This document shows positions 1 through 44,079 of a DNA stretch of 44,079 nt, piece after piece. The translations under genes were made by a program, and so were the position numbers. Numbering within the stretch: the first letter of the stretch is position 1; each line of letters starts with the position of its first letter. This stretch comes from Pseudomonadales bacterium. Its GTDB lineage: Bacteria; Pseudomonadota; Gammaproteobacteria; Pseudomonadales; Moraxellaceae. Below the pieces are notes generated by a model. The model worked only from the letters and a program-made list of their open reading frames with translations, had not been told where the DNA came from and ran no database searches. The DNA lies in assembly GCA_013043915.1 (NCBI GenBank), contig JABEVH010000207.1, forward strand, positions 1 through 44,079. Direction: 5' to 3'.

Positions 1-274
1 GGCCTCCTGCACGCAGAACCCGTTCAAGTTCTCCTCCTGATACAATGTCGAAACCTGCTCCCAATTGCGCTAACTGCTGCAGAACAGCGAGATTGCTATT
101 AGCCTTGACGGCATAACATATACGATGAGGTAGCAGGCTCTAAGCCTGTCCTAAGAACTGATACCTTTCTTTAAGTTTTGCCTTGTAATATACATAGCAT
201 GGAGTACCAAACTGATGGGCGAGTTCAGCTGCAGTGAGCTGCTCAATGAATAAGGCATCGTTCGTAGAGGACAT
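1..274 (-). CDS. lysA: Diaminopimelate decarboxylase (LysA), 5' part running off the left edge. The frame is interrupted by an in-frame TAG at 140-142 (possible pseudogene or sequence error).
   Basis: Hand translation of the minus strand from ATG 274 gives [90 protein letters not shown]. FGTPxYVY and the PLP-lysine motif AVKAN are typical of LysA. It is absent from the ORF track because both halves are under 60 aa. Confidence 0.8.
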
Positions 275-278
275 GGGG

Positions 279-416
279 TCAGTTTCCAGGCGTTGAAGCA
301 TGATGGGGCTGCGTTCCGGGAAGATAAAGGGGGCCTTTCTGGCCGCAGGCGGATACTGTGCAGCAGAAAAGAGCTATCAGGGCCAGACGCCCTATGGCAT
401 GGTAAACTGTGTGCAT
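279..416 (-). CDS. lptM: Small lipoprotein of the LptM/YifL (LppL) family
   Basis: Hand translation gives MHTVYHAIGRLALIALFCCTVSACGQKGPLYLPGTQPHHASTPGN*. It has a lipobox (VSAC) followed by a GQKGPLYLP motif. Its stop lies 4 nt upstream of the lysA ATG, the usual lptM-lysA arrangement. It is too short for the ORF track. Confidence 0.7.
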   Translation of the reverse strand: MHTVYHAIGRLALIALFCCTVSACGQKGPLYLPGTQPHHASTPGN

Positions 417-512
417 GATATTCCTACCCATTCAAGACGGTTAGTATAGCGTGCGTCAGAGCGGGACCCTAGGGCTCTTCCCTGGTTGATTGCCGATGTT
501 GGAGAAAATTTT

Positions 513-827
513 ATGAGAACCTATGAGCAGGCGCTTGAAGATACGTTGCAGGCTATTGAGCGCCATGTGGAAGCCTTGGATGCTGACATCGATCAAGATG
601 CAGGGGATGGGATCCTGACACTGATACTTCCTGACCGTAGCCGCATTATACTTAACCGGCAAGCACCCCTGAAAGAACTTTGGTTGGCAGCACGCAGTGG
701 AGGTTATCATTTGAGTTGGCAGGATAATCGCTGGTGGTGTGTCAAGACGAAGGAGGGATTAATGACCCTGATGGGGCGTGTACTGGCCGAGCAGGGTGTG
801 CCTGGCTGGTCTGTTAGCGATGAATAG
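513..827 (+). CDS. cyaY: Iron-sulfur cluster assembly protein CyaY (bacterial frataxin)
   Basis: The ORF runs 486..827. The likely start is ATG 513, preceded by GGAG 8 nt upstream. The sequence YEQALEDTLQAIERHVE...DGILTLILPDRSRIILNRQAPLKELWLAARSGGYHLSW is frataxin-like. It is divergent from lptM-lysA. Confidence 0.85.
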   Translation: MRTYEQALEDTLQAIERHVEALDADIDQDAGDGILTLILPDRSRIILNRQAPLKELWLAARSGGYHLSWQDNRWWCVKTKEGLMTLMGRVLAEQGVPGWSVSDE

Positions 828-891
828 GACACTGAAGTTCTGTTACTATGTGCCGCTTTCTCAACCCATCTGATGTTTGTGTGGCTCTGGC

Positions 892-1989
892 ATGATTATT
901 AGGCGTTATCTTAACGTACAAATCCTGATGTCGACACTGGCTGTGCTGGTGACGCTATTTGTCGTTATTGCGGGTAGTCGCATCATCAAGTACTTTTACT
1001 TGGCAACCCAGGGGAAGCTAGATGTAGATTTACTGATGTCGCTGTTGATGTATCAGTCGCCGGCTTTTTTGGAATTCATTCTCCCGCTCAGCTTTTTTAT
1101 TGGGGTCATGCTGAGCATGGGCCGCATGTATATCGACAATGAAGTGACGGTTCTGGCAGCTACTGGATTTGGTCCGCACCAATTGTTGCAGGGTATGTTT
1201 CCTGTGACAGCGGGCATGCTAGTGGTGTCGGCATTAATGACACTTTATGTGACACCTCGTAGCAATTACCGTGCAGAGGAGCTGTTCGCTGAACAAGCCG
1301 CACGCAATACTTTCGAAGTCCTCCGTCCGGGGATTTTCCAGCCTTTGGACAATGGTCAGGTGTTGTATGTCCGCAGTGTTAGTGAAGATAAGAAGCGATT
1401 ACAAGATGTGTTCGTTTATGGAGCCATGCAAGCGGGCCAAAGGGGGAGTACCGAACTGAGAGCCTCGCGCGGCTTTTTGCAAAATGATCCACACACGGGT
1501 GCCCGTTATCTGACCTTGGAGTCAGGTGAGCGCGATGAACTCTTACCAGGATATAAAAAGTTGCAACGCATCAGGTTTGATACTTATTCCCTGTTACTCA
1601 CCGAAGCGCCGCCTAAGGCGGTGACCATGGTTAAGACCTTGACCGGGCGACAGCTCCTGCAGCATGGAAATATTCTGAATATGGCCGAGCTGTACTGGCG
1701 TTTGTCGCTGGTGGTGCTGGTTCCTGTTGTGGCCATATTGGCCTTATCCTTAAGCAGAGTTAACCCTCGTCAGGGGCGGTTTCTAAAATTGCTGCCTGGG
1801 GTACTTCTTTATTTGAGTTATATCGTCGCCTTGCTGATGGTCCGGCAGTCTTTTGAAAAGCATCATGCCACGCTGATAGCATTTGTAGAAGTTCATCTAG
1901 GTTATGCAGCCTTATCCCTGGTCCTGCTTTTTCAGCGACCGTTACAACTGGCATGGCAGCACCAACAAGCGAGGTTTGAGCGACGATGA
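892..1989 (+). CDS. lptF: LPS export ABC transporter permease LptF (YjgP/YjgQ family)
   Basis: The N-terminus MIIRRYLNVQ... with ...ILPLSFFIGVMLSMGRMYIDNEVTVLAATG matches the LptF pattern. The ATG at 892 lies inside the ORF that opens at TTG 877. It is about 365 aa with multiple TM segments. Confidence 0.8.
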   Translation: MIIRRYLNVQILMSTLAVLVTLFVVIAGSRIIKYFYLATQGKLDVDLLMSLLMYQSPAFLEFILPLSFFIGVMLSMGRMYIDNEVTVLAATGFGPHQLLQGMFPVTAGMLVVSALMTLYVTPRSNYRAEELFAEQAARNTFEVLRPGIFQPLDNGQVLYVRSVSEDKKRLQDVFVYGAMQAGQRGSTELRASRGFLQNDPHTGARYLTLESGERDELLPGYKKLQRIRFDTYSLLLTEAPPKAVTMVKTLTGRQLLQHGNILNMAELYWRLSLVVLVPVVAILALSLSRVNPRQGRFLKLLPGVLLYLSYIVALLMVRQSFEKHHATLIAFVEVHLGYAALSLVLLFQRPLQLAWQHQQARFERR

Positions 1990-3659
1990 CGACTGCACTG
2001 AGGGATACACGTACGGTATCCCAGCGTGACCTGCTCTACATGGTGCTTTATGCCTTGGTGTTGATAGCACTGGCCTGGATGCGGCCCTTGGCTTTGCCGG
2101 ATGAAGGCAGGTATGGTGATGTGGGACGCTGGATGCTACGCTCTGGGGACTGGTTGACTCCGCGGATTGATGGACTGCCATTTTTTCATAAACCCCCCTT
2201 GCTTTACTGGTTGGATGCCATCGCCATGGGTATAGGTGGTGTACATCCATGGGTAGCACGGCTGGTTCCTGCCTTGCATGCCTGGCTGATGGTACTGGTC
2301 ACACAGCGTTACACCCTACGTTATCTTGGACGAGCCGTAGCCGACCGGGCCGCCTTGATGCTTGGGGCTAGTATGCTGGTTTTGGGAGGGGGCGATTATA
2401 TTAATTGCGACATGGTGGTAGCAACCTGGATAAGTATCTGCATTATGGCTTTTGCTGCTGCACTGCAAAGTGAAGGCCATGATCGCCGTAGGTTGGGCTG
2501 GTTGGGATTTGTTGCCGGGGCTCTGGGGCTGCTGAGTAAGGGTTTGATTGGGGTTGCGCTTCCGGGGTTGGTGCTGCTGGTGTGGCTGATTGAAGAGCGT
2601 CGCTGGCTGTCCATGTTACGCTTACCCTGGATAAGCGGAATGTTGTTGTTTTTAGGGGTAGGGTTGCCCTGGTTTATATTGCTGGAGCATCGCTATGGCG
2701 GATTTTTTCATTATTTCTTTATTGAGCAGCAATTTACCCGGTATGTGGGTACAGGTTTTAACAATCGGCAACCCTGGCCTTTCTATCTAGTCTGTCTGGT
2801 GGTGTTATTCTTTCCCTTCAGCACCTTGATAAGGTGGCGACCACCTATGGCCGTTATGGCCCGTGGGCAACTGGCGACCTGGCGGCTGGCGTGGATCTGG
2901 CTGTTGAGCATCTTGATATTCTTTAGTATTCCTGCATCCAAACTTGTGGGCTATATCCTGCCGGTAATGCCCGCTTTGGCTATATTGGCCGCTCTGGCCT
3001 GGCCACAAGTACATGCTCAGCGTACAACTCGCTGGCTGGTCATGGTAGGCTCGCTCTTGCTGGGTATAACCCTGGTCGCGCTGGGAGCATGGACATGGCC
3101 ATCCTTGTTGCTACCTTGGCCGGTGCGTACGCTGGCTATAGGGTCAGGTCTGCTTTGGTTGGTGGGGGGGCTCGTCAGTCGCTGGCTGGTGCCGGGAAAG
3201 TTGTTGATGCTCTGGGCCATGCAATCCATCATGACCTTGGTTGCGGTCAATGCCGGGGTGGCGTATCAATCCACGGCCAAAGGCAGCCTGTTGCTGGCTG
3301 AGTATATAAAACAACAAGACCCGCATCCTCAGGTGATTACCTATGCCGGTTATCCTTTTGATCTACCCTTTTACTTGGATACACGGGAGGTCATCCCTAC
3401 TCTGGGGGCTTGGAAGCAGCGCTTATCCTATGTCAGGGATGATGGTGATCAGCAACTGATTGATGGTCTGGCATTTGAGCCAGCAGCGGGTAAGGTTTTA
3501 CTTGAAGAATCTGCACTGGATGTTTTAAGCAGGCAGGAACCCCATGCCTGGCTAGTCACTCCGGCTAATTTGCAGGATGAGCGAGTCCAGCGACTTTACC
3601 AAAAAGATAAGGTGATGGGGCGCTGGGCTGTATGGCGTCTCAGGGCAGGGGGAGCTTAG
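1986..3659 (+). CDS. ArnT-like GT39/GT83 family glycosyltransferase (polyprenyl-phosphate-sugar-dependent, polytopic membrane protein)
   Basis: LALPDEGRYGDVGRWMLRSGDWLTPRIDGLPFFHKPPLLYW matches the ArnT/PMT_2 N-terminal signature (PDExRY...GDW...KPPL.YW). It has many TM helices. Its start overlaps the lptF stop (ATGA at 1986-1989). Confidence 0.75.
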   Translation: MTTALRDTRTVSQRDLLYMVLYALVLIALAWMRPLALPDEGRYGDVGRWMLRSGDWLTPRIDGLPFFHKPPLLYWLDAIAMGIGGVHPWVARLVPALHAWLMVLVTQRYTLRYLGRAVADRAALMLGASMLVLGGGDYINCDMVVATWISICIMAFAAALQSEGHDRRRLGWLGFVAGALGLLSKGLIGVALPGLVLLVWLIEERRWLSMLRLPWISGMLLFLGVGLPWFILLEHRYGGFFHYFFIEQQFTRYVGTGFNNRQPWPFYLVCLVVLFFPFSTLIRWRPPMAVMARGQLATWRLAWIWLLSILIFFSIPASKLVGYILPVMPALAILAALAWPQVHAQRTTRWLVMVGSLLLGITLVALGAWTWPSLLLPWPVRTLAIGSGLLWLVGGLVSRWLVPGKLLMLWAMQSIMTLVAVNAGVAYQSTAKGSLLLAEYIKQQDPHPQVITYAGYPFDLPFYLDTREVIPTLGAWKQRLSYVRDDGDQQLIDGLAFEPAAGKVLLEESALDVLSRQEPHAWLVTPANLQDERVQRLYQKDKVMGRWAVWRLRAGGA

Positions 3660-4860
3660 GTAACTCCTGAGTCAGCAGGGCAAGTCCATCGATAAGATAG
3701 CGTTGAGCTTGATGGTCGTTCATACGAACAAGGAGCCTGACTAGCTCGGCATAAGTCTCAGGGTCATGACGCAGAGTCACCGCCGACTCGAAATAATCGC
3801 GCGCCTGGCTGAACTGATGGTTTTGTAAACAGAGTCTGCCAAGCGCGCGCAATAAACCTGCATGATGAGGTGCCTTGCTCAACAAGGATTCAGCAAATCG
3901 TAATGCTGCATCTGGATGCGAACTGGCTGTGCAGCCGTATATGTCTACGAGTTCATCCTTGACCGATACACTGAGCCGTTCACGTAACAGTAACTCTGCC
4001 GTGTCATGGTCATTAAGTCTAAGCAGTCCACGGGCATAACTGGCGGTGATGTCGGCGTGATCACGTAGCTTACGAGGCAAGGCTAAAAAATAGTCCCGCA
4101 ATCGCTTAAGCGTATAGGCTTGGTTGATCACGGTGCCGCTGGCTGCTATGTGAGCAAGCACTTGACTATGCGCATGTCTTTCCAGGGTCCAGGCGGCATC
4201 GTCTTGACGACGGGCACGCTGCCTTAGAACAGGGAGTAAATCAGCCAGTTCACCCCAGAGCCCCAGTTGGGCGAGCACACGCAGCAGCATTTTTATCGCT
4301 TCAACATCACTGGGGTAATCTTGGCGCATTTGACGCAAAGCTACGGCGGCAAGTTCCCATTGATTGGCTTCGATGAGCAGCCGCGCCCTGGCTAAACCAA
4401 CAGGCAGGCCCAAGCCTCCTGTTTGAGCCAGTTGTAGGTAGTGCTGCGAGCGTTCATAGGCACGTAAATGCTGGGCAGCCCGAGCAGCTGCCAGGTAAGC
4501 GGGAAGAGGGTGTTCAGCTAAGCTGGCTGCTGCAAATAGATGTCTCTCGGCTTTTTCCCAAGCGCCTGATTCGAGTTCCGAGGTTCCTTGAGAAAGCAGT
4601 TGAGCGCTACGCTGCTGACGCCGCCGGTGAGACCAGCGCGACATCCATGCGGGGAAATTGACTAGCCGCAGAAGTAGCTGCAGGGTCAAAAACAGCAGCA
4701 GCGTGGCTAAGACAACCAAGGCTAAGGCAGTCCACAAACTGGTTTCCAGGGCACTTCCTTGCCAGCTGATGAGTACGTAACCAGGGTCTTCCAGCATGGC
4801 CAAGCCCAAAGCCCCCCCGCCGATCAGTGCCAGGAGTCCAAGTAGCCATATGCCTCTCAT
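3640..4860 (-). CDS. hemY: HemY-like protein (N-terminal membrane anchor plus TPR-like repeats)
   Basis: It is the last gene of the hemC-D-X-Y order. It has two N-terminal TM segments followed by a helical repeat region. A 4-nt overlap joins it to the upstream hemX ORF. Confidence 0.7.
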   Translation of the reverse strand: MRGIWLLGLLALIGGGALGLAMLEDPGYVLISWQGSALETSLWTALALVVLATLLLFLTLQLLLRLVNFPAWMSRWSHRRRQQRSAQLLSQGTSELESGAWEKAERHLFAAASLAEHPLPAYLAAARAAQHLRAYERSQHYLQLAQTGGLGLPVGLARARLLIEANQWELAAVALRQMRQDYPSDVEAIKMLLRVLAQLGLWGELADLLPVLRQRARRQDDAAWTLERHAHSQVLAHIAASGTVINQAYTLKRLRDYFLALPRKLRDHADITASYARGLLRLNDHDTAELLLRERLSVSVKDELVDIYGCTASSHPDAALRFAESLLSKAPHHAGLLRALGRLCLQNHQFSQARDYFESAVTLRHDPETYAELVRLLVRMNDHQAQRYLIDGLALLTQELPKLPLP

Positions 4861-5774
4861 GGTGTATCCTGCCCAAGCTGCAGACTATCCAGAGTCTTTA
4901 GTGAGCGATCCAGGTTAAGCTGCGGATAAGCTATGGATAAGGCCATGAGCGATTGCAGCTCGTTGTCGATAGCCTGGTAGGAGGCTTGATCATAGAGCAG
5001 CGCGTGTTGATGTAATAACTGCTCGGTATCAAGCAAGGCTTGCTGATAAACGGCATTCTGCCGGTGCAATAATGCCCAGATAGCTTGGTCCAGTAAGGCC
5101 TGTTCATGCCACTTCAAGGCATTTCGCTCTAATTCATCGGGTAGCGTACCCGATGCTGAAGACGGGTGACGCAAGCTGATCAAATGGCTGAAGTGCATCA
5201 TGCCTTCTTGCCAAAGTTGCTTCCATCCTTGGGTGATAGGTTCGGGTGACACAGCACGGACAGGTGTGGATGAACGTCCAGGTACCAGGTTCATGGGCAA
5301 CTGCTGTAGGCGAGAGGCGACAGCATGAAGACGCAGGTAGGTTCCTGGAATATCCAGTTGTGCAGCACTTTGCACGTTTAATAAGTCTTGAGCCAGTGAG
5401 CTGCGCAAGGGAAGTATATGATCATCACGGCTGCTGGCGGCCAGACCATCTGCATTATGTAACAAAGGCAGAACTTCGGCAGGGTTACGCCCCAGCATAA
5501 GCTGTTGTTCAGCAATATGCAGATCATAGCCGATTTCTGCAAGTAACCAACGTTCGCGCAGGCTGGGATCCGTTTGGACCTGATGCAGCATAGTCAGGGT
5601 ATGTTGTGTGTCCTGTGTTTCCTGAACCTGGACATGATCTAAGCGTTGGTCTAGTTGCAGCGTTGAAGTTTGCAGATGTTTAAGCCATGGCCATCCGTAG
5701 GCAATCGCTAGATAAATGCCCACGACCTGAGCAAGTACCAGTATTCTGAACATGAAATGACGTAGAGCCAGCAT
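4857..5774 (-). CDS. hemX: HemX-like membrane protein (uroporphyrinogen-III C-methyltransferase-like, HemX family)
   Basis: It sits between hemD and hemY. It has a single N-terminal TM helix followed by a Q/L-rich helical periplasmic region. The call rests mainly on synteny. Confidence 0.6.
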   Translation of the reverse strand: MLALRHFMFRILVLAQVVGIYLAIAYGWPWLKHLQTSTLQLDQRLDHVQVQETQDTQHTLTMLHQVQTDPSLRERWLLAEIGYDLHIAEQQLMLGRNPAEVLPLLHNADGLAASSRDDHILPLRSSLAQDLLNVQSAAQLDIPGTYLRLHAVASRLQQLPMNLVPGRSSTPVRAVSPEPITQGWKQLWQEGMMHFSHLISLRHPSSASGTLPDELERNALKWHEQALLDQAIWALLHRQNAVYQQALLDTEQLLHQHALLYDQASYQAIDNELQSLMALSIAYPQLNLDRSLKTLDSLQLGQDTP

Positions 5775-5777
5775 GCG

Positions 5778-6557
5778 TTAACAACCTCCTGTAGGTACGG
5801 TGTCACCAAGGCTCATTGCTTGCCAAGCAAGAACGGCACGTACCAGATCCATGTCCCTGACGCCTTCAGAGCTCCAGATATGCTGGGCACCGGCTTCTTT
5901 AGCCATCGTATGAAGACGAGGACTGACGACTAAGAGCCACGGTTCAGACCAGCTGGCGCCTGCAATGGATTGCCAGTGCAGCAAAGATTCACCGCTGGTC
6001 AGAATGACCAGATCTGCCCTACGATGCGCAAGTAACGCCTGTAAACGAACCCGGGCGGTTTCAGGGAGGACGCGTCGATAAACTTCCAGATAGTGCACAT
6101 CGCTGCCTCGTTCTTTCAGGCGCTCGGCGAGTAACTCCCGGCCACCCTGGCCTCTTACGATAACCACACGTTGTTGGGTGTTGAGTTCAGGCATGTCTAG
6201 CAGTCCTTCACTATCGGCTTGGCTGGGAACTTCAACACGTACACCTCGTTGTTCCAGCAGATCTGCTGTGCCTTGACCTGGAGCCAAAAACTTCAGGGTA
6301 TAAAGTCGGTCAGCCCAGAGTTGACGAATCACCGGCCAGCCACAAATAACCGCAGATTTGCTAATAAAAACCACAGTCTCGGGCTCAAGATGTTTTATCG
6401 TATCATCGATAAAGGGACCATATGGGATAATTTCAAGCAGGGGAATATGCTCGCAGTAGGCTCCTAGTGCTTCAAAATCCGCAACCAGCCTTTTACCCTG
6501 ATCCTGGGGACGTGTAACCAGGATACATCTTCCTTGTAAGGGTTTTTCAGTGTTCAT
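5778..6557 (-). CDS. hemD: Uroporphyrinogen-III synthase
   Basis: The ORF runs 5778..6608. The likely start is ATG 6557 ([21 protein letters not shown]...), which overlaps the hemC stop by 11 nt. ILVTRP is the typical HemD N-terminus. Confidence 0.75.
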
Positions 6558-7485
6558 GGATGGCTCTGAGTACGTCGCCAGCTCCCTGATCCAGCAGGGC
6601 TTGAGCAACGTGACGGCCTAAGGTCTCAGCAGCCAAACGAGGGGCTTTTGCTTCCGCTCGCAGGATAAGGCTGCCATCGTTGGATCCTACCAAGCCTCGT
6701 AACCACAGCTGATCGCCATCGAGTTCAGCAAAACCTGCTATGGGCACCTGGCAACCACCTGAAAGGGTAAGGTTCATGGCACGTTCTGCCTGAACCTGAT
6801 ACCAGGTGGTCTCATGTTGCAGAGGCTGGAGTAGTGCTAAAAGCTCTGTATCATCCTGCCGGCATTCAATACCTACGGCGCCTTGTCCGACGGCAGGAAG
6901 TAGTGTGGTGGTATCTAGACGCTGTCGAATACGATCACCTAGGTTAAGTCGAATCATGCCCGCCGTAGCCAGAATAATGGCGTCATACTCACCTGCATCC
7001 AGTTTGGCGAGTCGGGTATTGACGTTGCCGCGCAAATCATGAATAACCAGGTCGGGGCGCAAGGCTCGCAACTGACACTGGCGGCGCAAGCTAGATGTAC
7101 CGACGATGGCGCCCTGGGGTAGATCGAGAAGATGCTCAAAACGGTGGCTGATCAAGGCATCGCGAGGGTCTGCACGTTCACAGGTTGCTGCCAGCATCAG
7201 GCCTTCCGGGAACTCCATGGGCACATCTTTCATGGAATGAACCGCTAGATCTGCCCGTCCTTCCAACAGAGCATGTTCCAATTCTTTGACGAATAAACCT
7301 TTGCCTCCGACCTTAGCCAGGGGAGCATCGAGTATGCGATCCCCCCGCGTCGTCATGGTCAGCAGTTCTACGTTAAGTCCACGATGGGCCTGCTGCAAGC
7401 GATCACGCACATACTCAGCTTGCCATAAGGCGAGAGGGCTCTTACGGGTGGCAATTTTCAGGCTTCGTTCCACGGCTAGGCTCAA
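6547..7485 (-). CDS. hemC: Hydroxymethylbilane synthase (porphobilinogen deaminase)
   Basis: [28 protein letters not shown] and [11 protein letters not shown] are canonical HemC blocks over the full 312 aa. Confidence 0.95.
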
Positions 7486-7535
7486 ACTGGCGGTTACAGT
7501 TGCTAGCTTATCTCAAAATTACGTTGCCGGCGATG

Positions 7536-7859
7536 TCAGTTACCATAGACGATGGTAGTTACGTCAGTGATGATGCCAAGAACGCTGGTGGTTTCGATAT
7601 CGACATGATGGATATGAGCGATTCCTCCATTTTGTGCGGCGGTTTCAATACTGGCATCACCTTGAGCATACCAGCCAAAGATGGAACGTACGCTTGAGCG
7701 TCCGACTTTATTGGGTCTTTCGGTGCTATCTGTAGCCATCAGCGGCGTTATAGTATGTTTATAGGCAAAGCCTGTGACTCCAACCGGGGTATTGGCCATG
7801 GCTACGCAGCCGGATAGCAGCGTACTTACCAAAGCGAGAGCAGCTAGATTGCGCAGCAT
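7536..7859 (-). CDS. TRL-like family small lipoprotein
   Basis: The likely start is ATG 7859, with AGGAG 8 nt upstream. The signal and lipobox are MLRNLAALALVSTLLSGC. The C-terminal part ...FGWYAQGDASIETAAQNGGIAHIHHVDIETTSVLGI...YGN resembles the TRL domain as I recall it from memory. Confidence 0.55.
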   Translation of the reverse strand: MLRNLAALALVSTLLSGCVAMANTPVGVTGFAYKHTITPLMATDSTERPNKVGRSSVRSIFGWYAQGDASIETAAQNGGIAHIHHVDIETTSVLGIITDVTTIVYGN

Positions 7860-7870
7860 GTTGATGACTC

Positions 7871-9001
7871 CTAGGGGGTTGATGTAGTCGTTGTTGAGTT
7901 TGATTTCTTTTTGGACCAAGGTAGGTGTAGCCAGCCAAGGTGCAGATGCGGAGGATTGAGGGCGTTAACCATCCAAGGGCATCCGTTGTAGGTCGTATCG
8001 CCCTTGACCTTCTGCACATGATCACCAAGCCAATGTACAATGTCTCCCCAGGCTGCTTCACGGCCAAAATCGCTGAGCAAAGCATGCGACATGCCGTCGT
8101 AACGGATTAACGTTTTATCCTGGCTGCTGGAGTTTTGACAAAGGAACTCGCTGGAATCTACAGGAACAAGATTGTCTTTGGTTCCCTGAAGGATGAGCAT
8201 GGGAGCCTGAAGTTCCGGTGTTTGTCGGCGTATACGTAGCATGGCATCATACAAGCCATTGACATAACTAGCAGGTAACCAGGTATGGGTGTTATTGGGG
8301 TCCTGCATAAAACGATCACGTGTGTCTGGGTCAAAGAAAACTTGATCAATGACAGGGCGCCAGAGGGGTAGCAGGGGGAGATTGGGAAAGGTCTCGCCGA
8401 TTACTTTACCCGACCACATGACAGGTGCCATCAAAGTATGCGGAGCATGCCAGCCAAATATACCTGGATTAGCCCAGACAGCAGGTGCTGATAAAATGAG
8501 TCCACTGTTAGGAACAGCATGTTCAAGTTGGGCAAGCAGGACAACTGCTCCCCCTAAACTTTCCCCAAGCAGATAAATCTGCTTGCCCGGATAGCGTAAT
8601 CGGGCATCTGCAGCGAGCTGTTGAAGATCAAGAACGTACTCATCATAGCTGCCAATATAGCCGCGGCGTTTTCCAAATCCACCGGACTGTCCCCATCCGC
8701 GCAGGTCGATAGCGCCTACAGCATAGCCGGCTTCCTGGAGATGTTTTGCCAGGGGGGCATAAAAACCGCTGTGCAGAGCGGTGCCATGCACAATGAGTAC
8801 AACAGCCAAGGGCTGGCTAAGATTCCACCATTGACCGAAGAGTTGTACGTGATCAGGAGTTTCGTAGACAGCAGCCTCTCCACCCTCAGCAACCGTGGGG
8901 TGTTTGACCATGCCATGACGAACAGGTGGACTGACACATGCACCTAGGAGCAATAAACTCCCAATGACACATAGGCGTCGAAAAAAATTGCGCCTTAACA
9001 T
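7871..9001 (-). CDS. Alpha/beta-hydrolase lipoprotein (lysophospholipase / monoacylglycerol-lipase-like)
   Basis: The lipoprotein signal is ...LLLLGAC. It has the nucleophile elbow GESLGG, an HG oxyanion motif (LIVHGTALHSG), and a size and layout typical of the Hydrolase_4 family. Confidence 0.75.
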   Translation of the reverse strand: MLRRNFFRRLCVIGSLLLLGACVSPPVRHGMVKHPTVAEGGEAAVYETPDHVQLFGQWWNLSQPLAVVLIVHGTALHSGFYAPLAKHLQEAGYAVGAIDLRGWGQSGGFGKRRGYIGSYDEYVLDLQQLAADARLRYPGKQIYLLGESLGGAVVLLAQLEHAVPNSGLILSAPAVWANPGIFGWHAPHTLMAPVMWSGKVIGETFPNLPLLPLWRPVIDQVFFDPDTRDRFMQDPNNTHTWLPASYVNGLYDAMLRIRRQTPELQAPMLILQGTKDNLVPVDSSEFLCQNSSSQDKTLIRYDGMSHALLSDFGREAAWGDIVHWLGDHVQKVKGDTTYNGCPWMVNALNPPHLHLGWLHLPWSKKKSNSTTTTSTP

Positions 9002-9139
9002 AGGTTGACGTCCCCCACGATGACAGGCCCGTGCGGCTTGTTGTTTTTATGATCGAGGCTGATTGTAGGTCAAGGCGATAGCTTTGACTACAGAAGACCC
9101 TTCATAGCAGGCATCATTTTGTTGCATCCATGTAAATTC

Positions 9140-9874
9140 CTATAAGCGTTGCATGGTGTCGCGTAACTCAGCCAAATGTCGACGGCTGACGCTTAAGCGT
9201 TCATCAATCCCTCGTATTTTGACCTGATATTGGCCGGGAGCAGCCAGTTCAAGACCATCTAAGTAGGTTAATGAAAGCAAAGCATTTCTATGAATGCGTA
9301 TGAATCGTCCGCCAAATTCATTTTCAAGATCCTTCAGAGTCTCATCGATCAGCACTTCGCCCTGACTGTGACGCACGGTGACGTATTTTTGATCAGCCAG
9401 AAAATAGCGTATATCCTCAATGGGAATAAGCTCCATGCCCCGATGTGTCCGTGCTGTAATGTGGCTGCGATGGGGAGGTTGAGCAGGTGCATCTATCAGA
9501 CTTTTTAGTTGAGCCTGATTGATGCCGCTAGCACGAGCCAGTGCTTCCGAGAGCTGTTCCTTAACCACGGGTTTAAGTAGGTAGCCAGCTGCCTGCACCT
9601 GAAAGGCGGCCAGGGCATGTTCATCATAAGCCGTGCAAAAAATAACGGCGGGGGGGCAGGGACGGCGAGCCAGGTGCTCTGCAGTAACCAGCCCATCCAT
9701 GATGGGCATGCGCATATCGAGCAAAACTATTTCCGGATCGAGCTCATTGACTTTCTGCAAGCAGTCTAAACCGTTTTCTGCTTCGCCCACCAATTGGATG
9801 TTATCCATTTCAAGCAAAAGCCGCGCTAGGCGTTCCCTTGCGAGGCGCTCGTCATCGCAAATCAGTACACGCAT
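9140..9874 (-). CDS. algR: LytTR-family response regulator (AlgR-like)
   Basis: The REC domain reads MRVLICDDE...IVLLDMRMPIMDG. The C-terminal LytTR DNA-binding domain reads ...YFLADQKYVTVRH...FIRIHRNALL. It lies directly downstream of an AlgZ/FimS-type kinase and in the hemC neighbourhood, as in Pseudomonas. Confidence 0.8.
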   Translation of the reverse strand: MRVLICDDERLARERLARLLLEMDNIQLVGEAENGLDCLQKVNELDPEIVLLDMRMPIMDGLVTAEHLARRPCPPAVIFCTAYDEHALAAFQVQAAGYLLKPVVKEQLSEALARASGINQAQLKSLIDAPAQPPHRSHITARTHRGMELIPIEDIRYFLADQKYVTVRHSQGEVLIDETLKDLENEFGGRFIRIHRNALLSLTYLDGLELAAPGQYQVKIRGIDERLSVSRRHLAELRDTMQRL

Positions 9875-9888
9875 CTCCTAGGCCCTCC

Positions 9889-10953
9889 TCAGTGACCTTG
9901 GGTGAGTTTTATGGGATAACTAAGCGTTGTTATAAATGTATCCCGGTCAGCACTCAATGTCAGTTTAGCTTGTTCCCCGTAATGCGCTCGCAGACGTTCC
10001 CGGATATTGTCCAGTGCCATTTGATGCCCTGAACGTGGCGTACTCTCTGGAGGAGGACGAGGGTTACATAATTTGACGCATAATGAGCCGTCTGTATAGT
10101 CAAGCGTGATATGTATAAGGCTGGGTTCATGGCGCAGTTCTACACCATGGTAGATGGCGTTTTCCACGAGGGGTTGCAGCGTTAGCAGCGGAATACTGAT
10201 CTGTTCGGGGACATGGTTGAATACCCACTCAACATGTAAGCGGTCTCCCAGCCTCAATGCCTCAATATTGATATAGCCCTGGCACAAATCAATTTCTTCA
10301 CTTAAGGGGACGACGGTTGATTCACGCAGCGTAGCTCTGAACAGGCTGGAGAGATCTTCAATAGCATGTTCTGCCATGTCAGGATCAGAGGGAATCAAGC
10401 TGGCAATCAGATTCATGCTATTGAACAGAAAATGGGGACGAATTCGGCTCTGTAATGCTTGCAAACGGGCAGATAATTCAGCTTGCTGATTGCGGCGCAA
10501 CTGATCAGATAGGTAAAGGTAGCGTAGTAGAATGCCGCCTATGATAGCGGCTATCAATTCATTGCGCATCATCCAGAACCAACCTGAGGGCCCATCAACC
10601 CAGGTGCCGGCAAAGATCATCGAAGGTAATAGCCATAAGGTCACAGCGCTCAGCATAGCAACACAAATCAGCACAACCAGGTAGCTGATAGCGGCTCCTG
10701 TTGAAGCCGGGAGGCGGTGAAGCCAGTATCGTGTTTGATCCAGAGCCCAAGCCGCTATGGCCACGGCCAAAACGACAAACATGGCAGTTTCGCCGAGTTC
10801 CAGCCAGGGGAAGGGCCAGATAGTGGGTGTCGAAGCCAAGACGAGGACTACAGCCAGCAGGAGTGCAACCAGCAAGAGACGCACCAGTCCGAGTGTGTCA
10901 TGCCAAAGTGGAAGGAAGAGATCTTGTGGGCTGTCGGTGGACATAGCGGTCAC
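9889..10953 (-). CDS. algZ: LytS/YehU-type sensor histidine kinase (AlgZ/FimS-like)
   Basis: It has N-terminal TM helices, the H-box RPHFLFNSMN (His_kinase PF06580 type), and the N-box LQPLVENAIYHG. Confidence 0.75.
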   Translation of the reverse strand: MTAMSTDSPQDLFLPLWHDTLGLVRLLLVALLLAVVLVLASTPTIWPFPWLELGETAMFVVLAVAIAAWALDQTRYWLHRLPASTGAAISYLVVLICVAMLSAVTLWLLPSMIFAGTWVDGPSGWFWMMRNELIAAIIGGILLRYLYLSDQLRRNQQAELSARLQALQSRIRPHFLFNSMNLIASLIPSDPDMAEHAIEDLSSLFRATLRESTVVPLSEEIDLCQGYINIEALRLGDRLHVEWVFNHVPEQISIPLLTLQPLVENAIYHGVELRHEPSLIHITLDYTDGSLCVKLCNPRPPPESTPRSGHQMALDNIRERLRAHYGEQAKLTLSADRDTFITTLSYPIKLTQGH

Positions 10954-11006
10954 AGAATATAGCCGACCTTGATTTTGCCTTGCAAGGATGCACTAGGCAA
11001 GCGAAA

Positions 11007-12071
11007 TCAGGGAAGGGCATTAAGGTCTTCCCAGGCCTGTTGAACCATGTCGGGTTGCAAATCAGCGACGCGTCGAGTGTCAGGTTGCAGGAGTTTATAG
11101 GGCACACCCCAAGGATGCCAATGTTCGGGATTCACATCACCAAATAGACAAACCAAGGGCTTACCCAGGGCCGCCGCCAGATGTAATGCCCCCCCATCAC
11201 TGAGGATGAGCTGATCACATAGCGACAGGCCAGCAATCAGTTCACGCAAGGTATGGGTAGAGCAGGCTTGAACCGGTATAGCCGCTCGGTCAAGCCGAGC
11301 AATGAGTTGAGCTGCCTTGTTATCATCTCCTGGGTGCATGGGGTCGCCTTCTTCTCCCGGAGCCCAGAATAGCAGGCAGCTGATGCCATGGGTCTGATGC
11401 ATGGAGCGGATCAGGGCAAAAAATTTATCAGCGGGCCAGCGCTGGTCAGGTCGACGGCTACTCAGATGGAATCCAACCAGTTTGCCATCGCCCTTAATTT
11501 TGCCGAGATAATTCTGGAAGCGAGAACGTGCTGCTAGGTCAGGGAAAACATGCATCGGACCTGGTAGTCCCGTGATGCCAAGTGGCCTCAGCAAATGAAA
11601 GACAGCTTCTACTTCATGCAGATGATCATTGGATTCACGATAAACGGAGATAAGTTTTTCAGATGGAGAAGGTAATGTATTCGATGCGCCATAAGCGATG
11701 ATATGTCGTGGCGCTAACCAGCTAGCCAGTTGTATCGTTCGCGGAGAATAGCTGGATCCCGCGACAATGACCAGATCAAACCGCTCTCGTCGCAGGTTCA
11801 GATAAAGCCAAGCCTGTTTTACCCAGGCACGCAGTCGACTTTCGCCAGGCCGTCGATGTTTGCTTTTGGTATAGGCATAAACTTGATCGACGTCGGTGTT
11901 AGCATGCAGCACTTCCTGATTATAACTATTGACCAGTGCAGCGATGCGAGCTTGGGGGTAGGCTTGGCGAAGAGCAGTCAACATTGGCGTGGTACAGACC
12001 AGATCGCCGATATTATCGCGTCGTATGACCAAGATAGAGGATAAGTCAGTCAGCTTCATGCAAGGGGACAT
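11007..12071 (-). CDS. Glycosyltransferase family 9 (LPS heptosyltransferase-like)
   Basis: ILVIRRDNIGDLVCTTPMLTALRQAYPQARIAAL is the GT9 N-terminal signature. The C-terminal ...LILSDGGALHLAAALGKPLVCLFG is also typical of the family. Confidence 0.8.
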   Translation of the reverse strand: MSPCMKLTDLSSILVIRRDNIGDLVCTTPMLTALRQAYPQARIAALVNSYNQEVLHANTDVDQVYAYTKSKHRRPGESRLRAWVKQAWLYLNLRRERFDLVIVAGSSYSPRTIQLASWLAPRHIIAYGASNTLPSPSEKLISVYRESNDHLHEVEAVFHLLRPLGITGLPGPMHVFPDLAARSRFQNYLGKIKGDGKLVGFHLSSRRPDQRWPADKFFALIRSMHQTHGISCLLFWAPGEEGDPMHPGDDNKAAQLIARLDRAAIPVQACSTHTLRELIAGLSLCDQLILSDGGALHLAAALGKPLVCLFGDVNPEHWHPWGVPYKLLQPDTRRVADLQPDMVQQAWEDLNALP

Positions 12072-12222
12072 CCATGATGGATGCGCTAATTGTAGCAGGA
12101 TGATGCAGCATCTTGCGTGAGTGTTTTATAGGAGACATTGAATAAAAATCTGCCTGAACGGGTCCTAATATCCAGAAACAATGCTAGTCTCGCTGTGAAT
12201 AAAGCCTCGCAAGATTATTTTA

Positions 12223-13131
12223 ATGCGCCCTTTGAAATACTATACAGTTCAAGATTGGTTGAAACTTAAGCCTCTTGGTGAGGCATTCAGGCAGTGGCGA
12301 AATGATCTGGTTTTGAAAATTTATTTGCTACGCAAGGGAAGTGGCCAGGTGGATTTCCTGCGGAAGGCTTCTTCTCTGCAGGGAAAAAATATAGCTTTGA
12401 TCGTGGCGTTTGAACAGCCATGGGCGTTACAGTGGTTATTACAAAATTCAGCTAAGTACTTGGAGAATTCCGTTGTACTAGTCTTCGATAATTCACGCGA
12501 TATGACCAAGCGTCTTGAGTTACACAAAATCTGTGAACAACAACAAGCCGCTTATTTATCCCTGCCGTTCAATGCTACGCAACATGCCAATCGCTCTCAT
12601 GGGATGGCGATGACCTGGATTTATCACAATATAGTTCGAGCTATTCAGCCAGAAAACTTTGTATTTATCGATCATGATTTGATACCCATGAAACCCCTTA
12701 ACTGGAGCCAGTATCTGAAACAGCAAGATTGCTACGGACGATTGAATACATGTACCTGGGGATGGAGCTTGTGGGCAGGCTATTGTATGTTTCGTTATTC
12801 TGCCATAGAGGGGATACACTTAAACTTCCTGTATGATTTCTCCATTGGACTAGATACCGGAGGACGTAACTGGAAGAGCTACTATCGTCATCTGAACCGA
12901 CCATCGATGAGCTTTACCGATGAGCAAGATATTGATGTTAGCCCCGGTGACGGACAACATTACAGAAAGGTTCAGGTCATTGATGAAGCTTGGTTGCACA
13001 TAGGTAGTATTAGCTATAACGACAATTTTTCAGGTAAAAAACTTTTTTTTGAGTTGCTGGCAGAGGCAGCTGAGCAGGGCATGAGTTGGGAACAAATGAA
13101 GCAGGCGGGCCAATCTATCAACAAGCACTAA
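12223..13131 (+). CDS. Hypothetical protein, possible GT-A-fold glycosyltransferase
   Basis: It has no signal peptide or TM segment and a candidate DxD motif (FVFIDHDLIP). It is embedded among LPS glycosyltransferase genes in an AT-richer stretch. The functional call is weak. Confidence 0.4.
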   Translation: MRPLKYYTVQDWLKLKPLGEAFRQWRNDLVLKIYLLRKGSGQVDFLRKASSLQGKNIALIVAFEQPWALQWLLQNSAKYLENSVVLVFDNSRDMTKRLELHKICEQQQAAYLSLPFNATQHANRSHGMAMTWIYHNIVRAIQPENFVFIDHDLIPMKPLNWSQYLKQQDCYGRLNTCTWGWSLWAGYCMFRYSAIEGIHLNFLYDFSIGLDTGGRNWKSYYRHLNRPSMSFTDEQDIDVSPGDGQHYRKVQVIDEAWLHIGSISYNDNFSGKKLFFELLAEAAEQGMSWEQMKQAGQSINKH

Positions 13132-13164
13132 GTCACGGGCTCCTGGCTTTGAGGATGAGGATTG

Positions 13165-14226
13165 ATGTTGAAGCGAATATTACTGTGCCATGATGCTTCC
13201 TTGGCCCCCATCATGACGTATTTGTCGACAGCCTTTGAGCGTCAGGGTATATGCGCATGCTGTTTTGATTCCAGTCTATACACCACCTGGATAGATAAGG
13301 TGCTGTTTAAGTTTATTAATAAACAGGCACATAATTTTCGTATTTTGCCAAAGTCAGCCAATTTTTTTGAGAATAGTCCCTGGAATCATCAAAATTACCG
13401 CAGTCGTAAACTTAAAGAACGCATTGACCAGTTTCAGCCAGATCTTCTTCTGGTGATACGGGGAACTACCATTAACCGAGAGGTGATTGAGGCGGTTCCA
13501 TGCCGTATGGCATGGTGGGTGGAGGGGGATGATCGCTATGACGAAGCCCAATCAGAACTGCCCTGGTTTCAGCATTATTTCTTTTTGCATAAAACCCTCG
13601 CCGTCCAGGCGCAACAGGAAGGTTATTCCGCATCACATCTGGCTCATGCCGTAGACCTTGATGTCTTTAAGCCCTTGCCGGGTGCTCCAGAATACGATGT
13701 GGGATTTGTCGGAGCCTGGTCACAACAGCGCGCTCAATACATGCTGGATGCCCTGCAAGTGACTAACAATATCGCTATTTTTGGACCGCGCTGGTTGCGG
13801 AGGGCTTGGCGCAAGCCCAAGTTATTGCGAGCCATCAAAGGTTCATATTTACCCGCACAAAAATTGTCAGCTTTTTATAATGCCTGCAAGATTGTGATCA
13901 ATCTAACGCAATGGGGAACCCATGCAGGTATACGCAGTGGCATGACCATGCGGGTATTTGAAGTGCCTGCCTCGGGTAGGCTTTTGCTGACTGACAGTTC
14001 TAAGGAAACAGAAGAGGCTCTCAAAGATGGCCAGAATGTAGCGATTTTTCATAACAGACAGGAGTTTATCGAAAAGCTGAAATGTTATCTCAATGATGAT
14101 GAGCTGCGTGAGCGCGTGGCTGCACAAGGTCACCAGAAGATTATATCCTGGCGCACCTACGATTTAATGGCGCAAGAGATTATCGATACTTACCGACGTA
14201 TTATCCAGCAGGAAGGTGTCATCTGA
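13165..14226 (+). CDS. CgeB-family (Glyco_trans_1_2 / DUF3880-like) glycosyltransferase
   Basis: The ATG at 13165 lies just inside the ORF that opens at TTG 13162. The C-terminal block GMTMRVFEVPASGRLLLTD...FHNRQEFIEKLKCYLNDDELRERVAAQG is typical of CgeB-like GT-B enzymes. Confidence 0.6.
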   Translation: MLKRILLCHDASLAPIMTYLSTAFERQGICACCFDSSLYTTWIDKVLFKFINKQAHNFRILPKSANFFENSPWNHQNYRSRKLKERIDQFQPDLLLVIRGTTINREVIEAVPCRMAWWVEGDDRYDEAQSELPWFQHYFFLHKTLAVQAQQEGYSASHLAHAVDLDVFKPLPGAPEYDVGFVGAWSQQRAQYMLDALQVTNNIAIFGPRWLRRAWRKPKLLRAIKGSYLPAQKLSAFYNACKIVINLTQWGTHAGIRSGMTMRVFEVPASGRLLLTDSSKETEEALKDGQNVAIFHNRQEFIEKLKCYLNDDELRERVAAQGHQKIISWRTYDLMAQEIIDTYRRIIQQEGVI

Positions 14227-14228
14227 AA

Positions 14229-15257
14229 TTACAGGCCTACACCTCGTAGTACTTCAGTAGCTTTCGCCTGATAGTCGGGTAACTGCAGGCTACGCAGGTA
14301 GCCTGCGCCGGCTATGCGTTCGGCGATGGAGGGGTTGTTGCGGTAGAAAGCGATCTTGTCTGTCATTTCCTCATGGCAAGTAAAGCTGTCAGCTTCAATG
14401 CCTAGCCGGTAGTAAGATTCTAGCTCTTGGCTGTACTCGGTAAGCAGCAGGGCGCTACAGGCTGGAATATCCATAATTCTTAAGTTGCAGCAAGGGTCAA
14501 TCTTGGGGTCCCAACCTTGTATATTGATACCCAGCCGGGCATCATTATAAAGTGCTTGCAGCGAGTTTCCCCATGCGCCCTGATCATGGGAAATTCGTTT
14601 GAAATCAGGGTTATCAGTATTGTGCTGTGACCAACGGCCATAGATTTCGACATGTTCCTGTAACAGTGCCGGCACCCAGCCTTGACGTCGTGGATTCCAG
14701 CCCGAAACTAACACGGCATGTTTATGCCGCTGGGTGAAGTGAACCTGAGTTCGTGCATAGCGTTTACGATCTACAGCGCAGAGCGATAAACGCTGAATGG
14801 CAGGGTGATTGCAGTCATGCATATGAATGGAATAGTAACGGTCATACATCAGACAGGCGTGATCGTGGTCAAAGGAGACATTGGGACCATCAATGCTCCA
14901 GCCAATGACATATTGAACACCGTAAGCTGATTTGGCATGAGCGATGTCATCTTCTCGCAGGAAATCATGAGCTTTCAGCACAAGTACGATGTCAGGCCGA
15001 AAAGTTTCTAACAGCTGAAAAAAACAATACCGTTTGTAGCCTTGATGGCCATATCGGGAATGAATTTCAAGGCTATTGCCATAATGTAATCGGCGTTTGG
15101 CACTGCTTAGAGGCTTTAAGAGATAGCGCCAAATAGGATGTTCTATCGTGCTGTCAAAACAGGCTACCTCATGACCAAGCTGGCGGAATCCATCAGCCAG
15201 CGAATACCCGACAGGGATATAGGTTTCATCAAAAAAATAAGAAATAACTATACGCAT
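14229..15257 (-). CDS. CgeB-family (Glyco_trans_1_2-like) glycosyltransferase, paralogue of 13165..14226
   Basis: NLRIMDIPACSALLLTEYSQELESYY...FTCHEEMTDKIAFYRNNPSIAERIAGAGY parallels the C-terminal block of the neighbouring gene. It is convergent with that gene, with a 2-nt gap. Confidence 0.6.
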   Translation of the reverse strand: MRIVISYFFDETYIPVGYSLADGFRQLGHEVACFDSTIEHPIWRYLLKPLSSAKRRLHYGNSLEIHSRYGHQGYKRYCFFQLLETFRPDIVLVLKAHDFLREDDIAHAKSAYGVQYVIGWSIDGPNVSFDHDHACLMYDRYYSIHMHDCNHPAIQRLSLCAVDRKRYARTQVHFTQRHKHAVLVSGWNPRRQGWVPALLQEHVEIYGRWSQHNTDNPDFKRISHDQGAWGNSLQALYNDARLGINIQGWDPKIDPCCNLRIMDIPACSALLLTEYSQELESYYRLGIEADSFTCHEEMTDKIAFYRNNPSIAERIAGAGYLRSLQLPDYQAKATEVLRGVGL

Positions 15258-15449
15258 AGCAACCGATGAGACGAGATATACCGCCGTGCATGTATCAGGT
15301 TTAGCAAATTTTCAAGCATGAATATGACCTCATAAGGTACCGTGGGTAAACAGCATAAGTAGACAGTGGTTGCACACACGCAACCGATCACCAATACTAG
15401 CATGGTGGTATGGGTGATCATCATGAAAATCAAGTTATGAGAGGCTAGG

Positions 15450-16724
15450 GTGCCGTCAAGTTTATCTGCGCCAGGTTGGTTAGGAGATGATGTGGTTAGG
15501 GTTGAGCGATGCAAGCTAGGAGGATTATGGATACAGGGTCTCTTGTTGTTGGGATTGCCCTGGAATCATAACCTGGGCTGGTTACATACCACGGCATTTT
15601 TAGTGGCGGCGGGGGCGTTATGGAATCGTAGGCGTATCAAGCATCTACTGCAGCCCGCTATGCTATTTTATGGCGTGGTTTTGGTTGCCAGCTTGATGAC
15701 CTCGTTGTACCCCGTGTTATCTCTGAAGTTTATCTTTTGGGCGGTGTTGATTCCTCTTCTGATTTTTCAATACATCAGCCAGGCTTCCAGCCAAGTATCC
15801 CGTCGGCATATGAGTTTCATTATCATGACGTCACTGGCTCTCCCCTGTGTTGTCATGGCCGTGGCGCATGCGGGCATAAATCTTCAGGTGGCCGGTCATG
15901 GACATTGGGGGCTATATGCCGGACCTGGTTTGGTCAGCACGTTCTTAGTATTCGCGATGCCCCTACAGGTCGTTACGGTGCTGGCCGAACGGGGAGTGAT
16001 GCGTTATGCGGCAGGACTGGCTTGCTTGCTGTCAGCCTATGCGGCATTTCTAACCGCCAACCGGGCATTTTGGCTGGCTTGGCTGGTTATCATGGCCTGG
16101 ATGTTGGTGCCTGTCATTTGGAGCCGAGCCGCGTTAAGAATAGGGTTGGTCATGGGTGTTGCGATCATGGCTGTACTCGCTCTGGGTGTTATTGCCCATC
16201 AGACTAAAGAACGATCAGGCGTGTCTGTCGAACAGGCAGCGCACCAAGATTCAAGGCCGCAAATCTGGCATTACTGGCTGGCCCAGATTCCGAGTTCACC
16301 TTGGTTGGGGCATGGGTACGGTAAACGCGTCCAACAAGCCTATTTTTTAAAGGAACATGGCCTGGCAAAGATGCCTATTAGCTGTTCCGAACTGCAGTGC
16401 GCTATGGGGGCGCATGCCCATAATATTTTGATTGATAACACGGTGCAAACCGGTGTGTTAGGTTTATTGGCCTGGTTATATTTATTGTGGCAGGGTGTCT
16501 ATGATCAGAATAGGTTTAGCCAGAACCAGGCTGCTCAATCTTATGCCCGCGCCGGTCAGGCTTTGGTGCTCGCTATGATAGTCAAAAATTTCACAGATGA
16601 CTTTATGGACTTTGAAGGCTCGCTCATGTTCTGGGTGTACTGGGGCGTTTTATGGGCAAGGACGAGGGCAATGTCGGGCGAAGAAGTGGCCGTACTTGCA
16701 AATTCGGGTCGAGAAACCGTATGA
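15450..16724 (+). CDS. O-antigen ligase / O-antigen polymerase family membrane protein (Wzy_C domain, WaaL-like)
   Basis: It has 10 or more TM helices and a periplasmic loop with ...PWLGHGYG...GAHAHNILIDNTVQTGVLGLLAW (Wzy_C pattern). The start is uncertain: GTG 15450, or GTG 15492 behind AGGAG. Confidence 0.7.
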   Translation: MPSSLSAPGWLGDDVVRVERCKLGGLWIQGLLLLGLPWNHNLGWLHTTAFLVAAGALWNRRRIKHLLQPAMLFYGVVLVASLMTSLYPVLSLKFIFWAVLIPLLIFQYISQASSQVSRRHMSFIIMTSLALPCVVMAVAHAGINLQVAGHGHWGLYAGPGLVSTFLVFAMPLQVVTVLAERGVMRYAAGLACLLSAYAAFLTANRAFWLAWLVIMAWMLVPVIWSRAALRIGLVMGVAIMAVLALGVIAHQTKERSGVSVEQAAHQDSRPQIWHYWLAQIPSSPWLGHGYGKRVQQAYFLKEHGLAKMPISCSELQCAMGAHAHNILIDNTVQTGVLGLLAWLYLLWQGVYDQNRFSQNQAAQSYARAGQALVLAMIVKNFTDDFMDFEGSLMFWVYWGVLWARTRAMSGEEVAVLANSGRETV

Positions 16725-17778
16725 GGGTTGCTGCAGCTATCTGCTGGCCCTTCCAGCCCCAATGCGTATCATCTGGAAAATAGACATCGCGTTGACCCGC
16801 CCCTATGGCATGCTGCAGCGCGAGATCAAGGCGCGGCATGGTTTGAGGGTGTTGTGCTGAAAGCAAAGCTAATTGACGGTGTTCATGTTGTGACTTTGAT
16901 GCTAACCACGGTGCATAGGCGGTCAATTTGTCCGGAGCTACCATGAGAATAAAACGAGTAGATCCACCCGCCTCGACCTGACGGCGCAAGGATTCAATAC
17001 GGCAATTTAGGGTGGATAAATGTTGGTTTTTCCACCATGGCTTGCGTATATCATCACCAAATACCAGCAAGGTATGGGCTCGCTGACTGGAAAATAAGCG
17101 ATCAGTTGTCAGCGGCAGGGCATAAACACTCGGAGAAGGATCTGGAGCATACTGAAAATAATGCTCCAGATATTTCAACACAAAGTTGATATTGATCAAG
17201 CGCCAGGAGGTACTCCTTGATTGAGAAAGTGGGGGATGCTGCAACGTCAAGGCGGTCATGGCAGCTGATGGTTGCATTTTGGTCTGATTTACAGCAGAAC
17301 AATCAGCGGCCATGTTTAATAAATGAAACGGTAATTGCCGCTCAACAGACTCCATGATGAGTAGACGAGGAGGGTGCAGGCGATAGTTGTGGCTGGTCAG
17401 TACATGATAAATATCAATATGATTGATGTCCATAGTTAGCATCGACAAAGGGTGCTGTGCTATCAAATAGTTTTGCCACTGGTACTCAGGTCGCTCTCTG
17501 GAGAATGAATCGCCTATGATCAGAATGTCGACCGGCTGTTGAAGATCAGCAAGCTGGGCATCAACATTGAGACGATGCTGAGGAAAGGTACGCTGGACTC
17601 CCTGCCAACCGAAGTCACGCTCCGTGTAAAATCCAATACGTGTCAAATCACCGAATAACGGTTGCAGATAAATCCCGACCATAAAAAGAATAGCGATGGG
17701 GATCCCTGTACAGGTTAGTAGCCAGAGGGCGTAGTGGCGATAAACCTTAGAACTGGAAGTAAAGGAATTCACTGACAA
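16624..17778 (-). CDS. SGNH/GDSL-type acyl-transfer protein, membrane-anchored partner of the MBOAT (AlgJ/AlgX/PatB-like role)
   Basis: It has an N-terminal TM anchor, SGNH block I ILIIGDSFS, and block V DDTHW (DxxH) near the C-terminus. It lies immediately downstream of, and overlapping, the MBOAT gene. The start is TTG 17778 or GTG 17772. Confidence 0.6.
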   Translation of the reverse strand: MSVNSFTSSSKVYRHYALWLLTCTGIPIAILFMVGIYLQPLFGDLTRIGFYTERDFGWQGVQRTFPQHRLNVDAQLADLQQPVDILIIGDSFSRERPEYQWQNYLIAQHPLSMLTMDINHIDIYHVLTSHNYRLHPPRLLIMESVERQLPFHLLNMAADCSAVNQTKMQPSAAMTALTLQHPPLSQSRSTSWRLININFVLKYLEHYFQYAPDPSPSVYALPLTTDRLFSSQRAHTLLVFGDDIRKPWWKNQHLSTLNCRIESLRRQVEAGGSTRFILMVAPDKLTAYAPWLASKSQHEHRQLALLSAQHPQTMPRLDLALQHAIGAGQRDVYFPDDTHWGWKGQQIAAATLIRFLDPNLQVRPLLRPTLPSSLPIKRPSTPRT

Positions 17779-19201
17779 GTTCCATATGGGTGAGGGAATA
17801 GAGCAGTACCAGTATCGTTAAAATCAGCCAGGTCAGGTTGGGTTGCCAGCGCAGAATGCCTGGTGATTGGTGTGGATTGAGTATTTCTTGGCTGTTGGGT
17901 GCCCAAAAGGAAATGCACATTAGACAGAGTATCCAACGCCACACCGGGCTACGTAGAGGAAATAAGACCTCAGGGGATGAAGCATCAGGGTGTACCATGC
18001 TGGAAACTAGGACCAGGGCACTAGGTATGTTATCGGCCCTGAAAAATACCCAGGCTATCACCACAGCGGTGAAGGTGAGTAGCCCCCCGGCCAGGTTAAG
18101 CCAGCGAGCGGCCGGCACGCCTGAGTATTTCATCCATAAATGACGCCAGCCGTGGTTGATCATGAGGTAGATGCCGTGTAAAGCGCCCCAGATCACAAAG
18201 GTCCAGCCAGCTCCATGCCACAAACCACCCAATAACATGGTCAGTAAGAGGTTGACGTAGCGTCTTAATGTGCCGTGCCGATTGCCTCCCAGGGAGATAT
18301 AGAGATAATCTCTAAGAAATCGTGACAAGGTCATATGCCAGCGTCGCCAGAAATCAATGATATTGAACGATTTATAGGGGGAATTAAAGTTCAGGGGGAG
18401 TTCAATGCCCAGGATGCGCGAGATGCCTAAGGCCATATCCGTGTATCCGGAAAAATCAAAGTACAATTGAAATGTATAAGCAAGGGCTCCCCCCCAGGCA
18501 TCAGCTGCGTGCAGGTGGCTCTGCTGGGAGGCTGCAGAAAAAATGGTATTGACGAAGGGTGAGATGCTATCAGCGATAACAACTTTTTTAAAAAGTCCTA
18601 GGGTAAAAAGAGTTAATCCAGTTGCCCAGTTTTCCCAGTTAATGCTAAAGGTTTCTTTTTTCGAGAATTGTGGCATCATTTCTTTATGATGCAGTATGGG
18701 ACCAGCGATCAGGTGGGGAAAATAGGTGACAAACAGTCCGTAATGGATAATATTGGCTTCACGTACTTCATGACGATAAGCATCAACGAGAAAAGCAATT
18801 TGTGTAAATGTAAAAAATGAAATACCCAGGGGTAAGACTATATTCGGTAAAGGCCACGATGTTCCCATTAAATTATTGATATTGATAACCAGGAAATTTC
18901 CGTATTTGTAGTAGGCAAGCAGACCAAGATTGCCGGTTATGCCAAGTATAAAAGTCCAATGTCGCTGGCGAGGGCGTTGCTGACCATGCTGGCTGATGAG
19001 ATAACGTCCGATTGAATAATTGAAAAATATGGATGCCAGTAATAGCGGGATATAGGCAGGATTCCACCATCCATAAAAGAATAATGATGCTGCTAGCAGC
19101 CAGATCAGAGCCAGGTGGTGTCGATATTTTCCCAGTATAAAAAATATAACGACAACAACGGGAAGGTAGGCAAATATAAATGTAAATGAGTTAAATAGCA
19201 T
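17747..19201 (-). CDS. MBOAT-family O-acyltransferase (AlgI/DltB/PatA-like)
   Basis: It is polytopic and carries the hallmark FWRRWHMTLSRFLRDYLYISLGGNR, with the conserved His block of AlgI/DltB-type MBOATs. Confidence 0.85.
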   Translation of the reverse strand: MLFNSFTFIFAYLPVVVVIFFILGKYRHHLALIWLLAASLFFYGWWNPAYIPLLLASIFFNYSIGRYLISQHGQQRPRQRHWTFILGITGNLGLLAYYKYGNFLVININNLMGTSWPLPNIVLPLGISFFTFTQIAFLVDAYRHEVREANIIHYGLFVTYFPHLIAGPILHHKEMMPQFSKKETFSINWENWATGLTLFTLGLFKKVVIADSISPFVNTIFSAASQQSHLHAADAWGGALAYTFQLYFDFSGYTDMALGISRILGIELPLNFNSPYKSFNIIDFWRRWHMTLSRFLRDYLYISLGGNRHGTLRRYVNLLLTMLLGGLWHGAGWTFVIWGALHGIYLMINHGWRHLWMKYSGVPAARWLNLAGGLLTFTAVVIAWVFFRADNIPSALVLVSSMVHPDASSPEVLFPLRSPVWRWILCLMCISFWAPNSQEILNPHQSPGILRWQPNLTWLILTILVLLYSLTHMELVSEFLYFQF

Positions 19202-19267
19202 GAATGCCTGTTATGCAGTTTGCTTCCTGGAGAAAAACGTAATATGGGTGGTGCATGATGCGGTGTT

Positions 19268-19924
19268 TTATGGCATCTGTTTTGCTTTGGCAAGAATAAA
19301 AAAGTGTGAGTGCATCATGTCGTTGCCTCGCCATAAAGTTAATGCATTAAGTATTTTAAATTTCCAGCTTTTTGTTGTTCCCCATCCAATGACCGAGGTA
19401 GGTTCAAAACCGGCGCGATCTAGCAGGGTCAGCATGGTTTTGCGGGTAAAAAAACGTAGATGAGTACGATCTAAAAGTCCAGAGTCAGTATATTCAAAAT
19501 CCTGAGATTGAAGCAGGTTCCATAGAAGACGATATTGCCGTAGATTGGGGATAGAACAAAATATGCGGGCATCTTGGGTTAGTTTTTGTTTTAGCCCTGC
19601 CAGGAAGGCTTCTGGCCAGATAAGATGCTCTATCACATCATTCAGGCAAATGAGGTTGAAATAATCATCGGGCAGCGCTCCCAAGGCGTTGGAGGCATCG
19701 CCAGGAATGACACGATTAAGTAAACTGGATGCTACCGCCGCTGATTTTTCATCATACTCCATGCCCCAAATTTCCTGATAACCACGTTCACGTTTTAGCA
19801 TGGCGGCAAAGCCACCTTCACCACAGCCTACGTCGAGCAATCGATCACCCAGCATAGGGATGTAGGGCAATAGCTCACGCCTCTCACCTTGGTAGTAGGT
19901 ATCATCTGGACGTGACTTATTCAT
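19268..19924 (-). CDS. Class I SAM-dependent methyltransferase
   Basis: It has motif I LLDVGCGEGGF and post-I/II blocks (...LICLNDVIEHL). Its 218 aa is a typical Methyltransf_11/23 size. Confidence 0.8.
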   Translation of the reverse strand: MNKSRPDDTYYQGERRELLPYIPMLGDRLLDVGCGEGGFAAMLKRERGYQEIWGMEYDEKSAAVASSLLNRVIPGDASNALGALPDDYFNLICLNDVIEHLIWPEAFLAGLKQKLTQDARIFCSIPNLRQYRLLWNLLQSQDFEYTDSGLLDRTHLRFFTRKTMLTLLDRAGFEPTSVIGWGTTKSWKFKILNALTLWRGNDMMHSHFFILAKAKQMP

Positions 19925-20096
19925 GAGATTTTAGTTTCGCGATGAATTTGAGGAGATGATAACCATATCGTAAACGTTAGTATTATTAAAGATGATATTG
20001 AATGTTGCATAGGGTAAGGATACTTGGGAATTTGTCAACTTTACAATGACATAACCCAGGTGGCCACTTATAATCCCTGCCCATCATCGATGTGAT

Positions 20097-21497
20097 ATGA
20101 GTGTAGCCATGAGCCAGTTGGACAAACTCTGGGGTGGGCGTTTTCAGGAGCCTACAGACAAATTTGTTGAGGCCTTCACCGCTTCTGTGAGTTTTGATCA
20201 ACGCCTGTATCGCCACGACATACAAGGTTCCGTGGCCCATGCCCGCATGTTGCAGTCCGTCGGTGTGCTGACGGAAGCTGAGTGCTTAAGTATTGTCAAA
20301 GGGTTACAGGAAATCCTTGCCGAGATTGAAGCAGGTAGCTTTGAGTGGCGGCAGGATCTTGAAGATGTGCATATGAACATTGAGTCACGCCTGACCAGTC
20401 GCATTGGTGATGCGGGTAAAAGATTACATACGGGGCGTTCACGTAACGACCAAGTGGCCACCGATATTCGCCTTTACCTGCGCGATGCGGTGGATAGATT
20501 GATGCTACAGCTGCGGCAGTTGATGGAAGGCCTGATCAATTTGGCGGAGCTGGAGGCAGATACCATCATGCCAGGGTTCACGCACCTGCAAACGGCCCAA
20601 CCGATTACCTTGGGGCATCACCTTCTGGCTTGGTTTGAAATGCTGATGCGTGACCTGGAGCGTTTTATCGACCTGCGCAGACGCATTAATCGCATGCCCT
20701 TGGGAGCAGCAGCCCTCGCAGGAACCAGCTACCCCATCGATCGGGCCCTGACAGCAAGCCTTCTGGGTTTTGAAGCGGTATGTGAAAATTCTCTGGATGC
20801 AGTTTCAGACCGTGATTTTGCCATTGAATTTGCTGCAGCCAGCAGTTTGGTGATGATGCATTTATCACGTTTTTCTGAGGAATTGGTACTCTGGTCGTCA
20901 GCCCAGTTTGGATTTGTCGATTTGCCAGATCGATTCTGTACAGGATCTTCGATCATGCCGCAGAAAAAGAATCCGGATGTCCCTGAGCTGGTGCGTGGCA
21001 AGACGGGGAGAGTATACGGACACCTGATGTCGCTACTGACCCTGATGAAGTCACAACCCCTAGCTTATAACAAGGATAATCAGGAAGACAAAGAGCCTAT
21101 CTTTGATACGATCGATACCCTGGCAGGTTGTCTGCGTGCCTTTGCCGATATGATCCCGCACTTAAAGCCTCAGCGTCAGCGCATGCGCCAAGCCGCCTTG
21201 CAGGGATATGCCACAGCAACGGATTTGGCTGATTATCTGGTGCGCAAAAACATACCCTTTCGTGACGCTCATGAAATTGTGGGTAAAGCTGTGCGCTATG
21301 GGGTAGACCAGGGATGGGATCTATCGGTGATGAGCCTGGATCAATTGCGTCAATTTTCTCCCGTCATCGAGCAGGATGTTTTCGAGGTACTGACGCTGGA
21401 AGGTTCGGTTGCATTGCGCAAGCATCGTGGTGGGACGGCTCCCGAGCGCGTACGTCAAGCAGTCAAGGAAGCGCGAGACCGTTTGCGTGGGATCTAG
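20097..21497 (+). CDS. argH: Argininosuccinate lyase
   Basis: KLWGGRF at the N-terminus, SRNDQV, and the fumarate-lyase signature [12 protein letters not shown] are all present. An alternative start is ATG 20109. Confidence 0.95.
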
Positions 21498-21499
21498 TT

Positions 21500-22036
21500 T
21501 CAGCGTGCACAGTCCTTTAGGTGGGCTCGGTATAAAATCTGTTTGACCAGCAGTGCCGTGATGGGAAAGCCCAGTATCAGGGCCACAAATGTGGCTCGAT
21601 CAAGGCCAAGTACTGCAAGATAAGCCAAGGCTACACCGATGCCAGAGTCCATCTGGTCAAGCAGCGTAAATGCCAGCGTAAACCGGCTTGATGTTGCTCC
21701 GGGAGGAATGCCTAATCGCCGCTTCAGAAACGAGTTGGGAAGCTCGGCAAGTACATAACCCAGCCCAGCTGCTAGTCCAGCCAGCAGCATAGGGTGGTGA
21801 TGGTAAGGAGAGTGGGGAACCCATTTATCCCACGGCAGTAACAACAGCGTGCCTAACATGCAAAATAGAGGCATTAGTATCAGGCCGCGCCAGGTTTTAT
21901 TTTGTCCGAAGCTGCGAATATGCAGGGGACGTGCGAGTGAAGGCAGCCATTGCCAGGTCACGGCCATCATGTGCAAGACACCAGCGAAGATCACAGGTAT
22001 GAGTAAATAGAAGGCGAGTAAGACAGTTTGCAGCAT
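21500..22036 (-). CDS. CDP-archaeol synthase-like (CarS / DUF46 family) integral membrane cytidylyltransferase
   Basis: It is 178 aa with about 5 TM helices. The blocks GQNKTWRGL and NSFLKRRLGIPPG...LLDQMD correspond to the GDGKTWRG and SFIKRRxG...DQ blocks of archaeal CarS as I recall them. Its start overlaps the upstream stop by 1 nt (TGATG). Confidence 0.7.
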   Translation of the reverse strand: MLQTVLLAFYLLIPVIFAGVLHMMAVTWQWLPSLARPLHIRSFGQNKTWRGLILMPLFCMLGTLLLLPWDKWVPHSPYHHHPMLLAGLAAGLGYVLAELPNSFLKRRLGIPPGATSSRFTLAFTLLDQMDSGIGVALAYLAVLGLDRATFVALILGFPITALLVKQILYRAHLKDCAR

Positions 22037-22659
22037 CAGCTAGCTCTGCCGGTAAGATCCAGAATCAAAAAAAGTAATGCCCCTCCTAACGTTAATGAGA
22101 GTATTTGCCAAAGACGTGTGAACTTGAAAAATGGCCGGTGTAAAAGCATGGCGTGACTAAATAGCAGTAGCAAGATCAGGGTAAGCAGACGCCATAGGTT
22201 GAGAGTCATGATGCCGTGGATGAGCAGCATGGCTGCCAGCAGAAACAGGCTCCAGAATACCGGCATGCCACGGTAGGCTAACCCCCCCCGTGCATCTTCG
22301 ATATTGCCGGTGTCATTGAATACCGCCAAGCGTATTAGACCACAGCCGACCATGAGTATCAGGCCCACAGACCAGAACCCATTAAAACCTTCACCATACA
22401 GGATGAGTGCGGGGCTTAGCAGGTAGATCAGCACATCCATAAAACCATCAAGATAACGGCCAAAAGGACGTACCAGGCCGAGGTGTCTTGCCAGCATACC
22501 GTCAAGGGCATCACCGAGCATGGCTAAAAAAAGCAGGCTGGTTGCCAGCAAGGGGCGATGGGCCAGGCTGAGTGCCATGGCCAGCATGGTGGTGGGTACG
22601 GCGCTTAAGGTAATGAGGTCAACACGATTCAGGCGAACCAGGTAGTAGGGCGAGTTCAT
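22036..22659 (-). CDS. CDP-alcohol phosphatidyltransferase family protein
   Basis: It matches the family motif D-x2-D-G-x2-A-R-x8-G-x3-D-x3-D exactly: DALDGMLARHLGLVRPFGRYLDGFMD. It is a polytopic membrane protein. Confidence 0.85.
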   Translation of the reverse strand: MNSPYYLVRLNRVDLITLSAVPTTMLAMALSLAHRPLLATSLLFLAMLGDALDGMLARHLGLVRPFGRYLDGFMDVLIYLLSPALILYGEGFNGFWSVGLILMVGCGLIRLAVFNDTGNIEDARGGLAYRGMPVFWSLFLLAAMLLIHGIMTLNLWRLLTLILLLLFSHAMLLHRPFFKFTRLWQILSLTLGGALLFLILDLTGRAS

Positions 22660-24218
22660 GCAGGGCGCCTCGCGTTTAAAGACATCTGGCGTAAGGCCGG
22701 GCGATCAATTTTACTCTGATGCCGACCATCGAGGGGCATGGTGTCGATACGAGTTATGGCAATTGTTTCCAGGCTCATCGAGCTCAGCTGCTCATGTACC
22801 TGTTGATCTGGTGTTGAACCTTGCAAGACTAGCAGAGGACGGTCCTGATGCTTAATAAGAGCACAGCGTTCCATGCCAGGCAGGCTATCAATACGCTTTT
22901 CTATAGGATAGGGCCAAAATACTTGACCTGCATGTTCCACAGAGTCACGAAGACGACCTACCAGCCATAATCTGTTCATATCATCCAGATAACCCGCATC
23001 CCCGGTGCGGTGCCAGACACTACCATCGGCTCGCGGTAGCTTGCTTTCCTGCGTGGCTTGGGGATTGTCCACATACCTTTGCAGCACATGCGCGCCACTG
23101 ACGAGAACTTCGCCTATTTGCCCCGAGGGGCAATATTGCTGGCTGGCAATCTCATCAACGGTATAATCCTGATTTAAGGGCCAGATAGCTATTTCAGCCA
23201 GGTCAGCAGCACGTCCTACGAGGTAACCTTCACCGAAATCCCCCTCTTCAACGAGCTCTCGGCAAGGGAGTGTTGCTATAGGTTCAGCTTCGGTTGAACC
23301 GTAGACAGCGATGACCTCAGCGTGAGAAAAAAGCTGTAGCAGTGATTTAGCCAGATGGGTGGACACGGAGGAACCACCAACAGCGACCTGACGAATCTTG
23401 GGAAGTCGCCCATTAGCTTGCTGAGCATAGTGGCAAAGCCGGTTCATGAATCCCGGGGCCCCTGAGAGACGTGTGACACCTGATCGTTGCAGTTGTTCAA
23501 ACAATCTAGCAGCATCAAATTCGGCGGGATGAGCCAAGTCGATGGCAGGTAATACGGTCGGTAGGCCACAACAGAGATTGTGTAGCACCATGACCGGAAA
23601 GCAGGTGCAATCTACATCATCGTCTTGATCCTGCCAGTGCTGACGCATGGCATGATGTTGCGCTAACAGGCTGGTGTGGGTACGGTCAGCCCCTTTAGGG
23701 CGTCCTGTGCTGCCTGAGGTAAATGTAATCAACCCGTGCGCCTGATGCGGTAAGGGTTGGGCGCGGGCTGCTGCCTGTTGACTCAGGTCTAGACGGCGTA
23801 CTCCCCTTGACTGTCCATCGAAGGCCAGTCGACGCATACGCCAGAGCGGGGGTACTAACCACCACGAGCGCAGCAACGACAGCTCACCCATCGCAAAACG
23901 AGCGCCACTGCTGGAGATGGCAGAGAGTATGCGCGAGCGGCTCATTCCCCGATCAAGCAGTACGGCTACCATGCCTAAACCGAGGAGGGCCAGGGTGAGA
24001 ACGTAGAGCTCATAGCGTACACGCGAAAGAATCAGGACACGATCGCCTGCATGCCCACCAGCCTGTTGCAGGGCGTGTTGGTAGCACCCTATATCCTGAA
24101 TCAGGGACTGGTAGGTCCAGCTATGTTCCTGTCCTGATTCATCAGGTAGCGTTAAAGCTATACGGTCAGGGTGTTCCTGGCCAGCTAGAAGGATAGGGCT
24201 CAACAGATTTTTGTTCAT
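22656..24218 (-). CDS. Adenylate-forming enzyme (AMP-dependent synthetase/ligase superfamily)
   Basis: The core motifs are TFTSGSTGRPKG (A3), YGSTEAEP (A5), HRTGD (A7) and the C-terminal lysine block DGRHQSKIDR (A10). Confidence 0.85.
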   Translation of the reverse strand: MNKNLLSPILLAGQEHPDRIALTLPDESGQEHSWTYQSLIQDIGCYQHALQQAGGHAGDRVLILSRVRYELYVLTLALLGLGMVAVLLDRGMSRSRILSAISSSGARFAMGELSLLRSWWLVPPLWRMRRLAFDGQSRGVRRLDLSQQAAARAQPLPHQAHGLITFTSGSTGRPKGADRTHTSLLAQHHAMRQHWQDQDDDVDCTCFPVMVLHNLCCGLPTVLPAIDLAHPAEFDAARLFEQLQRSGVTRLSGAPGFMNRLCHYAQQANGRLPKIRQVAVGGSSVSTHLAKSLLQLFSHAEVIAVYGSTEAEPIATLPCRELVEEGDFGEGYLVGRAADLAEIAIWPLNQDYTVDEIASQQYCPSGQIGEVLVSGAHVLQRYVDNPQATQESKLPRADGSVWHRTGDAGYLDDMNRLWLVGRLRDSVEHAGQVFWPYPIEKRIDSLPGMERCALIKHQDRPLLVLQGSTPDQQVHEQLSSMSLETIAITRIDTMPLDGRHQSKIDRPALRQMSLNARRPA

Positions 24219-25336
24219 GTACGTAGATTCCCGCAGTACAGCGCGTAATGATGCATACGGGTCGTACCATGACGCTGAGCAAAATGAGCCGATGCATTAT
24301 CTTCTCGTACCAGAGCCGCAGCAATCTGCTCATAATGCCCTTGGGCTCGCAAGGTCAGCTCGCAGCTCATGGCGGTGAATAACCCCATGTCCCGGTAATC
24401 GGGATGAACGGCCGCCGTGCGAGCCAGTAACCGACGTGGATGGGGTAACTCGGACCGATGCCTGTCATAGTGCAAAGCTGATAAAGATATCGGCCTTGTT
24501 CCGTGCACGCGCAAAAGTGGGCTGTAGTCAGGATAGGCCAGAAAGAAACCGGCAATAGCACCATCGCTGGTTTCTGCTCTTAGGGAGGTCAGTGGGCAAA
24601 ATCGATCAGCAAAGGGATGACCACAATGATTACGAAAGGCTTTCAAAGATAGCGGCGTATATGCAAAATTGTCGGCAAATGACTGTTGAACAAAATCATA
24701 GAGCTGATCCAGATCCCTTAACCAGTCCTCAGGCAGCATGGGTAGCAAGCGGACTTTTCCTTGCATGCGCTTATTGACGCGTTCAAGGTCCTTGCGAACA
24801 TTGACCACGGTATCTTCTACCGAGGTAAAGGTGGAGAGATAACGGTAACAGGAGGTTAGGCCCAACGATTGCATGAGCTCAGCATAGTAGGGTGGATTCC
24901 AGGGCTCTCCGGGAAATGCACCTGCCTCGAAAGCATCGAGACGCACACGGTAAGCCCCGTAGGTGGTAAAATTGATAGGTCCATAAATTTTCTTCGCCCC
25001 TTTAGCTTCAGCCCAGGTTTTTAGTGCGTTAAATAATGTTGCATTGGCCTCAGGTACATTCATGGTTTCCCAATAACCAAAGAATGCAGCCTGTTCACCC
25101 TGAATAAGCTGCCCAGGCAGTATAAAGCCAGCCAGTCGAGCCTGATGCGGAATCAGTCCCACCCAAGCATGCCCCTGCTCAAACCAGGTATTGGCAACAC
25201 TAAAGGCTTGTTGTACCGATGCAGAGTCTTCACCCAACCAATAGGGATCCTCTGCATAAATCTGAGCAGGCAGATCAAGGAAGTCTGCAGGTAGCGAGTC
25301 CTGCGCAGGATCCCAGGTACCTTGCCATAGCATCAT
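24215..25336 (-). CDS. Hypothetical protein, possible GNAT-fold acyltransferase
   Basis: It is 373 aa and soluble. The C-terminal segment LARTAAVHPDYRDMGLFTAM resembles GNAT motif A (V.P.YRG.G). It overlaps both neighbours by 4 nt. The function is uncertain. Confidence 0.45.
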   Translation of the reverse strand: MMLWQGTWDPAQDSLPADFLDLPAQIYAEDPYWLGEDSASVQQAFSVANTWFEQGHAWVGLIPHQARLAGFILPGQLIQGEQAAFFGYWETMNVPEANATLFNALKTWAEAKGAKKIYGPINFTTYGAYRVRLDAFEAGAFPGEPWNPPYYAELMQSLGLTSCYRYLSTFTSVEDTVVNVRKDLERVNKRMQGKVRLLPMLPEDWLRDLDQLYDFVQQSFADNFAYTPLSLKAFRNHCGHPFADRFCPLTSLRAETSDGAIAGFFLAYPDYSPLLRVHGTRPISLSALHYDRHRSELPHPRRLLARTAAVHPDYRDMGLFTAMSCELTLRAQGHYEQIAAALVREDNASAHFAQRHGTTRMHHYALYCGNLRT

Positions 25337-28044
25337 GAGCTGCTCCGTAATTCTTGGCGTATGATTTTCCCGCTAGAACCATCCATGCGAACATGCTCGC
25401 CATCCTTAATACAACGTGTGATGCCTGGAATGCCGACAATGGCGGGTATACCGAGCTCCCGCGCCACCACGGCCGAGTGGGAAAGTGTCGAGCCGCGCTC
25501 AACCAGCAGTCCGCCAACCGTTGGAAATAAAGGGGCCCATCCTGGATCAGTTCTCATGGTGCATAAGATTTGGCCATTGAGGCTCAGTTCATCTTCGGGA
25601 GAGAAAATAAGCCGCACCGGGGCTTCGACGATGCCCGGGTAACATCCCGTCCCCTTTAACTCTAGTCCATCGGCTGACAGGGCTGAATCTTCTTCCGGTC
25701 CATGATAGGGCCCGGGGTGATTGGCCATACCGTAGGTCCACACCTGGGGCCCGGGTTCCTGATCACTATAACGAGCATATTCCTGCTGTCTCAGTTGAAC
25801 CAGGCCTGGTAGATTAGTCTGAATGGCTCGTCCATCATGCAGCGCATAAATTTCATCCAGGGTCAGATAAAAAATATCGCGGGCTTGAGTTAAGTAAGCA
25901 CTGCTTGCCAACTGCTGCCCTAATTCCAAAAAAATATCTCGGTATAAACCGAATAAACGTGTGCGCGCCAGACGCATGCTCTCACGATAACGAACAGCAT
26001 GGCGCAGTTGTTGCAGTTGGTGCTGAAACCGGCGCAACGGCCGAGAACCTAAGCGTTCCTTGATGCGGGCAAATGCTTGAGCTTCAGCCTCGGATCGGAA
26101 GCCGGCCTCGCGCAGGGTCAATGTGTCCGGACCCAAGTCATCACGGGTCAGATAATTGCGCAAAATGGCAAAGAGAAAAGAGGGATCCTGGCGCAGGGTC
26201 ATAGATTCAAGTTTTAGCTCCCCCATGCACCGGTCACCGTAGCACTCAATATAAGCCTGGCACTGCTCATAAAACGTAGGATCAAGAATCTGTAACCTTG
26301 CCAGTATCATGCTTTGGTCACTGGCCTCGACCAAGGCCCGTGCGGGTGGATGTAGCCTCAGGTAGGCGCACATACGCAGCAGCATCTTGGTGGGTTCAGT
26401 ACTTTCGATGCCCTCTTCACCTGAGAGGAGGTTGTTTTGTAACAATGAGGGCTCAGAAAATCCAGCAGCAACCAGGGTTCGATGTACACGCCCATTCATC
26501 ATCATGACATAGAAATCATTGATGATAGGGGTGGTCCAGCGTTGCAAAAGTTCAAGATCCAGCTGTTTTAAGGTGCTTACCAGGGCTGCACTGTCCAGCG
26601 TATGCAACAGGTTACGGTCGATATGGGCATAGACGTTCTCAAAGTGTTCACGAAAATTGCGAACGCGCGCCTCCATGTTTTGAAAGCCCAAAAAGAGATG
26701 GAACAGGGCACGCAAAACCTGAGGCAGGCGGTGCAGTTTTTCCCGCCAGCTGAACGTGGTGTCCTGAATCAGATCCACAGGCTGAGTCAGGCCCATCATG
26801 CGTTCCATGTCGGCCTTGTTGGTCCGAAATGAGGGCAAAAGCAGAAGGCCACGATACCAGTTATTGATGTTGTAGTAGATGCGTCCATGCAGCAAGCCCA
26901 ACATATTGCCGAGCATGGAGCGATGGGCTTCAATAACGTGTTCAGATATGCCCAGAATACGCATGGTCTGTTCATACACGGTGGCATAGGCTTGGCTAGC
27001 AAAAGAGAACGTCAGGGGAGTCGTGACGCCACAATAGGACTCTTGAATATTGGCATTATCAAATACCGTCAGGGGGGTGGTTTCCTGCGGCGCAGGTAAC
27101 TGGGTAATCGGTCGGGTTTGCAGGATAAAAAATTGACCTTGCCGGTAAGTCCATTCAATATCCTGCGGGGCGCGTTGCAGATGGGCAATGCGTAATCCAA
27201 TATCGCGCAGGTTGAGTATGTTTTCAGGGCTAAGGCAGGGTTCCTGCCGGCGTACCAGATCTACCGTGCTTTCGCAGGTTCCTTGGCCTTTCGCATGATC
27301 AAATATGAGAGCCGTATCTTTCTCGGCGATCTGTGACTTGATATGACTATCAAATAGTCCCACGCTATAATCATCGGCATTGCACAGGCCGCTGACCAGA
27401 CCTTCCCCCAGACCCCAGGTGGCTGAAATCAAAGCCTGGTCCCTCTGGCCAGTGACCGGGTGTGCGGTAAACATCACCCCGGAGACCTCACCGTCCACCA
27501 TATCCTGCAAGATAATGGCAGAGCGTATATCGTCCAGAGGCAAGCCACGTGTCAAGCGATACTGCAAGGCACGGGCATTATAGGCGGATGCGGCTACATG
27601 CAAGATGGCGGCTTCGAGATGGCCAAGTCCTCGCTGAAACAGCAGGCTATCCATCTGACCGGCAAACGAGGCGCCTTCGGCATCTTCGCCGACGACCGAG
27701 GAACGTACAGCAAGGAAGAGGTCTTCACGGCCTGTTAGCCAAGTCTTTAGAGGGTGGCGCAGATCATCAGGAAAAGTAGCCTGATACCAGAGAGACTGGA
27801 TTTGGTGGGCGGCAACTTCGATTTCCTGGAAACTTGACGTGCGATGTATTCCTTGCATAGACCGCTGGATCTGGTCATGCAAACCCAGCTGTTGCAGGAG
27901 CAGTGCCCAGGCTTGGGTGGTAAGCACGGCCCAGCGCGGCACAGCTAGTCCTGCGCGTGTCAATTCAGCTAGATGAGCGGCTTTGCCACCCAGAGCATCG
28001 GTACCTAATCCCAGGGCCTGTTCCTGTGTCAATAACATATTCAT
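25333..28044 (-). CDS. PEP-utilising-enzyme family phosphotransferase with rifampicin-phosphotransferase-like architecture (N-terminal ATP-grasp, central domain, C-terminal swivel His domain)
   Basis: The N-terminus has LGGKAAHLAEL..., AVRSSVVGEDAEGASFAGQ, GVMFTAHPVTG...WGLGEGLVSG and PQDIEWTY..FFILQTRPIT. The C-terminus has GIVEAPVRLI...ILCTMRTDPGWAPLF...GGLLVERGSTLSHSAVVARELGIPAIVG (phospho-His motif). It has no C-terminal PEP/pyruvate TIM-barrel, so it is not a true PpsA. Confidence 0.8.
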   Translation of the reverse strand: MNMLLTQEQALGLGTDALGGKAAHLAELTRAGLAVPRWAVLTTQAWALLLQQLGLHDQIQRSMQGIHRTSSFQEIEVAAHQIQSLWYQATFPDDLRHPLKTWLTGREDLFLAVRSSVVGEDAEGASFAGQMDSLLFQRGLGHLEAAILHVAASAYNARALQYRLTRGLPLDDIRSAIILQDMVDGEVSGVMFTAHPVTGQRDQALISATWGLGEGLVSGLCNADDYSVGLFDSHIKSQIAEKDTALIFDHAKGQGTCESTVDLVRRQEPCLSPENILNLRDIGLRIAHLQRAPQDIEWTYRQGQFFILQTRPITQLPAPQETTPLTVFDNANIQESYCGVTTPLTFSFASQAYATVYEQTMRILGISEHVIEAHRSMLGNMLGLLHGRIYYNINNWYRGLLLLPSFRTNKADMERMMGLTQPVDLIQDTTFSWREKLHRLPQVLRALFHLFLGFQNMEARVRNFREHFENVYAHIDRNLLHTLDSAALVSTLKQLDLELLQRWTTPIINDFYVMMMNGRVHRTLVAAGFSEPSLLQNNLLSGEEGIESTEPTKMLLRMCAYLRLHPPARALVEASDQSMILARLQILDPTFYEQCQAYIECYGDRCMGELKLESMTLRQDPSFLFAILRNYLTRDDLGPDTLTLREAGFRSEAEAQAFARIKERLGSRPLRRFQHQLQQLRHAVRYRESMRLARTRLFGLYRDIFLELGQQLASSAYLTQARDIFYLTLDEIYALHDGRAIQTNLPGLVQLRQQEYARYSDQEPGPQVWTYGMANHPGPYHGPEEDSALSADGLELKGTGCYPGIVEAPVRLIFSPEDELSLNGQILCTMRTDPGWAPLFPTVGGLLVERGSTLSHSAVVARELGIPAIVGIPGITRCIKDGEHVRMDGSSGKIIRQELRSSS

Positions 28045-30776
28045 AACACCGTTCCCTCATGAGACCAGAGATCCCGAAAACTGCGGTAGGCTCGCTCCAT
28101 GAATCCATAGTGACGGAAGGTGTGTGCCATCAGATACAGGGGCATGCGGGTTACCATGATATCCATCAGAGCCAGGGTGTAGCCGCGACGCCAACGAACC
28201 GGATCCAGCGTTTGCCCGCTGTGACGCTCAAGTTCTTGTCGATGCAGCTCGATATAGTGTTCTACATCATGGGTATCTACCGGGTCATACAGCGTAAAGC
28301 CTAGCAACTCCACCAAATCATGTTGAGGAAGATGTAAGGTGGCTAGTTCCCAGTCATAGGCACATAGCCGCAAACTGCCGTCTTTCAGGCGACGGAAGGC
28401 GATATTGCGCGGATTAAAGTCATTGTGGACCAGGGTACGTGGCATGGTTTCGATCTCAGGCCACCAGTGCTCAAGGGTATGAACAACGCTGCGAAACTTC
28501 GACAGGTCATCTTCTGAGAACCATTCTGGAAACTCTTCCCGGGCATGTGCACCGAGCAGTTCCCAGAGTCGAAGTTTGTCCTGCATGCCATGGGCATGAG
28601 GGTAATCGACCAACCAGGGTTGCTGTTTGAGTTCATCTTCGCGCCCAAGCCAGATACTGTGAACTTCGGCTATGCCCCTAATGGCGGCATCAATATGTTC
28701 GCGCGTCCAGGAGGACGTATCATCCGCTGTGTCCATGAGTTCAAGCCAGGTCAGATGTTCCTGGATGAGTACATAGGCCTCACGTTCAGTATCGGCAAGT
28801 ACGCCGTAGGTGATAGGTGCATGACGCTGAAAGCGTGGATCCTGCTGGCTCATGACCATCAGTTCACGCGTATGACAGCCCCGGAATCCCAAGTGTTGCT
28901 TGCAGCGGTTGAACTCTTGCGCCAAACGGGGGTTGCACATGGCGGCAAGGCTATTGAGCATGAGAATGACTTCGTCATCCAGGGGTTTGATCTTGACCAT
29001 CACATCCAGGTTGCCGGCGCTAGTTTTGAGCCGAAAAGGAAAGTGCCCCAGGATTTTATTGACTTTGTGAGAAGTCAGTTCGGTGATAATGCTTGATCCC
29101 GCCATCTTGATGGTTAGCGCAGTAACCTCCTGCACACGCAGCGTATGTAACCCGGTAGCTGCGATAATGCTATCGAAGAACTGCGCATCTAGCTGACCGA
29201 GTTTGAGATGATCGACCGGTCGATTGCGCCCGAGTTTTTCATGGGCGCGTGCAAACTGGTCAGAAGCGATGGCAGACAGGGTAGAGATATCCAGGGCAAG
29301 ACAGTAACCAGCCATAATTTCAGCCAGCTTATGGGCCTTACCGGGGCCAGCACAGCCCATGATGTCCAGGCATTCACGTTGTTGTGGCAAATTGGTACCA
29401 CCTCCTACGGTACCTATGACCAGGGAGGGTAACATCATGGTGCAATAGACATCCCCAGCTTCGGTGAGCTCCATATGCAGTTGGGCCAAGGCTGACTCAT
29501 GAACACAGGCAATATCCTGACCCAGAGCCGTGAAGAGAGCGGCGATCACGTTGGCAACGTTGATGTTCATACCGACCATGCCGCCAGCAATTGATCCGGC
29601 ACAACAGTAGTTGTAGGCGGAAACCAGTTGCCTTGGCGATACTTTCAGGATGCGCTCACAGATGTCTTGTCGAAGCAGCGCTTCGGCGACGACACGTATG
29701 CCCCGGCCATTTAAGAAGGTCTGGTAGGTCACCTTTTTGTCGTTGGACAGATTGGCATCGATGAGAAAGTTCTCAACGCGCAGCCCCTCAAATCCCTGAA
29801 TAGATTTCAGGATCCATTGGCAAATCTGCCAGCTGCATGTAGTCGTCATGTTCTGTCCGGCAGCATCGCCAGTACGATAAATCAGGTGTACATGCACAGA
29901 CCTCCCAAAAACAAAGGGACGCACGGCACGCAGGCTTGCGTAGTTGGAATAGCGCTGTGTTTCGGTTGCCATTTCATCAAAGTGATCCTTCACCCACTCG
30001 GCAAAAAAAAGGGCATTGGCCATGTCACCGAAGACAAATACCGGCACCCGCATCATGCGCTGCTCAATCACGCGAGCTGCGACGCCCCCGGATCGCGACA
30101 GCGCTGTGGCTCCCCGCGTTGTTGAAGCCACCAGAGCTCCCTCAGACGTGGCCATGGGTGCATAATACAGACCTTGCGCGTGTTCTCCGCGCAGATGCAA
30201 GGGACCGGCGATGCCGACGGGAACCTCTACGGAGCCAATCAGCGCCTCGATATTACTGACGAGCTTGCGTGGATCCAGGCTAAGCTTACTCACCGATTCA
30301 AGCTGACAACGCGTTTGTTCGCGTACAAATCCCAAACGTTCCTGTCGCGCCTCTTCGGTATAAAGACCTCGCGCCGGTATCTTGGGTAAATTGGTTTCAT
30401 CATAAATCGTGGGGTCGGATGGGGTGTTGCAAGAGCGCATCAGGTAACAGATTTCCCAGAGCTGATGGCGTGTCTCCGTACAGTCATCGCCATGAAGGAA
30501 TAATTCCCAGCCCCCTTCCTTGCGCTCTACACAACGGTGTACAGACATTCCCGGTATTTCAAAACGCCTGGATTCAACATCCAGTTGCAGTTCGCTAAGA
30601 TGTTCTCCCTCCTCAGGCGGTTCCTGTCTGGCATCAAGCCAGCAGATTAGCTGATTGCGGCCGATAGCATGAGGCGTGGCTTGAATGGGCTTTCCTTGCG
30701 TGGTCCAAGCTTGAATACGAGCACCCGCCGTAAATCCATAACGCGTGGTGTATCCGTAAGCAGGTAATTGTGACAT
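28041..30776 (-). CDS. Tri-partite fusion: unknown N-terminal domain (~130 aa), class-I-like HMG-CoA reductase catalytic domain, and C-terminal APH-type (aminoglycoside/choline-kinase-like) phosphotransferase domain
   Basis: HMGR blocks are IEALIGSVEVPVGIAGPL, MATSEGALVAST, DAAGQNM, SNDKKV...NGRG, GTVGGGT and the C-terminal His (ARAHEKLGRN). The kinase catalytic loop is LVHNDFNPRNIAF, and the metal-binding motif is AYDWELA. Confidence 0.8.
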   Translation of the reverse strand: MSQLPAYGYTTRYGFTAGARIQAWTTQGKPIQATPHAIGRNQLICWLDARQEPPEEGEHLSELQLDVESRRFEIPGMSVHRCVERKEGGWELFLHGDDCTETRHQLWEICYLMRSCNTPSDPTIYDETNLPKIPARGLYTEEARQERLGFVREQTRCQLESVSKLSLDPRKLVSNIEALIGSVEVPVGIAGPLHLRGEHAQGLYYAPMATSEGALVASTTRGATALSRSGGVAARVIEQRMMRVPVFVFGDMANALFFAEWVKDHFDEMATETQRYSNYASLRAVRPFVFGRSVHVHLIYRTGDAAGQNMTTTCSWQICQWILKSIQGFEGLRVENFLIDANLSNDKKVTYQTFLNGRGIRVVAEALLRQDICERILKVSPRQLVSAYNYCCAGSIAGGMVGMNINVANVIAALFTALGQDIACVHESALAQLHMELTEAGDVYCTMMLPSLVIGTVGGGTNLPQQRECLDIMGCAGPGKAHKLAEIMAGYCLALDISTLSAIASDQFARAHEKLGRNRPVDHLKLGQLDAQFFDSIIAATGLHTLRVQEVTALTIKMAGSSIITELTSHKVNKILGHFPFRLKTSAGNLDVMVKIKPLDDEVILMLNSLAAMCNPRLAQEFNRCKQHLGFRGCHTRELMVMSQQDPRFQRHAPITYGVLADTEREAYVLIQEHLTWLELMDTADDTSSWTREHIDAAIRGIAEVHSIWLGREDELKQQPWLVDYPHAHGMQDKLRLWELLGAHAREEFPEWFSEDDLSKFRSVVHTLEHWWPEIETMPRTLVHNDFNPRNIAFRRLKDGSLRLCAYDWELATLHLPQHDLVELLGFTLYDPVDTHDVEHYIELHRQELERHSGQTLDPVRWRRGYTLALMDIMVTRMPLYLMAHTFRHYGFMERAYRSFRDLWSHEGTVL

Positions 30777-30786
30777 ACGCGCAGCC

Positions 30787-31728
30787 TTAAGTTCCGTGGG
30801 CTGTCAGGCAGACAGCCATGATGACGCCATACCCCATCAGCATATTCATGGCAACGGCTTTTTCATTAGCTTTGCGCTGAGCGCTGGAGGGGTTGTTCTG
30901 GTAGTGATGTACTTGTCGTAGGGCCATGGCCCAACTTGCAATGATCAAACCCAGCATCCATAGCGGTAACTGCGGAAACAGTTCAAGCAGCAGGGCGCTT
31001 TGCAACAGCAACATGCCGGACACCAACCCCATGATGACCTTGGCGGCGAGGTGAGGGCCAAAAATTTTTGAGTAGGAGTCGACTCCTTCCTGTTCTTCCT
31101 CGGGTCCTTTGGTTTTGCGAGTGATTTCAAAGCAAAAACCGCTGGCAAAGGCCAGTAACATAAGCGTGATCAGAGAGGTATCTGGCAGGATGGAGGGAAC
31201 GGCCATTCGGGCCAGCCAGAAAACAATCAGGGGCATGACCAGCATATGTGAGATGGCATACCAGGTCAGGTGGCGAGTTAACCAGTCAGCTATAAAAAAT
31301 TCACGGGTCATCAGCACAGTCCAGGTAGCCATGATGCCCCAGGCGATGAGAATGGCTCCATGGGCATCGAAAACAAGAGCAAATCCCACTTGCATGAGTA
31401 CGCAGAGAAGAGCTATCCACCTCAAATCGCGTAGCGTGATCAGTCCTTGCTGTAATACCCGTTCAGGGTGGTGCAGGCAGTCACCGCTATAGTCCTTATG
31501 TTCATCCAGAATGCGTAGCGTTAAAAAGAAACTCCATGTCACTAAAGCACCCAGCACATCATAGGCATGCAGTAGTGGCCTCAGATGCATGGTTTGCCTG
31601 CTGACCACCGCCGTGGTGGCGTACAGGATAAAAAACAACAGGGCATTGGGGAGAGCAAAGCGTTCATGAACCCAGGCCATAAAACGTTGAACCCAGGGGC
31701 TTTGAAGGGTTAGTGAATTTGAAGGCAT
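30787..31728 (-). CDS. UbiA-superfamily prenyltransferase-like integral membrane protein
   Basis: It has 8-9 TM helices. The first Asp-rich loop is RILDEHKDYSGD...HPERVLQQGLI, and a second acidic loop is EEEQEGVDSYSKIFG. It is the first gene of the operon. Confidence 0.65.
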   Translation of the reverse strand: MPSNSLTLQSPWVQRFMAWVHERFALPNALLFFILYATTAVVSRQTMHLRPLLHAYDVLGALVTWSFFLTLRILDEHKDYSGDCLHHPERVLQQGLITLRDLRWIALLCVLMQVGFALVFDAHGAILIAWGIMATWTVLMTREFFIADWLTRHLTWYAISHMLVMPLIVFWLARMAVPSILPDTSLITLMLLAFASGFCFEITRKTKGPEEEQEGVDSYSKIFGPHLAAKVIMGLVSGMLLLQSALLLELFPQLPLWMLGLIIASWAMALRQVHHYQNNPSSAQRKANEKAVAMNMLMGYGVIMAVCLTAHGT

Positions 31729-31750
31729 AAAACTAGCTCCGAAAAAAAAC

Positions 31751-31779
31751 TAAATAGCCAGAATCTGCACAGCTGGCAA
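31751..31779 (-). promoter_or_regulatory. Candidate sigma70-type promoter for the UbiA-led operon (TTGCCA-N17-TATTTA)
   Basis: Read on the minus strand, TTGCCA is at 31779-31774, followed by a 17-nt spacer and TATTTA at 31756-31751. This lies about 23 nt upstream of ATG 31728, with GGAG 8 nt before the ATG. The call is motif-only. Confidence 0.25.
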
Positions 31780-31886
31780 TCTTTGGTACTTAAATAGCTA
31801 TTAACTTGTCAGTATAGGAGAACTGTGAGCGCTTACCGCCCATTAAACAGGAAAGCTGATGAGATCTTGAGAAGAATGTTTTTAGC

Positions 31887-32807
31887 TCAGAACGTCAAAC
31901 TTAAGATCACCCCCAGTTCTTCATTCGGGAAGATATTGTCGGTATGGGTATAATAGTCGCTGTAGAAGCGCAAGAGTGTACTGCCTGCCGGATGGAGTTC
32001 CAGATAAACGCTGACATACTGAGTGGCATTTAAGGTATCCACCGTCGGCGGTTGGTAGTTGAAGGTAATCCCTGGCCATAGATAGCGATAGGCTGTACAC
32101 GCCATATCCAGTGAGGCGTAGGGAAAACTATGGTAGTTCTCCGCATTACTGCCGACATGGGTATAGCCGCCAGTCAAGGTGGTTTGCAGGTCATGAAGTC
32201 GGGCTGTGGTGGCAAACTCGGCGCTGATGTCGCGTGTCCCGGTCCCCAATCCTGATGAGGCATCACCGTTATCATTTTTGCCCACGATGCCGACGTATCC
32301 GCTCCAGACAGAACCCAGGCTCCAGTTTCTCAAGAACTCCAGGCTGATATCCGACCATCCTGTCGCCATTTGATCTGATTGGGAATGGATACGAATATGG
32401 TGAGTACGACAATAATTAATTTCAGCTGAGGTCAAGAGGCCGCGCGCTATTTGTTCCCGAATCTGCTTCGGCTTCAATCCTGCCAATCGTCGGCAGAGTA
32501 GTCGAGGTGAGGGCCCCAAACTCGTGATATAGGTGTTGCCCAAAATACGCTGATAGGGCGCAATCAGGGCCAGTTCCCAAGGACCGTGATCGATGAAAGG
32601 GCGAAGCGTCATGGTCTCTAAGGTGCTAGTGCTGGTGTTATAGGCTTGGTGCTCAAGGCTGGGCGTAAGGGTCATTCCCGGAGACCAAGAATTTAGCTGG
32701 GCCGGTGTGGCGTAAAAATCCAGGATTTCGTCATCGTTTAAACTCGTGTCAGCCAGGCAAGCGCAAGAAACTACCAGACTGAGTCCAAGTATCCATTTCA
32801 CCCACAT
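31887..32807 (-). CDS. Putative outer-membrane beta-barrel protein (unknown family)
   Basis: It has a signal peptide (MWVKWILGLSLVVSCACLA), alternating aromatic/hydrophilic beta-strand-like segments, and the terminal ...VILSLTF with a C-terminal Phe typical of OMPs. It lies 27 nt downstream of the DUF3106 gene. Confidence 0.45.
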   Translation of the reverse strand: MWVKWILGLSLVVSCACLADTSLNDDEILDFYATPAQLNSWSPGMTLTPSLEHQAYNTSTSTLETMTLRPFIDHGPWELALIAPYQRILGNTYITSLGPSPRLLCRRLAGLKPKQIREQIARGLLTSAEINYCRTHHIRIHSQSDQMATGWSDISLEFLRNWSLGSVWSGYVGIVGKNDNGDASSGLGTGTRDISAEFATTARLHDLQTTLTGGYTHVGSNAENYHSFPYASLDMACTAYRYLWPGITFNYQPPTVDTLNATQYVSVYLELHPAGSTLLRFYSDYYTHTDNIFPNEELGVILSLTF

Positions 32808-32834
32808 AAACCAACATAGCTCACGCCTCGCACC

Positions 32835-33329
32835 TTACTGGCGCAATTTCATGATCATATCACGGCGCATTTGTTGTCGTTCAGCCGGGCTGGCATTTTT
32901 GAATTTGTCATGTAAGGCTTGACGCTCCTGCGGCGTCATATTAGCCCAGGCCTGACGTAATGCCTTTTGTTGGTCTTCAGGAAGACTCATGAACCAGCGA
33001 AAACGATCACGTATCCGCGCCTGTTCTGCAGGGGGGAGGTGCTGAAATTTTTCAAAGCGTTCGCGCAGTCGCAGTTTCTGCTCTTCCGGCAAGGCTTGCC
33101 AGCGTTCAAAACGTGCACGAACATCAGCTTGTTCGTCAGGAGACATGCGCTGGTAACTGGCAAAGCGCTGTAGTATACGTTCGCGCTGTACTGCCGGTAG
33201 GGTATTCCAGCGCGGGGCTAAAGGGGCCAAAAGCTGCTGAGTAGCTGGCGGCAACGTATTCCAGTCAGGGGCATCAGCCTGAGCCAATAAACTGGCCAGG
33301 CTCAAGCAAAACAGGATCCAAAGTTTCAT
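32835..33329 (-). CDS. DUF3106-like secreted repeat protein
   Basis: It has a signal peptide and about 7 degenerate ~20-aa repeats of the form [WF]xx[LM]PxxEQxxxRxRF (for example RFERWQALPEEQKLRLRERFEKFQHLPPAEQARIRDRFRWFMSLPEDQQ). It has the usual genomic partners, an ECF sigma factor and DUF3619. Confidence 0.65.
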   Translation of the reverse strand: MKLWILFCLSLASLLAQADAPDWNTLPPATQQLLAPLAPRWNTLPAVQRERILQRFASYQRMSPDEQADVRARFERWQALPEEQKLRLRERFEKFQHLPPAEQARIRDRFRWFMSLPEDQQKALRQAWANMTPQERQALHDKFKNASPAERQQMRRDMIMKLRQ

Positions 33330-33571
33330 GGTTGTGGCTCCTTGGATGCTGCTGATCCAGGGTGAGTAGCGGTGGGTAAGTTGACGCCCGGAGGAGGTAG
33401 CGTTAGCAACGTAGCAAAATCTTTGGGGTCCATAACATGGCCATGATTATCAGCGTACTTGTCCAGATACAGCCAAAAAGCTGCAGGTAAGGGGTGCGGG
33501 GCATCAGCCTGTGACCACGAGGCTAAGCCCAACAATAATGCACAGGCTCCAGACCTTGCTTTAACTGGCAT
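33326..33571 (-). CDS. Small secreted hypothetical protein
   Basis: The ORF runs 33326..33610. The likely start is ATG 33571, giving the signal peptide MPVKARSGACALLLGLASWSQA. It overlaps the DUF3106 start by 4 nt (ATGA-type). I recognise no family. Confidence 0.35.
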   Translation of the reverse strand: MPVKARSGACALLLGLASWSQADAPHPLPAAFWLYLDKYADNHGHVMDPKDFATLLTLPPPGVNLPTATHPGSAASKEPQP

Positions 33572-33896
33572 GAGGGTCCTCGGCAATAGCCTGCAGCATG
33601 GGCATATCATCCAGCATCTGCAGATCAGCGGGAGAAAGCGAGCTGACAGCAGGTACTGACATAGGCTTAGTGCGTGTGGTTTGTAAGGTCAGTCCCAACA
33701 CCACCAGTCCCATGGCCAGCATACTGCCAGGAAGCCAAACGACAGGGCGATGCCACCAGGCTGGAGTAGCCTTAGCCTGAAGGGCATCCAAACGAGCTTG
33801 TCTCAGGGCGTGGGCGATCGGGGCAGGAACCTCCTGCGAACCTAGCTCCAGGGTTTGACGCAAGGTCTTAGCCAGTTCTTCATCTCGCTGCTTCAT
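33561..33896 (-). CDS. DUF3619-like single-pass membrane protein (putative anti-sigma or regulatory partner of the ECF sigma factor)
   Basis: It overlaps the sigma-factor stop by 4 nt. It is a short protein with a cytoplasmic N-terminus and one TM segment (VVWLPGSMLAMGLVVLGL). Its position is as in ECF/DUF3619/DUF3106 clusters. Confidence 0.55.
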   Translation of the reverse strand: MKQRDEELAKTLRQTLELGSQEVPAPIAHALRQARLDALQAKATPAWWHRPVVWLPGSMLAMGLVVLGLTLQTTRTKPMSVPAVSSLSPADLQMLDDMPMLQAIAEDPHAS

Positions 33897-34435
33897 GCAG
33901 GTTCTCCCAGGGCAGCACGCAAGCTCTGCATGGCCCGAAAAAGATGAGTTTTAACACTGCCCTCACTGCAACCCATGATATGGGCACAACTGGCAACATC
34001 CAGTCCTTCCCATATACGCAGCATGAAAGCCTGCTGTTGTCTTGTTGGCAAAGCGGCCAAAGCCTGCTCCACCGTAGCCATATCGCGAGCTCGTTCAAGC
34101 AGCAGCGCAGGATTACGGTCAACCGTATCAGGGATATGCTCCAGGATATCCTCAGTGTCTTCATTAGAATCTGCAATTTTACGGAAAAATAGCCAAGAAC
34201 GTTGGCGTGTTTGTTTTCTGTGCCAGTCAAGAATTTTATTTTGTAGGATGCGCATGAATAGTGCAGGCCATTCCGCAGAGGCCTTGTGACGGTAATTTTT
34301 AACCAGGCTGAGCATGGCCTCCTGTACGAGATCTAAAGCCTCAGCGTCTATGCGCGTGGCGATACGCGCCATGTGAAAGGCACGCCTTTCGACGCCGGCT
34401 AAAAACTTCTCCAGCTCACGATCCGGAACTGGCAT
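33893..34435 (-). CDS. ECF (sigma-24/RpoE-like) RNA polymerase sigma factor
   Basis: The region 2 blocks are ALDLVQEAMLSLVKNY and ILDWHRKQ. The region 4 HTH is LPTRQQQAFMLRIWEGLDVASCAHIMGCSEGSVKTHLFRAMQSLR. The likely start is ATG 34435 (GGAG 7 nt upstream) rather than the ORF top at 34543. Confidence 0.8.
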   Translation of the reverse strand: MPVPDRELEKFLAGVERRAFHMARIATRIDAEALDLVQEAMLSLVKNYRHKASAEWPALFMRILQNKILDWHRKQTRQRSWLFFRKIADSNEDTEDILEHIPDTVDRNPALLLERARDMATVEQALAALPTRQQQAFMLRIWEGLDVASCAHIMGCSEGSVKTHLFRAMQSLRAALGEPA

Positions 34436-34525
34436 AACCGCACTCCACCCGGCAAAATCGCATGCCATGCTACCCATAAAAGTTGATTCCACGCTAACGA
34501 TTACACTCAGTAACGTCGGCGCACC

Positions 34526-34551
34526 CGCTAGCGTTGACAGCAACGCTAGCG
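34526..34551 (-). repeat. Perfect 11-bp inverted repeat with a 4-nt loop (CGCTAGCGTTG-ACAG-CAACGCTAGCG) spanning the mshQ stop codon
   Basis: I read it directly from the sequence. The mshQ stop TAG (34548-34546) lies in the right arm. No U-tract follows on the minus-strand transcript. Confidence 0.9.
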
Positions 34552-37500
34552 AAACTGTTCATGCCAGTAAATGATAGGAGCTCTTCCCGGATAAACTCCA
34601 AAACTGGCCATGCCGCCTGGTGTGGTGGCAGATACACCACTGATAGGGAGATTATAAGGATAAATCATCAACCAGGCAGGAGCATTAGGGAATGTCAATT
34701 CTACCGAACCGGTAACATTAGGCGCAGAAAGGTTAATGGAGGTTTGCCCTAAGGATAGTGTTGCTGTATTGGGATTAACGTAGGAGGGGATCGTTGCTCC
34801 CGAGGTCAGTGCCCCTTGAAAATTGACCAGACGGGCCGTGCCAAAATTAGGGTTGCTGGAAGGCGTCAGGTTGAGAGTGGTGCAACTGTCCAGAGTGTTG
34901 GTGATAAAATCACTGTTACCACCGCCCACGGTAGCATAGTACTGTACGGTGACCGGAAGATTTAAGGGCAGTAATTCGGACCCATTGGCGGCAGTAATCC
35001 AGAGCCTGCCATAGCGTTCGCGCGTGCTTCCCAGGCTGACGGCGTCATTGCCCGTACCTGTGCTGGAGAAATTAAATCCCGTCATACCGATGCCGTCGCT
35101 ATCGATCGCATCCAGACCCACCGTGAAGTTATCATAGGTGCCATCAGGGGTTGCCAGCGATGTCAGGGTCAAGTTAGTGTTAAGGGGATTGGTAACACCT
35201 GCTGTCCAGGTATTGCCGCTCAGGCTACCGAGCTGAAGCCTTGAACTTAACGGCGTGGTAGGAGTGCTAACGTTGGCTGCTTTAAAGGTCATGCCGGCAG
35301 CACTACTGCCATTGAGGTTCAGTTTGGCAAAAGCTCCGCTGTAATTGACGGTGGTCATATTGGCCAGATTTTGAGCCACCAGTTGCCAGTTGACCGTCAT
35401 GGGTTGCTGCATATAGGTAAAGCCGCTGCTGCAGGCCGGAATCAGTTGGCTGGAAAGTAGCGCCAGGTGATCCGGTACAAAGCGACCGACATCAGGTGCA
35501 ATGCCTAAGACGGGGGTTGTACTACTGCTGCCCAAATAATTGTTCAGTTGTGCCTGGATGTTGATGATGCCGACATCGCTATAGCTGGCATTGACCAAGG
35601 ATTGGCCACCCGTAAACCCAGTGACCGAGGTAGGGCTTAAGCTACCCACATTGCCTGGACTAGGTAGCATTTGTACCGGAGCGATGTTGACGCTGGTGTT
35701 AAAATGAACAGCGAGCGTATCACCGAGCAAGTTGCTGCCATTGTCGGGAATACCATCATTATTGGTGTCCTGGGAGGCATTCCACAGCACAGCTTGTACA
35801 GCCATGGGAAACATCGAACCGGCTTTGGTAAAGTAAGGGCTGTCATTGGGATTATCTGCATAGGAAAGTGCCGTATCGTTTAAGCCATGGGCTAAACGAT
35901 CGCCAGAGAAGTCGATAGCAAAGCCAAAGGGACGAATCACATAGGTTGAGCTGCTTCCTTGGATCGTGTTACTGCCGCTAGGCAGGGCAGCCGCAAAGCC
36001 GCTACTATTATCCAGCAGGTTCAGCGACCATTGCCCGACATCGCTGGTAGTCACATTGAATGCAGCTGTTCCGGCATTAAATGTCAGACTCAGGTTGTTG
36101 CTGCCCGGAGGTGTGTTAGGCAAGGTTGAGGTCCCTAAAGTTGGATTGCTGCCGCCGGGGTCTGCAGCGCCGCGTGTAATCCATGCTTGCAAATTATAGG
36201 TGCCGCTATATTGCGTTGCGACGCTGCATAGAGCCCCTGAAACGCCATTACGCGTATAAAGCTGCACTTGCATGGGCTCTGACCGTCCCGCCACTAAAAC
36301 ATTACTTAGCTTATCGCTGGCATTAAGTGCGGGGTCATTGAGTGTGATGACAAACGCATTATTACTGAAGTTGATCGTGTTGCTTAGTCCATTGGTTGGG
36401 CCAGAAGTTCCACTCACCTGCAGGGAGTCAGCGTGTACATCGCTTAACTGTAAGGTCACGCTACCGTTGTCAGCTGCCGCAAAGCTGTAGGTAGCGCTAC
36501 CTGTATCACTACCCTGGTTTGTTAAAATGCCCTGGCCTGTCCCCAGTATCCAGGTTCCATGGTGGCTGCTGGTACCGAGTTGAACACTGCCTGTATAGGT
36601 GGTGACGATTTGGCCACTGGCATCGACTGCACTTAAGGTAACCGCTTGTGGTGTGCATGTACTAGCGTTGCTACTTGAAGTCATCTGCAGATTAGCCAGC
36701 TGATTAGCTGCGCAATAAAACAGACTGCTGGCGGGCACGGTACTGGTACCATGAGAGTTGGTCCATGCCATTTCCATGACCGACTGTCCCGGTCCCTGAA
36801 AGTAATTCAGGTGTACGGGATAATACTGATTCTTGAGCAGATGAATGGGCGATGAGCTTGTTGGCGTGGATGATTGCAGTACCCATTGGTTGATGATGGT
36901 ATTGCCTGCCAATTGCATCTGATTGCCATCATCGCTGATGACGGTAAAGGTATAGTCATCTGTGGTCGGAGCCATGATATAACCATCCCACTCTACCGAG
37001 AAATTGGTGGTGGGTATTCCGGAGACTGGCCAAGTTGTTCCTGTGTTAATCAGGCTTGGAAAATAAATCAGGGAGTCTACACGGTCGATTTCATTGCCGG
37101 TAAAAAAAGCATTGACTTGACCGTTTTGATTAAAATAACGCCCCAATAACCCAGGAGCCAACGCAGATCCTGCTTGAGGGGTTAGACTGGTTACAGTGTT
37201 ATTTGCGATAGTAAAACCACTGCTGGATTTAACATTATTGATGGTGACGGTGTAGGTCACGCCTGCGGTCATGGCTTTATTGGTGGTCAGCAACACACTG
37301 TTTGGATTGCTGGGGTTAATAATGGCCCCTGAAATATTGATACCGTTACTGCCGTTGATGGCATAGTTATGGGTGCGAGTGGCTGTGTTGGGATCCATGG
37401 CTGAAGAGAAATCAACCTCAATCTGATTGAGCGAGCCACAAGGTTGAGATGTTGAAGTAACCACCGGAGCTTGCAGGGAAAACAAATACGTTTGAGGGAT

Positions 37501-38052
37501 AATTTGGTAACTCGGCATGGTTTGATCTTTCCAATAGAGCTGGGCAGAGGCATAACCATAATTTTGAAAATAGTTCATCTGGATGTTGTAGTAACCTGCC
37601 GCGGGGACCCGGTAGGGATTAAGTTGGCCCTGATCTAGGGTGGCCGCCTGTAATTGCCATGCGCTCACGATCAAGTTGTTGGGGTCACTGAATCCTAAGC
37701 CGGAGAGATTTATCCAAAGTTTGGCACCATCATCAGTTTGTGTCGCAAACTTCCACAATCCGCCATGCGGGATATAAACAGCGCCTGTCCATACCGCTGC
37801 AAACTGGGCTTGTTGTACGGAGGGGCCTGGAGTAGAGGTACCACTCCAATTAAAATTGATGGTAGGGTCGGTGCGGCTTAAGGTTAATGAGCCCCCTGCA
37901 GGGGGCGTATAGCCTAAGGGGTCAGTAGGATAATTGTAGTACTGACCATAAAGGCCATCACCGGTGACCGTCGGTGGAAAAGCTGTTGGAAAGCCAGCCC
38001 ATGCTACTTCGTTCAGCAGCAAGAAGCAGACTGCCAAAATTTTCATAGCCAT
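34546..38052 (-). CDS. mshQ: MSHA biogenesis protein MshQ-like giant secreted protein with two N-terminal PA14-like domains
   Basis: It is the last and largest gene (1168 aa) after mshO and mshP. The signal peptide is MAMKILAVCFLLLNEVAWA. The PA14-type blocks are GLYGQYYNYP...FATQTDDGAKLWINLSG and GLLGRYFNQNG...YTFTVISDDGNQMQLAGN. The remainder is S/T/N/G-rich and beta-type. Confidence 0.6.
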   Translation of the reverse strand: MAMKILAVCFLLLNEVAWAGFPTAFPPTVTGDGLYGQYYNYPTDPLGYTPPAGGSLTLSRTDPTINFNWSGTSTPGPSVQQAQFAAVWTGAVYIPHGGLWKFATQTDDGAKLWINLSGLGFSDPNNLIVSAWQLQAATLDQGQLNPYRVPAAGYYNIQMNYFQNYGYASAQLYWKDQTMPSYQIIPQTYLFSLQAPVVTSTSQPCGSLNQIEVDFSSAMDPNTATRTHNYAINGSNGINISGAIINPSNPNSVLLTTNKAMTAGVTYTVTINNVKSSSGFTIANNTVTSLTPQAGSALAPGLLGRYFNQNGQVNAFFTGNEIDRVDSLIYFPSLINTGTTWPVSGIPTTNFSVEWDGYIMAPTTDDYTFTVISDDGNQMQLAGNTIINQWVLQSSTPTSSSPIHLLKNQYYPVHLNYFQGPGQSVMEMAWTNSHGTSTVPASSLFYCAANQLANLQMTSSSNASTCTPQAVTLSAVDASGQIVTTYTGSVQLGTSSHHGTWILGTGQGILTNQGSDTGSATYSFAAADNGSVTLQLSDVHADSLQVSGTSGPTNGLSNTINFSNNAFVITLNDPALNASDKLSNVLVAGRSEPMQVQLYTRNGVSGALCSVATQYSGTYNLQAWITRGAADPGGSNPTLGTSTLPNTPPGSNNLSLTFNAGTAAFNVTTSDVGQWSLNLLDNSSGFAAALPSGSNTIQGSSSTYVIRPFGFAIDFSGDRLAHGLNDTALSYADNPNDSPYFTKAGSMFPMAVQAVLWNASQDTNNDGIPDNGSNLLGDTLAVHFNTSVNIAPVQMLPSPGNVGSLSPTSVTGFTGGQSLVNASYSDVGIINIQAQLNNYLGSSSTTPVLGIAPDVGRFVPDHLALLSSQLIPACSSGFTYMQQPMTVNWQLVAQNLANMTTVNYSGAFAKLNLNGSSAAGMTFKAANVSTPTTPLSSRLQLGSLSGNTWTAGVTNPLNTNLTLTSLATPDGTYDNFTVGLDAIDSDGIGMTGFNFSSTGTGNDAVSLGSTRERYGRLWITAANGSELLPLNLPVTVQYYATVGGGNSDFITNTLDSCTTLNLTPSSNPNFGTARLVNFQGALTSGATIPSYVNPNTATLSLGQTSINLSAPNVTGSVELTFPNAPAWLMIYPYNLPISGVSATTPGGMASFGVYPGRAPIIYWHEQFR

Positions 38053-38447
38053 ACCGAAGTTTCCAATTCTCGAGAGACCATATCGGGTTGTCCGACGGTT
38101 CCAGACATTGCCCTTGCCGTCAGCATATACCAGGTATGATTAATACCACCCTCATTGATAGGGCCGACTGCCTGGCAGGTCAGTTTAACGGTAAATCCCG
38201 CTAAAGTACCGTCAGTCAAGATCAAGCTGGTCGAGTTGCAACTAGAACTATGGACCAGCTGATAAATTTCCCAGTCGAGCCCAGATTGGGCTGCTGCTAG
38301 GGCTCGTGTATGAAGAATCTGATGACTGCTGGTCTGGGTGCTTAGTGAAACCCATTGCACCAGCAAGGCAATGGTACTGGCAATAACAATAACAATAAAA
38401 ATAGCAAAGACTAGGGCAACCCCGCGTTGGCGCGATTTAAATGCCAT
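38043..38447 (-). CDS. mshP: MshP-like pilus biogenesis protein
   Basis: The ORF runs 38043..38495. The likely start is ATG 38447 or 38456. It has an N-terminal hydrophobic segment after a basic stretch (KSRQRGVALVFAIFIVIVIASTIALL). Its position is between mshO and mshQ. Confidence 0.5.
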   Translation of the reverse strand: MAFKSRQRGVALVFAIFIVIVIASTIALLVQWVSLSTQTSSHQILHTRALAAAQSGLDWEIYQLVHSSSCNSTSLILTDGTLAGFTVKLTCQAVGPINEGGINHTWYMLTARAMSGTVGQPDMVSRELETSVWL

Positions 38448-39240
38448 TGGGGACATTGCCCTGCTCCAACAGTTGAATGGTTTCGCCATTAGCACTTAAG
38501 GTTAACTGTAGACTGATCACACCAGCACGTGTTGCTGTACCGGGCTGGTAAGTGAAAGTACAGGCGGTCACATCATCGCTGACCAGCGTAAATCTGGCAC
38601 CGGCAGGAGGAGAGGCAGCGACTGGTTGCAGCGCGTATTGGTCATAGCGCCAGAGTTGATTGTTTTTACACAGGTAGCTAATGGGGGTGTCGATCAGATA
38701 AAAGCGCTGAGTAGGCGATGGGTAAGGAAACTGATGCGCGCTGGATAATTTAACCAGACTCTCAGGTACCCCCGGTATACTGGTGATGCCCGTGTTAGTT
38801 GGGGTGACAACAGCATCACCCGCATAGGCATCAGCCCCAGGTTGACCGGTATGATAAATGACCAGTTGTGTTCCGGCCGTTGGATTAGGCAAGGAGCCTG
38901 CTACTTGAAAGCTATTATCAGGCTGTGTGAAATCCAGGGTGTCTGACCCGGCCAGGTTGGAAGCCACGGCTCGGTAACGGCCGGCGTTTTCTACATGGAT
39001 CATCTCAAAGGCCGTGCCGGCAGCATTGACACGCAGGCTGTTGGGAAGCGCCTGGTGCACATCACGCAGCATCAAGAAAAAATCATCATCGGCCAGCGCC
39101 ACGAGCATGGCGCGTTCCTTGCCCGATTGGTAAGCCGTAAAGGGGTGAGCCGCCAGGGGTGCCAGCACCGCCACGATGATGCCCATCAACACCATGGCAA
39201 TGATCAACTCCACCAGGGTAAAGCCACGTGAATTGTGCAT
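38437..39240 (-). CDS. mshO: MshO-like minor (pseudo)pilin
   Basis: It has the type IV prepilin N-terminus MHNSRG|FTLVELIIAMVLMGI (G/F cleavage site, Glu at +5). Its 267 aa and gene order match mshO. Confidence 0.6.
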   Translation of the reverse strand: MHNSRGFTLVELIIAMVLMGIIVAVLAPLAAHPFTAYQSGKERAMLVALADDDFFLMLRDVHQALPNSLRVNAAGTAFEMIHVENAGRYRAVASNLAGSDTLDFTQPDNSFQVAGSLPNPTAGTQLVIYHTGQPGADAYAGDAVVTPTNTGITSIPGVPESLVKLSSAHQFPYPSPTQRFYLIDTPISYLCKNNQLWRYDQYALQPVAASPPAGARFTLVSDDVTACTFTYQPGTATRAGVISLQLTLSANGETIQLLEQGNVPNGI

Positions 39241-39243
39241 GGC

Positions 39244-39720
39244 TCAGTACCTCGTACGCATGGCAGTCAGGGCATAACTCTGGCCGGTGGTGGGGAATGA
39301 TACCGTGATGTCGACACGTAACACATCGGCTGCCGAAATGCCTTGCCATGAGGTGGCAGGATTGGCAACGGTCACTTTGATGTTATAAGACCCCAATCCA
39401 GCTACAGCATTACCGTATTGATCATGAGCCCCGGCATCGGAAAGGCCGTTATAATCGCTGATATTGTTCATGGATGCGCGAGGTTCAACCGGGCCGCTAC
39501 ATGCCGGGGCAGTTGCCGCCAGCCCAGGATCAACAAAGGCCTTGGAGGTGATTTCTTCCATATAGGCACTGGCGATGGCCGCAGCCTGTTCGCTGATCAG
39601 GGGGTCTGAGGAATGACCATTGATCGCTCCCATGGCGATGTACAAGGCACCCGCAGCGATGCCGATAATGACGATGGCAATCACCAGCTCAATGAGGGTA
39701 ACCCCACGTTCAGTCGACAT
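39244..39720 (-). CDS. mshD: MshD-like minor pilin
   Basis: It has the prepilin-type N-terminus MSTERG|VTLIELVIAIVIIGI with Glu at +5. It is assigned by gene order. Confidence 0.55.
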   Translation of the reverse strand: MSTERGVTLIELVIAIVIIGIAAGALYIAMGAINGHSSDPLISEQAAAIASAYMEEITSKAFVDPGLAATAPACSGPVEPRASMNNISDYNGLSDAGAHDQYGNAVAGLGSYNIKVTVANPATSWQGISAADVLRVDITVSFPTTGQSYALTAMRTRY

Positions 39721-40237
39721 AGCCGGACAAGCCGTAAAAGGTAAAGGTTGTGGTCCCTGAACTACCGGTGGCCGTCAACGTCTGGTTGTTAACGCTGGCA
39801 CTGTTCCAGTTGGGACTGTGTATCGTGCCGTCAGGAGCAAATACCACCGTGCCCATTAAACCTGACAAACTCAGTCCCGAAGGCGCTGTGTCAGAAAGCG
39901 TGGTCCCATCCATAGTAAAAGGGTTGGCTAAAGGGGTGCTGAACGTCGGAGGTGTTGGCGAGGTCAGGCAACCGCTATCGGTGCTGAGGGTATAAGACGT
40001 GCTGGTCAAGTTCATTTGCACGTCACAACCACTGGTGACGGCATAATCATGCGCGTAACGGGCTGCATTAAGCAGCCCCTCTTCAAAACGGTTCTCATCA
40101 AACGTAGATTTTGAAAAGAACCGTGGACCAACAATAGCCGACAAGACCCCAATGATAACCATGACCACGATCAGCTCAATCAAGGTGTATCCAAAACATG
40201 GCCTGACCATGAGACAAAGAGTATCCTGGCTCAGCAC
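39710..40237 (-). CDS. mshC: MshC-like minor pilin
   Basis: It has the prepilin-type N-terminus ...CFG|YTLIELIVVMVIIGVL. The start is either GTG 40237 or ATG 40210. It is assigned by gene order. Confidence 0.55.
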   Translation of the reverse strand: MLSQDTLCLMVRPCFGYTLIELIVVMVIIGVLSAIVGPRFFSKSTFDENRFEEGLLNAARYAHDYAVTSGCDVQMNLTSTSYTLSTDSGCLTSPTPPTFSTPLANPFTMDGTTLSDTAPSGLSLSGLMGTVVFAPDGTIHSPNWNSASVNNQTLTATGSSGTTTFTFYGLSGYVD

Positions 40238-40677
40238 CCTGCGGCTATAGATGTTAAAGGTATGGTTCCGAGAATTGCAGCGACGGTTGCCGTGGCTGGC
40301 GTATAACCAAATGAACAGGTTGCTTTAGCTGCATTAATTGGGGTAACGGTAGCCCCAATGGTATAGTCATTAACACTTAGCTGTGCAGCAAGCGCCAAAC
40401 TTGCCATATTAGTTGGGTAGTAATTGGCGACGGGGATAGGTGTGCCTTCCAAGGTGACTGTACCGTTTCCGCCTGGGAGATTCGGAGTAACCAGTGCGGT
40501 ACTGTGTACGATGGCCAGGGCTGATGCAGCGGCGCCATGCGCTCCTTGCAGGGAAGCATAGCGGGCTTCCTGTCCCAGATTGGCAAACCTTGGCAAGGCC
40601 ACCGCAGCTAAAATACCGATGATGACAATCACCATGACCAGTTCGATCAGGGTAAAACCGCTTTGTTGTGATTTCAT
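40231..40677 (-). CDS. mshA: MSHA-type major pilin (MshA/MshB-like)
   Basis: The likely start is ATG 40677, with GGAG 8 nt upstream. The short leader is MKSQQSG|FTLIELVMVIVIIGILAAVALPRF, a classic type IVa/MSHA pilin N-terminus. It is 148 aa, with a Cys near the C-terminus. Confidence 0.65.
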   Translation of the reverse strand: MKSQQSGFTLIELVMVIVIIGILAAVALPRFANLGQEARYASLQGAHGAAASALAIVHSTALVTPNLPGGNGTVTLEGTPIPVANYYPTNMASLALAAQLSVNDYTIGATVTPINAAKATCSFGYTPATATVAAILGTIPLTSIAAGC

Positions 40678-40697
40678 GGATAAATCTCCGCTCTGTT

Positions 40698-41237
40698 TCA
40701 ATGAATAACTGTGGTTAAATTTGCAGTACCCACTTGATAAATAAGTAGCCGCGTGTGGGTGTCGCTATCCATGCTCTGGTAACGGTAGATACATAATCCA
40801 GGCGCAGGGTGGGTTGCCAAAAAATCGGCATCGCCTTCAGGGTCAGTGGTGATAGTGACATCACTATCCTGCATCAGGGCTTGCCAGATTCTAAGACACG
40901 CATGCAACCCACTACTTCGGGCTGCATCGTTCGTCCCTTCAGGCCAGCCTACAGCACTGAGCCTGACCTTGCCTTCGCCGGGAATTCCTTGCGTAGGCAC
41001 GTCCTGCTGGTTATGAATACGCCATTCTTCATGAAGTATAGACATGGATTGTAAAAATGCCTGTCCAGCCAAGCGTACTTTGCTGTCACGTAGGTGGCTG
41101 ATCAGATGGCCAAAAGCGGGGAGTATACTGACCAGCAAAACAGCGATGACCATGAGGACGACCACATTTTCCAGGGCGGTAGCTCCCTGTGGTCGGTAGG
41201 TACTCAATGGTGCAGCATCACGGAGCTTAAGTTCCAT
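40698..41237 (-). CDS. mshF: MshF-like protein (degenerate prepilin-like N-terminus)
   Basis: It lies between mshG and the pilin genes. The segment G|ATALENVVVLMVIAVLL resembles a pseudopilin N-terminus with Glu at +5. It overlaps the 3' end of mshG by 34 nt. The family call rests mostly on position. Confidence 0.4.
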   Translation of the reverse strand: MELKLRDAAPLSTYRPQGATALENVVVLMVIAVLLVSILPAFGHLISHLRDSKVRLAGQAFLQSMSILHEEWRIHNQQDVPTQGIPGEGKVRLSAVGWPEGTNDAARSSGLHACLRIWQALMQDSDVTITTDPEGDADFLATHPAPGLCIYRYQSMDSDTHTRLLIYQVGTANLTTVIH

Positions 41238-42430
41238 AGCGGCAGGAATACCCCTAAGGCCAGTACAAGAACGATAGCACCCACACCCAGTAATAGTAGG
41301 GGTTCGATGCGATCGGTCAGTTGTTTGAGGTCGTAGTCCACTTCTTCATCGTAAAAAGTTGAGACCTCGGTCAGCATGTCTTCCAACGTTCCGGACTCTT
41401 CACCCACCATCAGCATTTGCAGCACCAAGGGTGAGAACATGCCGGTGGCCGTAGCGGTTCGGGTGATGGTGTCACCGCGTTCAATCTGATCAGCCATGCC
41501 GCGTATGGCAGCGCCTATATAGTCGTTATCCACCGCACGAGAGATCACTTGCAAAGCTTGTATGACGGGTATGCCTGATCGCATCATCATGGCAAAAGAT
41601 CGCGCAAAGCGACTGAGCATGATGCGTTCAAAGATGCTGCCGACCAAGGGTATGCGTAGCTTGAAACGGTCCCACTGGTAGCGTCCTAGCGGGGTCTGGA
41701 TATGTCGACGTAGCAGGATAAAGCCTGCCACACAAACCAAGGCGACTAACCAGCCGTCATGTATCATGAAATGTGAGCTGGCAACGAGAATGCGGGTTGG
41801 TAGGGGTAGCTGGGCATGCAGTTTGGCAAAGACACTGGCAAAGGCTGGGATCACAAAAAAATTGATGATCCCTAAAGCGATGATGAGGGCGATGATAACG
41901 AAAGTAGGGTAACGGGTTGCCTGCTGGATGCGCTTACGTGTATCGCGTTCCCGATCAAGGTGTCGCGCCAGCTCGATAAAGGACTCTTCTAAGCGTCCGG
42001 TGTTCTCTCCTACCCGAATCATGTTGACGAACAAGGGAGAAAAGGACTCAGGATGTTGCCCCAGTGCCTGGGTTAAATCCTGTCCTGACTGCAGCTGGCG
42101 AACAGAGTCGCTGAGGTGCTCACGTAGGGTGGTTGAACGACTGGAACCCGCTAGCGTGGTCAGTGCGCGCACAATCGGGACACCAGCCTTGGTCAGGGCA
42201 TGCATTTGTCGACAGAATAAAATCAGATCTTCGGTTGAGGGAGGTTTACGGCTGAGCCACGTATTGATCTGCTCTAGGATATCGCTTCCAGACGCTTCTT
42301 CCGTGATACGCAGCGGGATGATCTGACGTTGGCTAAGGAGTCGGGCGGCGGCTCCAGAATGGCTGGCTTCCAGGTTGCCTTGCACCCGTGTACCTTGCGC
42401 GTTTCGCCCTTCATAGCGAAATTTTGACAT
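41204..42430 (-). CDS. mshG: Type IV pilus / T2SS platform protein (GspF/PilC family), MshG
   Basis: It is 408 aa with two T2SSF repeats (...LFCRQMHALTKAGVPIVRAL... and ...FARSFAMMMRSGIPVIQAL...) and three TM segments. It lies directly downstream of the ATPase gene. Confidence 0.85.
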   Translation of the reverse strand: MSKFRYEGRNAQGTRVQGNLEASHSGAAARLLSQRQIIPLRITEEASGSDILEQINTWLSRKPPSTEDLILFCRQMHALTKAGVPIVRALTTLAGSSRSTTLREHLSDSVRQLQSGQDLTQALGQHPESFSPLFVNMIRVGENTGRLEESFIELARHLDRERDTRKRIQQATRYPTFVIIALIIALGIINFFVIPAFASVFAKLHAQLPLPTRILVASSHFMIHDGWLVALVCVAGFILLRRHIQTPLGRYQWDRFKLRIPLVGSIFERIMLSRFARSFAMMMRSGIPVIQALQVISRAVDNDYIGAAIRGMADQIERGDTITRTATATGMFSPLVLQMLMVGEESGTLEDMLTEVSTFYDEEVDYDLKQLTDRIEPLLLLGVGAIVLVLALGVFLPLWNLSSVMLHH

Positions 42431-42433
42431 GGC

Positions 42434-44079
42434 TTAATCCGCCGCCTCAACTAAGCGTGTAACCTCGGCCAGAGAAGTCAGGCCCTTAGCTGCTAGCTCC
42501 AAAGCGGTTAGCGCCAGGGGATGATAGTTAGGGCTGGCTCTTGCTGCGGCGACGAAGGCATTCTGGTCAGCTTCACGTAAGGCATGGGTCATGGCCTCAG
42601 TGAATTCCAGCCATTCGTGAACGCCGATACGCCCTTTGTAACCAGCCATATTGCACTGGCGGCAACCTTGAGCCTTATAAAATGTTGTGACGGGGCGTTC
42701 TGCGCCGGTGACACGAATCAGCAGGTCGAGGTATTCATCAGGGTTGTCATCAACAGTTTTGCAGTGTACGCAAAGTCGCCGTACCAAACGCTGCGCCAGG
42801 ATAGCACGCAGGGCGCTGGCAACCATATAGGGCTCTACCCCCATGTCGATAAAGCGCATGGCTGCGCTGATGGAGTCGTTAGTATGCAGCGTACTGAACA
42901 CTAAATGTCCAGTGATAGCAGCTCGCAGACCTATTTGTGCGGTCTCGTAATCACGCATTTCACCGATCATGACTACGTCGGGATCCTGGCGAAGTGCTGA
43001 GCGCAAGACACGATCAAAGGTAAGTTCAATTTTGGCATTGACCTGAACCTGAACGACGCGAGGCAATTGATATTCAATAGGGTCTTCAACAGTAATTATT
43101 TTGATGTCGGGTTGGTTGATTTCACCGAGAGCCCCATACAAGGTGGTGGTTTTACCTGAACCGGTAGGGCCCGTTACTAAAATCATGCCATGCGGACGCT
43201 GTATGGCAGCACGAAAGCGCTGCAATAGTGACGCGGGCATGCCAACATTATCTAAGGATAATATACTGCTGGAATGATCGAGCAAGCGCAGCACTACAGA
43301 TTCACCGTAGGATGTGGGTAGTGTGGAAAGACGTACATCAATATTTTTACCCAATACCTTGATGCCGAATCGGCCATCTTGAGGCAGGCGCTTTTCTGAA
43401 ATATCCAGATCCGAGAGAATCTTGAGCTTAAGTACCACTGCGGCAGCAATGCGCCGTTCGTTCATCACCTGCTCATGCAGGATGCCATCGATACGTTTGC
43501 GTATGCGCATGACGCTTTCATCTGGCTCGATATGAATGTCAGAAGCACCTAAGCGTACCGCATCTTCAAACAGGCTTTGCAGCAACCGAGCAACCGGGGC
43601 ATCGGCTGCGGTGGCGCCGCTGGCCAGGGTCGCAATATCAATATCAGATTCACGCAGCTCATCTTCAAGCTCACCGGCTAGGGAAGCAATCTCATCCTGT
43701 TTGCTGTATAGGCTATCGATGGCTGAGAGTAGTTGGTGTTCTCGCACCACGGCCGTACTGACGATGCGGTTGAGCCGTCGCTGCAATTCATCTAGTGCAT
43801 GAATATCCAAAGGGTCAGACATGCCGATCAGGTAGCGGCCATCCTGTTCACTCAACAGGATGGAACGAAACCGGCGCGCCAGAGCTTCAGGTAACTGCTT
43901 GGAGAACTCCAGTTTATAGGGGTAGGTATCGAGATCAATGAATGGGATTTTAAGTTGCTGAGCCAGCAGTTGCAAAAGATCATCTTCACGAACTAACTGC
44001 AAATCCACCAACACACGACCTAGTTTTTTACCCGAAGATTTTTGTTCGGCCAGAGCCTGCTGTAAATGTCCCTCGCTAA
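42434..44079 (-). CDS. mshE: MSHA pilus extension ATPase MshE (GspE/PilB family), N-terminus running off the right edge
   Basis: It has Walker A GPTGSGKTTT, the Asp box, Walker B, the His box (VFSTLHTND) and a tetracysteine motif (CVHC...CRQC). The frame stays open upstream of the listed ORF start to the window end (..SEGHLQQALAEQKSSGKKLGRVLVDLQLVREDDLLQLLAQQL). That stretch looks like the MshEN c-di-GMP-binding motif. Confidence 0.9.
   Translation of the reverse strand, partial: SEGHLQQALAEQKSSGKKLGRVLVDLQLVREDDLLQLLAQQLKIPFIDLDTYPYKLEFSKQLPEALARRFRSILLSEQDGRYLIGMSDPLDIHALDELQRRLNRIVSTAVVREHQLLSAIDSLYSKQDEIASLAGELEDELRESDIDIATLASGATAADAPVARLLQSLFEDAVRLGASDIHIEPDESVMRIRKRIDGILHEQVMNERRIAAAVVLKLKILSDLDISEKRLPQDGRFGIKVLGKNIDVRLSTLPTSYGESVVLRLLDHSSSILSLDNVGMPASLLQRFRAAIQRPHGMILVTGPTGSGKTTTLYGALGEINQPDIKIITVEDPIEYQLPRVVQVQVNAKIELTFDRVLRSALRQDPDVVMIGEMRDYETAQIGLRAAITGHLVFSTLHTNDSISAAMRFIDMGVEPYMVASALRAILAQRLVRRLCVHCKTVDDNPDEYLDLLIRVTGAERPVTTFYKAQGCRQCNMAGYKGRIGVHEWLEFTEAMTHALREADQNAFVAAARASPNYHPLALTALELAAKGLTSLAEVTRLVEAAD

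Follow-up and report, generated by a model that had tools for sequence, protein, structure and literature searches.

A conserved seven-gene operon of Gammaproteobacteria and a candidate route from fatty alcohol to a non-canonical phospholipid

The window (the whole 44,079-nt stretch of DNA that was analysed) carries a real, tightly packed operon of seven co-directional minus-strand genes (21500-31728), which is conserved over several gammaproteobacterial orders and is so far undescribed though present across many Gammaproteobacteria. We found no description of this cluster or its product in the literature, as the preliminary description had suspected. The reading we put forward, and to which we give an even chance, is that the seven genes form a conserved pathway of two sub-modules, sharing a CarS-like enzyme, which uses a fatty alcohol to make a non-canonical phospholipid, probably one meant for the cell envelope.

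Operon layout and conservation

The operon and its leader comprise the following features:

31729..31886, minus strand: leader of the UbiA gene, 158 nt (sequence read)
30787..31728, minus strand: UbiA-superfamily membrane transferase, 313 aa, about 9 transmembrane helices (PF01040)
28041-30776, minus strand: reductase-kinase fusion, 911 aa (PF00368+PF01636)
30372..30776, minus strand: N-terminal domain of the fusion, ~135 residues (poorly conserved, W107 invariant)
29220..30371, minus strand: predicted FcrA-type reductase domain of the fusion, residues ~136-519, a class I HMGR homolog (PF00368, E 1e-116)
28041..29219, minus strand: APH/EcKL-fold small-molecule kinase domain of the fusion, residues 520-911 (PF01636, 32.3 bits)
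25333..28044, minus strand: rifampicin-phosphotransferase-like (Rph-like) dikinase, 903 aa (PF01326, 4e-73; PF00391, 4e-21)
24215..25336, minus strand: tandem-GNAT acyltransferase orf373, 373 aa (predicted structure)
22656..24218, minus strand: adenylate-forming acid-CoA ligase, 520 aa (PF00501, 6e-46)
22036..22659, minus strand: CDP-alcohol (CDP-OH) phosphotransferase, PssA-like, 207 aa (PF01066, 5e-13)
21500..22036, minus strand: CarS-like membrane CTP-transferase, 178 aa, 5 hydrophobic helices (PF01864)

Coordinates, strand and lengths of the open-reading frames equal those of the preliminary description exactly, and the junctions it listed were all reproduced from the sequence: a 10-nt gap between the UbiA and reductase-kinase genes (30777-30786), four ATGA overlaps (28041-44, 25333-36, 24215-18 and 22656-59), a TGATG overlap between the CDP-OH transferase and CarS-like genes at 22036, and the argH stop TAG (21495-21497), separated by 2 nt from the CarS-like stop. 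The junctions of the seven genes indicate translational coupling. The leader has the length given before and bears a GGAG Shine-Dalgarno sequence ~8 nt ahead of the UbiA ATG, but the plausible promoter placed there is unsupported, as a consensus scan called no sigma-70 promoter in these 158 nt and the TATACT -10-like hexamer has no recognisable -35 beside it. Every domain predicted earlier was found, with all six foreseen Pfam assignments above gathering cut-offs (PF01040; PF00368+PF01636; PF01326+PF00391; PF00501; PF01066; PF01864) and the tandem GNAT, which has no Pfam or NCBIfam match, recognised by predicted structure; catalytic motifs are intact across the enzymes of the cluster.

The label "orphan", given to the cluster at the outset, was wrong. 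Independent genomes and metagenome contigs, about 20 in all, contain the same seven genes, for the most part in unchanged order, the carriers being HdN1, Atopomonas, Bacterioplanoides, Alkalimarinus, Moraxellaceae and Oleiphilaceae. Fluviicoccus keumensis, Atopomonas sediminilitoris, Alkalimarinus coralli, Bacterioplanoides sp. and HdN1 are carriers available in culture. Complete seven-gene loci (L002, L003, L012-L016, L018 and L019, plus nine metagenomic loci) all differ in genomic context, and the recurrence of the set in unrelated contexts, at 40-90% protein identity, puts the arrangement far beyond chance. Three different fusions join the ligase, CDP-OH transferase and CarS-like genes: ligase to CDP-OH transferase in HdN1, ligase to CarS-like in L018, and CDP-OH transferase to CarS-like in Bacterioplanoides. 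An MMPL/RND exporter, absent from the 44-kb window, often adjoins the cluster elsewhere: in most other genomes the neighbour is an ABC/MacB system or else an RND pump of the MMPL/HAE3 type accompanied by a LolA-like protein. The distribution of the cluster among genomes is patchy, and in a Budviciaceae isolate it is seemingly decaying.

From acid to alkyl phosphate

The ligase exceeds the cut-off of its NCBIfam profile (NF006754, score 484.9 against 478) with motifs A3, A5, A7 and A10 intact. In the reductase domain of the fusion, the catalytic tetrad E212, K347, D421 and H512 is invariant, yet the HMG-binding pocket is altered in all 45 sequences examined (S684 to E/D, K735 to N/Q/H, L862 to F), so that the triad reads E/D, N/Q/H, F in the fusion family, against S/K/L in genuine HMGR and the published FcrA triad E/small/W in the stand-alone relatives. 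The function of FcrA as a fatty acyl-CoA reductase, together with the signature-residue criteria, was published in 2025; enzymes with this pocket signature do not reduce HMG-CoA (PMC11948995). We therefore predict from the signature residues that the domain is of FcrA type and would convert fatty acyl-CoA and 2 NADPH to a fatty alcohol, which strengthens the alcohol-forming step ascribed earlier to the HMGR domain but replaces generic HMGR chemistry with that of a fatty acyl-CoA reductase. The characterised FcrA takes straight-chain acyl-CoA, and its Trp is proposed to shut out branched chains (PMC11948995); as the fusion family has Phe and Asn/Gln where FcrA has Trp and Gly/Ser, its acyl substrate may be something other than a plain long-chain fatty acid. 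For the N-terminal domain, comparison ruled out both the Lad/HMG-CoA_red_N domain of stand-alone FcrA and a PilZ domain.

The kinase domain retains invariant residues K595, K597, H784-N-D-F-N-P-R-N791 and D808-W-E810, and its family counts 823 representatives. Of the best 150, 62 are fused behind FAR-type SDR reductases and 38 behind HMGR/FcrA-type reductases, whilst one 1486-aa protein combines ligase, reductase and kinase in a single chain. Because the two kinds of partner are unrelated reductases that both form alcohols, the fused kinase very probably phosphorylates a fatty alcohol; ACAD10/11, APH-fold kinases with a DWE motif which act on a lipid alcohol, provide a precedent (PMC13596139). 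With the FcrA signature residues and these fusions, the acid-to-alcohol-to-phosphate module first proposed from motifs is much stronger.

Variant loci and two sub-modules

Among the variant loci, the FcrA-kinase gene is directly followed by the CarS-like gene in 13 (with an 8-nt overlap in L077); L046 has the order FcrA-kinase, CDP-OH transferase, CarS-like, and L097 has CarS-like, FAR reductase, CDP-OH transferase and LPG_synthase_TM, all abutting. UbiA and dikinase are absent from L046, L077, L079 and L097, in which reductase-kinase, CarS-like and sometimes CDP-OH transferase are present. Conversely, nine loci, which we term type B, contain CarS-like, UbiA, Rph-like and sometimes GNAT genes with no reductase; P450 and aminotransferase genes are associated with them, and L056 also contains a P450 and an ABC exporter. 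This points to a first sub-module of reductase, kinase, CarS-like and CDP-OH transferase, and a second of CarS-like, UbiA, Rph-like dikinase and tandem GNAT, with the CarS-like enzyme common to both, although CarS-like served as the seed of the metagenome scan, which in itself accounts for part of its apparent hub position. Across variant loci the CarS-like relatives share no more than 33-53% identity, hence their substrate may differ between locus types.

The dikinase exceeds its profile cut-off (NF004883, score 1346 against 1063) and combines an ATP-grasp domain with a swivel-His domain (motif GSTLSH856SAVVAR); among PDB entries it matches the Listeria rifampin phosphotransferase (5fbs/5hv1) best, and its orthologs carry an Rph_4th domain. 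The predicted target of phosphorylation is a hydroxyl group, or possibly a phosphate, of a hydrophobic substrate. The cluster thus has two phosphotransferases, the APH-fold kinase and the dikinase, and our pathway model gives the latter no definite substrate. For orf373, a search found 195 homologs and profile search of the PDB gave weak GNAT matches; its AF2 model (pLDDT 95.7) is a confident tandem-GNAT fold, with Foldseek matches to 7q3a, 2wpw, 1ozp and 5kf2 (E 1e-12 to 1e-9). In the C-terminal of the two GNAT domains R315-x-x-G318 never varies, so the enzyme is probably acyl-CoA dependent.

Proposed pathway, alternatives and archaeal relatives

In the first sub-module, for which the sequence evidence is strong, the ligase would convert a long-chain acid to acyl-CoA, the FcrA-type domain with NADPH would reduce this to a primary alcohol and the fused APH-fold kinase would yield an alkyl phosphate, which the CarS-like enzyme with CTP would convert to a CDP-alkanol; the PssA-like transferase would then move the alkyl-phosphate onto a hydroxyl acceptor, for which serine is the foremost candidate; the result would be an alkyl-phospho-headgroup lipid. 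The role of the second sub-module is less certain: the DGGGP-synthase-like UbiA and the dikinase may attach a second hydrophobic group or make it ready, most plausibly with a phosphorylated donor whose alkyl or prenyl group is transferred to form an ether, whilst the tandem GNAT could N-acylate the head-group amino group with acyl-CoA. In most other genomes the adjoining RND pump and LolA-like protein, or ABC/MacB system, would carry the lipid to the outer membrane. Against this pathway, CDP-alkanols and glycerol-free alkyl-phosphodiester lipids are, to our knowledge, not established bacterial metabolites. A less likely alternative is the single linear route, akin to archaeal ether-lipid synthesis, that was sketched initially, in which the kinase and then the dikinase produce an alkyl diphosphate, a DGGGPS-like UbiA ether-links the alkyl group to glycerol phosphate, the GNAT (or PlsC) acylates, the CarS-like enzyme makes CDP-alkyl(acyl)glycerol and head-group addition falls to the PssA-like enzyme. 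It offers a job for each of the seven enzymes, the CarS-like gene adjoins UbiA in the nine type B loci, and SAM synthetase is a chemical precedent for SN2 displacement of polyphosphate from a primary carbon. The FcrA paper itself suggests that FcrA supplies ether-lipid alcohols (PMC11948995). However, the four loci without UbiA or dikinase imply that the chain does without the steps placed in its middle, the donors of known UbiA enzymes are allylic diphosphates or PRPP rather than saturated alkyl diphosphates, known Rph/PEP-synthase members phosphorylate hydroxyl or enolate oxygens rather than phosphates, GNATs are mainly N-acyltransferases, and no locus examined has a G1P dehydrogenase or GGGPS homolog. 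Its domain calls and acid-alcohol-phosphate module stand, but its order of kinase, UbiA, CarS-like and CDP-OH transferase is not obligatory, given the variant loci.

That the product is instead a secreted or specialised amphiphile (surfactant, signal or lipid carrier) released by the exporter we consider unlikely, though this largely overlaps with the two-sub-module model since destination alone differs: patchiness, varied contexts and apparent decay, RND, ABC or MacB exporters, the P450 and aminotransferase of type B loci, which resemble secondary metabolism, and the many oil-associated carriers favour it, but LolA-like partners suggest outer-membrane delivery and NRPS or PKS genes are lacking. 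Salvage of isoprenoid acids or alcohols, with ligase and reductase acting on phytenic, farnesoic, geranylgeranoic or similar acids and the allylic prenol passing via a prenyl diphosphate, the classical UbiA substrate, to an isoprenoid ether or phospholipid, seems quite improbable. It would give the DGGGPS-like enzyme a chemically orthodox allylic donor, the Phe at FcrA's Trp position could admit a 3-methyl branch, and several carriers are hydrocarbon-degrading or marine (HdN1, Marinobacter, Oleiphilaceae, Bermanella); but the FcrA so far characterised is a straight-chain enzyme (PMC11948995), the FAR-type partners of the kinase family are fatty acyl reductases and no locus examined has an isoprenoid-specific gene. 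Most improbable is an alternative mevalonate route, with the HMGR domain making mevalonate, the kinase and dikinase standing in for mevalonate and phosphomevalonate kinases and UbiA using the isoprenoid. The strong HMG-CoA_red match, the intact tetrad and the presence of two kinases are outweighed by the three replaced pocket residues in 45 of 45 family members, the failure of FcrA-signature enzymes to reduce HMG-CoA (PMC11948995) and the kinase fusions to FAR-type reductases; HMG-CoA synthase, decarboxylase and IPP isomerase were found neither in the window nor in any locus. The 44-kb window has no mevalonate-pathway gene at all, bearing out the earlier view that this is not an ordinary mevalonate operon.

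Likeness to archaeal enzymes, which also speaks for the linear route, is a feature of all three membrane proteins, and profile searches place the 313-aa and 178-aa proteins in the UbiA (PF01040) and CarS/DUF46 (PF01864) families as anticipated. With 35.3 bits UbiA passes the PF01040 cut-off of 34.2 (NF004617, 218.7, is below its cut-off of 239), the acidic motif D75-E-H-K-D79-x-x-x-D83, the first of the protein, is the same throughout the alignment, and Foldseek matches its AF2 model (pLDDT 90.9) to the archaeal DGGGP synthase 6m31/7bpu (E 8e-7, TM 0.66/0.72) ahead of ApUbiA, AfUbiA and UBIAD1, with PRPP-using Rv3806c at E 0.45 only. The CarS-like protein, predicted to form CDP-lipid or CDP-alkanol from CTP and a lipid or alkyl phosphate, scores 24.5 bits against a PF01864 cut-off of 22, with a full-length but below-cut-off match to NF003114 (E 9e-10); its orthologs match PF01864 (7/10) and PF01148 (5/10) and share invariant motifs FGxNKTWRG, ELPNSxxKR and DQxDS. 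The CDP-OH transferase has a perfect D50ALDGMLAR-x8-G-x3-D-x3-D motif, and its best NCBIfam match, pssA, is at 58.7 bits, below the cut-off of 107. The nearest solved relatives are M. jannaschii DGGGP synthase for UbiA, A. pernix CarS (5guf, E 0.005, the sole PDB match of the ortholog profile) for the CarS-like protein and M. jannaschii phosphatidylserine synthase (7b1k/7pow, E 2e-9) for the CDP-OH transferase, which act consecutively in archaea and uphold the archaeal-type character noticed at the start.

Operon structure and protein families

The seven minus-strand open-reading frames lie exactly where the preliminary description had placed them, and its reading of their junctions was borne out by the sequence, with a 10-nt gap between the UbiA and fusion genes, four start/stop overlaps of the form ATGA and a single TGATG one; the convergent argH stop was also seen 2 nt past the last operon stop codon. 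The 158-nt leader had been credited with a plausible promoter: the leader stands, with a good GGAG ribosome-binding site, but a consensus scan called no sigma-70 promoter, the sole promoter-like element visible was a TATACT -10-like hexamer, and no ECF-type motif was obvious in the leader by eye. No mobile-element signatures or flanking repeats were found around the cluster, and GC content was 0.528 within it vs. 0.506 outside; with neither repeats nor a compositional break, its interpretation as a mobile insertion was rejected.

The operon and other features of the window
11007-19924: envelope-polysaccharide island between algZ/algR-like two-component genes and argH, with lower GC (0.43-0.48); heptosyltransferase, two Glyco_trans_1_2 proteins, Wzy_C ligase/polymerase, AlgX-like SGNH protein plus MBOAT (O-acylation pair), methyltransferase
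21500-31728, minus strand: operon encoding, in order, UbiA, a 911 aa reductase-kinase fusion, an Rph-like dikinase, a 373 aa protein (orf373), a ligase, a CDP-OH transferase and a 178 aa CarS-like protein
28545-29096 and 29817-30259 (within the fusion gene) and 31109-31492 (within the UbiA gene), plus strand: ORFs of 102-183 aa, unsupported and taken as chance antisense ORFs
31887-32807, minus strand: 306 aa outer-membrane-like protein, N-terminus signal- or lipobox-like, last residue Phe, no Pfam match
32835-33329, minus strand: DUF3106 protein
33893-34543, minus strand: ECF sigma factor
34546-44014: MSHA-type pilus cluster upstream of the ECF sigma factor; MshQ-like DUF6701+PA14 protein (1168 aa), several N_methyl pilins, T2SSF, MshE-type ATPase with an MshEN domain

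The MSHA-type cluster is syntenic with that of the closest relative (locus L014). The trio of 306 aa protein, DUF3106 protein and ECF sigma factor, directly upstream of the operon on the same strand and common only to the window and L014, may regulate the operon or serve its product.

The domains predicted earlier were all recovered, as UbiA, HMG-CoA_red plus APH, PPDK_N plus PEP-utilizers, AMP-binding, CDP-OH_P_transf and CarS-like matches each scored above the Pfam gathering score, and catalytic motifs are intact in all the enzymes. None of the proteins reached the cut-off of a characterised NCBIfam equivalog (HMGR, Rph, PigC, PssA, CarS or archaeal-type prenyltransferase); the dikinase and ligase pass NF004883 and NF006754, respectively, which are generically named, uncharacterised equivalogs, and the UbiA protein falls just under NF004617. 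Source annotations name the cluster proteins only “phosphotransferase”, “prenyltransferase”, “PEP synthase” or “hypothetical”. The ligase belongs to the ANL adenylate-forming family (PF00501 match, core motifs A3, A5, A7 and A10). The dikinase has its ATP-grasp PPDK_N domain, swivel phospho-His domain and catalytic His, and shares the ATP-grasp, Rph_4th and swivel-His architecture of rifampicin phosphotransferase (Rph) and the PigC/RedH dikinases, with Listeria Rph as best PDB match. Unlike these it sits in a lipid operon, scores far below both (NF041857, 334.6 vs. a cut-off of 999 for Rph; 281 vs. 1300 for PigC) and belongs to the separate equivalog NF004883 (1346 vs. 1063), which is uncharacterised and named PEP synthase.

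For orf373, the earlier GNAT-like assignment was upheld by structure, but no Pfam or NCBIfam profile matched over threshold. Its AlphaFold model (pLDDT 95.7, 50-sequence alignment) has as best PDB neighbours in Foldseek the tandem GNATs MAB_4324 and MshD, a clavulanate tandem GNAT and a glucosamine N-acetyltransferase (E 6e-12, moderate TM of 0.5-0.6). In the C-terminal half R315 is invariant and G318 nearly so, fitting the R/Q-x-x-G-x-G/A motif that binds the acyl-CoA pyrophosphate. The model suggests a tandem-GNAT acyltransferase with acyl-CoA as predicted donor; a FemX/MprF-type aminoacyl-tRNA transferase is less likely given its lower TM (0.36-0.39) and the presence of the RxxG motif.

The three membrane enzymes had been described as archaeal-type, and the resemblance in family and fold is real for each, but none of them is an ortholog of the archaeal enzyme. 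Single-sequence PDB searches with the UbiA and CarS-like proteins gave no matches at E up to 10, so that profiles and structure prediction were needed. The UbiA protein matches PF01040 marginally (35.3 vs. 34.2); its model has nine long helices (pLDDT 90.9), and the motif D75-E-H-K-D79-x3-D83 is invariant. For the second motif no canonical DxxxD was seen, although an acidic patch (E210-E211-E212...D217) has E211 and E212 invariant. The model is nearest to M. jannaschii DGGGP synthase (6m31/7bpu; E 8e-7, TM 0.66-0.72), well ahead of UBIAD1 and Rv3806c, and its structural matches to DGGGPS and UbiA together span TM 0.64-0.72. DGGGPS is its nearest structural neighbour and not its equivalog (NF009523, 29.6 vs. 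a cut-off of 269), structural comparison speaks against an Rv3806c-type phosphoribosyltransferase using PRPP (E 0.45, TM 0.49), and neither GGGPS nor EgsA is present in the related loci examined. The CarS-like protein has the five transmembrane helices and the GxxKTxxG, SFxKRRxG and DQxD motifs of PF01864, which it matches at 24.5 vs. 22; seven of ten orthologs match PF01864 and five also match the CdsA family PF01148. A profile of these ten orthologs found A. pernix CarS (5guf) as its only PDB match (E 0.005), aligned over the conserved motifs, yet the protein is no CDP-archaeol synthase equivalog (NF003114, 38.7 vs. a cut-off of 148). The CDP-OH transferase matches PF01066 and has the D(x)2DG(x)2AR(x)8G(x)3D(x)3D signature. 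Its best PDB match is M. jannaschii phosphatidylserine synthase (7b1k), and it was rejected as a PssA equivalog (TIGR00473, 58.7 vs. a cut-off of 107).

The reductase-kinase fusion

In 2025 a large clade of so-called “class I HMGR” proteins, from bacteria and haloarchaea, was reported to consist of fatty acyl-CoA reductases, named FcrA, with examples in Natronomonas pharaonis and Ca. Promineifilum breve (PMC11948995). FcrA reduces acyl-CoA of at least C14 to the alcohol with NADPH, does not reduce HMG-CoA and is not inhibited by statins; it keeps the catalytic Glu559, Lys691, Asp767 and His866, and in the pocket Glu takes the place of Ser684, a small residue that of Lys735 and Trp that of Leu862 (PMC11948995). 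It frequently serves pathways besides wax esters, its role outside wax-ester producers was left open by the authors, an N-terminal Lad domain (PF25653) is found in some but not all members, and the paper mentions neither a kinase fusion nor the seven-gene set (PMC11948995).

We aligned the window protein to solved HMGRs and compared 45 fusion homologs, all of which retain the catalytic tetrad (E212, K347, D421, H512). At the HMG-pocket columns these homologs have Glu (41) or Asp (4) for Ser684, Asn (22), Gln (16), His (4) or other residues (3) for Lys735, and Phe (all 45) for Leu862; stand-alone relatives (loci L005-L008) have E, then N, G, S and S, respectively, then W, vs. S/K/L in the true archaeal HMGR 6hr7. 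The window domain shares 40-45% identity with stand-alone FcrA-like proteins vs. 36% with genuine archaeal HMGR. Judged by these residues the domain is FcrA-type, with Phe in place of Trp as a variation, and it would be predicted to reduce long-chain acyl-CoA but not HMG-CoA and to be statin-insensitive. A mevalonate-forming class I HMG-CoA reductase was rejected (three pocket residues replaced; TIGR00533, 288 vs. a cut-off of 441.8), and the earlier claim that this is not a mevalonate operon holds, as mevalonate genes are absent from the window and the related loci. The domain is like FcrA in its tetrad, in the acidic residue for Ser, the lost Lys and the bulky aromatic for Leu, and in lacking mevalonate genes nearby, but unlike FcrA in its fused C-terminal kinase and different N-terminal domain, in Phe rather than Trp and Asn/Gln rather than Gly/Ser at the Lys position, and in its phospholipid-type operon in place of a wax synthase neighbour.

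PF25653 is absent from the N-termini of the window fusion and five orthologs, and the stand-alone L005 extension matches it at 8e-44; with no PF25653 match and no phmmer similarity, the N-terminal ~135 residues of the fusion were rejected as Lad. PilZ was likewise rejected for the window family, a weak match occurring only in the distant L004 fusion. This FcrA-kinase fusion (9578-12349, 36% identity, PilZ-like at E 0.003) is found in an unrelated bacterium without the other six genes and adjoins a HEAT/STAS/PilZ protein (6341-8269), which hints that the L004 variant is under c-di-GMP control.

The kinase domain belongs to the APH/EcKL group (PF01636, 32.3 vs. 23.2), and H784NDFNPRN791, D808WE, K595 and K597 are invariant. 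An exhaustive search with this domain alone matched 823 representative proteins, clustered at 50% identity, with 274 at E up to 1e-30, and we tabulated the architectures of the best 150.

Architectures among the best 150 of the 823 kinase-family representatives
FAR-type (“Male sterility”, NAD_binding_4) SDR reductase in front of the kinase: 62
HMGR/FcrA-type reductase in front of the kinase: 38
Kinase on its own, many of these short: 50

Fusions to FAR-type reductases were thus commoner than those to HMGR/FcrA-type reductases in this best 150 of 823 (representatives noted were P0396, P0420, P0404 and P0409), and P0396 (1486 aa) joins AMP-ligase, FAR reductase and kinase in one chain. FAR-type and FcrA-type reductases have unrelated folds, and each makes primary alcohols from acyl thioesters. 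Because one kinase family is repeatedly fused to two unrelated alcohol-forming reductases, which is otherwise hard to explain, we infer that the kinase phosphorylates the alcohol, and fatty alcohol kinase is the likely function of the family. These dual fusions are the strongest new evidence for the acid-to-alcohol-to-phosphate module that had been proposed. The only APH-type PDB match of the fusion-family profile is ACAD11 (E 0.03). 1-O-alkylglycerols are phosphorylated by ACAD10/11 through their APH-fold kinase domains, which rely on a DWE motif (preprint, PMC13596139); like these domains, the window kinase has the APH fold, the HxD...N catalytic loop and the DWE metal motif and is fused to another lipid enzyme. 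ACAD10/ACAD11 act on a long-chain lipid alcohol in ether-lipid metabolism, the predicted substrate here being a free fatty alcohol (PMC13596139 for the former). Sequence similarity to ACAD10/11 is marginal, and the fusion partners differ: an acyl-CoA dehydrogenase or HAD phosphatase there, an alcohol-forming reductase in the operon.

Distribution and variant loci

The cluster had been called an orphan, which it is not: by genome scanning and exact look-ups of the proteins, the full set of seven was recovered, its order mostly kept, from other genomes, namely gamma proteobacterium HdN1, Atopomonas sediminilitoris, Bacterioplanoides sp., Alkalimarinus coralli, and Moraxellaceae, Oleiphilaceae and other MAGs. 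L014 is a near-identical relative of the window's organism (92% identity in the fusion protein), more than 120 database clusters contain the fusion protein at 56-92% identity, and orf373 homologs include one in Fluviicoccus keumensis (59% identity), which makes a related member of the Moraxellaceae the probable source of the window. The flanking genes differ between genomes, therefore the set moves as a unit. Three kinds of inter-gene fusion were found, ligase with CDP-OH transferase (HdN1), CDP-OH transferase with CarS-like (Bacterioplanoides) and ligase with CarS-like (L018).

In fetched assemblies and protein look-ups, an MMPL/HAE3-type RND transporter adjoins UbiA in six loci, directly upstream in five and divergent in L003, and is preceded by a LolA-like protein and a ~428 aa protein in three of the six (HdN1, Atopomonas and the Moraxellaceae MAG L016/L017). 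The window and L014 are without it, and have the outer-membrane-like protein, DUF3106 and ECF sigma genes upstream instead. In the Enterobacterales isolate Budviciaceae bacterium BWR-B9 (L020, 3812-13728) an ABC-2 transporter precedes the cluster in place of MMPL, UbiA is split (129 + 174 aa), as is the dikinase (831 + 91 aa), and the fusion and CarS-like genes are shortened; the split genes could be gene decay or assembly errors. In HdN1 (L012, 20732-21616) and Alkalimarinus (L019, 2054-2905), which are unrelated, the cluster has as neighbour on the other strand a double-length gene (283-294 aa) for 6-pyruvoyl-tetrahydropterin synthase (PTPS), an adjacency that may be coincidence.

A metagenome scan seeded with the CarS-like alignment returned 80 loci, onto which all cluster genes were mapped.

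Arrangements among the 80 loci
Type A, canonical seven genes: 9 complete loci plus partial contigs
Type B, CarS-like, UbiA, Rph-like and sometimes GNAT, without reductase, kinase, ligase or CDP-OH transferase: 9 loci
Type C, FcrA-kinase immediately followed by CarS-like: 13 loci
Type D, CarS-like followed by a FAR-type reductase: 3 loci

For example, the type C locus L077 has FcrA-kinase and CarS-like alone, overlapping by 8 nt amid housekeeping genes, whilst L046 has the order FcrA-kinase, CDP-OH transferase, CarS-like. In the type D locus L097, CarS-like, FAR reductase, CDP-OH transferase and LPG_synthase_TM genes all abut or overlap. This LPG_synthase_TM protein (12071-12961; MprF-type, flippase-like) is translationally coupled to the CDP-OH transferase, with a phosphoesterase (PLC/acid phosphatase family) downstream; two further ORFs on this high-GC contig (417 and 392 aa) match none of the cluster profiles and look spurious. 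Additional genes in the type B locus L056 encode a P450, a tandem GNAT that matches our profile at E 5e-21, an ABC exporter of MacB type and a LolA-like protein. The cytochrome P450 gene (13785-15089) lies inside the operon and might supply a hydroxyl in place of the reductase; a 979 aa class III aminotransferase fusion (16208-19147) is found next to it.

From these four arrangements we read the window operon as the union of two putative sub-modules, S1 (ligase, reductase, kinase, CarS-like, CDP-OH transferase) and S2 (CarS-like, UbiA, dikinase, GNAT). The swap of FcrA for FAR beside the same CarS-like/CDP-OH transferase pair is a non-orthologous displacement, which ties the alcohol phosphate directly to CDP activation.

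A proposed lipid route and its relation to known systems

The activities that follow are assigned from active sites, family placements, conservation, fusions and neighbourhoods read in the sequences. The ligase would convert an acid to acyl-CoA, the FcrA domain would reduce this to the alcohol and the fused kinase would form the alkyl phosphate, from which the CarS-like protein would make a CDP-alkanol. The PssA-like transferase would then yield an alkyl-phospho-X lipid, with serine as leading acceptor, and the tandem GNAT would N-acylate an amino head group. UbiA and the dikinase would add a second hydrophobic group, probably ether-linked, or prepare the acceptor, and the RND or ABC system, where present, would export the lipid.

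The main rival is the linear ether-lipid order of the preliminary description, in which UbiA would transfer an alkyl diphosphate to glycerol phosphate and CDP activation would come afterwards. This order neatly finds a use for each of the seven enzymes and agrees with the archaeal analogy, but it is weakened by the S1-only loci, and no precedent is known either for saturated alkyl diphosphates as UbiA donors or for diphosphate formation by Rph-type dikinases. Two further rivals are minor: salvage of isoprenoid acids, and a variant of the mevalonate route, against which the pocket residues weigh heavily.

Neither the enzyme families nor the principle of CDP-activated lipid assembly is new, yet there is a substantial chance that the intermediate and product form a new lipid class. 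To the most far-reaching reading we give less than an even chance: a CDP-alkanol, made from fatty alcohol by the reductase-kinase and CarS-like proteins, would be a third bacterial CDP-lipid class besides CDP-diacylglycerol and CDP-archaeol, supplying Gammaproteobacteria and other phyla with a hitherto unknown family of envelope lipids, glycerol-free alkyl phosphodiesters and/or non-isoprenoid ethers made by UbiA, and the kinase family (823 representatives at 50% identity) would contain the first fatty-alcohol kinases. The reductase-kinase fusion, a fatty alcohol kinase, a CarS-like protein coupled to either and the seven-gene combination were not found in source annotations or in full-text literature searches, which left out most subscription journals; the Lipocone paper and a paper on archaeal lipids in the FCB group are unrelated to the cluster.

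If the CDP-alkanol model is right, this would be a new bacterial membrane-lipid route starting from fatty alcohol phosphate and not from glycerol phosphate acylation, with homologs of DGGGPS, CarS and PssA at work in ordinary aerobic Gammaproteobacteria, which would bear on the lipid divide and the portability of archaeal membrane enzymes, as well as on FcrA function outside wax-ester producers. It would also bear on lipid biomarkers; alkyl and ether lipids in sediments are normally attributed to anaerobes or myxobacteria. Fatty alcohol kinase would become the likely function of a large “phosphotransferase” family that lacks annotation, and cultured carriers exist, making the hypothesis directly testable.

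The operon resembles the archaeal ether-phospholipid line (DGGGP synthase, CarS, archaetidylserine synthase) in placing three membrane-enzyme families in one operon, with an archaeal enzyme as the best solved relative of each. Unlike that line, all three score far under the NCBIfam equivalog cut-offs, G1P dehydrogenase, GGGP synthase and GGPP synthase are not nearby, the host is gammaproteobacterial, and CarS-like is coupled directly to the reductase-kinase in variant loci; the proposed hydrophobic input is a fatty-acid-derived alcohol, vs. an isoprenoid in Archaea. The myxobacterial ElbD (ligase-ACP-FAR reductase-PlsC) and AGPS routes are similar in that an acid-to-alcohol module feeds a specialised lipid, and the kinase family includes a single-chain ligase-FAR-kinase member, P0396. 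However, the operon has neither AGPS nor PlsC, and its alcohol would be phosphorylated rather than exchanged onto acyl-DHAP.

Follow-up and report, generated by a model that had tools for sequence, protein, structure and literature searches.

Gene content of the operon

The window analyzed here, a stretch of 44,079 nucleotides, contains a seven-gene operon on the minus strand that opens with a UbiA gene and closes with a CarS-like gene; an ECF sigma operon lies directly upstream. The first gene (30787..31728) encodes a UbiA-family membrane prenyltransferase that scored 35.3 bits against PF01040 (cut-off 34.2), 218.7 against NF004617 (cut-off 239), and 29.6 versus 269 on NF009523 (PRK12884), a model whose library name is only "prenyltransferase" and which we take to be of the archaeal DGGGP-synthase type. 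The second (28041..30776) encodes a 911-aa HMG-CoA-reductase-like reductase fused to an APH-type kinase (PF00368, 390 bits; PF01636, 32 bits), and the third (25333..28044) a PEP-synthase-like (RPH-like) phosphotransferase with ATP-grasp and phospho-His swivel domains. The latter protein matched PF01326 and PF00391 and scored 1346 bits on NF004883; the models for rifamycin phosphotransferase, PigC, and RedH also matched it, all below their cut-offs, and no Pfam match to a PEP/pyruvate-binding domain was found in it.

The fourth gene (24215..25336) encodes a 373-aa tandem-GNAT-fold acyl/aminoacyl transferase. This protein had no Pfam or NCBIfam match, and its AF2 model (pLDDT 95.0) matched 7Q3A, 2WPW, MshD 1OZP, FemX, and A-PGS in Foldseek, with E values from 1e-11 to 1e-7; its alignment profile weakly matched the GNAT 3C26 (E 0.0017). 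The tandem-GNAT alignment (A4) omits loci L013, L024, and L045, in which the ORF extension has an internal stop near the C terminus. The fifth gene (22656..24218) encodes an AMP-forming acyl-CoA ligase family protein (PF00501, 157 bits; NF006754, 484.9 versus a cut-off of 478) and runs by an ATGA overlap onto the gene for a CDP-alcohol phosphatidyltransferase (22036..22659), which is followed by the CarS-like gene (21500..22036). The operon has a GC content of 51-56%, similar to its flanks, and base composition gave no sign of its recent transfer. Scans for promoter-like sites (4 versus 10.2 expected from shuffles) and terminator-like sites (12 versus 9.6) were uninformative.

The 178-aa protein has the CarS family signature and fold

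The last gene of the operon encodes a CTP-transferase-family membrane protein of 178 aa with five predicted TM helices. The first-pass annotation had placed it in the CarS rather than the CdsA family, and the searches bore this out. PF01864 (CarS-like) was its sole Pfam match (24.5 bits versus a cut-off of 22; E 3e-5; profile positions 42-173 of 175), and a Pfam HMM search gave no match to PF01148, the CdsA family, at E<=0.01. The PF01864 score is barely above the threshold, and relatives outscore the protein on this profile (e.g., Peredibacter, 53.4 bits). Among solved structures, CarS 5GUF was the only sequence match. The AF2 model (pLDDT 93.3), which consists of five long helices, likewise matched 5GUF (ApCarS) best by far, with a VIA Z of 13.0 and an rmsd of 2.8 over 143 residues versus a Z of 6.6 for the second-best match, CdsA 4Q2E; Foldseek gave TM scores of 0.60/0.67 to 5GUF and <=0.32 for all other matches.

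The KTWRG and SFLKRRxG...DQ blocks on which the annotation had drawn are indeed present, as NKTWRG (residues 46-51), SFLKRRLG (residues 102-109), and LDQMDSG (residues 126-132), and are invariant or nearly so across 119 family members; K47, T48, R50, E98, N101, S102, K105, R106, D127, D130, and S131 are invariant. In the profile alignment to 5GUF, GANKTWRG pairs with GDGKTIEG, SFLKRRLGI with SFVKRRLGI, and LLDQLD with LLDQLD. The conserved polar blocks (K-T, S-x2-K-R-R-x-G, and D-Q-x-D) were placed on two cytoplasmic loops, and the catalytic roles of individual residues were taken from the alignment and a review (PMC9385802). These features suggest that the protein acts as a CTP:lipid-phosphate cytidylyltransferase. 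The CTP-transferase superfamily also includes CTP-dependent lipid kinases, and we counted it against our preferred reading, set out below, that the sequence alone is compatible with kinase chemistry.

As judged from sequence and model, the match to CarS is one of family and fold and not of orthology. Identity to ApCarS is only 22-25%, and we rejected assignment as an orthologue of archaeal CDP-archaeol synthase (EC 2.7.7.67): the protein scored 38.7 bits on the NCBIfam archaeal equivalog NF003114, far below the cut-off of 148, and it falls in a separate clade. In the phylogeny that the annotation had called for, a branch with SH-aLRT support of 99 separates 39 bacterial operon-type sequences, including the 178-aa protein, from 34 others that include CPR homologues and three Bathyarchaeia CarS, these three, from one phylum, being the only sequences named archaeal in the small archaeal sample. 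Sequences from Patescibacteria, Peribacteraceae, and Saccharimonadales group with archaeal CarS in that other major clade.

The bacterial CarS-type clade comprises 838 protein clusters at 90% identity in addition to at least 47 clusters of natural fusions described below. The pair formed by the CarS-like gene and its transferase partner is patchily distributed: in the order to which the window belongs, 5 of 151 genomes carry it, the window's own included. Carriers include the culturable Photorhabdus, Marinobacter, Kosakonia, Hahella, and Fluviicoccus. Our literature search found no paper on this clade or its operon, nor biochemical or genetic data on its members.

The partner is a PssA-like transferase with an altered acceptor pocket

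The 207-aa product of the gene at 22036..22659 belongs to the PssA-like subfamily of CDP-alcohol phosphatidyltransferases (PF01066, 50.1 bits versus a cut-off of 22). Its motif D50-x2-D53-G-x2-A-R58-x8-G67-x3-D71-x3-D75 is intact, and D50, D53, G54, A57, R58, G67, D71, and D75 are invariant among 43 homologues. The nearest solved structure is that of MjPSS (7B1K/7POW; E 9e-15), and 8GYW, of the choline/ethanolamine phosphotransferase type, was also matched in the structure-sequence search. Both relevant equivalog models scored the protein below their cut-offs, namely TIGR00473 (PssA; 58.7 versus 107) and NF038087 (archaetidylserine synthase; 55.8 bits versus 240).

The serine site of MjPSS is formed by Ala59, Ser63, Arg101, and Arg104 (PMC8633023). 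In our alignment to 7POW/7B1K, Arg101 is retained as Arg110, but Ala59 is replaced by Arg68, which is nearly invariant among the homologues, Ser63 by Gly72, and Arg104 by Val113. With these residues mostly replaced and the equivalog cut-offs missed, we rejected the protein as a genuine PssA-type phosphatidylserine or archaetidylserine synthase.

Two coupled genes in the window, one fused gene in many relatives

Direct reading of the ORFs confirmed that the stop of the transferase gene and the start of the CarS-like gene share one nucleotide. Positions 22034-22038 read CATCA on the plus strand and hence TGATG in the coding sense; the transferase gene stops with TGA at 22038-22036, the CarS-like gene starts with ATG at 22036-22034, and base 22036 is common to both. 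The two genes lie in different frames and are therefore translationally coupled in the window, not fused; the description "fused in register" given in the first-pass annotation was wrong for this stretch and applies only to relatives.

One-base gene overlaps by themselves are common in operons, and it is the adjacency of the pair, rather than the overlap, that goes beyond chance. The transferase gene lies directly upstream of the CarS-like gene in 50 of the 51 related loci with a recognizable transferase homologue; both domains are in one ORF in 15 of these 50, and most of the others overlap by 8 or 11 nt. Plain tblastn missed diverged transferase homologues such as that of the Bacteroidota locus L085, so HMMs were used instead. 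The HMM search identified a CDP-alcohol transferase at 58 of 80 related loci, some of them diverged Bacteroidota loci whose gene order differs; in the remaining 22, mostly from Bdellovibrionota, none was found within the fetched flanks. The Bdellovibrionota loci contain genes for CarS-like, UbiA, RPH-like, P450, and tandem-GNAT proteins. These 22 loci weigh against our preferred reading: there, either some other enzyme has to accept the CDP product or the CarS-like protein has a different function. A protein search added 47 further clusters of ~400-aa PF01066 plus CarS-like fusions (e.g., from Endozoicomonas and Zooshikella) and one protein in which AMP-binding, PF01066, and CarS-like domains are naturally joined (P0138, 942 aa). 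The fused and separate states have switched at least twice on well-supported branches.

The predicted membrane topology would permit such fusions. Visual counting over the overlapping segments of a rough hydropathy scan gave seven hydrophobic stretches for the transferase, whose alignment to the eight-helix MjPSS ends before helix 8. Combined with published descriptions (PMC8633023, PMC9385802), the scan and the alignment suggest that the C terminus of the transferase is periplasmic, where the N terminus of a five-TM CarS should start. A predicted complex of the two window proteins, computed with alignments, scored 0.00 without reaching an answer and weighs neither way on binding.

Conserved kinase genes and a retained housekeeping pathway

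Within the fetched flanks, a gene for the HMGR/APH fusion or for the RPH-like phosphotransferase is present at 75 of the 80 related loci, and a kinase in the vicinity of the CarS-like gene fits an enzyme that needs a phosphomonoester. We also found a minimal cassette that encodes the HMGR/APH, tandem-GNAT, CDP-alcohol transferase, and CarS-like proteins without the ligase, RPH-like, and UbiA genes. At L085, an unrelated 326-aa protein takes the place of the tandem GNAT.

The annotation had suggested checking that a normal cdsA exists elsewhere in the genome. It does, in a canonical frr-uppS-cdsA-dxr cluster (PF01148, 204.6 bits), and three other CDP-alcohol transferase (PF01066) genes are present elsewhere in the genome; the CarS-like/transferase pair is therefore an addition to the housekeeping enzymes and not a replacement, and the CarS-like gene is no substitute for cdsA. 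No match to GGGPS/PcrB above the cut-off was found in the genome, which is 86% complete, the one PF01884 fragment scoring 20.4 bits versus 23.9, and there is no such gene within the operon.

A proposed lipid pathway and its alternatives

Taken together, these data suggest that the operon probably makes an undescribed membrane phospholipid. We consider it fairly probable that consecutive membrane enzymes of a specialized pathway convert a kinase-made lipid phosphomonoester to a CDP-lipid and then to a phosphodiester lipid. The CarS-like protein would combine the operon-made phosphomonoester with CTP, yielding a CDP-activated lipid alcohol and pyrophosphate, and the transferase would pass the phospho-lipid moiety to an acceptor hydroxyl with release of CMP. 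The phosphomonoester would most likely arise in three steps: the acyl-CoA ligase would form a thioester, the HMGR-like domain would reduce it to a primary alcohol, and the fused APH kinase, the RPH-like phosphotransferase, or both would phosphorylate that alcohol. UbiA may add a prenyl group and the tandem GNAT an acyl or aminoacyl decoration. The pair would act beside, and not in place of, the housekeeping CdsA/PssA/PgsA enzymes, and from the gene context we infer, as did the first-pass annotation, a lipid-phosphate substrate outside the reach of CdsA/Pss/PgsA. A bolder version, which we advance only tentatively, is that the core of this lipid phosphate is not an acylated or alkylated glycerol phosphate but is built by thioester reduction, phosphorylation, and CarS-type activation; this would amount to a new class of bacterial phospholipid and add a third way of making CDP-lipids to those of CdsA and archaeal CarS.

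We regard it as unlikely that the two proteins are redundant or stress-induced isoenzymes acting on phosphatidic acid, the CarS-like protein forming CDP-diacylglycerol and its partner phosphatidylserine or a similar common lipid. The closeness of the transferase to PssA-type enzymes and the ECF sigma operon directly upstream would suit such a role, as would the finding that CarS activity in M. thermoautotrophicus membranes had little selectivity for ether or ester bonds or for G1P or G3P backbones (PMC9385802). However, purified AfCarS had a strong preference for DGGGP over phosphatidic acid and failed to complement an E. coli cdsA mutant (PMC9385802). Activation of phosphatidic acid would also leave the reductase/kinase, ligase, UbiA, and GNAT genes of a conserved operon unneeded, and it sits poorly with a transferase that falls under the PssA cut-off and has lost the serine-site residues equivalent to Ala59, Ser63, and Arg104.

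Distinctly unlikely, in our view, is an exchange of roles in which the donor is housekeeping CDP-diacylglycerol or a soluble CDP-alcohol, the operon alcohol is the acceptor, and the CarS-like protein acts on a different intermediate. Some CDP-alcohol transferases do use a lipid acceptor, among them the choline/ethanolamine phosphotransferases (8GYW), and an acceptor pocket with a nearly invariant arginine points to an acceptor that is anionic and possibly phosphorylated. Such an exchange would nevertheless leave the stoichiometric fusion and strict adjacency of the two domains without a simple rationale.

The CarS-like protein might instead be a CTP-dependent lipid-alcohol kinase whose phosphorylated prenol or alkanol goes to UbiA or other enzymes and not to the neighboring transferase. 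The CTP-transferase superfamily includes CTP-dependent polyprenol kinases, such as dolichol kinase and the phytol kinase VTE5, and "dolichol kinase" is the JGI label of some longer relatives. The Bdellovibrionota loci, with CarS-like, UbiA, and phosphotransferase genes and no CDP-alcohol transferase gene, recall phytol salvage by VTE5, VTE6, and a UbiA-type transferase. We nonetheless find a kinase role very improbable, given that PF01148 gave no match and that the operon already has genes for one or two other kinases; moreover, recurrent in-frame fusion to a CDP-alcohol transferase, a class defined by its CDP-activated donors, would be hard to explain.

That the protein is a genuine CDP-archaeol synthase in an operon for an archaeal-type isoprenoid glycerol ether phospholipid, with UbiA as DGGGP synthase, would accord with the CarS fold and motifs, the UbiA gene within the operon, and a partner resembling archaetidylserine synthases, but is highly unlikely in view of the low NF003114 score, the well-supported branch that separates it from Bathyarchaeia CarS, the lack of a GGGPS/PcrB match above the cut-off in the 86%-complete genome and of such a gene in the operon, the low UbiA score on NF009523, and reductase/kinase, ligase, and GNAT genes that have no role in archaeol synthesis.

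Relation to known systems

Our preferred reading, activation of a lipid phosphate followed by head-group transfer, follows the logic of archaeal CarS and archaetidylserine synthase, in which a lipid phosphate is activated with CTP and CMP is then swapped for a head group. The 178-aa protein shares Pfam family, five-helix fold, and the aligned K-T, S-x2-KRR-x-G, and D-Q-x-D blocks with archaeal CarS (A. pernix 5GUF and A. fulgidus AfCarS), and its partner, like M. jannaschii PSS (7B1K), is of the PssA type with a full catalytic motif. The differences are the all-bacterial clade of the CarS-like protein, the replaced serine-site residues, and the lack of a GGGPS match above the cut-off in the 86%-complete genome; in addition, archaeal lipid synthesis uses no reductase/kinase, ligase, RPH-like enzyme, or GNAT, whereas the window operon has all of these. 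Bacterial CdsA with PssA/PgsA is of the same superfamily (the 4Q2E catalytic core is the part matched) and uses the same two-step chemistry, but CdsA has nine helices versus about five in the CarS-like protein, which lacks the PF01148 signature, and the genome keeps the CdsA pathway while the CarS-like pair is additional and patchy.

A parallel of logic only is offered by the ceramide diphosphoglycerate pathway of Caulobacter, where CpgD is a CTP:phosphoglycerate cytidylyltransferase: an operon provides dedicated cytidylyl activation for a specialized anionic membrane lipid with the standard phospholipid machinery also present, but CpgD, a nucleotidyltransferase and not a CarS-family membrane protein, activates the head group and not the lipid (PMC12275187). 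For the fused relatives, a precedent exists in IPCT-DIPPS (A. fulgidus AfDIPPS/Af2299), which carries a cytidylyltransferase and the CDP-alcohol transferase that consumes its product on one chain. In IPCT-DIPPS, however, the cytidylyltransferase is a soluble, N-terminal domain of the nucleotidyltransferase fold that acts on water-soluble inositol phosphate, whereas in the fused relatives it is C-terminal and has the integral-membrane CarS fold.

Significance

The usual teaching is that lipids are CDP-activated by CdsA in bacteria and by CarS in archaea. Our analysis shows a distinct and widespread bacterial CarS-type clade that occurs alongside CdsA and is linked to a head-group transferase of its own as well as to a reductase/kinase module. 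Several carriers are cultured and genetically tractable, so the question can be tested now, and the fused forms offer natural models of how one membrane enzyme passes a CDP-lipid to another. Many carriers come from marine genera that degrade oil, and Photorhabdus is pathogenic to insects. Should the proposed reactions be borne out, an unrecognized membrane lipid would be made by many Proteobacteria, Bacteroidota, Spirochaetota, and Bdellovibrionota, with a possible bearing on envelope stress, hydrocarbon degradation, or host association.

Organization of the gene pair and its operon

As read from the sequence, the 207-aa CDP-alcohol phosphatidyltransferase gene (22036-22659, - strand) and the 178-aa CarS-like gene (21500-22036, -) meet at TGATG (CATCA on the + strand at 22034-22038), with base 22036 serving both the TGA stop codon and the ATG start codon. 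The first-pass annotation had described this one-nucleotide overlap correctly but called the pair fused in register; because the two frames differ, the genes are translationally coupled in the window, not fused, and its overall interpretation is supported except for that word. The pair lies at the end of an operon of seven genes that run in the same direction, overlapping or almost abutting, from 31728 to 21500 (-). Their order is UbiA, a fusion of HMGR-like reductase and APH kinase, a PEP-synthase/rifamycin-phosphotransferase-like (RPH-like) phosphotransferase, a 373-aa protein without family match (24215-25336, -), an acyl-CoA ligase, the transferase, and the CarS-like protein. The GC content of the operon equals that of its flanks. 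At its end it converges with argH, which ends at 21497 (+), whereas the CarS-like gene ends at 21500 (-); the stops are 2 nt apart (21495-21502), a space too small for a terminator, and none of the terminator-like sites listed by the scan of the window lies close to the two stops. The 373-aa protein matched no Pfam or NCBIfam family. Its predicted fold is a tandem GNAT (pLDDT 95), and structural matches of the model include MshD, the tandem GNATs 7Q3A and 2WPW, FemX, and aminoacyl-phosphatidylglycerol synthase, which identifies it, at the level of a predicted structure, as an acyl- or aminoacyl-transferase.

The CarS-like family comprises 838 clusters at 90% identity (E ≤ 0.001), and a scan over species-representative genomes yielded 80 related loci. 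The full seven-gene order is kept in ∼40 of these, and the HMGR/APH fusion or the RPH-like phosphotransferase lies near the CarS-like gene in 75. A transferase homologue was recognizable by tblastn in 51 loci and was directly upstream of the CarS-like gene in all but one; 15 of the 50 adjacent pairs form a single open reading frame of ∼390 to 400 aa, and in most of the others the two genes share 8 or 11 nt. By profile HMM, 58/80 loci have a CDP-alcohol transferase, the added ones including Bacteroidota in which it lies downstream of the CarS-like gene or the reductase/kinase stands between the two. A search limited to longer proteins returned 47 clusters of PF01066+CarS-like fusions, for example in Endozoicomonas and Zooshikella, and one fusion that also carries an AMP-binding ligase (P0138, 942 aa). 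The fusion order is invariably transferase, then CarS-like. The best tree of the CarS-like domain implies seven switches between the fused and the separate state; well-supported branches require at least two. The pair is a CTP-transferase and CDP-alcohol transferase couple of a distinct bacterial clade with recurrent natural fusions. A by-eye count of overlapping segments in a crude hydropathy scan gave seven hydrophobic segments in the transferase, and its alignment to the eight-helix phosphatidylserine synthase of Methanocaldococcus jannaschii (MjPSS) stops short of helix 8; its C terminus would therefore be periplasmic, the side on which a five-helix CarS with cytoplasmic loops is expected to start.

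Other CarS-like domains were found joined to a divergent PAP2 (DUF212) domain (P0173, 318 aa) or placed after an unassigned 200-aa N-terminal part (P0169-P0172, ∼400 aa); P0170-P0172 are labelled "dolichol kinase" by JGI.

Acceptor site of the transferase

The transferase matches PF01066 (50.1 bits) and carries the complete motif D50-x2-D53-G-x2-A-R58-x8-G67-x3-D71-x3-D75, invariant among 43 homologues, so that it looks catalytically competent. Its nearest solved enzyme is MjPSS (7POW/7B1K, E 9e-15), and it scores below every NCBIfam equivalog cut-off (pssA, 58.7 vs 107). The reactive serine site of MjPSS includes Ala59 and Ser63 (PMC8633023). In our alignment, Ala59, Ser63, and Arg104 of MjPSS correspond to Arg68 (nearly invariant), Gly72, and Val113 in the transferase subfamily. 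These changes hint at a non-serine, possibly anionic acceptor: an acceptor other than serine is probable, and an anionic one is a reasonable guess, no more.

The changed serine site, together with the operon context, also weakens the reading of the two enzymes as redundant PA/PS isoenzymes, which we consider unlikely. Nor is the pair a replacement for cdsA, a point that the first-pass annotation had proposed to check in the rest of the genome: in the 86%-complete assembly, a canonical cdsA (204.6 bits) lies within frr-uppS-cdsA-dxr, three more PF01066 genes are on other contigs, and PF01864 occurs once. That the donor and acceptor roles are the reverse of those assumed here is an arrangement to which we give little credence.

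Identity of the CarS-like protein

The only Pfam match of the 178-aa protein is PF01864 (24.5 bits, cut-off 22), and the Pfam search gave no match to PF01148 at E ≤ 0.01. The sequence blocks pointed out previously, KTWRG and SFLKRRxG...DQ, are present as NKTWRG (46-51), SFLKRRLG (102-109), and LDQMDSG (126-132). A profile of 24 family members matched one solved structure, Aeropyrum pernix CarS (ApCarS, 5GUF; E 0.0074), with the three conserved blocks aligned. The AlphaFold2 model (119 sequences, pLDDT 93.3) has five long helices; Foldseek placed 5GUF at the top (TM 0.60/0.67, the rest ≤0.32), and an exhaustive structural scan gave 5GUF a Z of 13.0 over 143 residues (rmsd 2.8), followed by the catalytic core of Thermotoga maritima CdsA (4Q2E) at Z 6.6, the level of generic helical bundles. 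The protein is a CarS-like family member by sequence and by fold. Its family-invariant residues (K47, T48, R50, E98, P100, N101, S102, K105, R106, D127, D130, S131) lie on or beside the two loops predicted to be cytoplasmic from hydropathy and the positive-inside rule; in ApCarS, the CTP/Mg/K cavity is at the two cytoplasmic loops (review PMC9385802).

In a tree of 73 sequences, a branch with SH-aLRT 99 separates 39 bacterial sequences accompanied by an operon of this type from 34 others, among them CarS of Bathyarchaeia as well as homologues found in Patescibacteria, Omnitrophica, and Spirochaetota. Sequences named Patescibacteria, Peribacteraceae, and Saccharimonadales fall outside the window protein's clade. 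This separate clade and a score of 38.7 bits against the NCBI equivalog model NF003114 (cut-off 148) rule out an orthologue of archaeal CarS. True archaeol synthesis, weakened on both counts and by the lack of an above-cut-off match to GGGP synthase (PcrB) in the 86%-complete genome, is very unlikely. Equally improbable is that the CarS-like protein is a CTP-dependent kinase, conceivable especially for the Bdellovibrionota variant described below, since its fusions with a CDP-dependent enzyme and the other kinases of the operon speak against it.

A very divergent second CarS-like protein of Marinobacter sp. (P0282, 160 aa) is placed on the canonical (archaeal/CPR) side of the tree, on a long branch (2.55), so that a CarS-like gene of that other clade may be present in some Gammaproteobacteria.

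Proposed chemistry and distribution

With the CarS-like protein and transferase taken as a couple, the most economical chemistry for the operon has five steps; the domain identities and the linkage are observed, the order of the steps and the molecules inferred. The ligase would convert a carboxylate to a thioester, the HMGR-like reductase would reduce this to an alcohol, APH and/or the RPH-like enzyme would form the phosphate ester, the CarS-like protein would turn it into a CDP-alcohol, and the transferase would yield a phosphodiester; UbiA and GNAT would contribute decorations. A mevalonate-pathway role for the HMGR-like domain is unlikely, because ispH of the MEP pathway is present and HMG-CoA synthase was not found in the 86%-complete genome. 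The ispH (LytB) match comes in two adjacent pieces (G000:C241:141-985, at 141-707 and 722-985; L092/L093) covering profile positions 1-176 and 180-267, a split that could come from a frameshift, from faulty assembly, or from disruption of the gene.

Four loci (L021, L040, L041, L054) have HMGR/APH, tandem GNAT, CDP-alcohol transferase, and CarS-like genes without ligase or RPH-like gene, and no UbiA was seen in the fetched flanks; in a Bacteroidota locus (L085), the position of the GNAT is taken by a 326-aa protein unrelated to it. Bdellovibrionota loci have CarS-like, UbiA, RPH-like, and P450 genes together with a remote homologue (E 5e-10) of the 373-aa protein, and a search of their flanks revealed no CDP-alcohol transferase. 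In Peredibacter sp. HCB2-198 (L072:9956-16213), the order is CarS-like, UbiA, RPH-like phosphotransferase, cytochrome P450, and tandem GNAT, with no CDP-alcohol transferase or HMGR/kinase within 10-kb flanks; judging from gene content, the CarS-like product must be put to a different use there. Upstream of that cluster, and divergent from it, are a LolA-like gene and genes for MacB/FtsX ABC transporters.

Among the organisms with the full seven-gene order are Fluviicoccus, Agitococcus, Marinobacter, Pseudomonas, strain HdN1, Hahella, Zooshikella, Ketobacter, Thalassolituus, Oleispira, Photorhabdus, Kosakonia, Limnobaculum, a Burkholderiales MAG, and Spirochaetota. The CarS-like gene occurs in 5/151 sampled genomes of the window's order, its own counted, and in none of the three other genomes of its family; the operon is accessory and patchily distributed. 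Many carriers (L011, L012, L025, L027-L033, L037, L041, L042, L054) belong to marine hydrocarbon-degrading groups: strain HdN1, Marinobacter, Alcanivoracaceae, Thalassolituus, Oleispira, Bermanella, and Ketobacter. The record title of a Moraxellaceae genome (L018) contains "diesel." Our literature search found no paper characterizing this CarS-like clade or operon. The operon may have a tie to the metabolism of alkanes or fatty alcohols. The substrate of the pair is probably new.

Follow-up and report, generated by a model that had tools for sequence, protein, structure and literature searches.

The window analysed here, a 44,079 nucleotide stretch of DNA from a Pseudomonadales bacterium, encodes a protein that joins an HMG-CoA reductase (HMGR)-like domain to a small-molecule kinase, and this raises the question of whether the fusion belongs to the mevalonate pathway or to another route. 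Because it sits in a conserved operon of lipid enzymes (Table 1), we favour the production of a phosphorylated alcohol for a membrane lipid: the protein would act as both thioester reductase and alcohol kinase, use its PilZ-type domain for regulation or docking, and make an alcohol phosphate for an undescribed membrane phospholipid, a reading to which we give a probability of roughly 55%. Judged from sequence and gene context, it most likely serves a bacterial membrane lipid rather than the mevalonate pathway.

Table 1. Domains of the fusion protein and genes of its operon, with positions in the window
Feature	Position	Strand	Details
PilZ-HMGR-like-kinase fusion ORF	28041..30776	-	911 aa, soluble
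PilZ-fold domain (predicted), c-di-GMP motifs degenerate	30423..30776	-	aa 1 to ~118; AlphaFold2 and Foldseek
Class I HMGR-fold domain, putative thioester reductase	29226..30347	-	aa 144-517; PF00368
Protein-kinase-like small-molecule kinase domain (APH/EcKL/choline-kinase type)	28041..29225	-	aa 518-911; PF01636
UbiA-superfamily membrane prenyl/alkyl transferase	30787..31728	-	PF01040; 10 bp upstream of fusion
Rph-like 'X, water dikinase'	25333..28044	-	PPDK_N and PEP-utilizers: ATP-grasp N-domain, swivelling His domain
Tandem-GNAT acyltransferase, cluster-specific family	24215..25336	-	AlphaFold2 and Foldseek
Fatty-acid-CoA-ligase-family adenylating enzyme	22656..24218	-	PF00501
CDP-alcohol phosphatidyltransferase	22036..22659	-	PF01066
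CarS-like (CDP-archaeol-synthase family) membrane cytidylyltransferase	21500..22036	-	PF01864; last gene of operon

The open reading frame is real and, as originally predicted, combines three parts in one soluble polypeptide, with Pfam domains matched for both HMGR and kinase. A membrane anchor had been thought lacking, and no transmembrane segment was found in the fusion; its sole hydrophobic stretch (amino acids 400–419) forms one of the core helices in the HMGR fold. The architecture had also been called unusual, but it is not so in the sense of rare because it is widespread in metagenomes and genomes: both domains were spanned by at least 90 of the 150 best clusters (50% identity), which represent several phyla. 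Neither a characterised enzyme of this architecture nor a paper on an HMGR–kinase fusion was found.

The reductase domain matches Pfam HMG-CoA_red (PF00368) over profile positions 2–368 of 368 (amino acids 144–517, E = 1.3e-116), and every HMGR block named in the original prediction is present, the motifs being ATSEGALVAS (amino acid 209, Glu212), DAAGQNM (304), NDKK (345), GQD (419), GTVGGGT (455) and ARAHEK (509, His512). Among solved structures, the archaeal HMGR 6hr7 comes closest (E = 2.3e-74), with approximately 40% identity when the alignment is judged by eye. The fold is that of class I HMGR (EC 1.1.1.34; Methanothermococcus thermolithotrophicus 6hr7 and human 1dq8) over the whole catalytic domain; the two also share the GTVGGGT and ENVIG-like motifs, Asn755, the Asp-Lys-Lys of the cis-loop and the catalytic residues Glu, Lys, Asp and His. 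They presumably share the chemistry too, in which four electrons reduce a pantetheine thioester to a primary alcohol. Equivalents of human E559, D690, K691, K692, N755, D767 and H866 were invariant in 236 fusion proteins, and the HMGR Glu, Lys, Asp and His, like the catalytic residues of the kinase, are intact.

Conservation of the residues that bind HMG is mixed. Arg590, Asp690, Lys691, Lys692 and Asn755 (human numbering) are kept, whereas no fusion has a lysine at position 735, which in the human enzyme pairs with the carboxylate of HMG in a salt bridge (PMC9500038). Ser684 is replaced by Asp or Glu in virtually every fusion, His752 by Asn in 235 of 236 and Leu853 by Thr in all 236, and the fusion scores 288 bits against TIGR00533, below the cut-off of 441.8. 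Standalone Bacteroidota-type enzymes, presumably genuine HMGRs, also have Glu684 and DAAGQNM and no Lys735, so that loss of Lys735 and gain of Glu684 are compatible with HMG-CoA as substrate; the pocket changes specific to the fusions are only His752Asn and Leu853Thr, both residues being kept in the human, plant, archaeal and Bacteroidota-type HMGRs compared. None of about 15 loci showed an HMG-CoA synthase, a GHMP kinase, a mevalonate diphosphate decarboxylase or an IPP isomerase. Because of this absence, and because Lys735 is missing and Ser684, His752 and Leu853 are replaced, a different acyl thioester is favoured and the substrate is probably not HMG-CoA. Counted against this reading are the level of identity to archaeal HMGR, the retained HMG contacts and the fact that leucine catabolism supplies HMG-CoA in Pseudomonadales. 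The fusion further differs from class I HMGR in its extra C-terminal kinase and N-terminal PilZ fold, and in the carrier-bound substrates predicted for some relatives.

The C-terminal domain had been described as a complete small-molecule kinase, and it does carry a catalytic loop (HNDFNPRN, amino acid 784), metal site (YDWE, 807), beta3 lysine (in VMVKIKP, 592) and glycine-rich loop (GSSIITE, 560), all four invariant or nearly so across 12 orthologues. It matches Pfam APH (PF01636; amino acids 675–844, E = 1e-7, 32.3 bits against a cut-off of 23.2) and falls just under the cut-off for EcKL (PF02958, 21.2 bits). APH, choline kinase and EcKL enzymes phosphorylate hydroxyls of small or lipidic molecules, and share with this domain the Brenner-type loop HxDxxxxN, the Asp metal ligand and the beta3 lysine. 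The domain is nevertheless very divergent from them, with weak sequence matches in the PDB (ACAD11 kinase domain, E = 0.021; an APH, E = 0.05; choline kinase, E = 0.45) and, unlike them, is joined to the enzyme making its presumed substrate. Related cases are the kinase domains of ACAD10/11 and LvaA and, in plants, the phytol kinases VTE5/VTE6; choline kinase is also the enzyme employed in the engineered pathway for isopentenol utilisation.

The first 120–140 or so amino acids, which the original prediction could not assign, gave no match in Pfam or, by sequence, in the PDB. An AlphaFold2 model (20-sequence alignment, pLDDT 86.6) has six strands followed by a C-terminal helix, and its top 40 or so Foldseek matches in the PDB were all PilZ domains (YcgR 5y6g, E = 2.6e-5, TM 0.60; Alg44, BcsA and MrkH); as modelled, the domain is a PilZ fold, which had previously been missed. 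BcsA, Alg44 and YcgR, c-di-GMP receptors fused to or controlling enzymes, likewise have a beta-barrel with a C-terminal helix, and the position N-terminal to an enzyme is as in such systems. Unlike these receptors, the window copy and all 110 close, gammaproteobacterial orthologues have no RxxxR, and DxSxxG is reduced to DVSKxH or less, so that canonical c-di-GMP binding here is doubtful. The canonical motifs occur in a subset of fusion orthologues: they read RKESR...DRSREG in the orthologue at locus L005 and are present in 29 of 100 distant ones, and in relative P0263 a PilZ domain is called by Pfam itself. The literature searched contained no description of a lipid- or isoprenoid-type reductase bearing a PilZ domain.

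The operon comprises seven overlapping or closely spaced, translationally coupled genes in the order UbiA-like, fusion, rifampin phosphotransferase (Rph)-like dikinase, tandem GNAT, acyl-CoA ligase, CDP-alcohol phosphatidyltransferase (CDP-OH-PT) and CarS-like, and all partner enzymes keep their catalytic motifs. That the fusion is a member of a conserved lipid-assembly operon had escaped the original prediction. The UbiA-like protein (PF01040, 35.3 bits against a cut-off of 34.2; NF004617, 218.7 bits, below the cut-off of 239) has six hydrophobic segments and the motif DEHKDYSGD. The dikinase, whose start overlaps the fusion stop (ATGA), scores 1346 bits against NF004883, an NCBIfam family of its own that is named only 'phosphoenolpyruvate synthase'. 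Its three-part architecture and phospho-His motif (GSTLSHSAVVAR) are common to rifampin phosphotransferase and the PigC/RedH PEP-synthase-like family, and its best PDB matches are 5fbs/5hv1 (256 bits), which we take to be Listeria rifampin phosphotransferase, ahead of true PEP synthases (187 bits); it falls far short, however, of the equivalog cut-offs for rph, PigC and RedH (334 versus 999; 281 versus 1300). The tandem GNAT had no above-threshold Pfam match; its AlphaFold2 model (pLDDT 94.3) matched tandem GNATs (MAB_4324 7q3a, E = 2e-12; MshD; a clavulanate-pathway tandem GNAT), and only 195 homologues were found, every one in this cluster type. The ligase (P-loop TSGSTGRPK) exceeds the NF006754 cut-off (484.9 against 478 bits) and has FadD5 as best PDB match. 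CDP-OH-PT has a complete signature (DALDGMLARHLGLVRPFGRYLDGFMD), the nearest NCBIfam models, PssA and archaetidylserine synthase, both being below cut-off, and the CarS-like protein matches PF01864 (24.5 bits against a cut-off of 22) and NF003114 (E = 9e-10).

All seven genes recur in seven gammaproteobacterial loci. The UbiA-like gene adjoins the fusion in seven gammaproteobacterial loci and is present in loci L018, L019 and L020; the dikinase accompanies the fusion in gammaproteobacterial loci and in these three and L023. A core set (fusion, Rph-like, UbiA-like, CarS-like and CDP-OH-PT) is also found in the firmicute Marinicrinis and in Pseudoalteromonas denitrificans, the latter with a phosphatidylserine decarboxylase homologue; in Vibrio nigripulchritudo the fusion occurs with CarS-like, CDP-OH-PT, inositol-1-phosphate synthase and PgpA. 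In the loci of all three genera the CarS-like gene adjoins or is near the fusion. The ligase shares a chain with CDP-OH-PT in HdN1 and with CarS-like in L013, and MMPL and LolA-like exporters adjoin in several loci. At two loci a BtaA-like gene takes the place of the CDP enzymes, an arrangement that agrees less well with the phosphate-ester model, and in L005 and L022 the fusion has no lipid partners.

The operon unites the three families of the archaeal phospholipid pathway (UbiA, CarS and CDP-OH-PT, as in DGGGP synthase, CarS and archaetidylserine synthase), and their order fits successive ether formation, CDP activation and head-group transfer; in P. denitrificans they are followed by the decarboxylase homologue. 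In contrast to the archaeal pathway, neither G1P dehydrogenase nor GGGP synthase turned up in the operon; UbiA and CarS are matched weakly, at scores far short of the cut-offs for the archaeal equivalogs; the operon's hosts belong to Gammaproteobacteria, Firmicutes and Oligoflexia; and the lipid precursor would come from the thioester reductase-kinase rather than from GGPP synthase.

In the pathway that we propose, the ligase would supply a thioester (acyl-CoA in this organism, acyl-S-carrier in some relatives, and probably not HMG-CoA), the HMGR-fold domain would reduce it with two NAD(P)H to a primary alcohol, and the fused APH/EcKL-type kinase would use ATP to form an alcohol phosphate, the building block from which the rest of the operon would make a phospholipid. 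This order, the non-HMG substrate and the product are inferred. The CarS-like enzyme would activate the lipid phosphate with CTP, CDP-OH-PT would attach a polar (serine-like) head group and, in relatives, MMPL and LolA-like proteins would export the product. More speculatively, as is the nature of that product, the dikinase might add a second phosphate, the UbiA-like enzyme might consume the diphosphate or prenylate a free hydroxyl of the alcohol phosphate, and the tandem GNAT might add an acyl group. This would resemble phytol salvage, where an alcohol phosphorylated twice to the diphosphate goes to a UbiA-type transferase, with a PEP-synthase/Rph-type dikinase here instead of an IPK- or VTE6-type second kinase. 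For a UbiA-family enzyme to use a saturated alkyl diphosphate would be unusual, as the family normally requires diphosphate donors that are allylic or stabilised in another way.

Relatives with added domains bear on the source of the thioester. P0315 and P0395 carry AMP-binding, carrier, HMGR and kinase domains in a single chain, the ligase being fused via the carrier domain; P0483 is A-T-HMGR without a kinase, P0404 and P0420 have a P-loop kinase ahead of the reductase and P0417 has an added BtaA-like DUF3419 domain. The A-T-HMGR(-kinase) proteins indicate that an adenylating enzyme feeds the reductase and that the direction is reductive. Carboxylic acid reductases, NRPS-like A-T-R enzymes, myxobacterial ElbD and fatty acyl-CoA reductases such as Marinobacter Maqu_2220 follow the same logic: a carboxylic acid is adenylated and converted to a thioester, whose reduction gives the aldehyde or alcohol needed to make lipids. 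P0315, P0395 and P0483 have the A-T-R order in one chain. The fusion differs in having an HMGR fold instead of an SDR/Rossmann R domain and a kinase after the reductase, and in the window a gene of its own encodes the ligase, with no carrier domain present. The original prediction of an alcohol handed to a non-GHMP kinase fits these data and is strengthened by the A-T-HMGR-kinase relatives; of its two options, reduction of a different acyl thioester is favoured over mevalonate phosphorylation.

Alternatively, a genuine HMG-CoA reductase with a fused non-GHMP mevalonate kinase could yield phosphomevalonate, either for a new mevalonate variant with the dikinase as phosphomevalonate kinase and isoprenoids passing to the UbiA-like enzyme, or for incorporation of phosphomevalonate itself into the product. 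The strong full-length PF00368 match, the matches to solved class I HMGRs, the conserved catalytic tetrad, cis-loop Asp-Lys-Lys, Arg590 and Asn755, and the Bacteroidota-type HMGRs with Glu684 and no Lys735 are all in keeping with this, as are the adjoining prenyltransferase-family gene and the P-loop kinase in some relatives, animal phosphomevalonate kinase being of the same fold class. We consider it possible but doubtful: decarboxylase, isomerase, HMG-CoA synthase and GHMP kinase are absent from all of the approximately 15 loci, His752Asn and Leu853Thr occur in no reference HMGR compared, the TIGR00533 score is below cut-off, the fusion is partnered by membrane lipid enzymes and lipid exporters, and in the A-T-HMGR-kinase proteins the acids that a DIP2/FAAL-like adenylation domain activates appear to reach the reductase bound to the carrier.

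It is improbable that the order is reversed, the APH-like domain phosphorylating a hydroxyacyl-CoA that the HMGR-like domain then reduces, or that the domains handle different pathway intermediates. ACAD10/11 and LvaA are APH-fold kinases acting on hydroxyacyl-CoAs (4-hydroxyacyl-CoA), and with a diol-type intermediate there would be a second functional group on which the UbiA, GNAT and BtaA-like partners could act; however, the ACAD11 match, although the best in the PDB by sequence, is not significant and is confined to the catalytic loop, the sequence gives no sign of which hydroxyl is phosphorylated, and kinase-less A-T-HMGR proteins and partnerless reductase–kinase fusions suggest a simple reduce-then-phosphorylate module. 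More improbable still is a regulated reductase in which the kinase-like domain phosphorylates or gates its neighbour, as AMPK acts on eukaryotic HMGR, or is an inactive scaffold. Its protein-kinase-like fold, the additional regulatory-type PilZ domain and the relatives without a kinase would agree with such a role, but what it matches in Pfam are families of small-molecule kinases (APH, EcKL and choline kinase), the catalytic and metal-binding residues are all invariant in hundreds of sequences, which argues against a pseudokinase, and the fusion is consistently partnered by CarS-like enzymes, whose substrate has to be a phosphate ester, in keeping with a metabolic kinase.

The reading frame for the fusion encodes a protein of 911 amino acids, and the three-part arrangement that had been read from the sequence was borne out: Pfam identifies HMG-CoA_red and APH domains, and the N-terminal region could be assigned from a structure model. 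All of the motifs named in the original prediction were located (ATSEGALVAS at residue 209, DAAGQNM at 304, NDKK at 345, GTVGGGT at 455, HNDFNPRN at 784 and YDWE at 807), together with the HMG-CoA reductase (HMGR) motifs GQD (residue 419) and ARAHEK (residue 509), the latter with the C-terminal His. A hydropathy scan found no membrane segment in the fusion, the sole hydrophobic stretch being a buried helix of the HMGR fold, in agreement with the proposal that the protein is soluble and has no membrane N-terminus. Antisense reading frames within the fusion gene, one of them of 183 amino acids inside the kinase-coding part, are most likely mechanical artefacts of ORF listing.

The reductase domain matches PF00368 over amino acids 144–517 (profile positions 2–368 of 368; E 1.3e-116) and its closest solved structure is the archaeal class I HMGR 6hr7 (E 2.3e-74), with the plant and human enzymes next. 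Residues were placed on the human numbering through alignments of human, plant and archaeal sequences and 236 fusion proteins. Glu559, Lys691, Asp767, His866 and Asn755 are present in the window protein, in all 120 close fusions and in 113–116 of 116 distant fusions, and Arg590 and the cis-loop Asp690-Lys691-Lys692 are essentially invariant; the catalytic Glu, Lys, Asp and His had thus been correctly called intact, with no loss seen. Conservation of the HMG-binding residues, which had been left to be checked, did not hold throughout, with changes at Lys735, Ser684, His752 and Leu853. No lysine or arginine occurs in any alignment of fusions at the position of Lys735, which forms a salt bridge to the HMG carboxylate (PMC9500038, from which the roles of Ser684 and Leu853 in HMG contact are also taken). 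The Ser684 position is Asp or Glu in the fusions, His752 is replaced by Asn in 235 of 236 and Leu853 by Thr in all 236.

Loss of Lys735 and Ser684 was considered as proof of a new substrate, an argument weakened by the standalone Bacteroidota/Holophagae-type enzymes. These are presumably true HMGRs with their own N-domain (PF25653) and the DAAGQNM motif; they carry Glu684 and lack Lys735 but keep His752 and Leu853, so the signature specific to the fusions is limited to Asn752/Thr853. This pair is present in 72 of 76 kinase-fused cluster representatives. Since kinase-less proteins with adenylation and carrier modules ahead of the reductase (A-T-HMGR) either keep His/Leu or have Gln/Ile at the two positions, the signature tracks kinase fusion and not carrier linkage. 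Two of the related loci, L006 and L008, encode standalone Bacteroidota-type class I HMGRs with PF25653 and without the human Lys735 and Ser684; the alignment gives no clear indication of their contacts to the HMG carboxylate.

The kinase domain matches the APH core (PF01636) over amino acids 675–844 with 32.3 bits against a cut-off of 23.2, while the overlapping EcKL match (PF02958; 21.2 bits against 22) falls just short of threshold; relatives of the fusion also match the choline-kinase family PF01633. The catalytic loop H784-N-D786-F-N-P-R-N791, D808 of the YDWE motif and K595/K597 are invariant in our alignment A1, and the Gly-rich loop is also conserved. The catalytic and metal residues are therefore intact as predicted, with HNDFNPRN, D808 and the beta3 Lys all present, and by motif and Pfam evidence the domain is assigned to the APH/EcKL superfamily. 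The domain is so divergent that solved kinases gave no significant sequence match (best ACAD11 kinase domain, E 0.021; APH, 0.05; choline kinase, 0.45), and these structures offered no guide to its substrate.

The N-terminal domain had no Pfam match even at E 10, PF07238 (PilZ) included, and a PDB profile search gave nothing. Identity with the Bacteroidota HMG-CoA_red_N domain PF25653 was rejected when hhalign also gave nothing, and only structure prediction resolved the domain. An AlphaFold2 model of amino acids 1–143, built on 20 orthologous N-termini, has six strands followed by a helix (pLDDT 86.6), and the first ~40 Foldseek matches in the PDB are all PilZ proteins: YcgR (E 2.6e-5, TM 0.60), Alg44, BcsA, MrkH and VCA0042. 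The structure modelling that the original prediction had proposed for these residues thus returns a PilZ beta-barrel fold, giving a predicted architecture of PilZ-HMGR-kinase. The RxxxR and [D/N]xSxxG motifs for c-di-GMP binding are missing in the window copy (which reads ...HAIGRNQL...); both are found in none of 110 close orthologues, 76 of which keep D[VIL]S[KR] alone, and in 29 of 100 distant orthologues with an N-extension. Judged on these motifs, the PilZ domain of the window copy is degenerate, a fold without its binding motifs. The distant copy in related locus L005 is canonical (RKESR...DRSREG), and its N-domain aligns to the family profile by hhalign with E 3e-4 and 40% probability. 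PF07238 is called outright in orthologue P0263 (26.3 bits against 22.5) and in P0489, a PilZ-PilZ-HMGR protein without the kinase. Some lineages are thus probably responsive to c-di-GMP, and the domain offers a possible link, open to test, between c-di-GMP signalling and membrane lipid synthesis. A separate HEAT-STAS-PilZ protein, the second PilZ protein of this neighbourhood, is encoded near the canonical L005 copy with one gene in between.

The description of the fusion as unusual proved wrong, as the architecture occurs in many clusters and several phyla. A word-indexed search recovered 120 full-length orthologues with 56–92% identity from Pseudomonadales-type Gammaproteobacteria (HdN1, Marinobacter, Moraxellaceae, Atopomonas and Bacterioplanoides). 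Seeding a second search with a 36%-identical copy extended the two-domain core to Oligoflexia, Spirochaetia, Desulfosarcinaceae, Bacteroidota, a firmicute, Pseudoalteromonas and Vibrio. When 1.84 billion cluster representatives were searched exhaustively, the best 150 clusters at 50% identity included at least 90 that span both domains; an N-terminal extension is absent from about 50 of these two-domain clusters and present in 34, and longer N-terminal modules occur in 5. A 92%-identical copy is present in the MAG 'Proteobacteria bacterium LL7.bin50', and among named organisms Fluviicoccus species have the nearest relatives of the cluster genes. Databases name these proteins only 'phosphotransferase' (the NCBI name for the orthologues) or (NADPH/NADP-dependent) HMG-CoA reductase. 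The original prediction had allowed that the architecture might be that of a known, characterised enzyme; no paper on the fusion or its operon came to light in full-text literature searches, although the PilZ query was swamped by an author surname.

Further domains are joined to the reductase in some relatives. The cluster representatives P0315 and P0395 combine AMP-binding, DIP2-like, carrier, HMGR and kinase domains in a single chain, P0483 is an A-T-HMGR and P0472 a carrier-HMGR; A-T-HMGR within one chain is found in P0315, P0395, P0483 and P0476. Others are P0404 and P0420, in which a P-loop (thymidylate-kinase-like) kinase precedes HMGR-APH, and P0417, in which a BtaA-like DUF3419 domain does so. 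The domain order of the A-T-HMGR-kinase proteins indicates that the reductase can accept a pantetheine-bound acyl group from an adenylating enzyme, that the reaction runs in the reductive direction and that the kinase acts downstream of the reductase. The fusion would resemble the A-T-R carboxylic acid reductase systems in logic and an HMGR in chemistry, and we found no description of an A-T-R architecture with an HMGR-fold, as opposed to SDR, terminal reductase. The window itself has no carrier domain, and its ligase is encoded separately, three genes downstream of the fusion.

The fusion is the second gene of a seven-gene operon on the minus strand (table). A gap of 10 bp separates genes one and two and all later junctions overlap, four as ATGA and the last as TGATG (a one-base overlap). 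PF01040, PF01864 and PF01066 each pass their gathering score within this one operon. The structures matched best by the dikinase, 5fbs and 5hv1, are those of what we take to be the Listeria rifampin phosphotransferase; the enzyme is referred to below as Rph-like. A promoter and terminator scan of the operon gave no more sites than shuffled sequence. The 306-amino-acid secreted ORF was rejected as an operon member, not being conserved beside the fusion in any other locus, and a 375-amino-acid gene and a DUF362 gene of L005 were rejected as counterparts of the window's 373-amino-acid gene, having no match to it. UbiA, CarS and CDP-alcohol phosphatidyltransferase families are encoded together here as in the archaeal phospholipid head-group pathway. 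Unlike that pathway, the window has no equivalog-level CarS (NF003114, 38.7 against 148) or match to a DGGGPS model, and neither glycerol-1-phosphate dehydrogenase nor GGGP synthase was found among the Pfam-scanned window ORFs of at least 150 amino acids (all but two sense-strand ORFs and one antisense ORF of that size).

Coordinates of features in the window and in related loci
Sequence	Coordinates	Strand	Feature	Evidence or content
Window	877..3659 and 11007..19924		Envelope polysaccharide/LPS gene set	
Window	3640..10953 and 20097..21497		LytTR response regulator, histidine kinase, hem genes	hemC-hemD-hemX-hemY; argH nearby
Window	21500..22036	-	CarS-like cytidylyltransferase	PF01864 above gathering score
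Window	22036..22659	-	CDP-alcohol phosphatidyltransferase	PF01066 above gathering score; complete signature motif
Window	22656..24218	-	Fatty-acid-CoA-ligase-family enzyme	NF006754 above cut-off; best PDB match FadD5
Window	24215..25336	-	Tandem GNAT acyltransferase, 373 aa	No Pfam family; model pLDDT 94.3; 7q3a E 2e-12
Window	25333..28044	-	PEP-synthase-like (Rph-like) dikinase	5fbs/5hv1 256 bits, true PEP synthases 187; phospho-His motif intact
Window	28041..30776	-	Fusion, 911 aa	PF00368, PF01636 and PilZ model
Window	28545..29096	+	Antisense ORF, 183 aa	
Window	29817..30259		Further antisense ORFs	
Window	30787..31728	-	UbiA-like membrane transferase	Weak PF01040 match; DEHKDYSGD motif
Window	31887..34543	-	Genes directly upstream of the operon	
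Window	31887..32807	-	Secreted protein, 306 aa	No family
Window	32835..33329	-	DUF3106 protein	
Window	33893..34543	-	ECF sigma factor	
Window	34546..44014	-	Type IV/MSHA-like pilus gene block	
Window	42434..44014	-	ORF of 526 aa in the pilus block	
L005	6341..8269		HEAT-STAS-PilZ protein	
L006	9557..11134		Standalone class I HMGR	Bacteroidota type
L008	129..1670		Standalone class I HMGR	Bacteroidota type
L016	6767..11263		P0315	
L017	2399..13005		Vibrio nigripulchritudo fusion locus	

A scan of genome contigs with the single protein gave 11 loci, and gene context was taken from exact-protein look-ups instead. All seven operon genes occur together in seven gammaproteobacterial loci (tblastn matrix), several of which also have an MMPL transporter, a LolA-like protein and a ~430-amino-acid protein upstream. 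The set is further tied together by gene fusions: the ligase is fused to the CDP-alcohol phosphatidyltransferase in HdN1 and to the CarS-like protein in related locus L013, and Bacterioplanoides has a 410-amino-acid CDP-alcohol phosphatidyltransferase gene whose C-terminal part matches the CarS-like protein. Beyond this lineage the partners recur in varied combinations. The fusion is accompanied by Rph-like, UbiA, CarS-like, CDP-alcohol phosphatidyltransferase and phosphatidylserine decarboxylase genes in Pseudoalteromonas denitrificans (L020); by CDP-alcohol phosphatidyltransferase, Rph-like, UbiA-like and CarS-like genes in the firmicute Marinicrinis (L019); by P450, BtaA-like DUF3419, Rph-like, ligase, UbiA-like, LolA-like and MMPL genes in Pseudobacteriovorax (L018); by ligase, MMPL, LolA-like and DUF3419 genes in a spirochaete (L021); and by Rph-like, CDP-alcohol phosphatidyltransferase, ligase, MMPL and LolA-like genes in L023, from a lineage with a Pfam-detectable PilZ domain. 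In Vibrio nigripulchritudo (L017) the fusion lacks the N-domain and belongs to a different operon, and CarS-like and CDP-alcohol phosphatidyltransferase genes are the only lipid-assembly partners, beside inositol phosphate synthesis genes including inositol-1-phosphate synthase, with PgpA nearby; other neighbours encode an FAD_binding_4 oxidase, a START-like protein, a sulfotransferase and a DegT aminotransferase. This setting suggests an alkyl- or lipid-phospho-(modified inositol) as the product of the Vibrio operon. Two loci, L005 and L022, have no lipid partners beside the fusion. Overall, its most faithful partners are the CarS-like and CDP-alcohol phosphatidyltransferase enzymes.

All functional statements made here on the fusion and operon are computational inferences. 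Our general reading, to which we give a probability of roughly 0.55, is of a thioester reductase-kinase serving lipid synthesis. The HMGR-fold domain would yield a primary alcohol by reducing an acyl thioester that is probably not HMG-CoA, and the fused kinase would turn this alcohol into a phosphate ester; because of the faithful CarS-like and CDP-alcohol phosphatidyltransferase partners, this ester would feed a CDP-alcohol-type lipid pathway. More speculatively, the Rph-like dikinase might add a second phosphate and the UbiA-like enzyme take the diphosphate, steps which would mirror plant phytol salvage and the archaeal order of ether synthase, CarS and serine transferase. As an alternative, a hydroxyacyl thioester might give rise to a diol phosphate, whose free hydroxyl the UbiA-like enzyme would then prenylate. 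Supply and attachment of an acyl chain might fall to the ligase and the tandem GNAT. At a guess, the substrate might be allylic (2-enoyl- or prenoyl-CoA), which would be chemically sensible given that UbiA enzymes as a rule require stabilised carbocation-type donors.

The fusion could instead be a true HMGR joined to a non-GHMP mevalonate kinase, and it does share the full-domain fold and catalytic residues of the mevalonate-forming class I enzymes. It differs from them in its HMG-carboxylate contacts, in failing the curated equivalog model TIGR00533 (288 bits against a cut-off of 441.8) and in its surroundings: no mevalonate-pathway gene lies within ~10 kb of the fusion in the window and ~15 related loci, and GHMP kinase, mevalonate diphosphate decarboxylase, IPP isomerase and HMG-CoA synthase were found in no locus examined. 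We consider this explanation unlikely, though it deserves serious weight. A different order of reactions seems a poor prospect, and a regulatory or inactive kinase very improbable indeed.

The thioester reductase-kinase looks like a variant of known enzyme kinds, set within what may be a new lipid pathway. A wider and distinctly tentative reading is that the HMGR fold has a second large functional branch, a thioester reductase-alcohol kinase starting an undescribed bacterial phospholipid pathway that would be gated by PilZ/c-di-GMP in many lineages and yield an archaeal-style, possibly ether-linked or glycerol-free lipid in Gammaproteobacteria, Firmicutes and Oligoflexia. The route would start from a fatty, hydroxy-fatty or prenoic acyl thioester and pass through an alkyl or alkenyl phosphate to the diphosphate. 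Coupling by the UbiA-type enzyme, CTP-dependent activation by the CarS-type enzyme and head-group addition by a phosphatidylserine-synthase-like enzyme would follow, and MMPL and LolA-like systems would export the product to the outer membrane. HMG-CoA reductase is a much-studied family regarded as having a single substrate; if a kinase-fused subfamily with a changed pocket, some members with adenylation and carrier modules, is real, the fold would also be that of a general thioester-to-alcohol reductase. The label 'NADP-dependent HMG-CoA reductase' can also wrongly imply a mevalonate pathway in bacteria using the MEP pathway. The steady partnership with UbiA, CarS and CDP-alcohol transferase families and lipid exporters points to an undescribed membrane lipid class, which bears on how strictly archaeal-type lipid enzymes stay within archaea. 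With compact operons in the cultured HdN1, Bacterioplanoides, Atopomonas, Pseudoalteromonas denitrificans and Marinicrinis, the question is directly testable.

Elsewhere in the window, the ECF sigma factor, DUF3106 and 306-amino-acid secreted protein genes lie directly upstream of the lipid operon. The pilus block, annotated from Pfam-scanned ORFs, includes a 1168-amino-acid PA14 and DUF6701 (MshQ-like) protein, four or five N-methyl prepilin-type genes and a T2SS-F platform protein. The LytTR/kinase-hem-argH stretch presumably corresponds to the algZ/algR-hemCD-argH arrangement of Pseudomonas and is consistent with a Pseudomonadales/Moraxellaceae-like host. The LPS set comprises an LptF/G permease, an ArnT-like PMT_2 transferase, a heptosyltransferase, glycosyltransferases, an O-antigen ligase (Wzy_C) and a methyltransferase, and also holds an MBOAT and AlgX-like SGNH pair, which we take to resemble an O-acetylation pair of the AlgI/AlgJ type.
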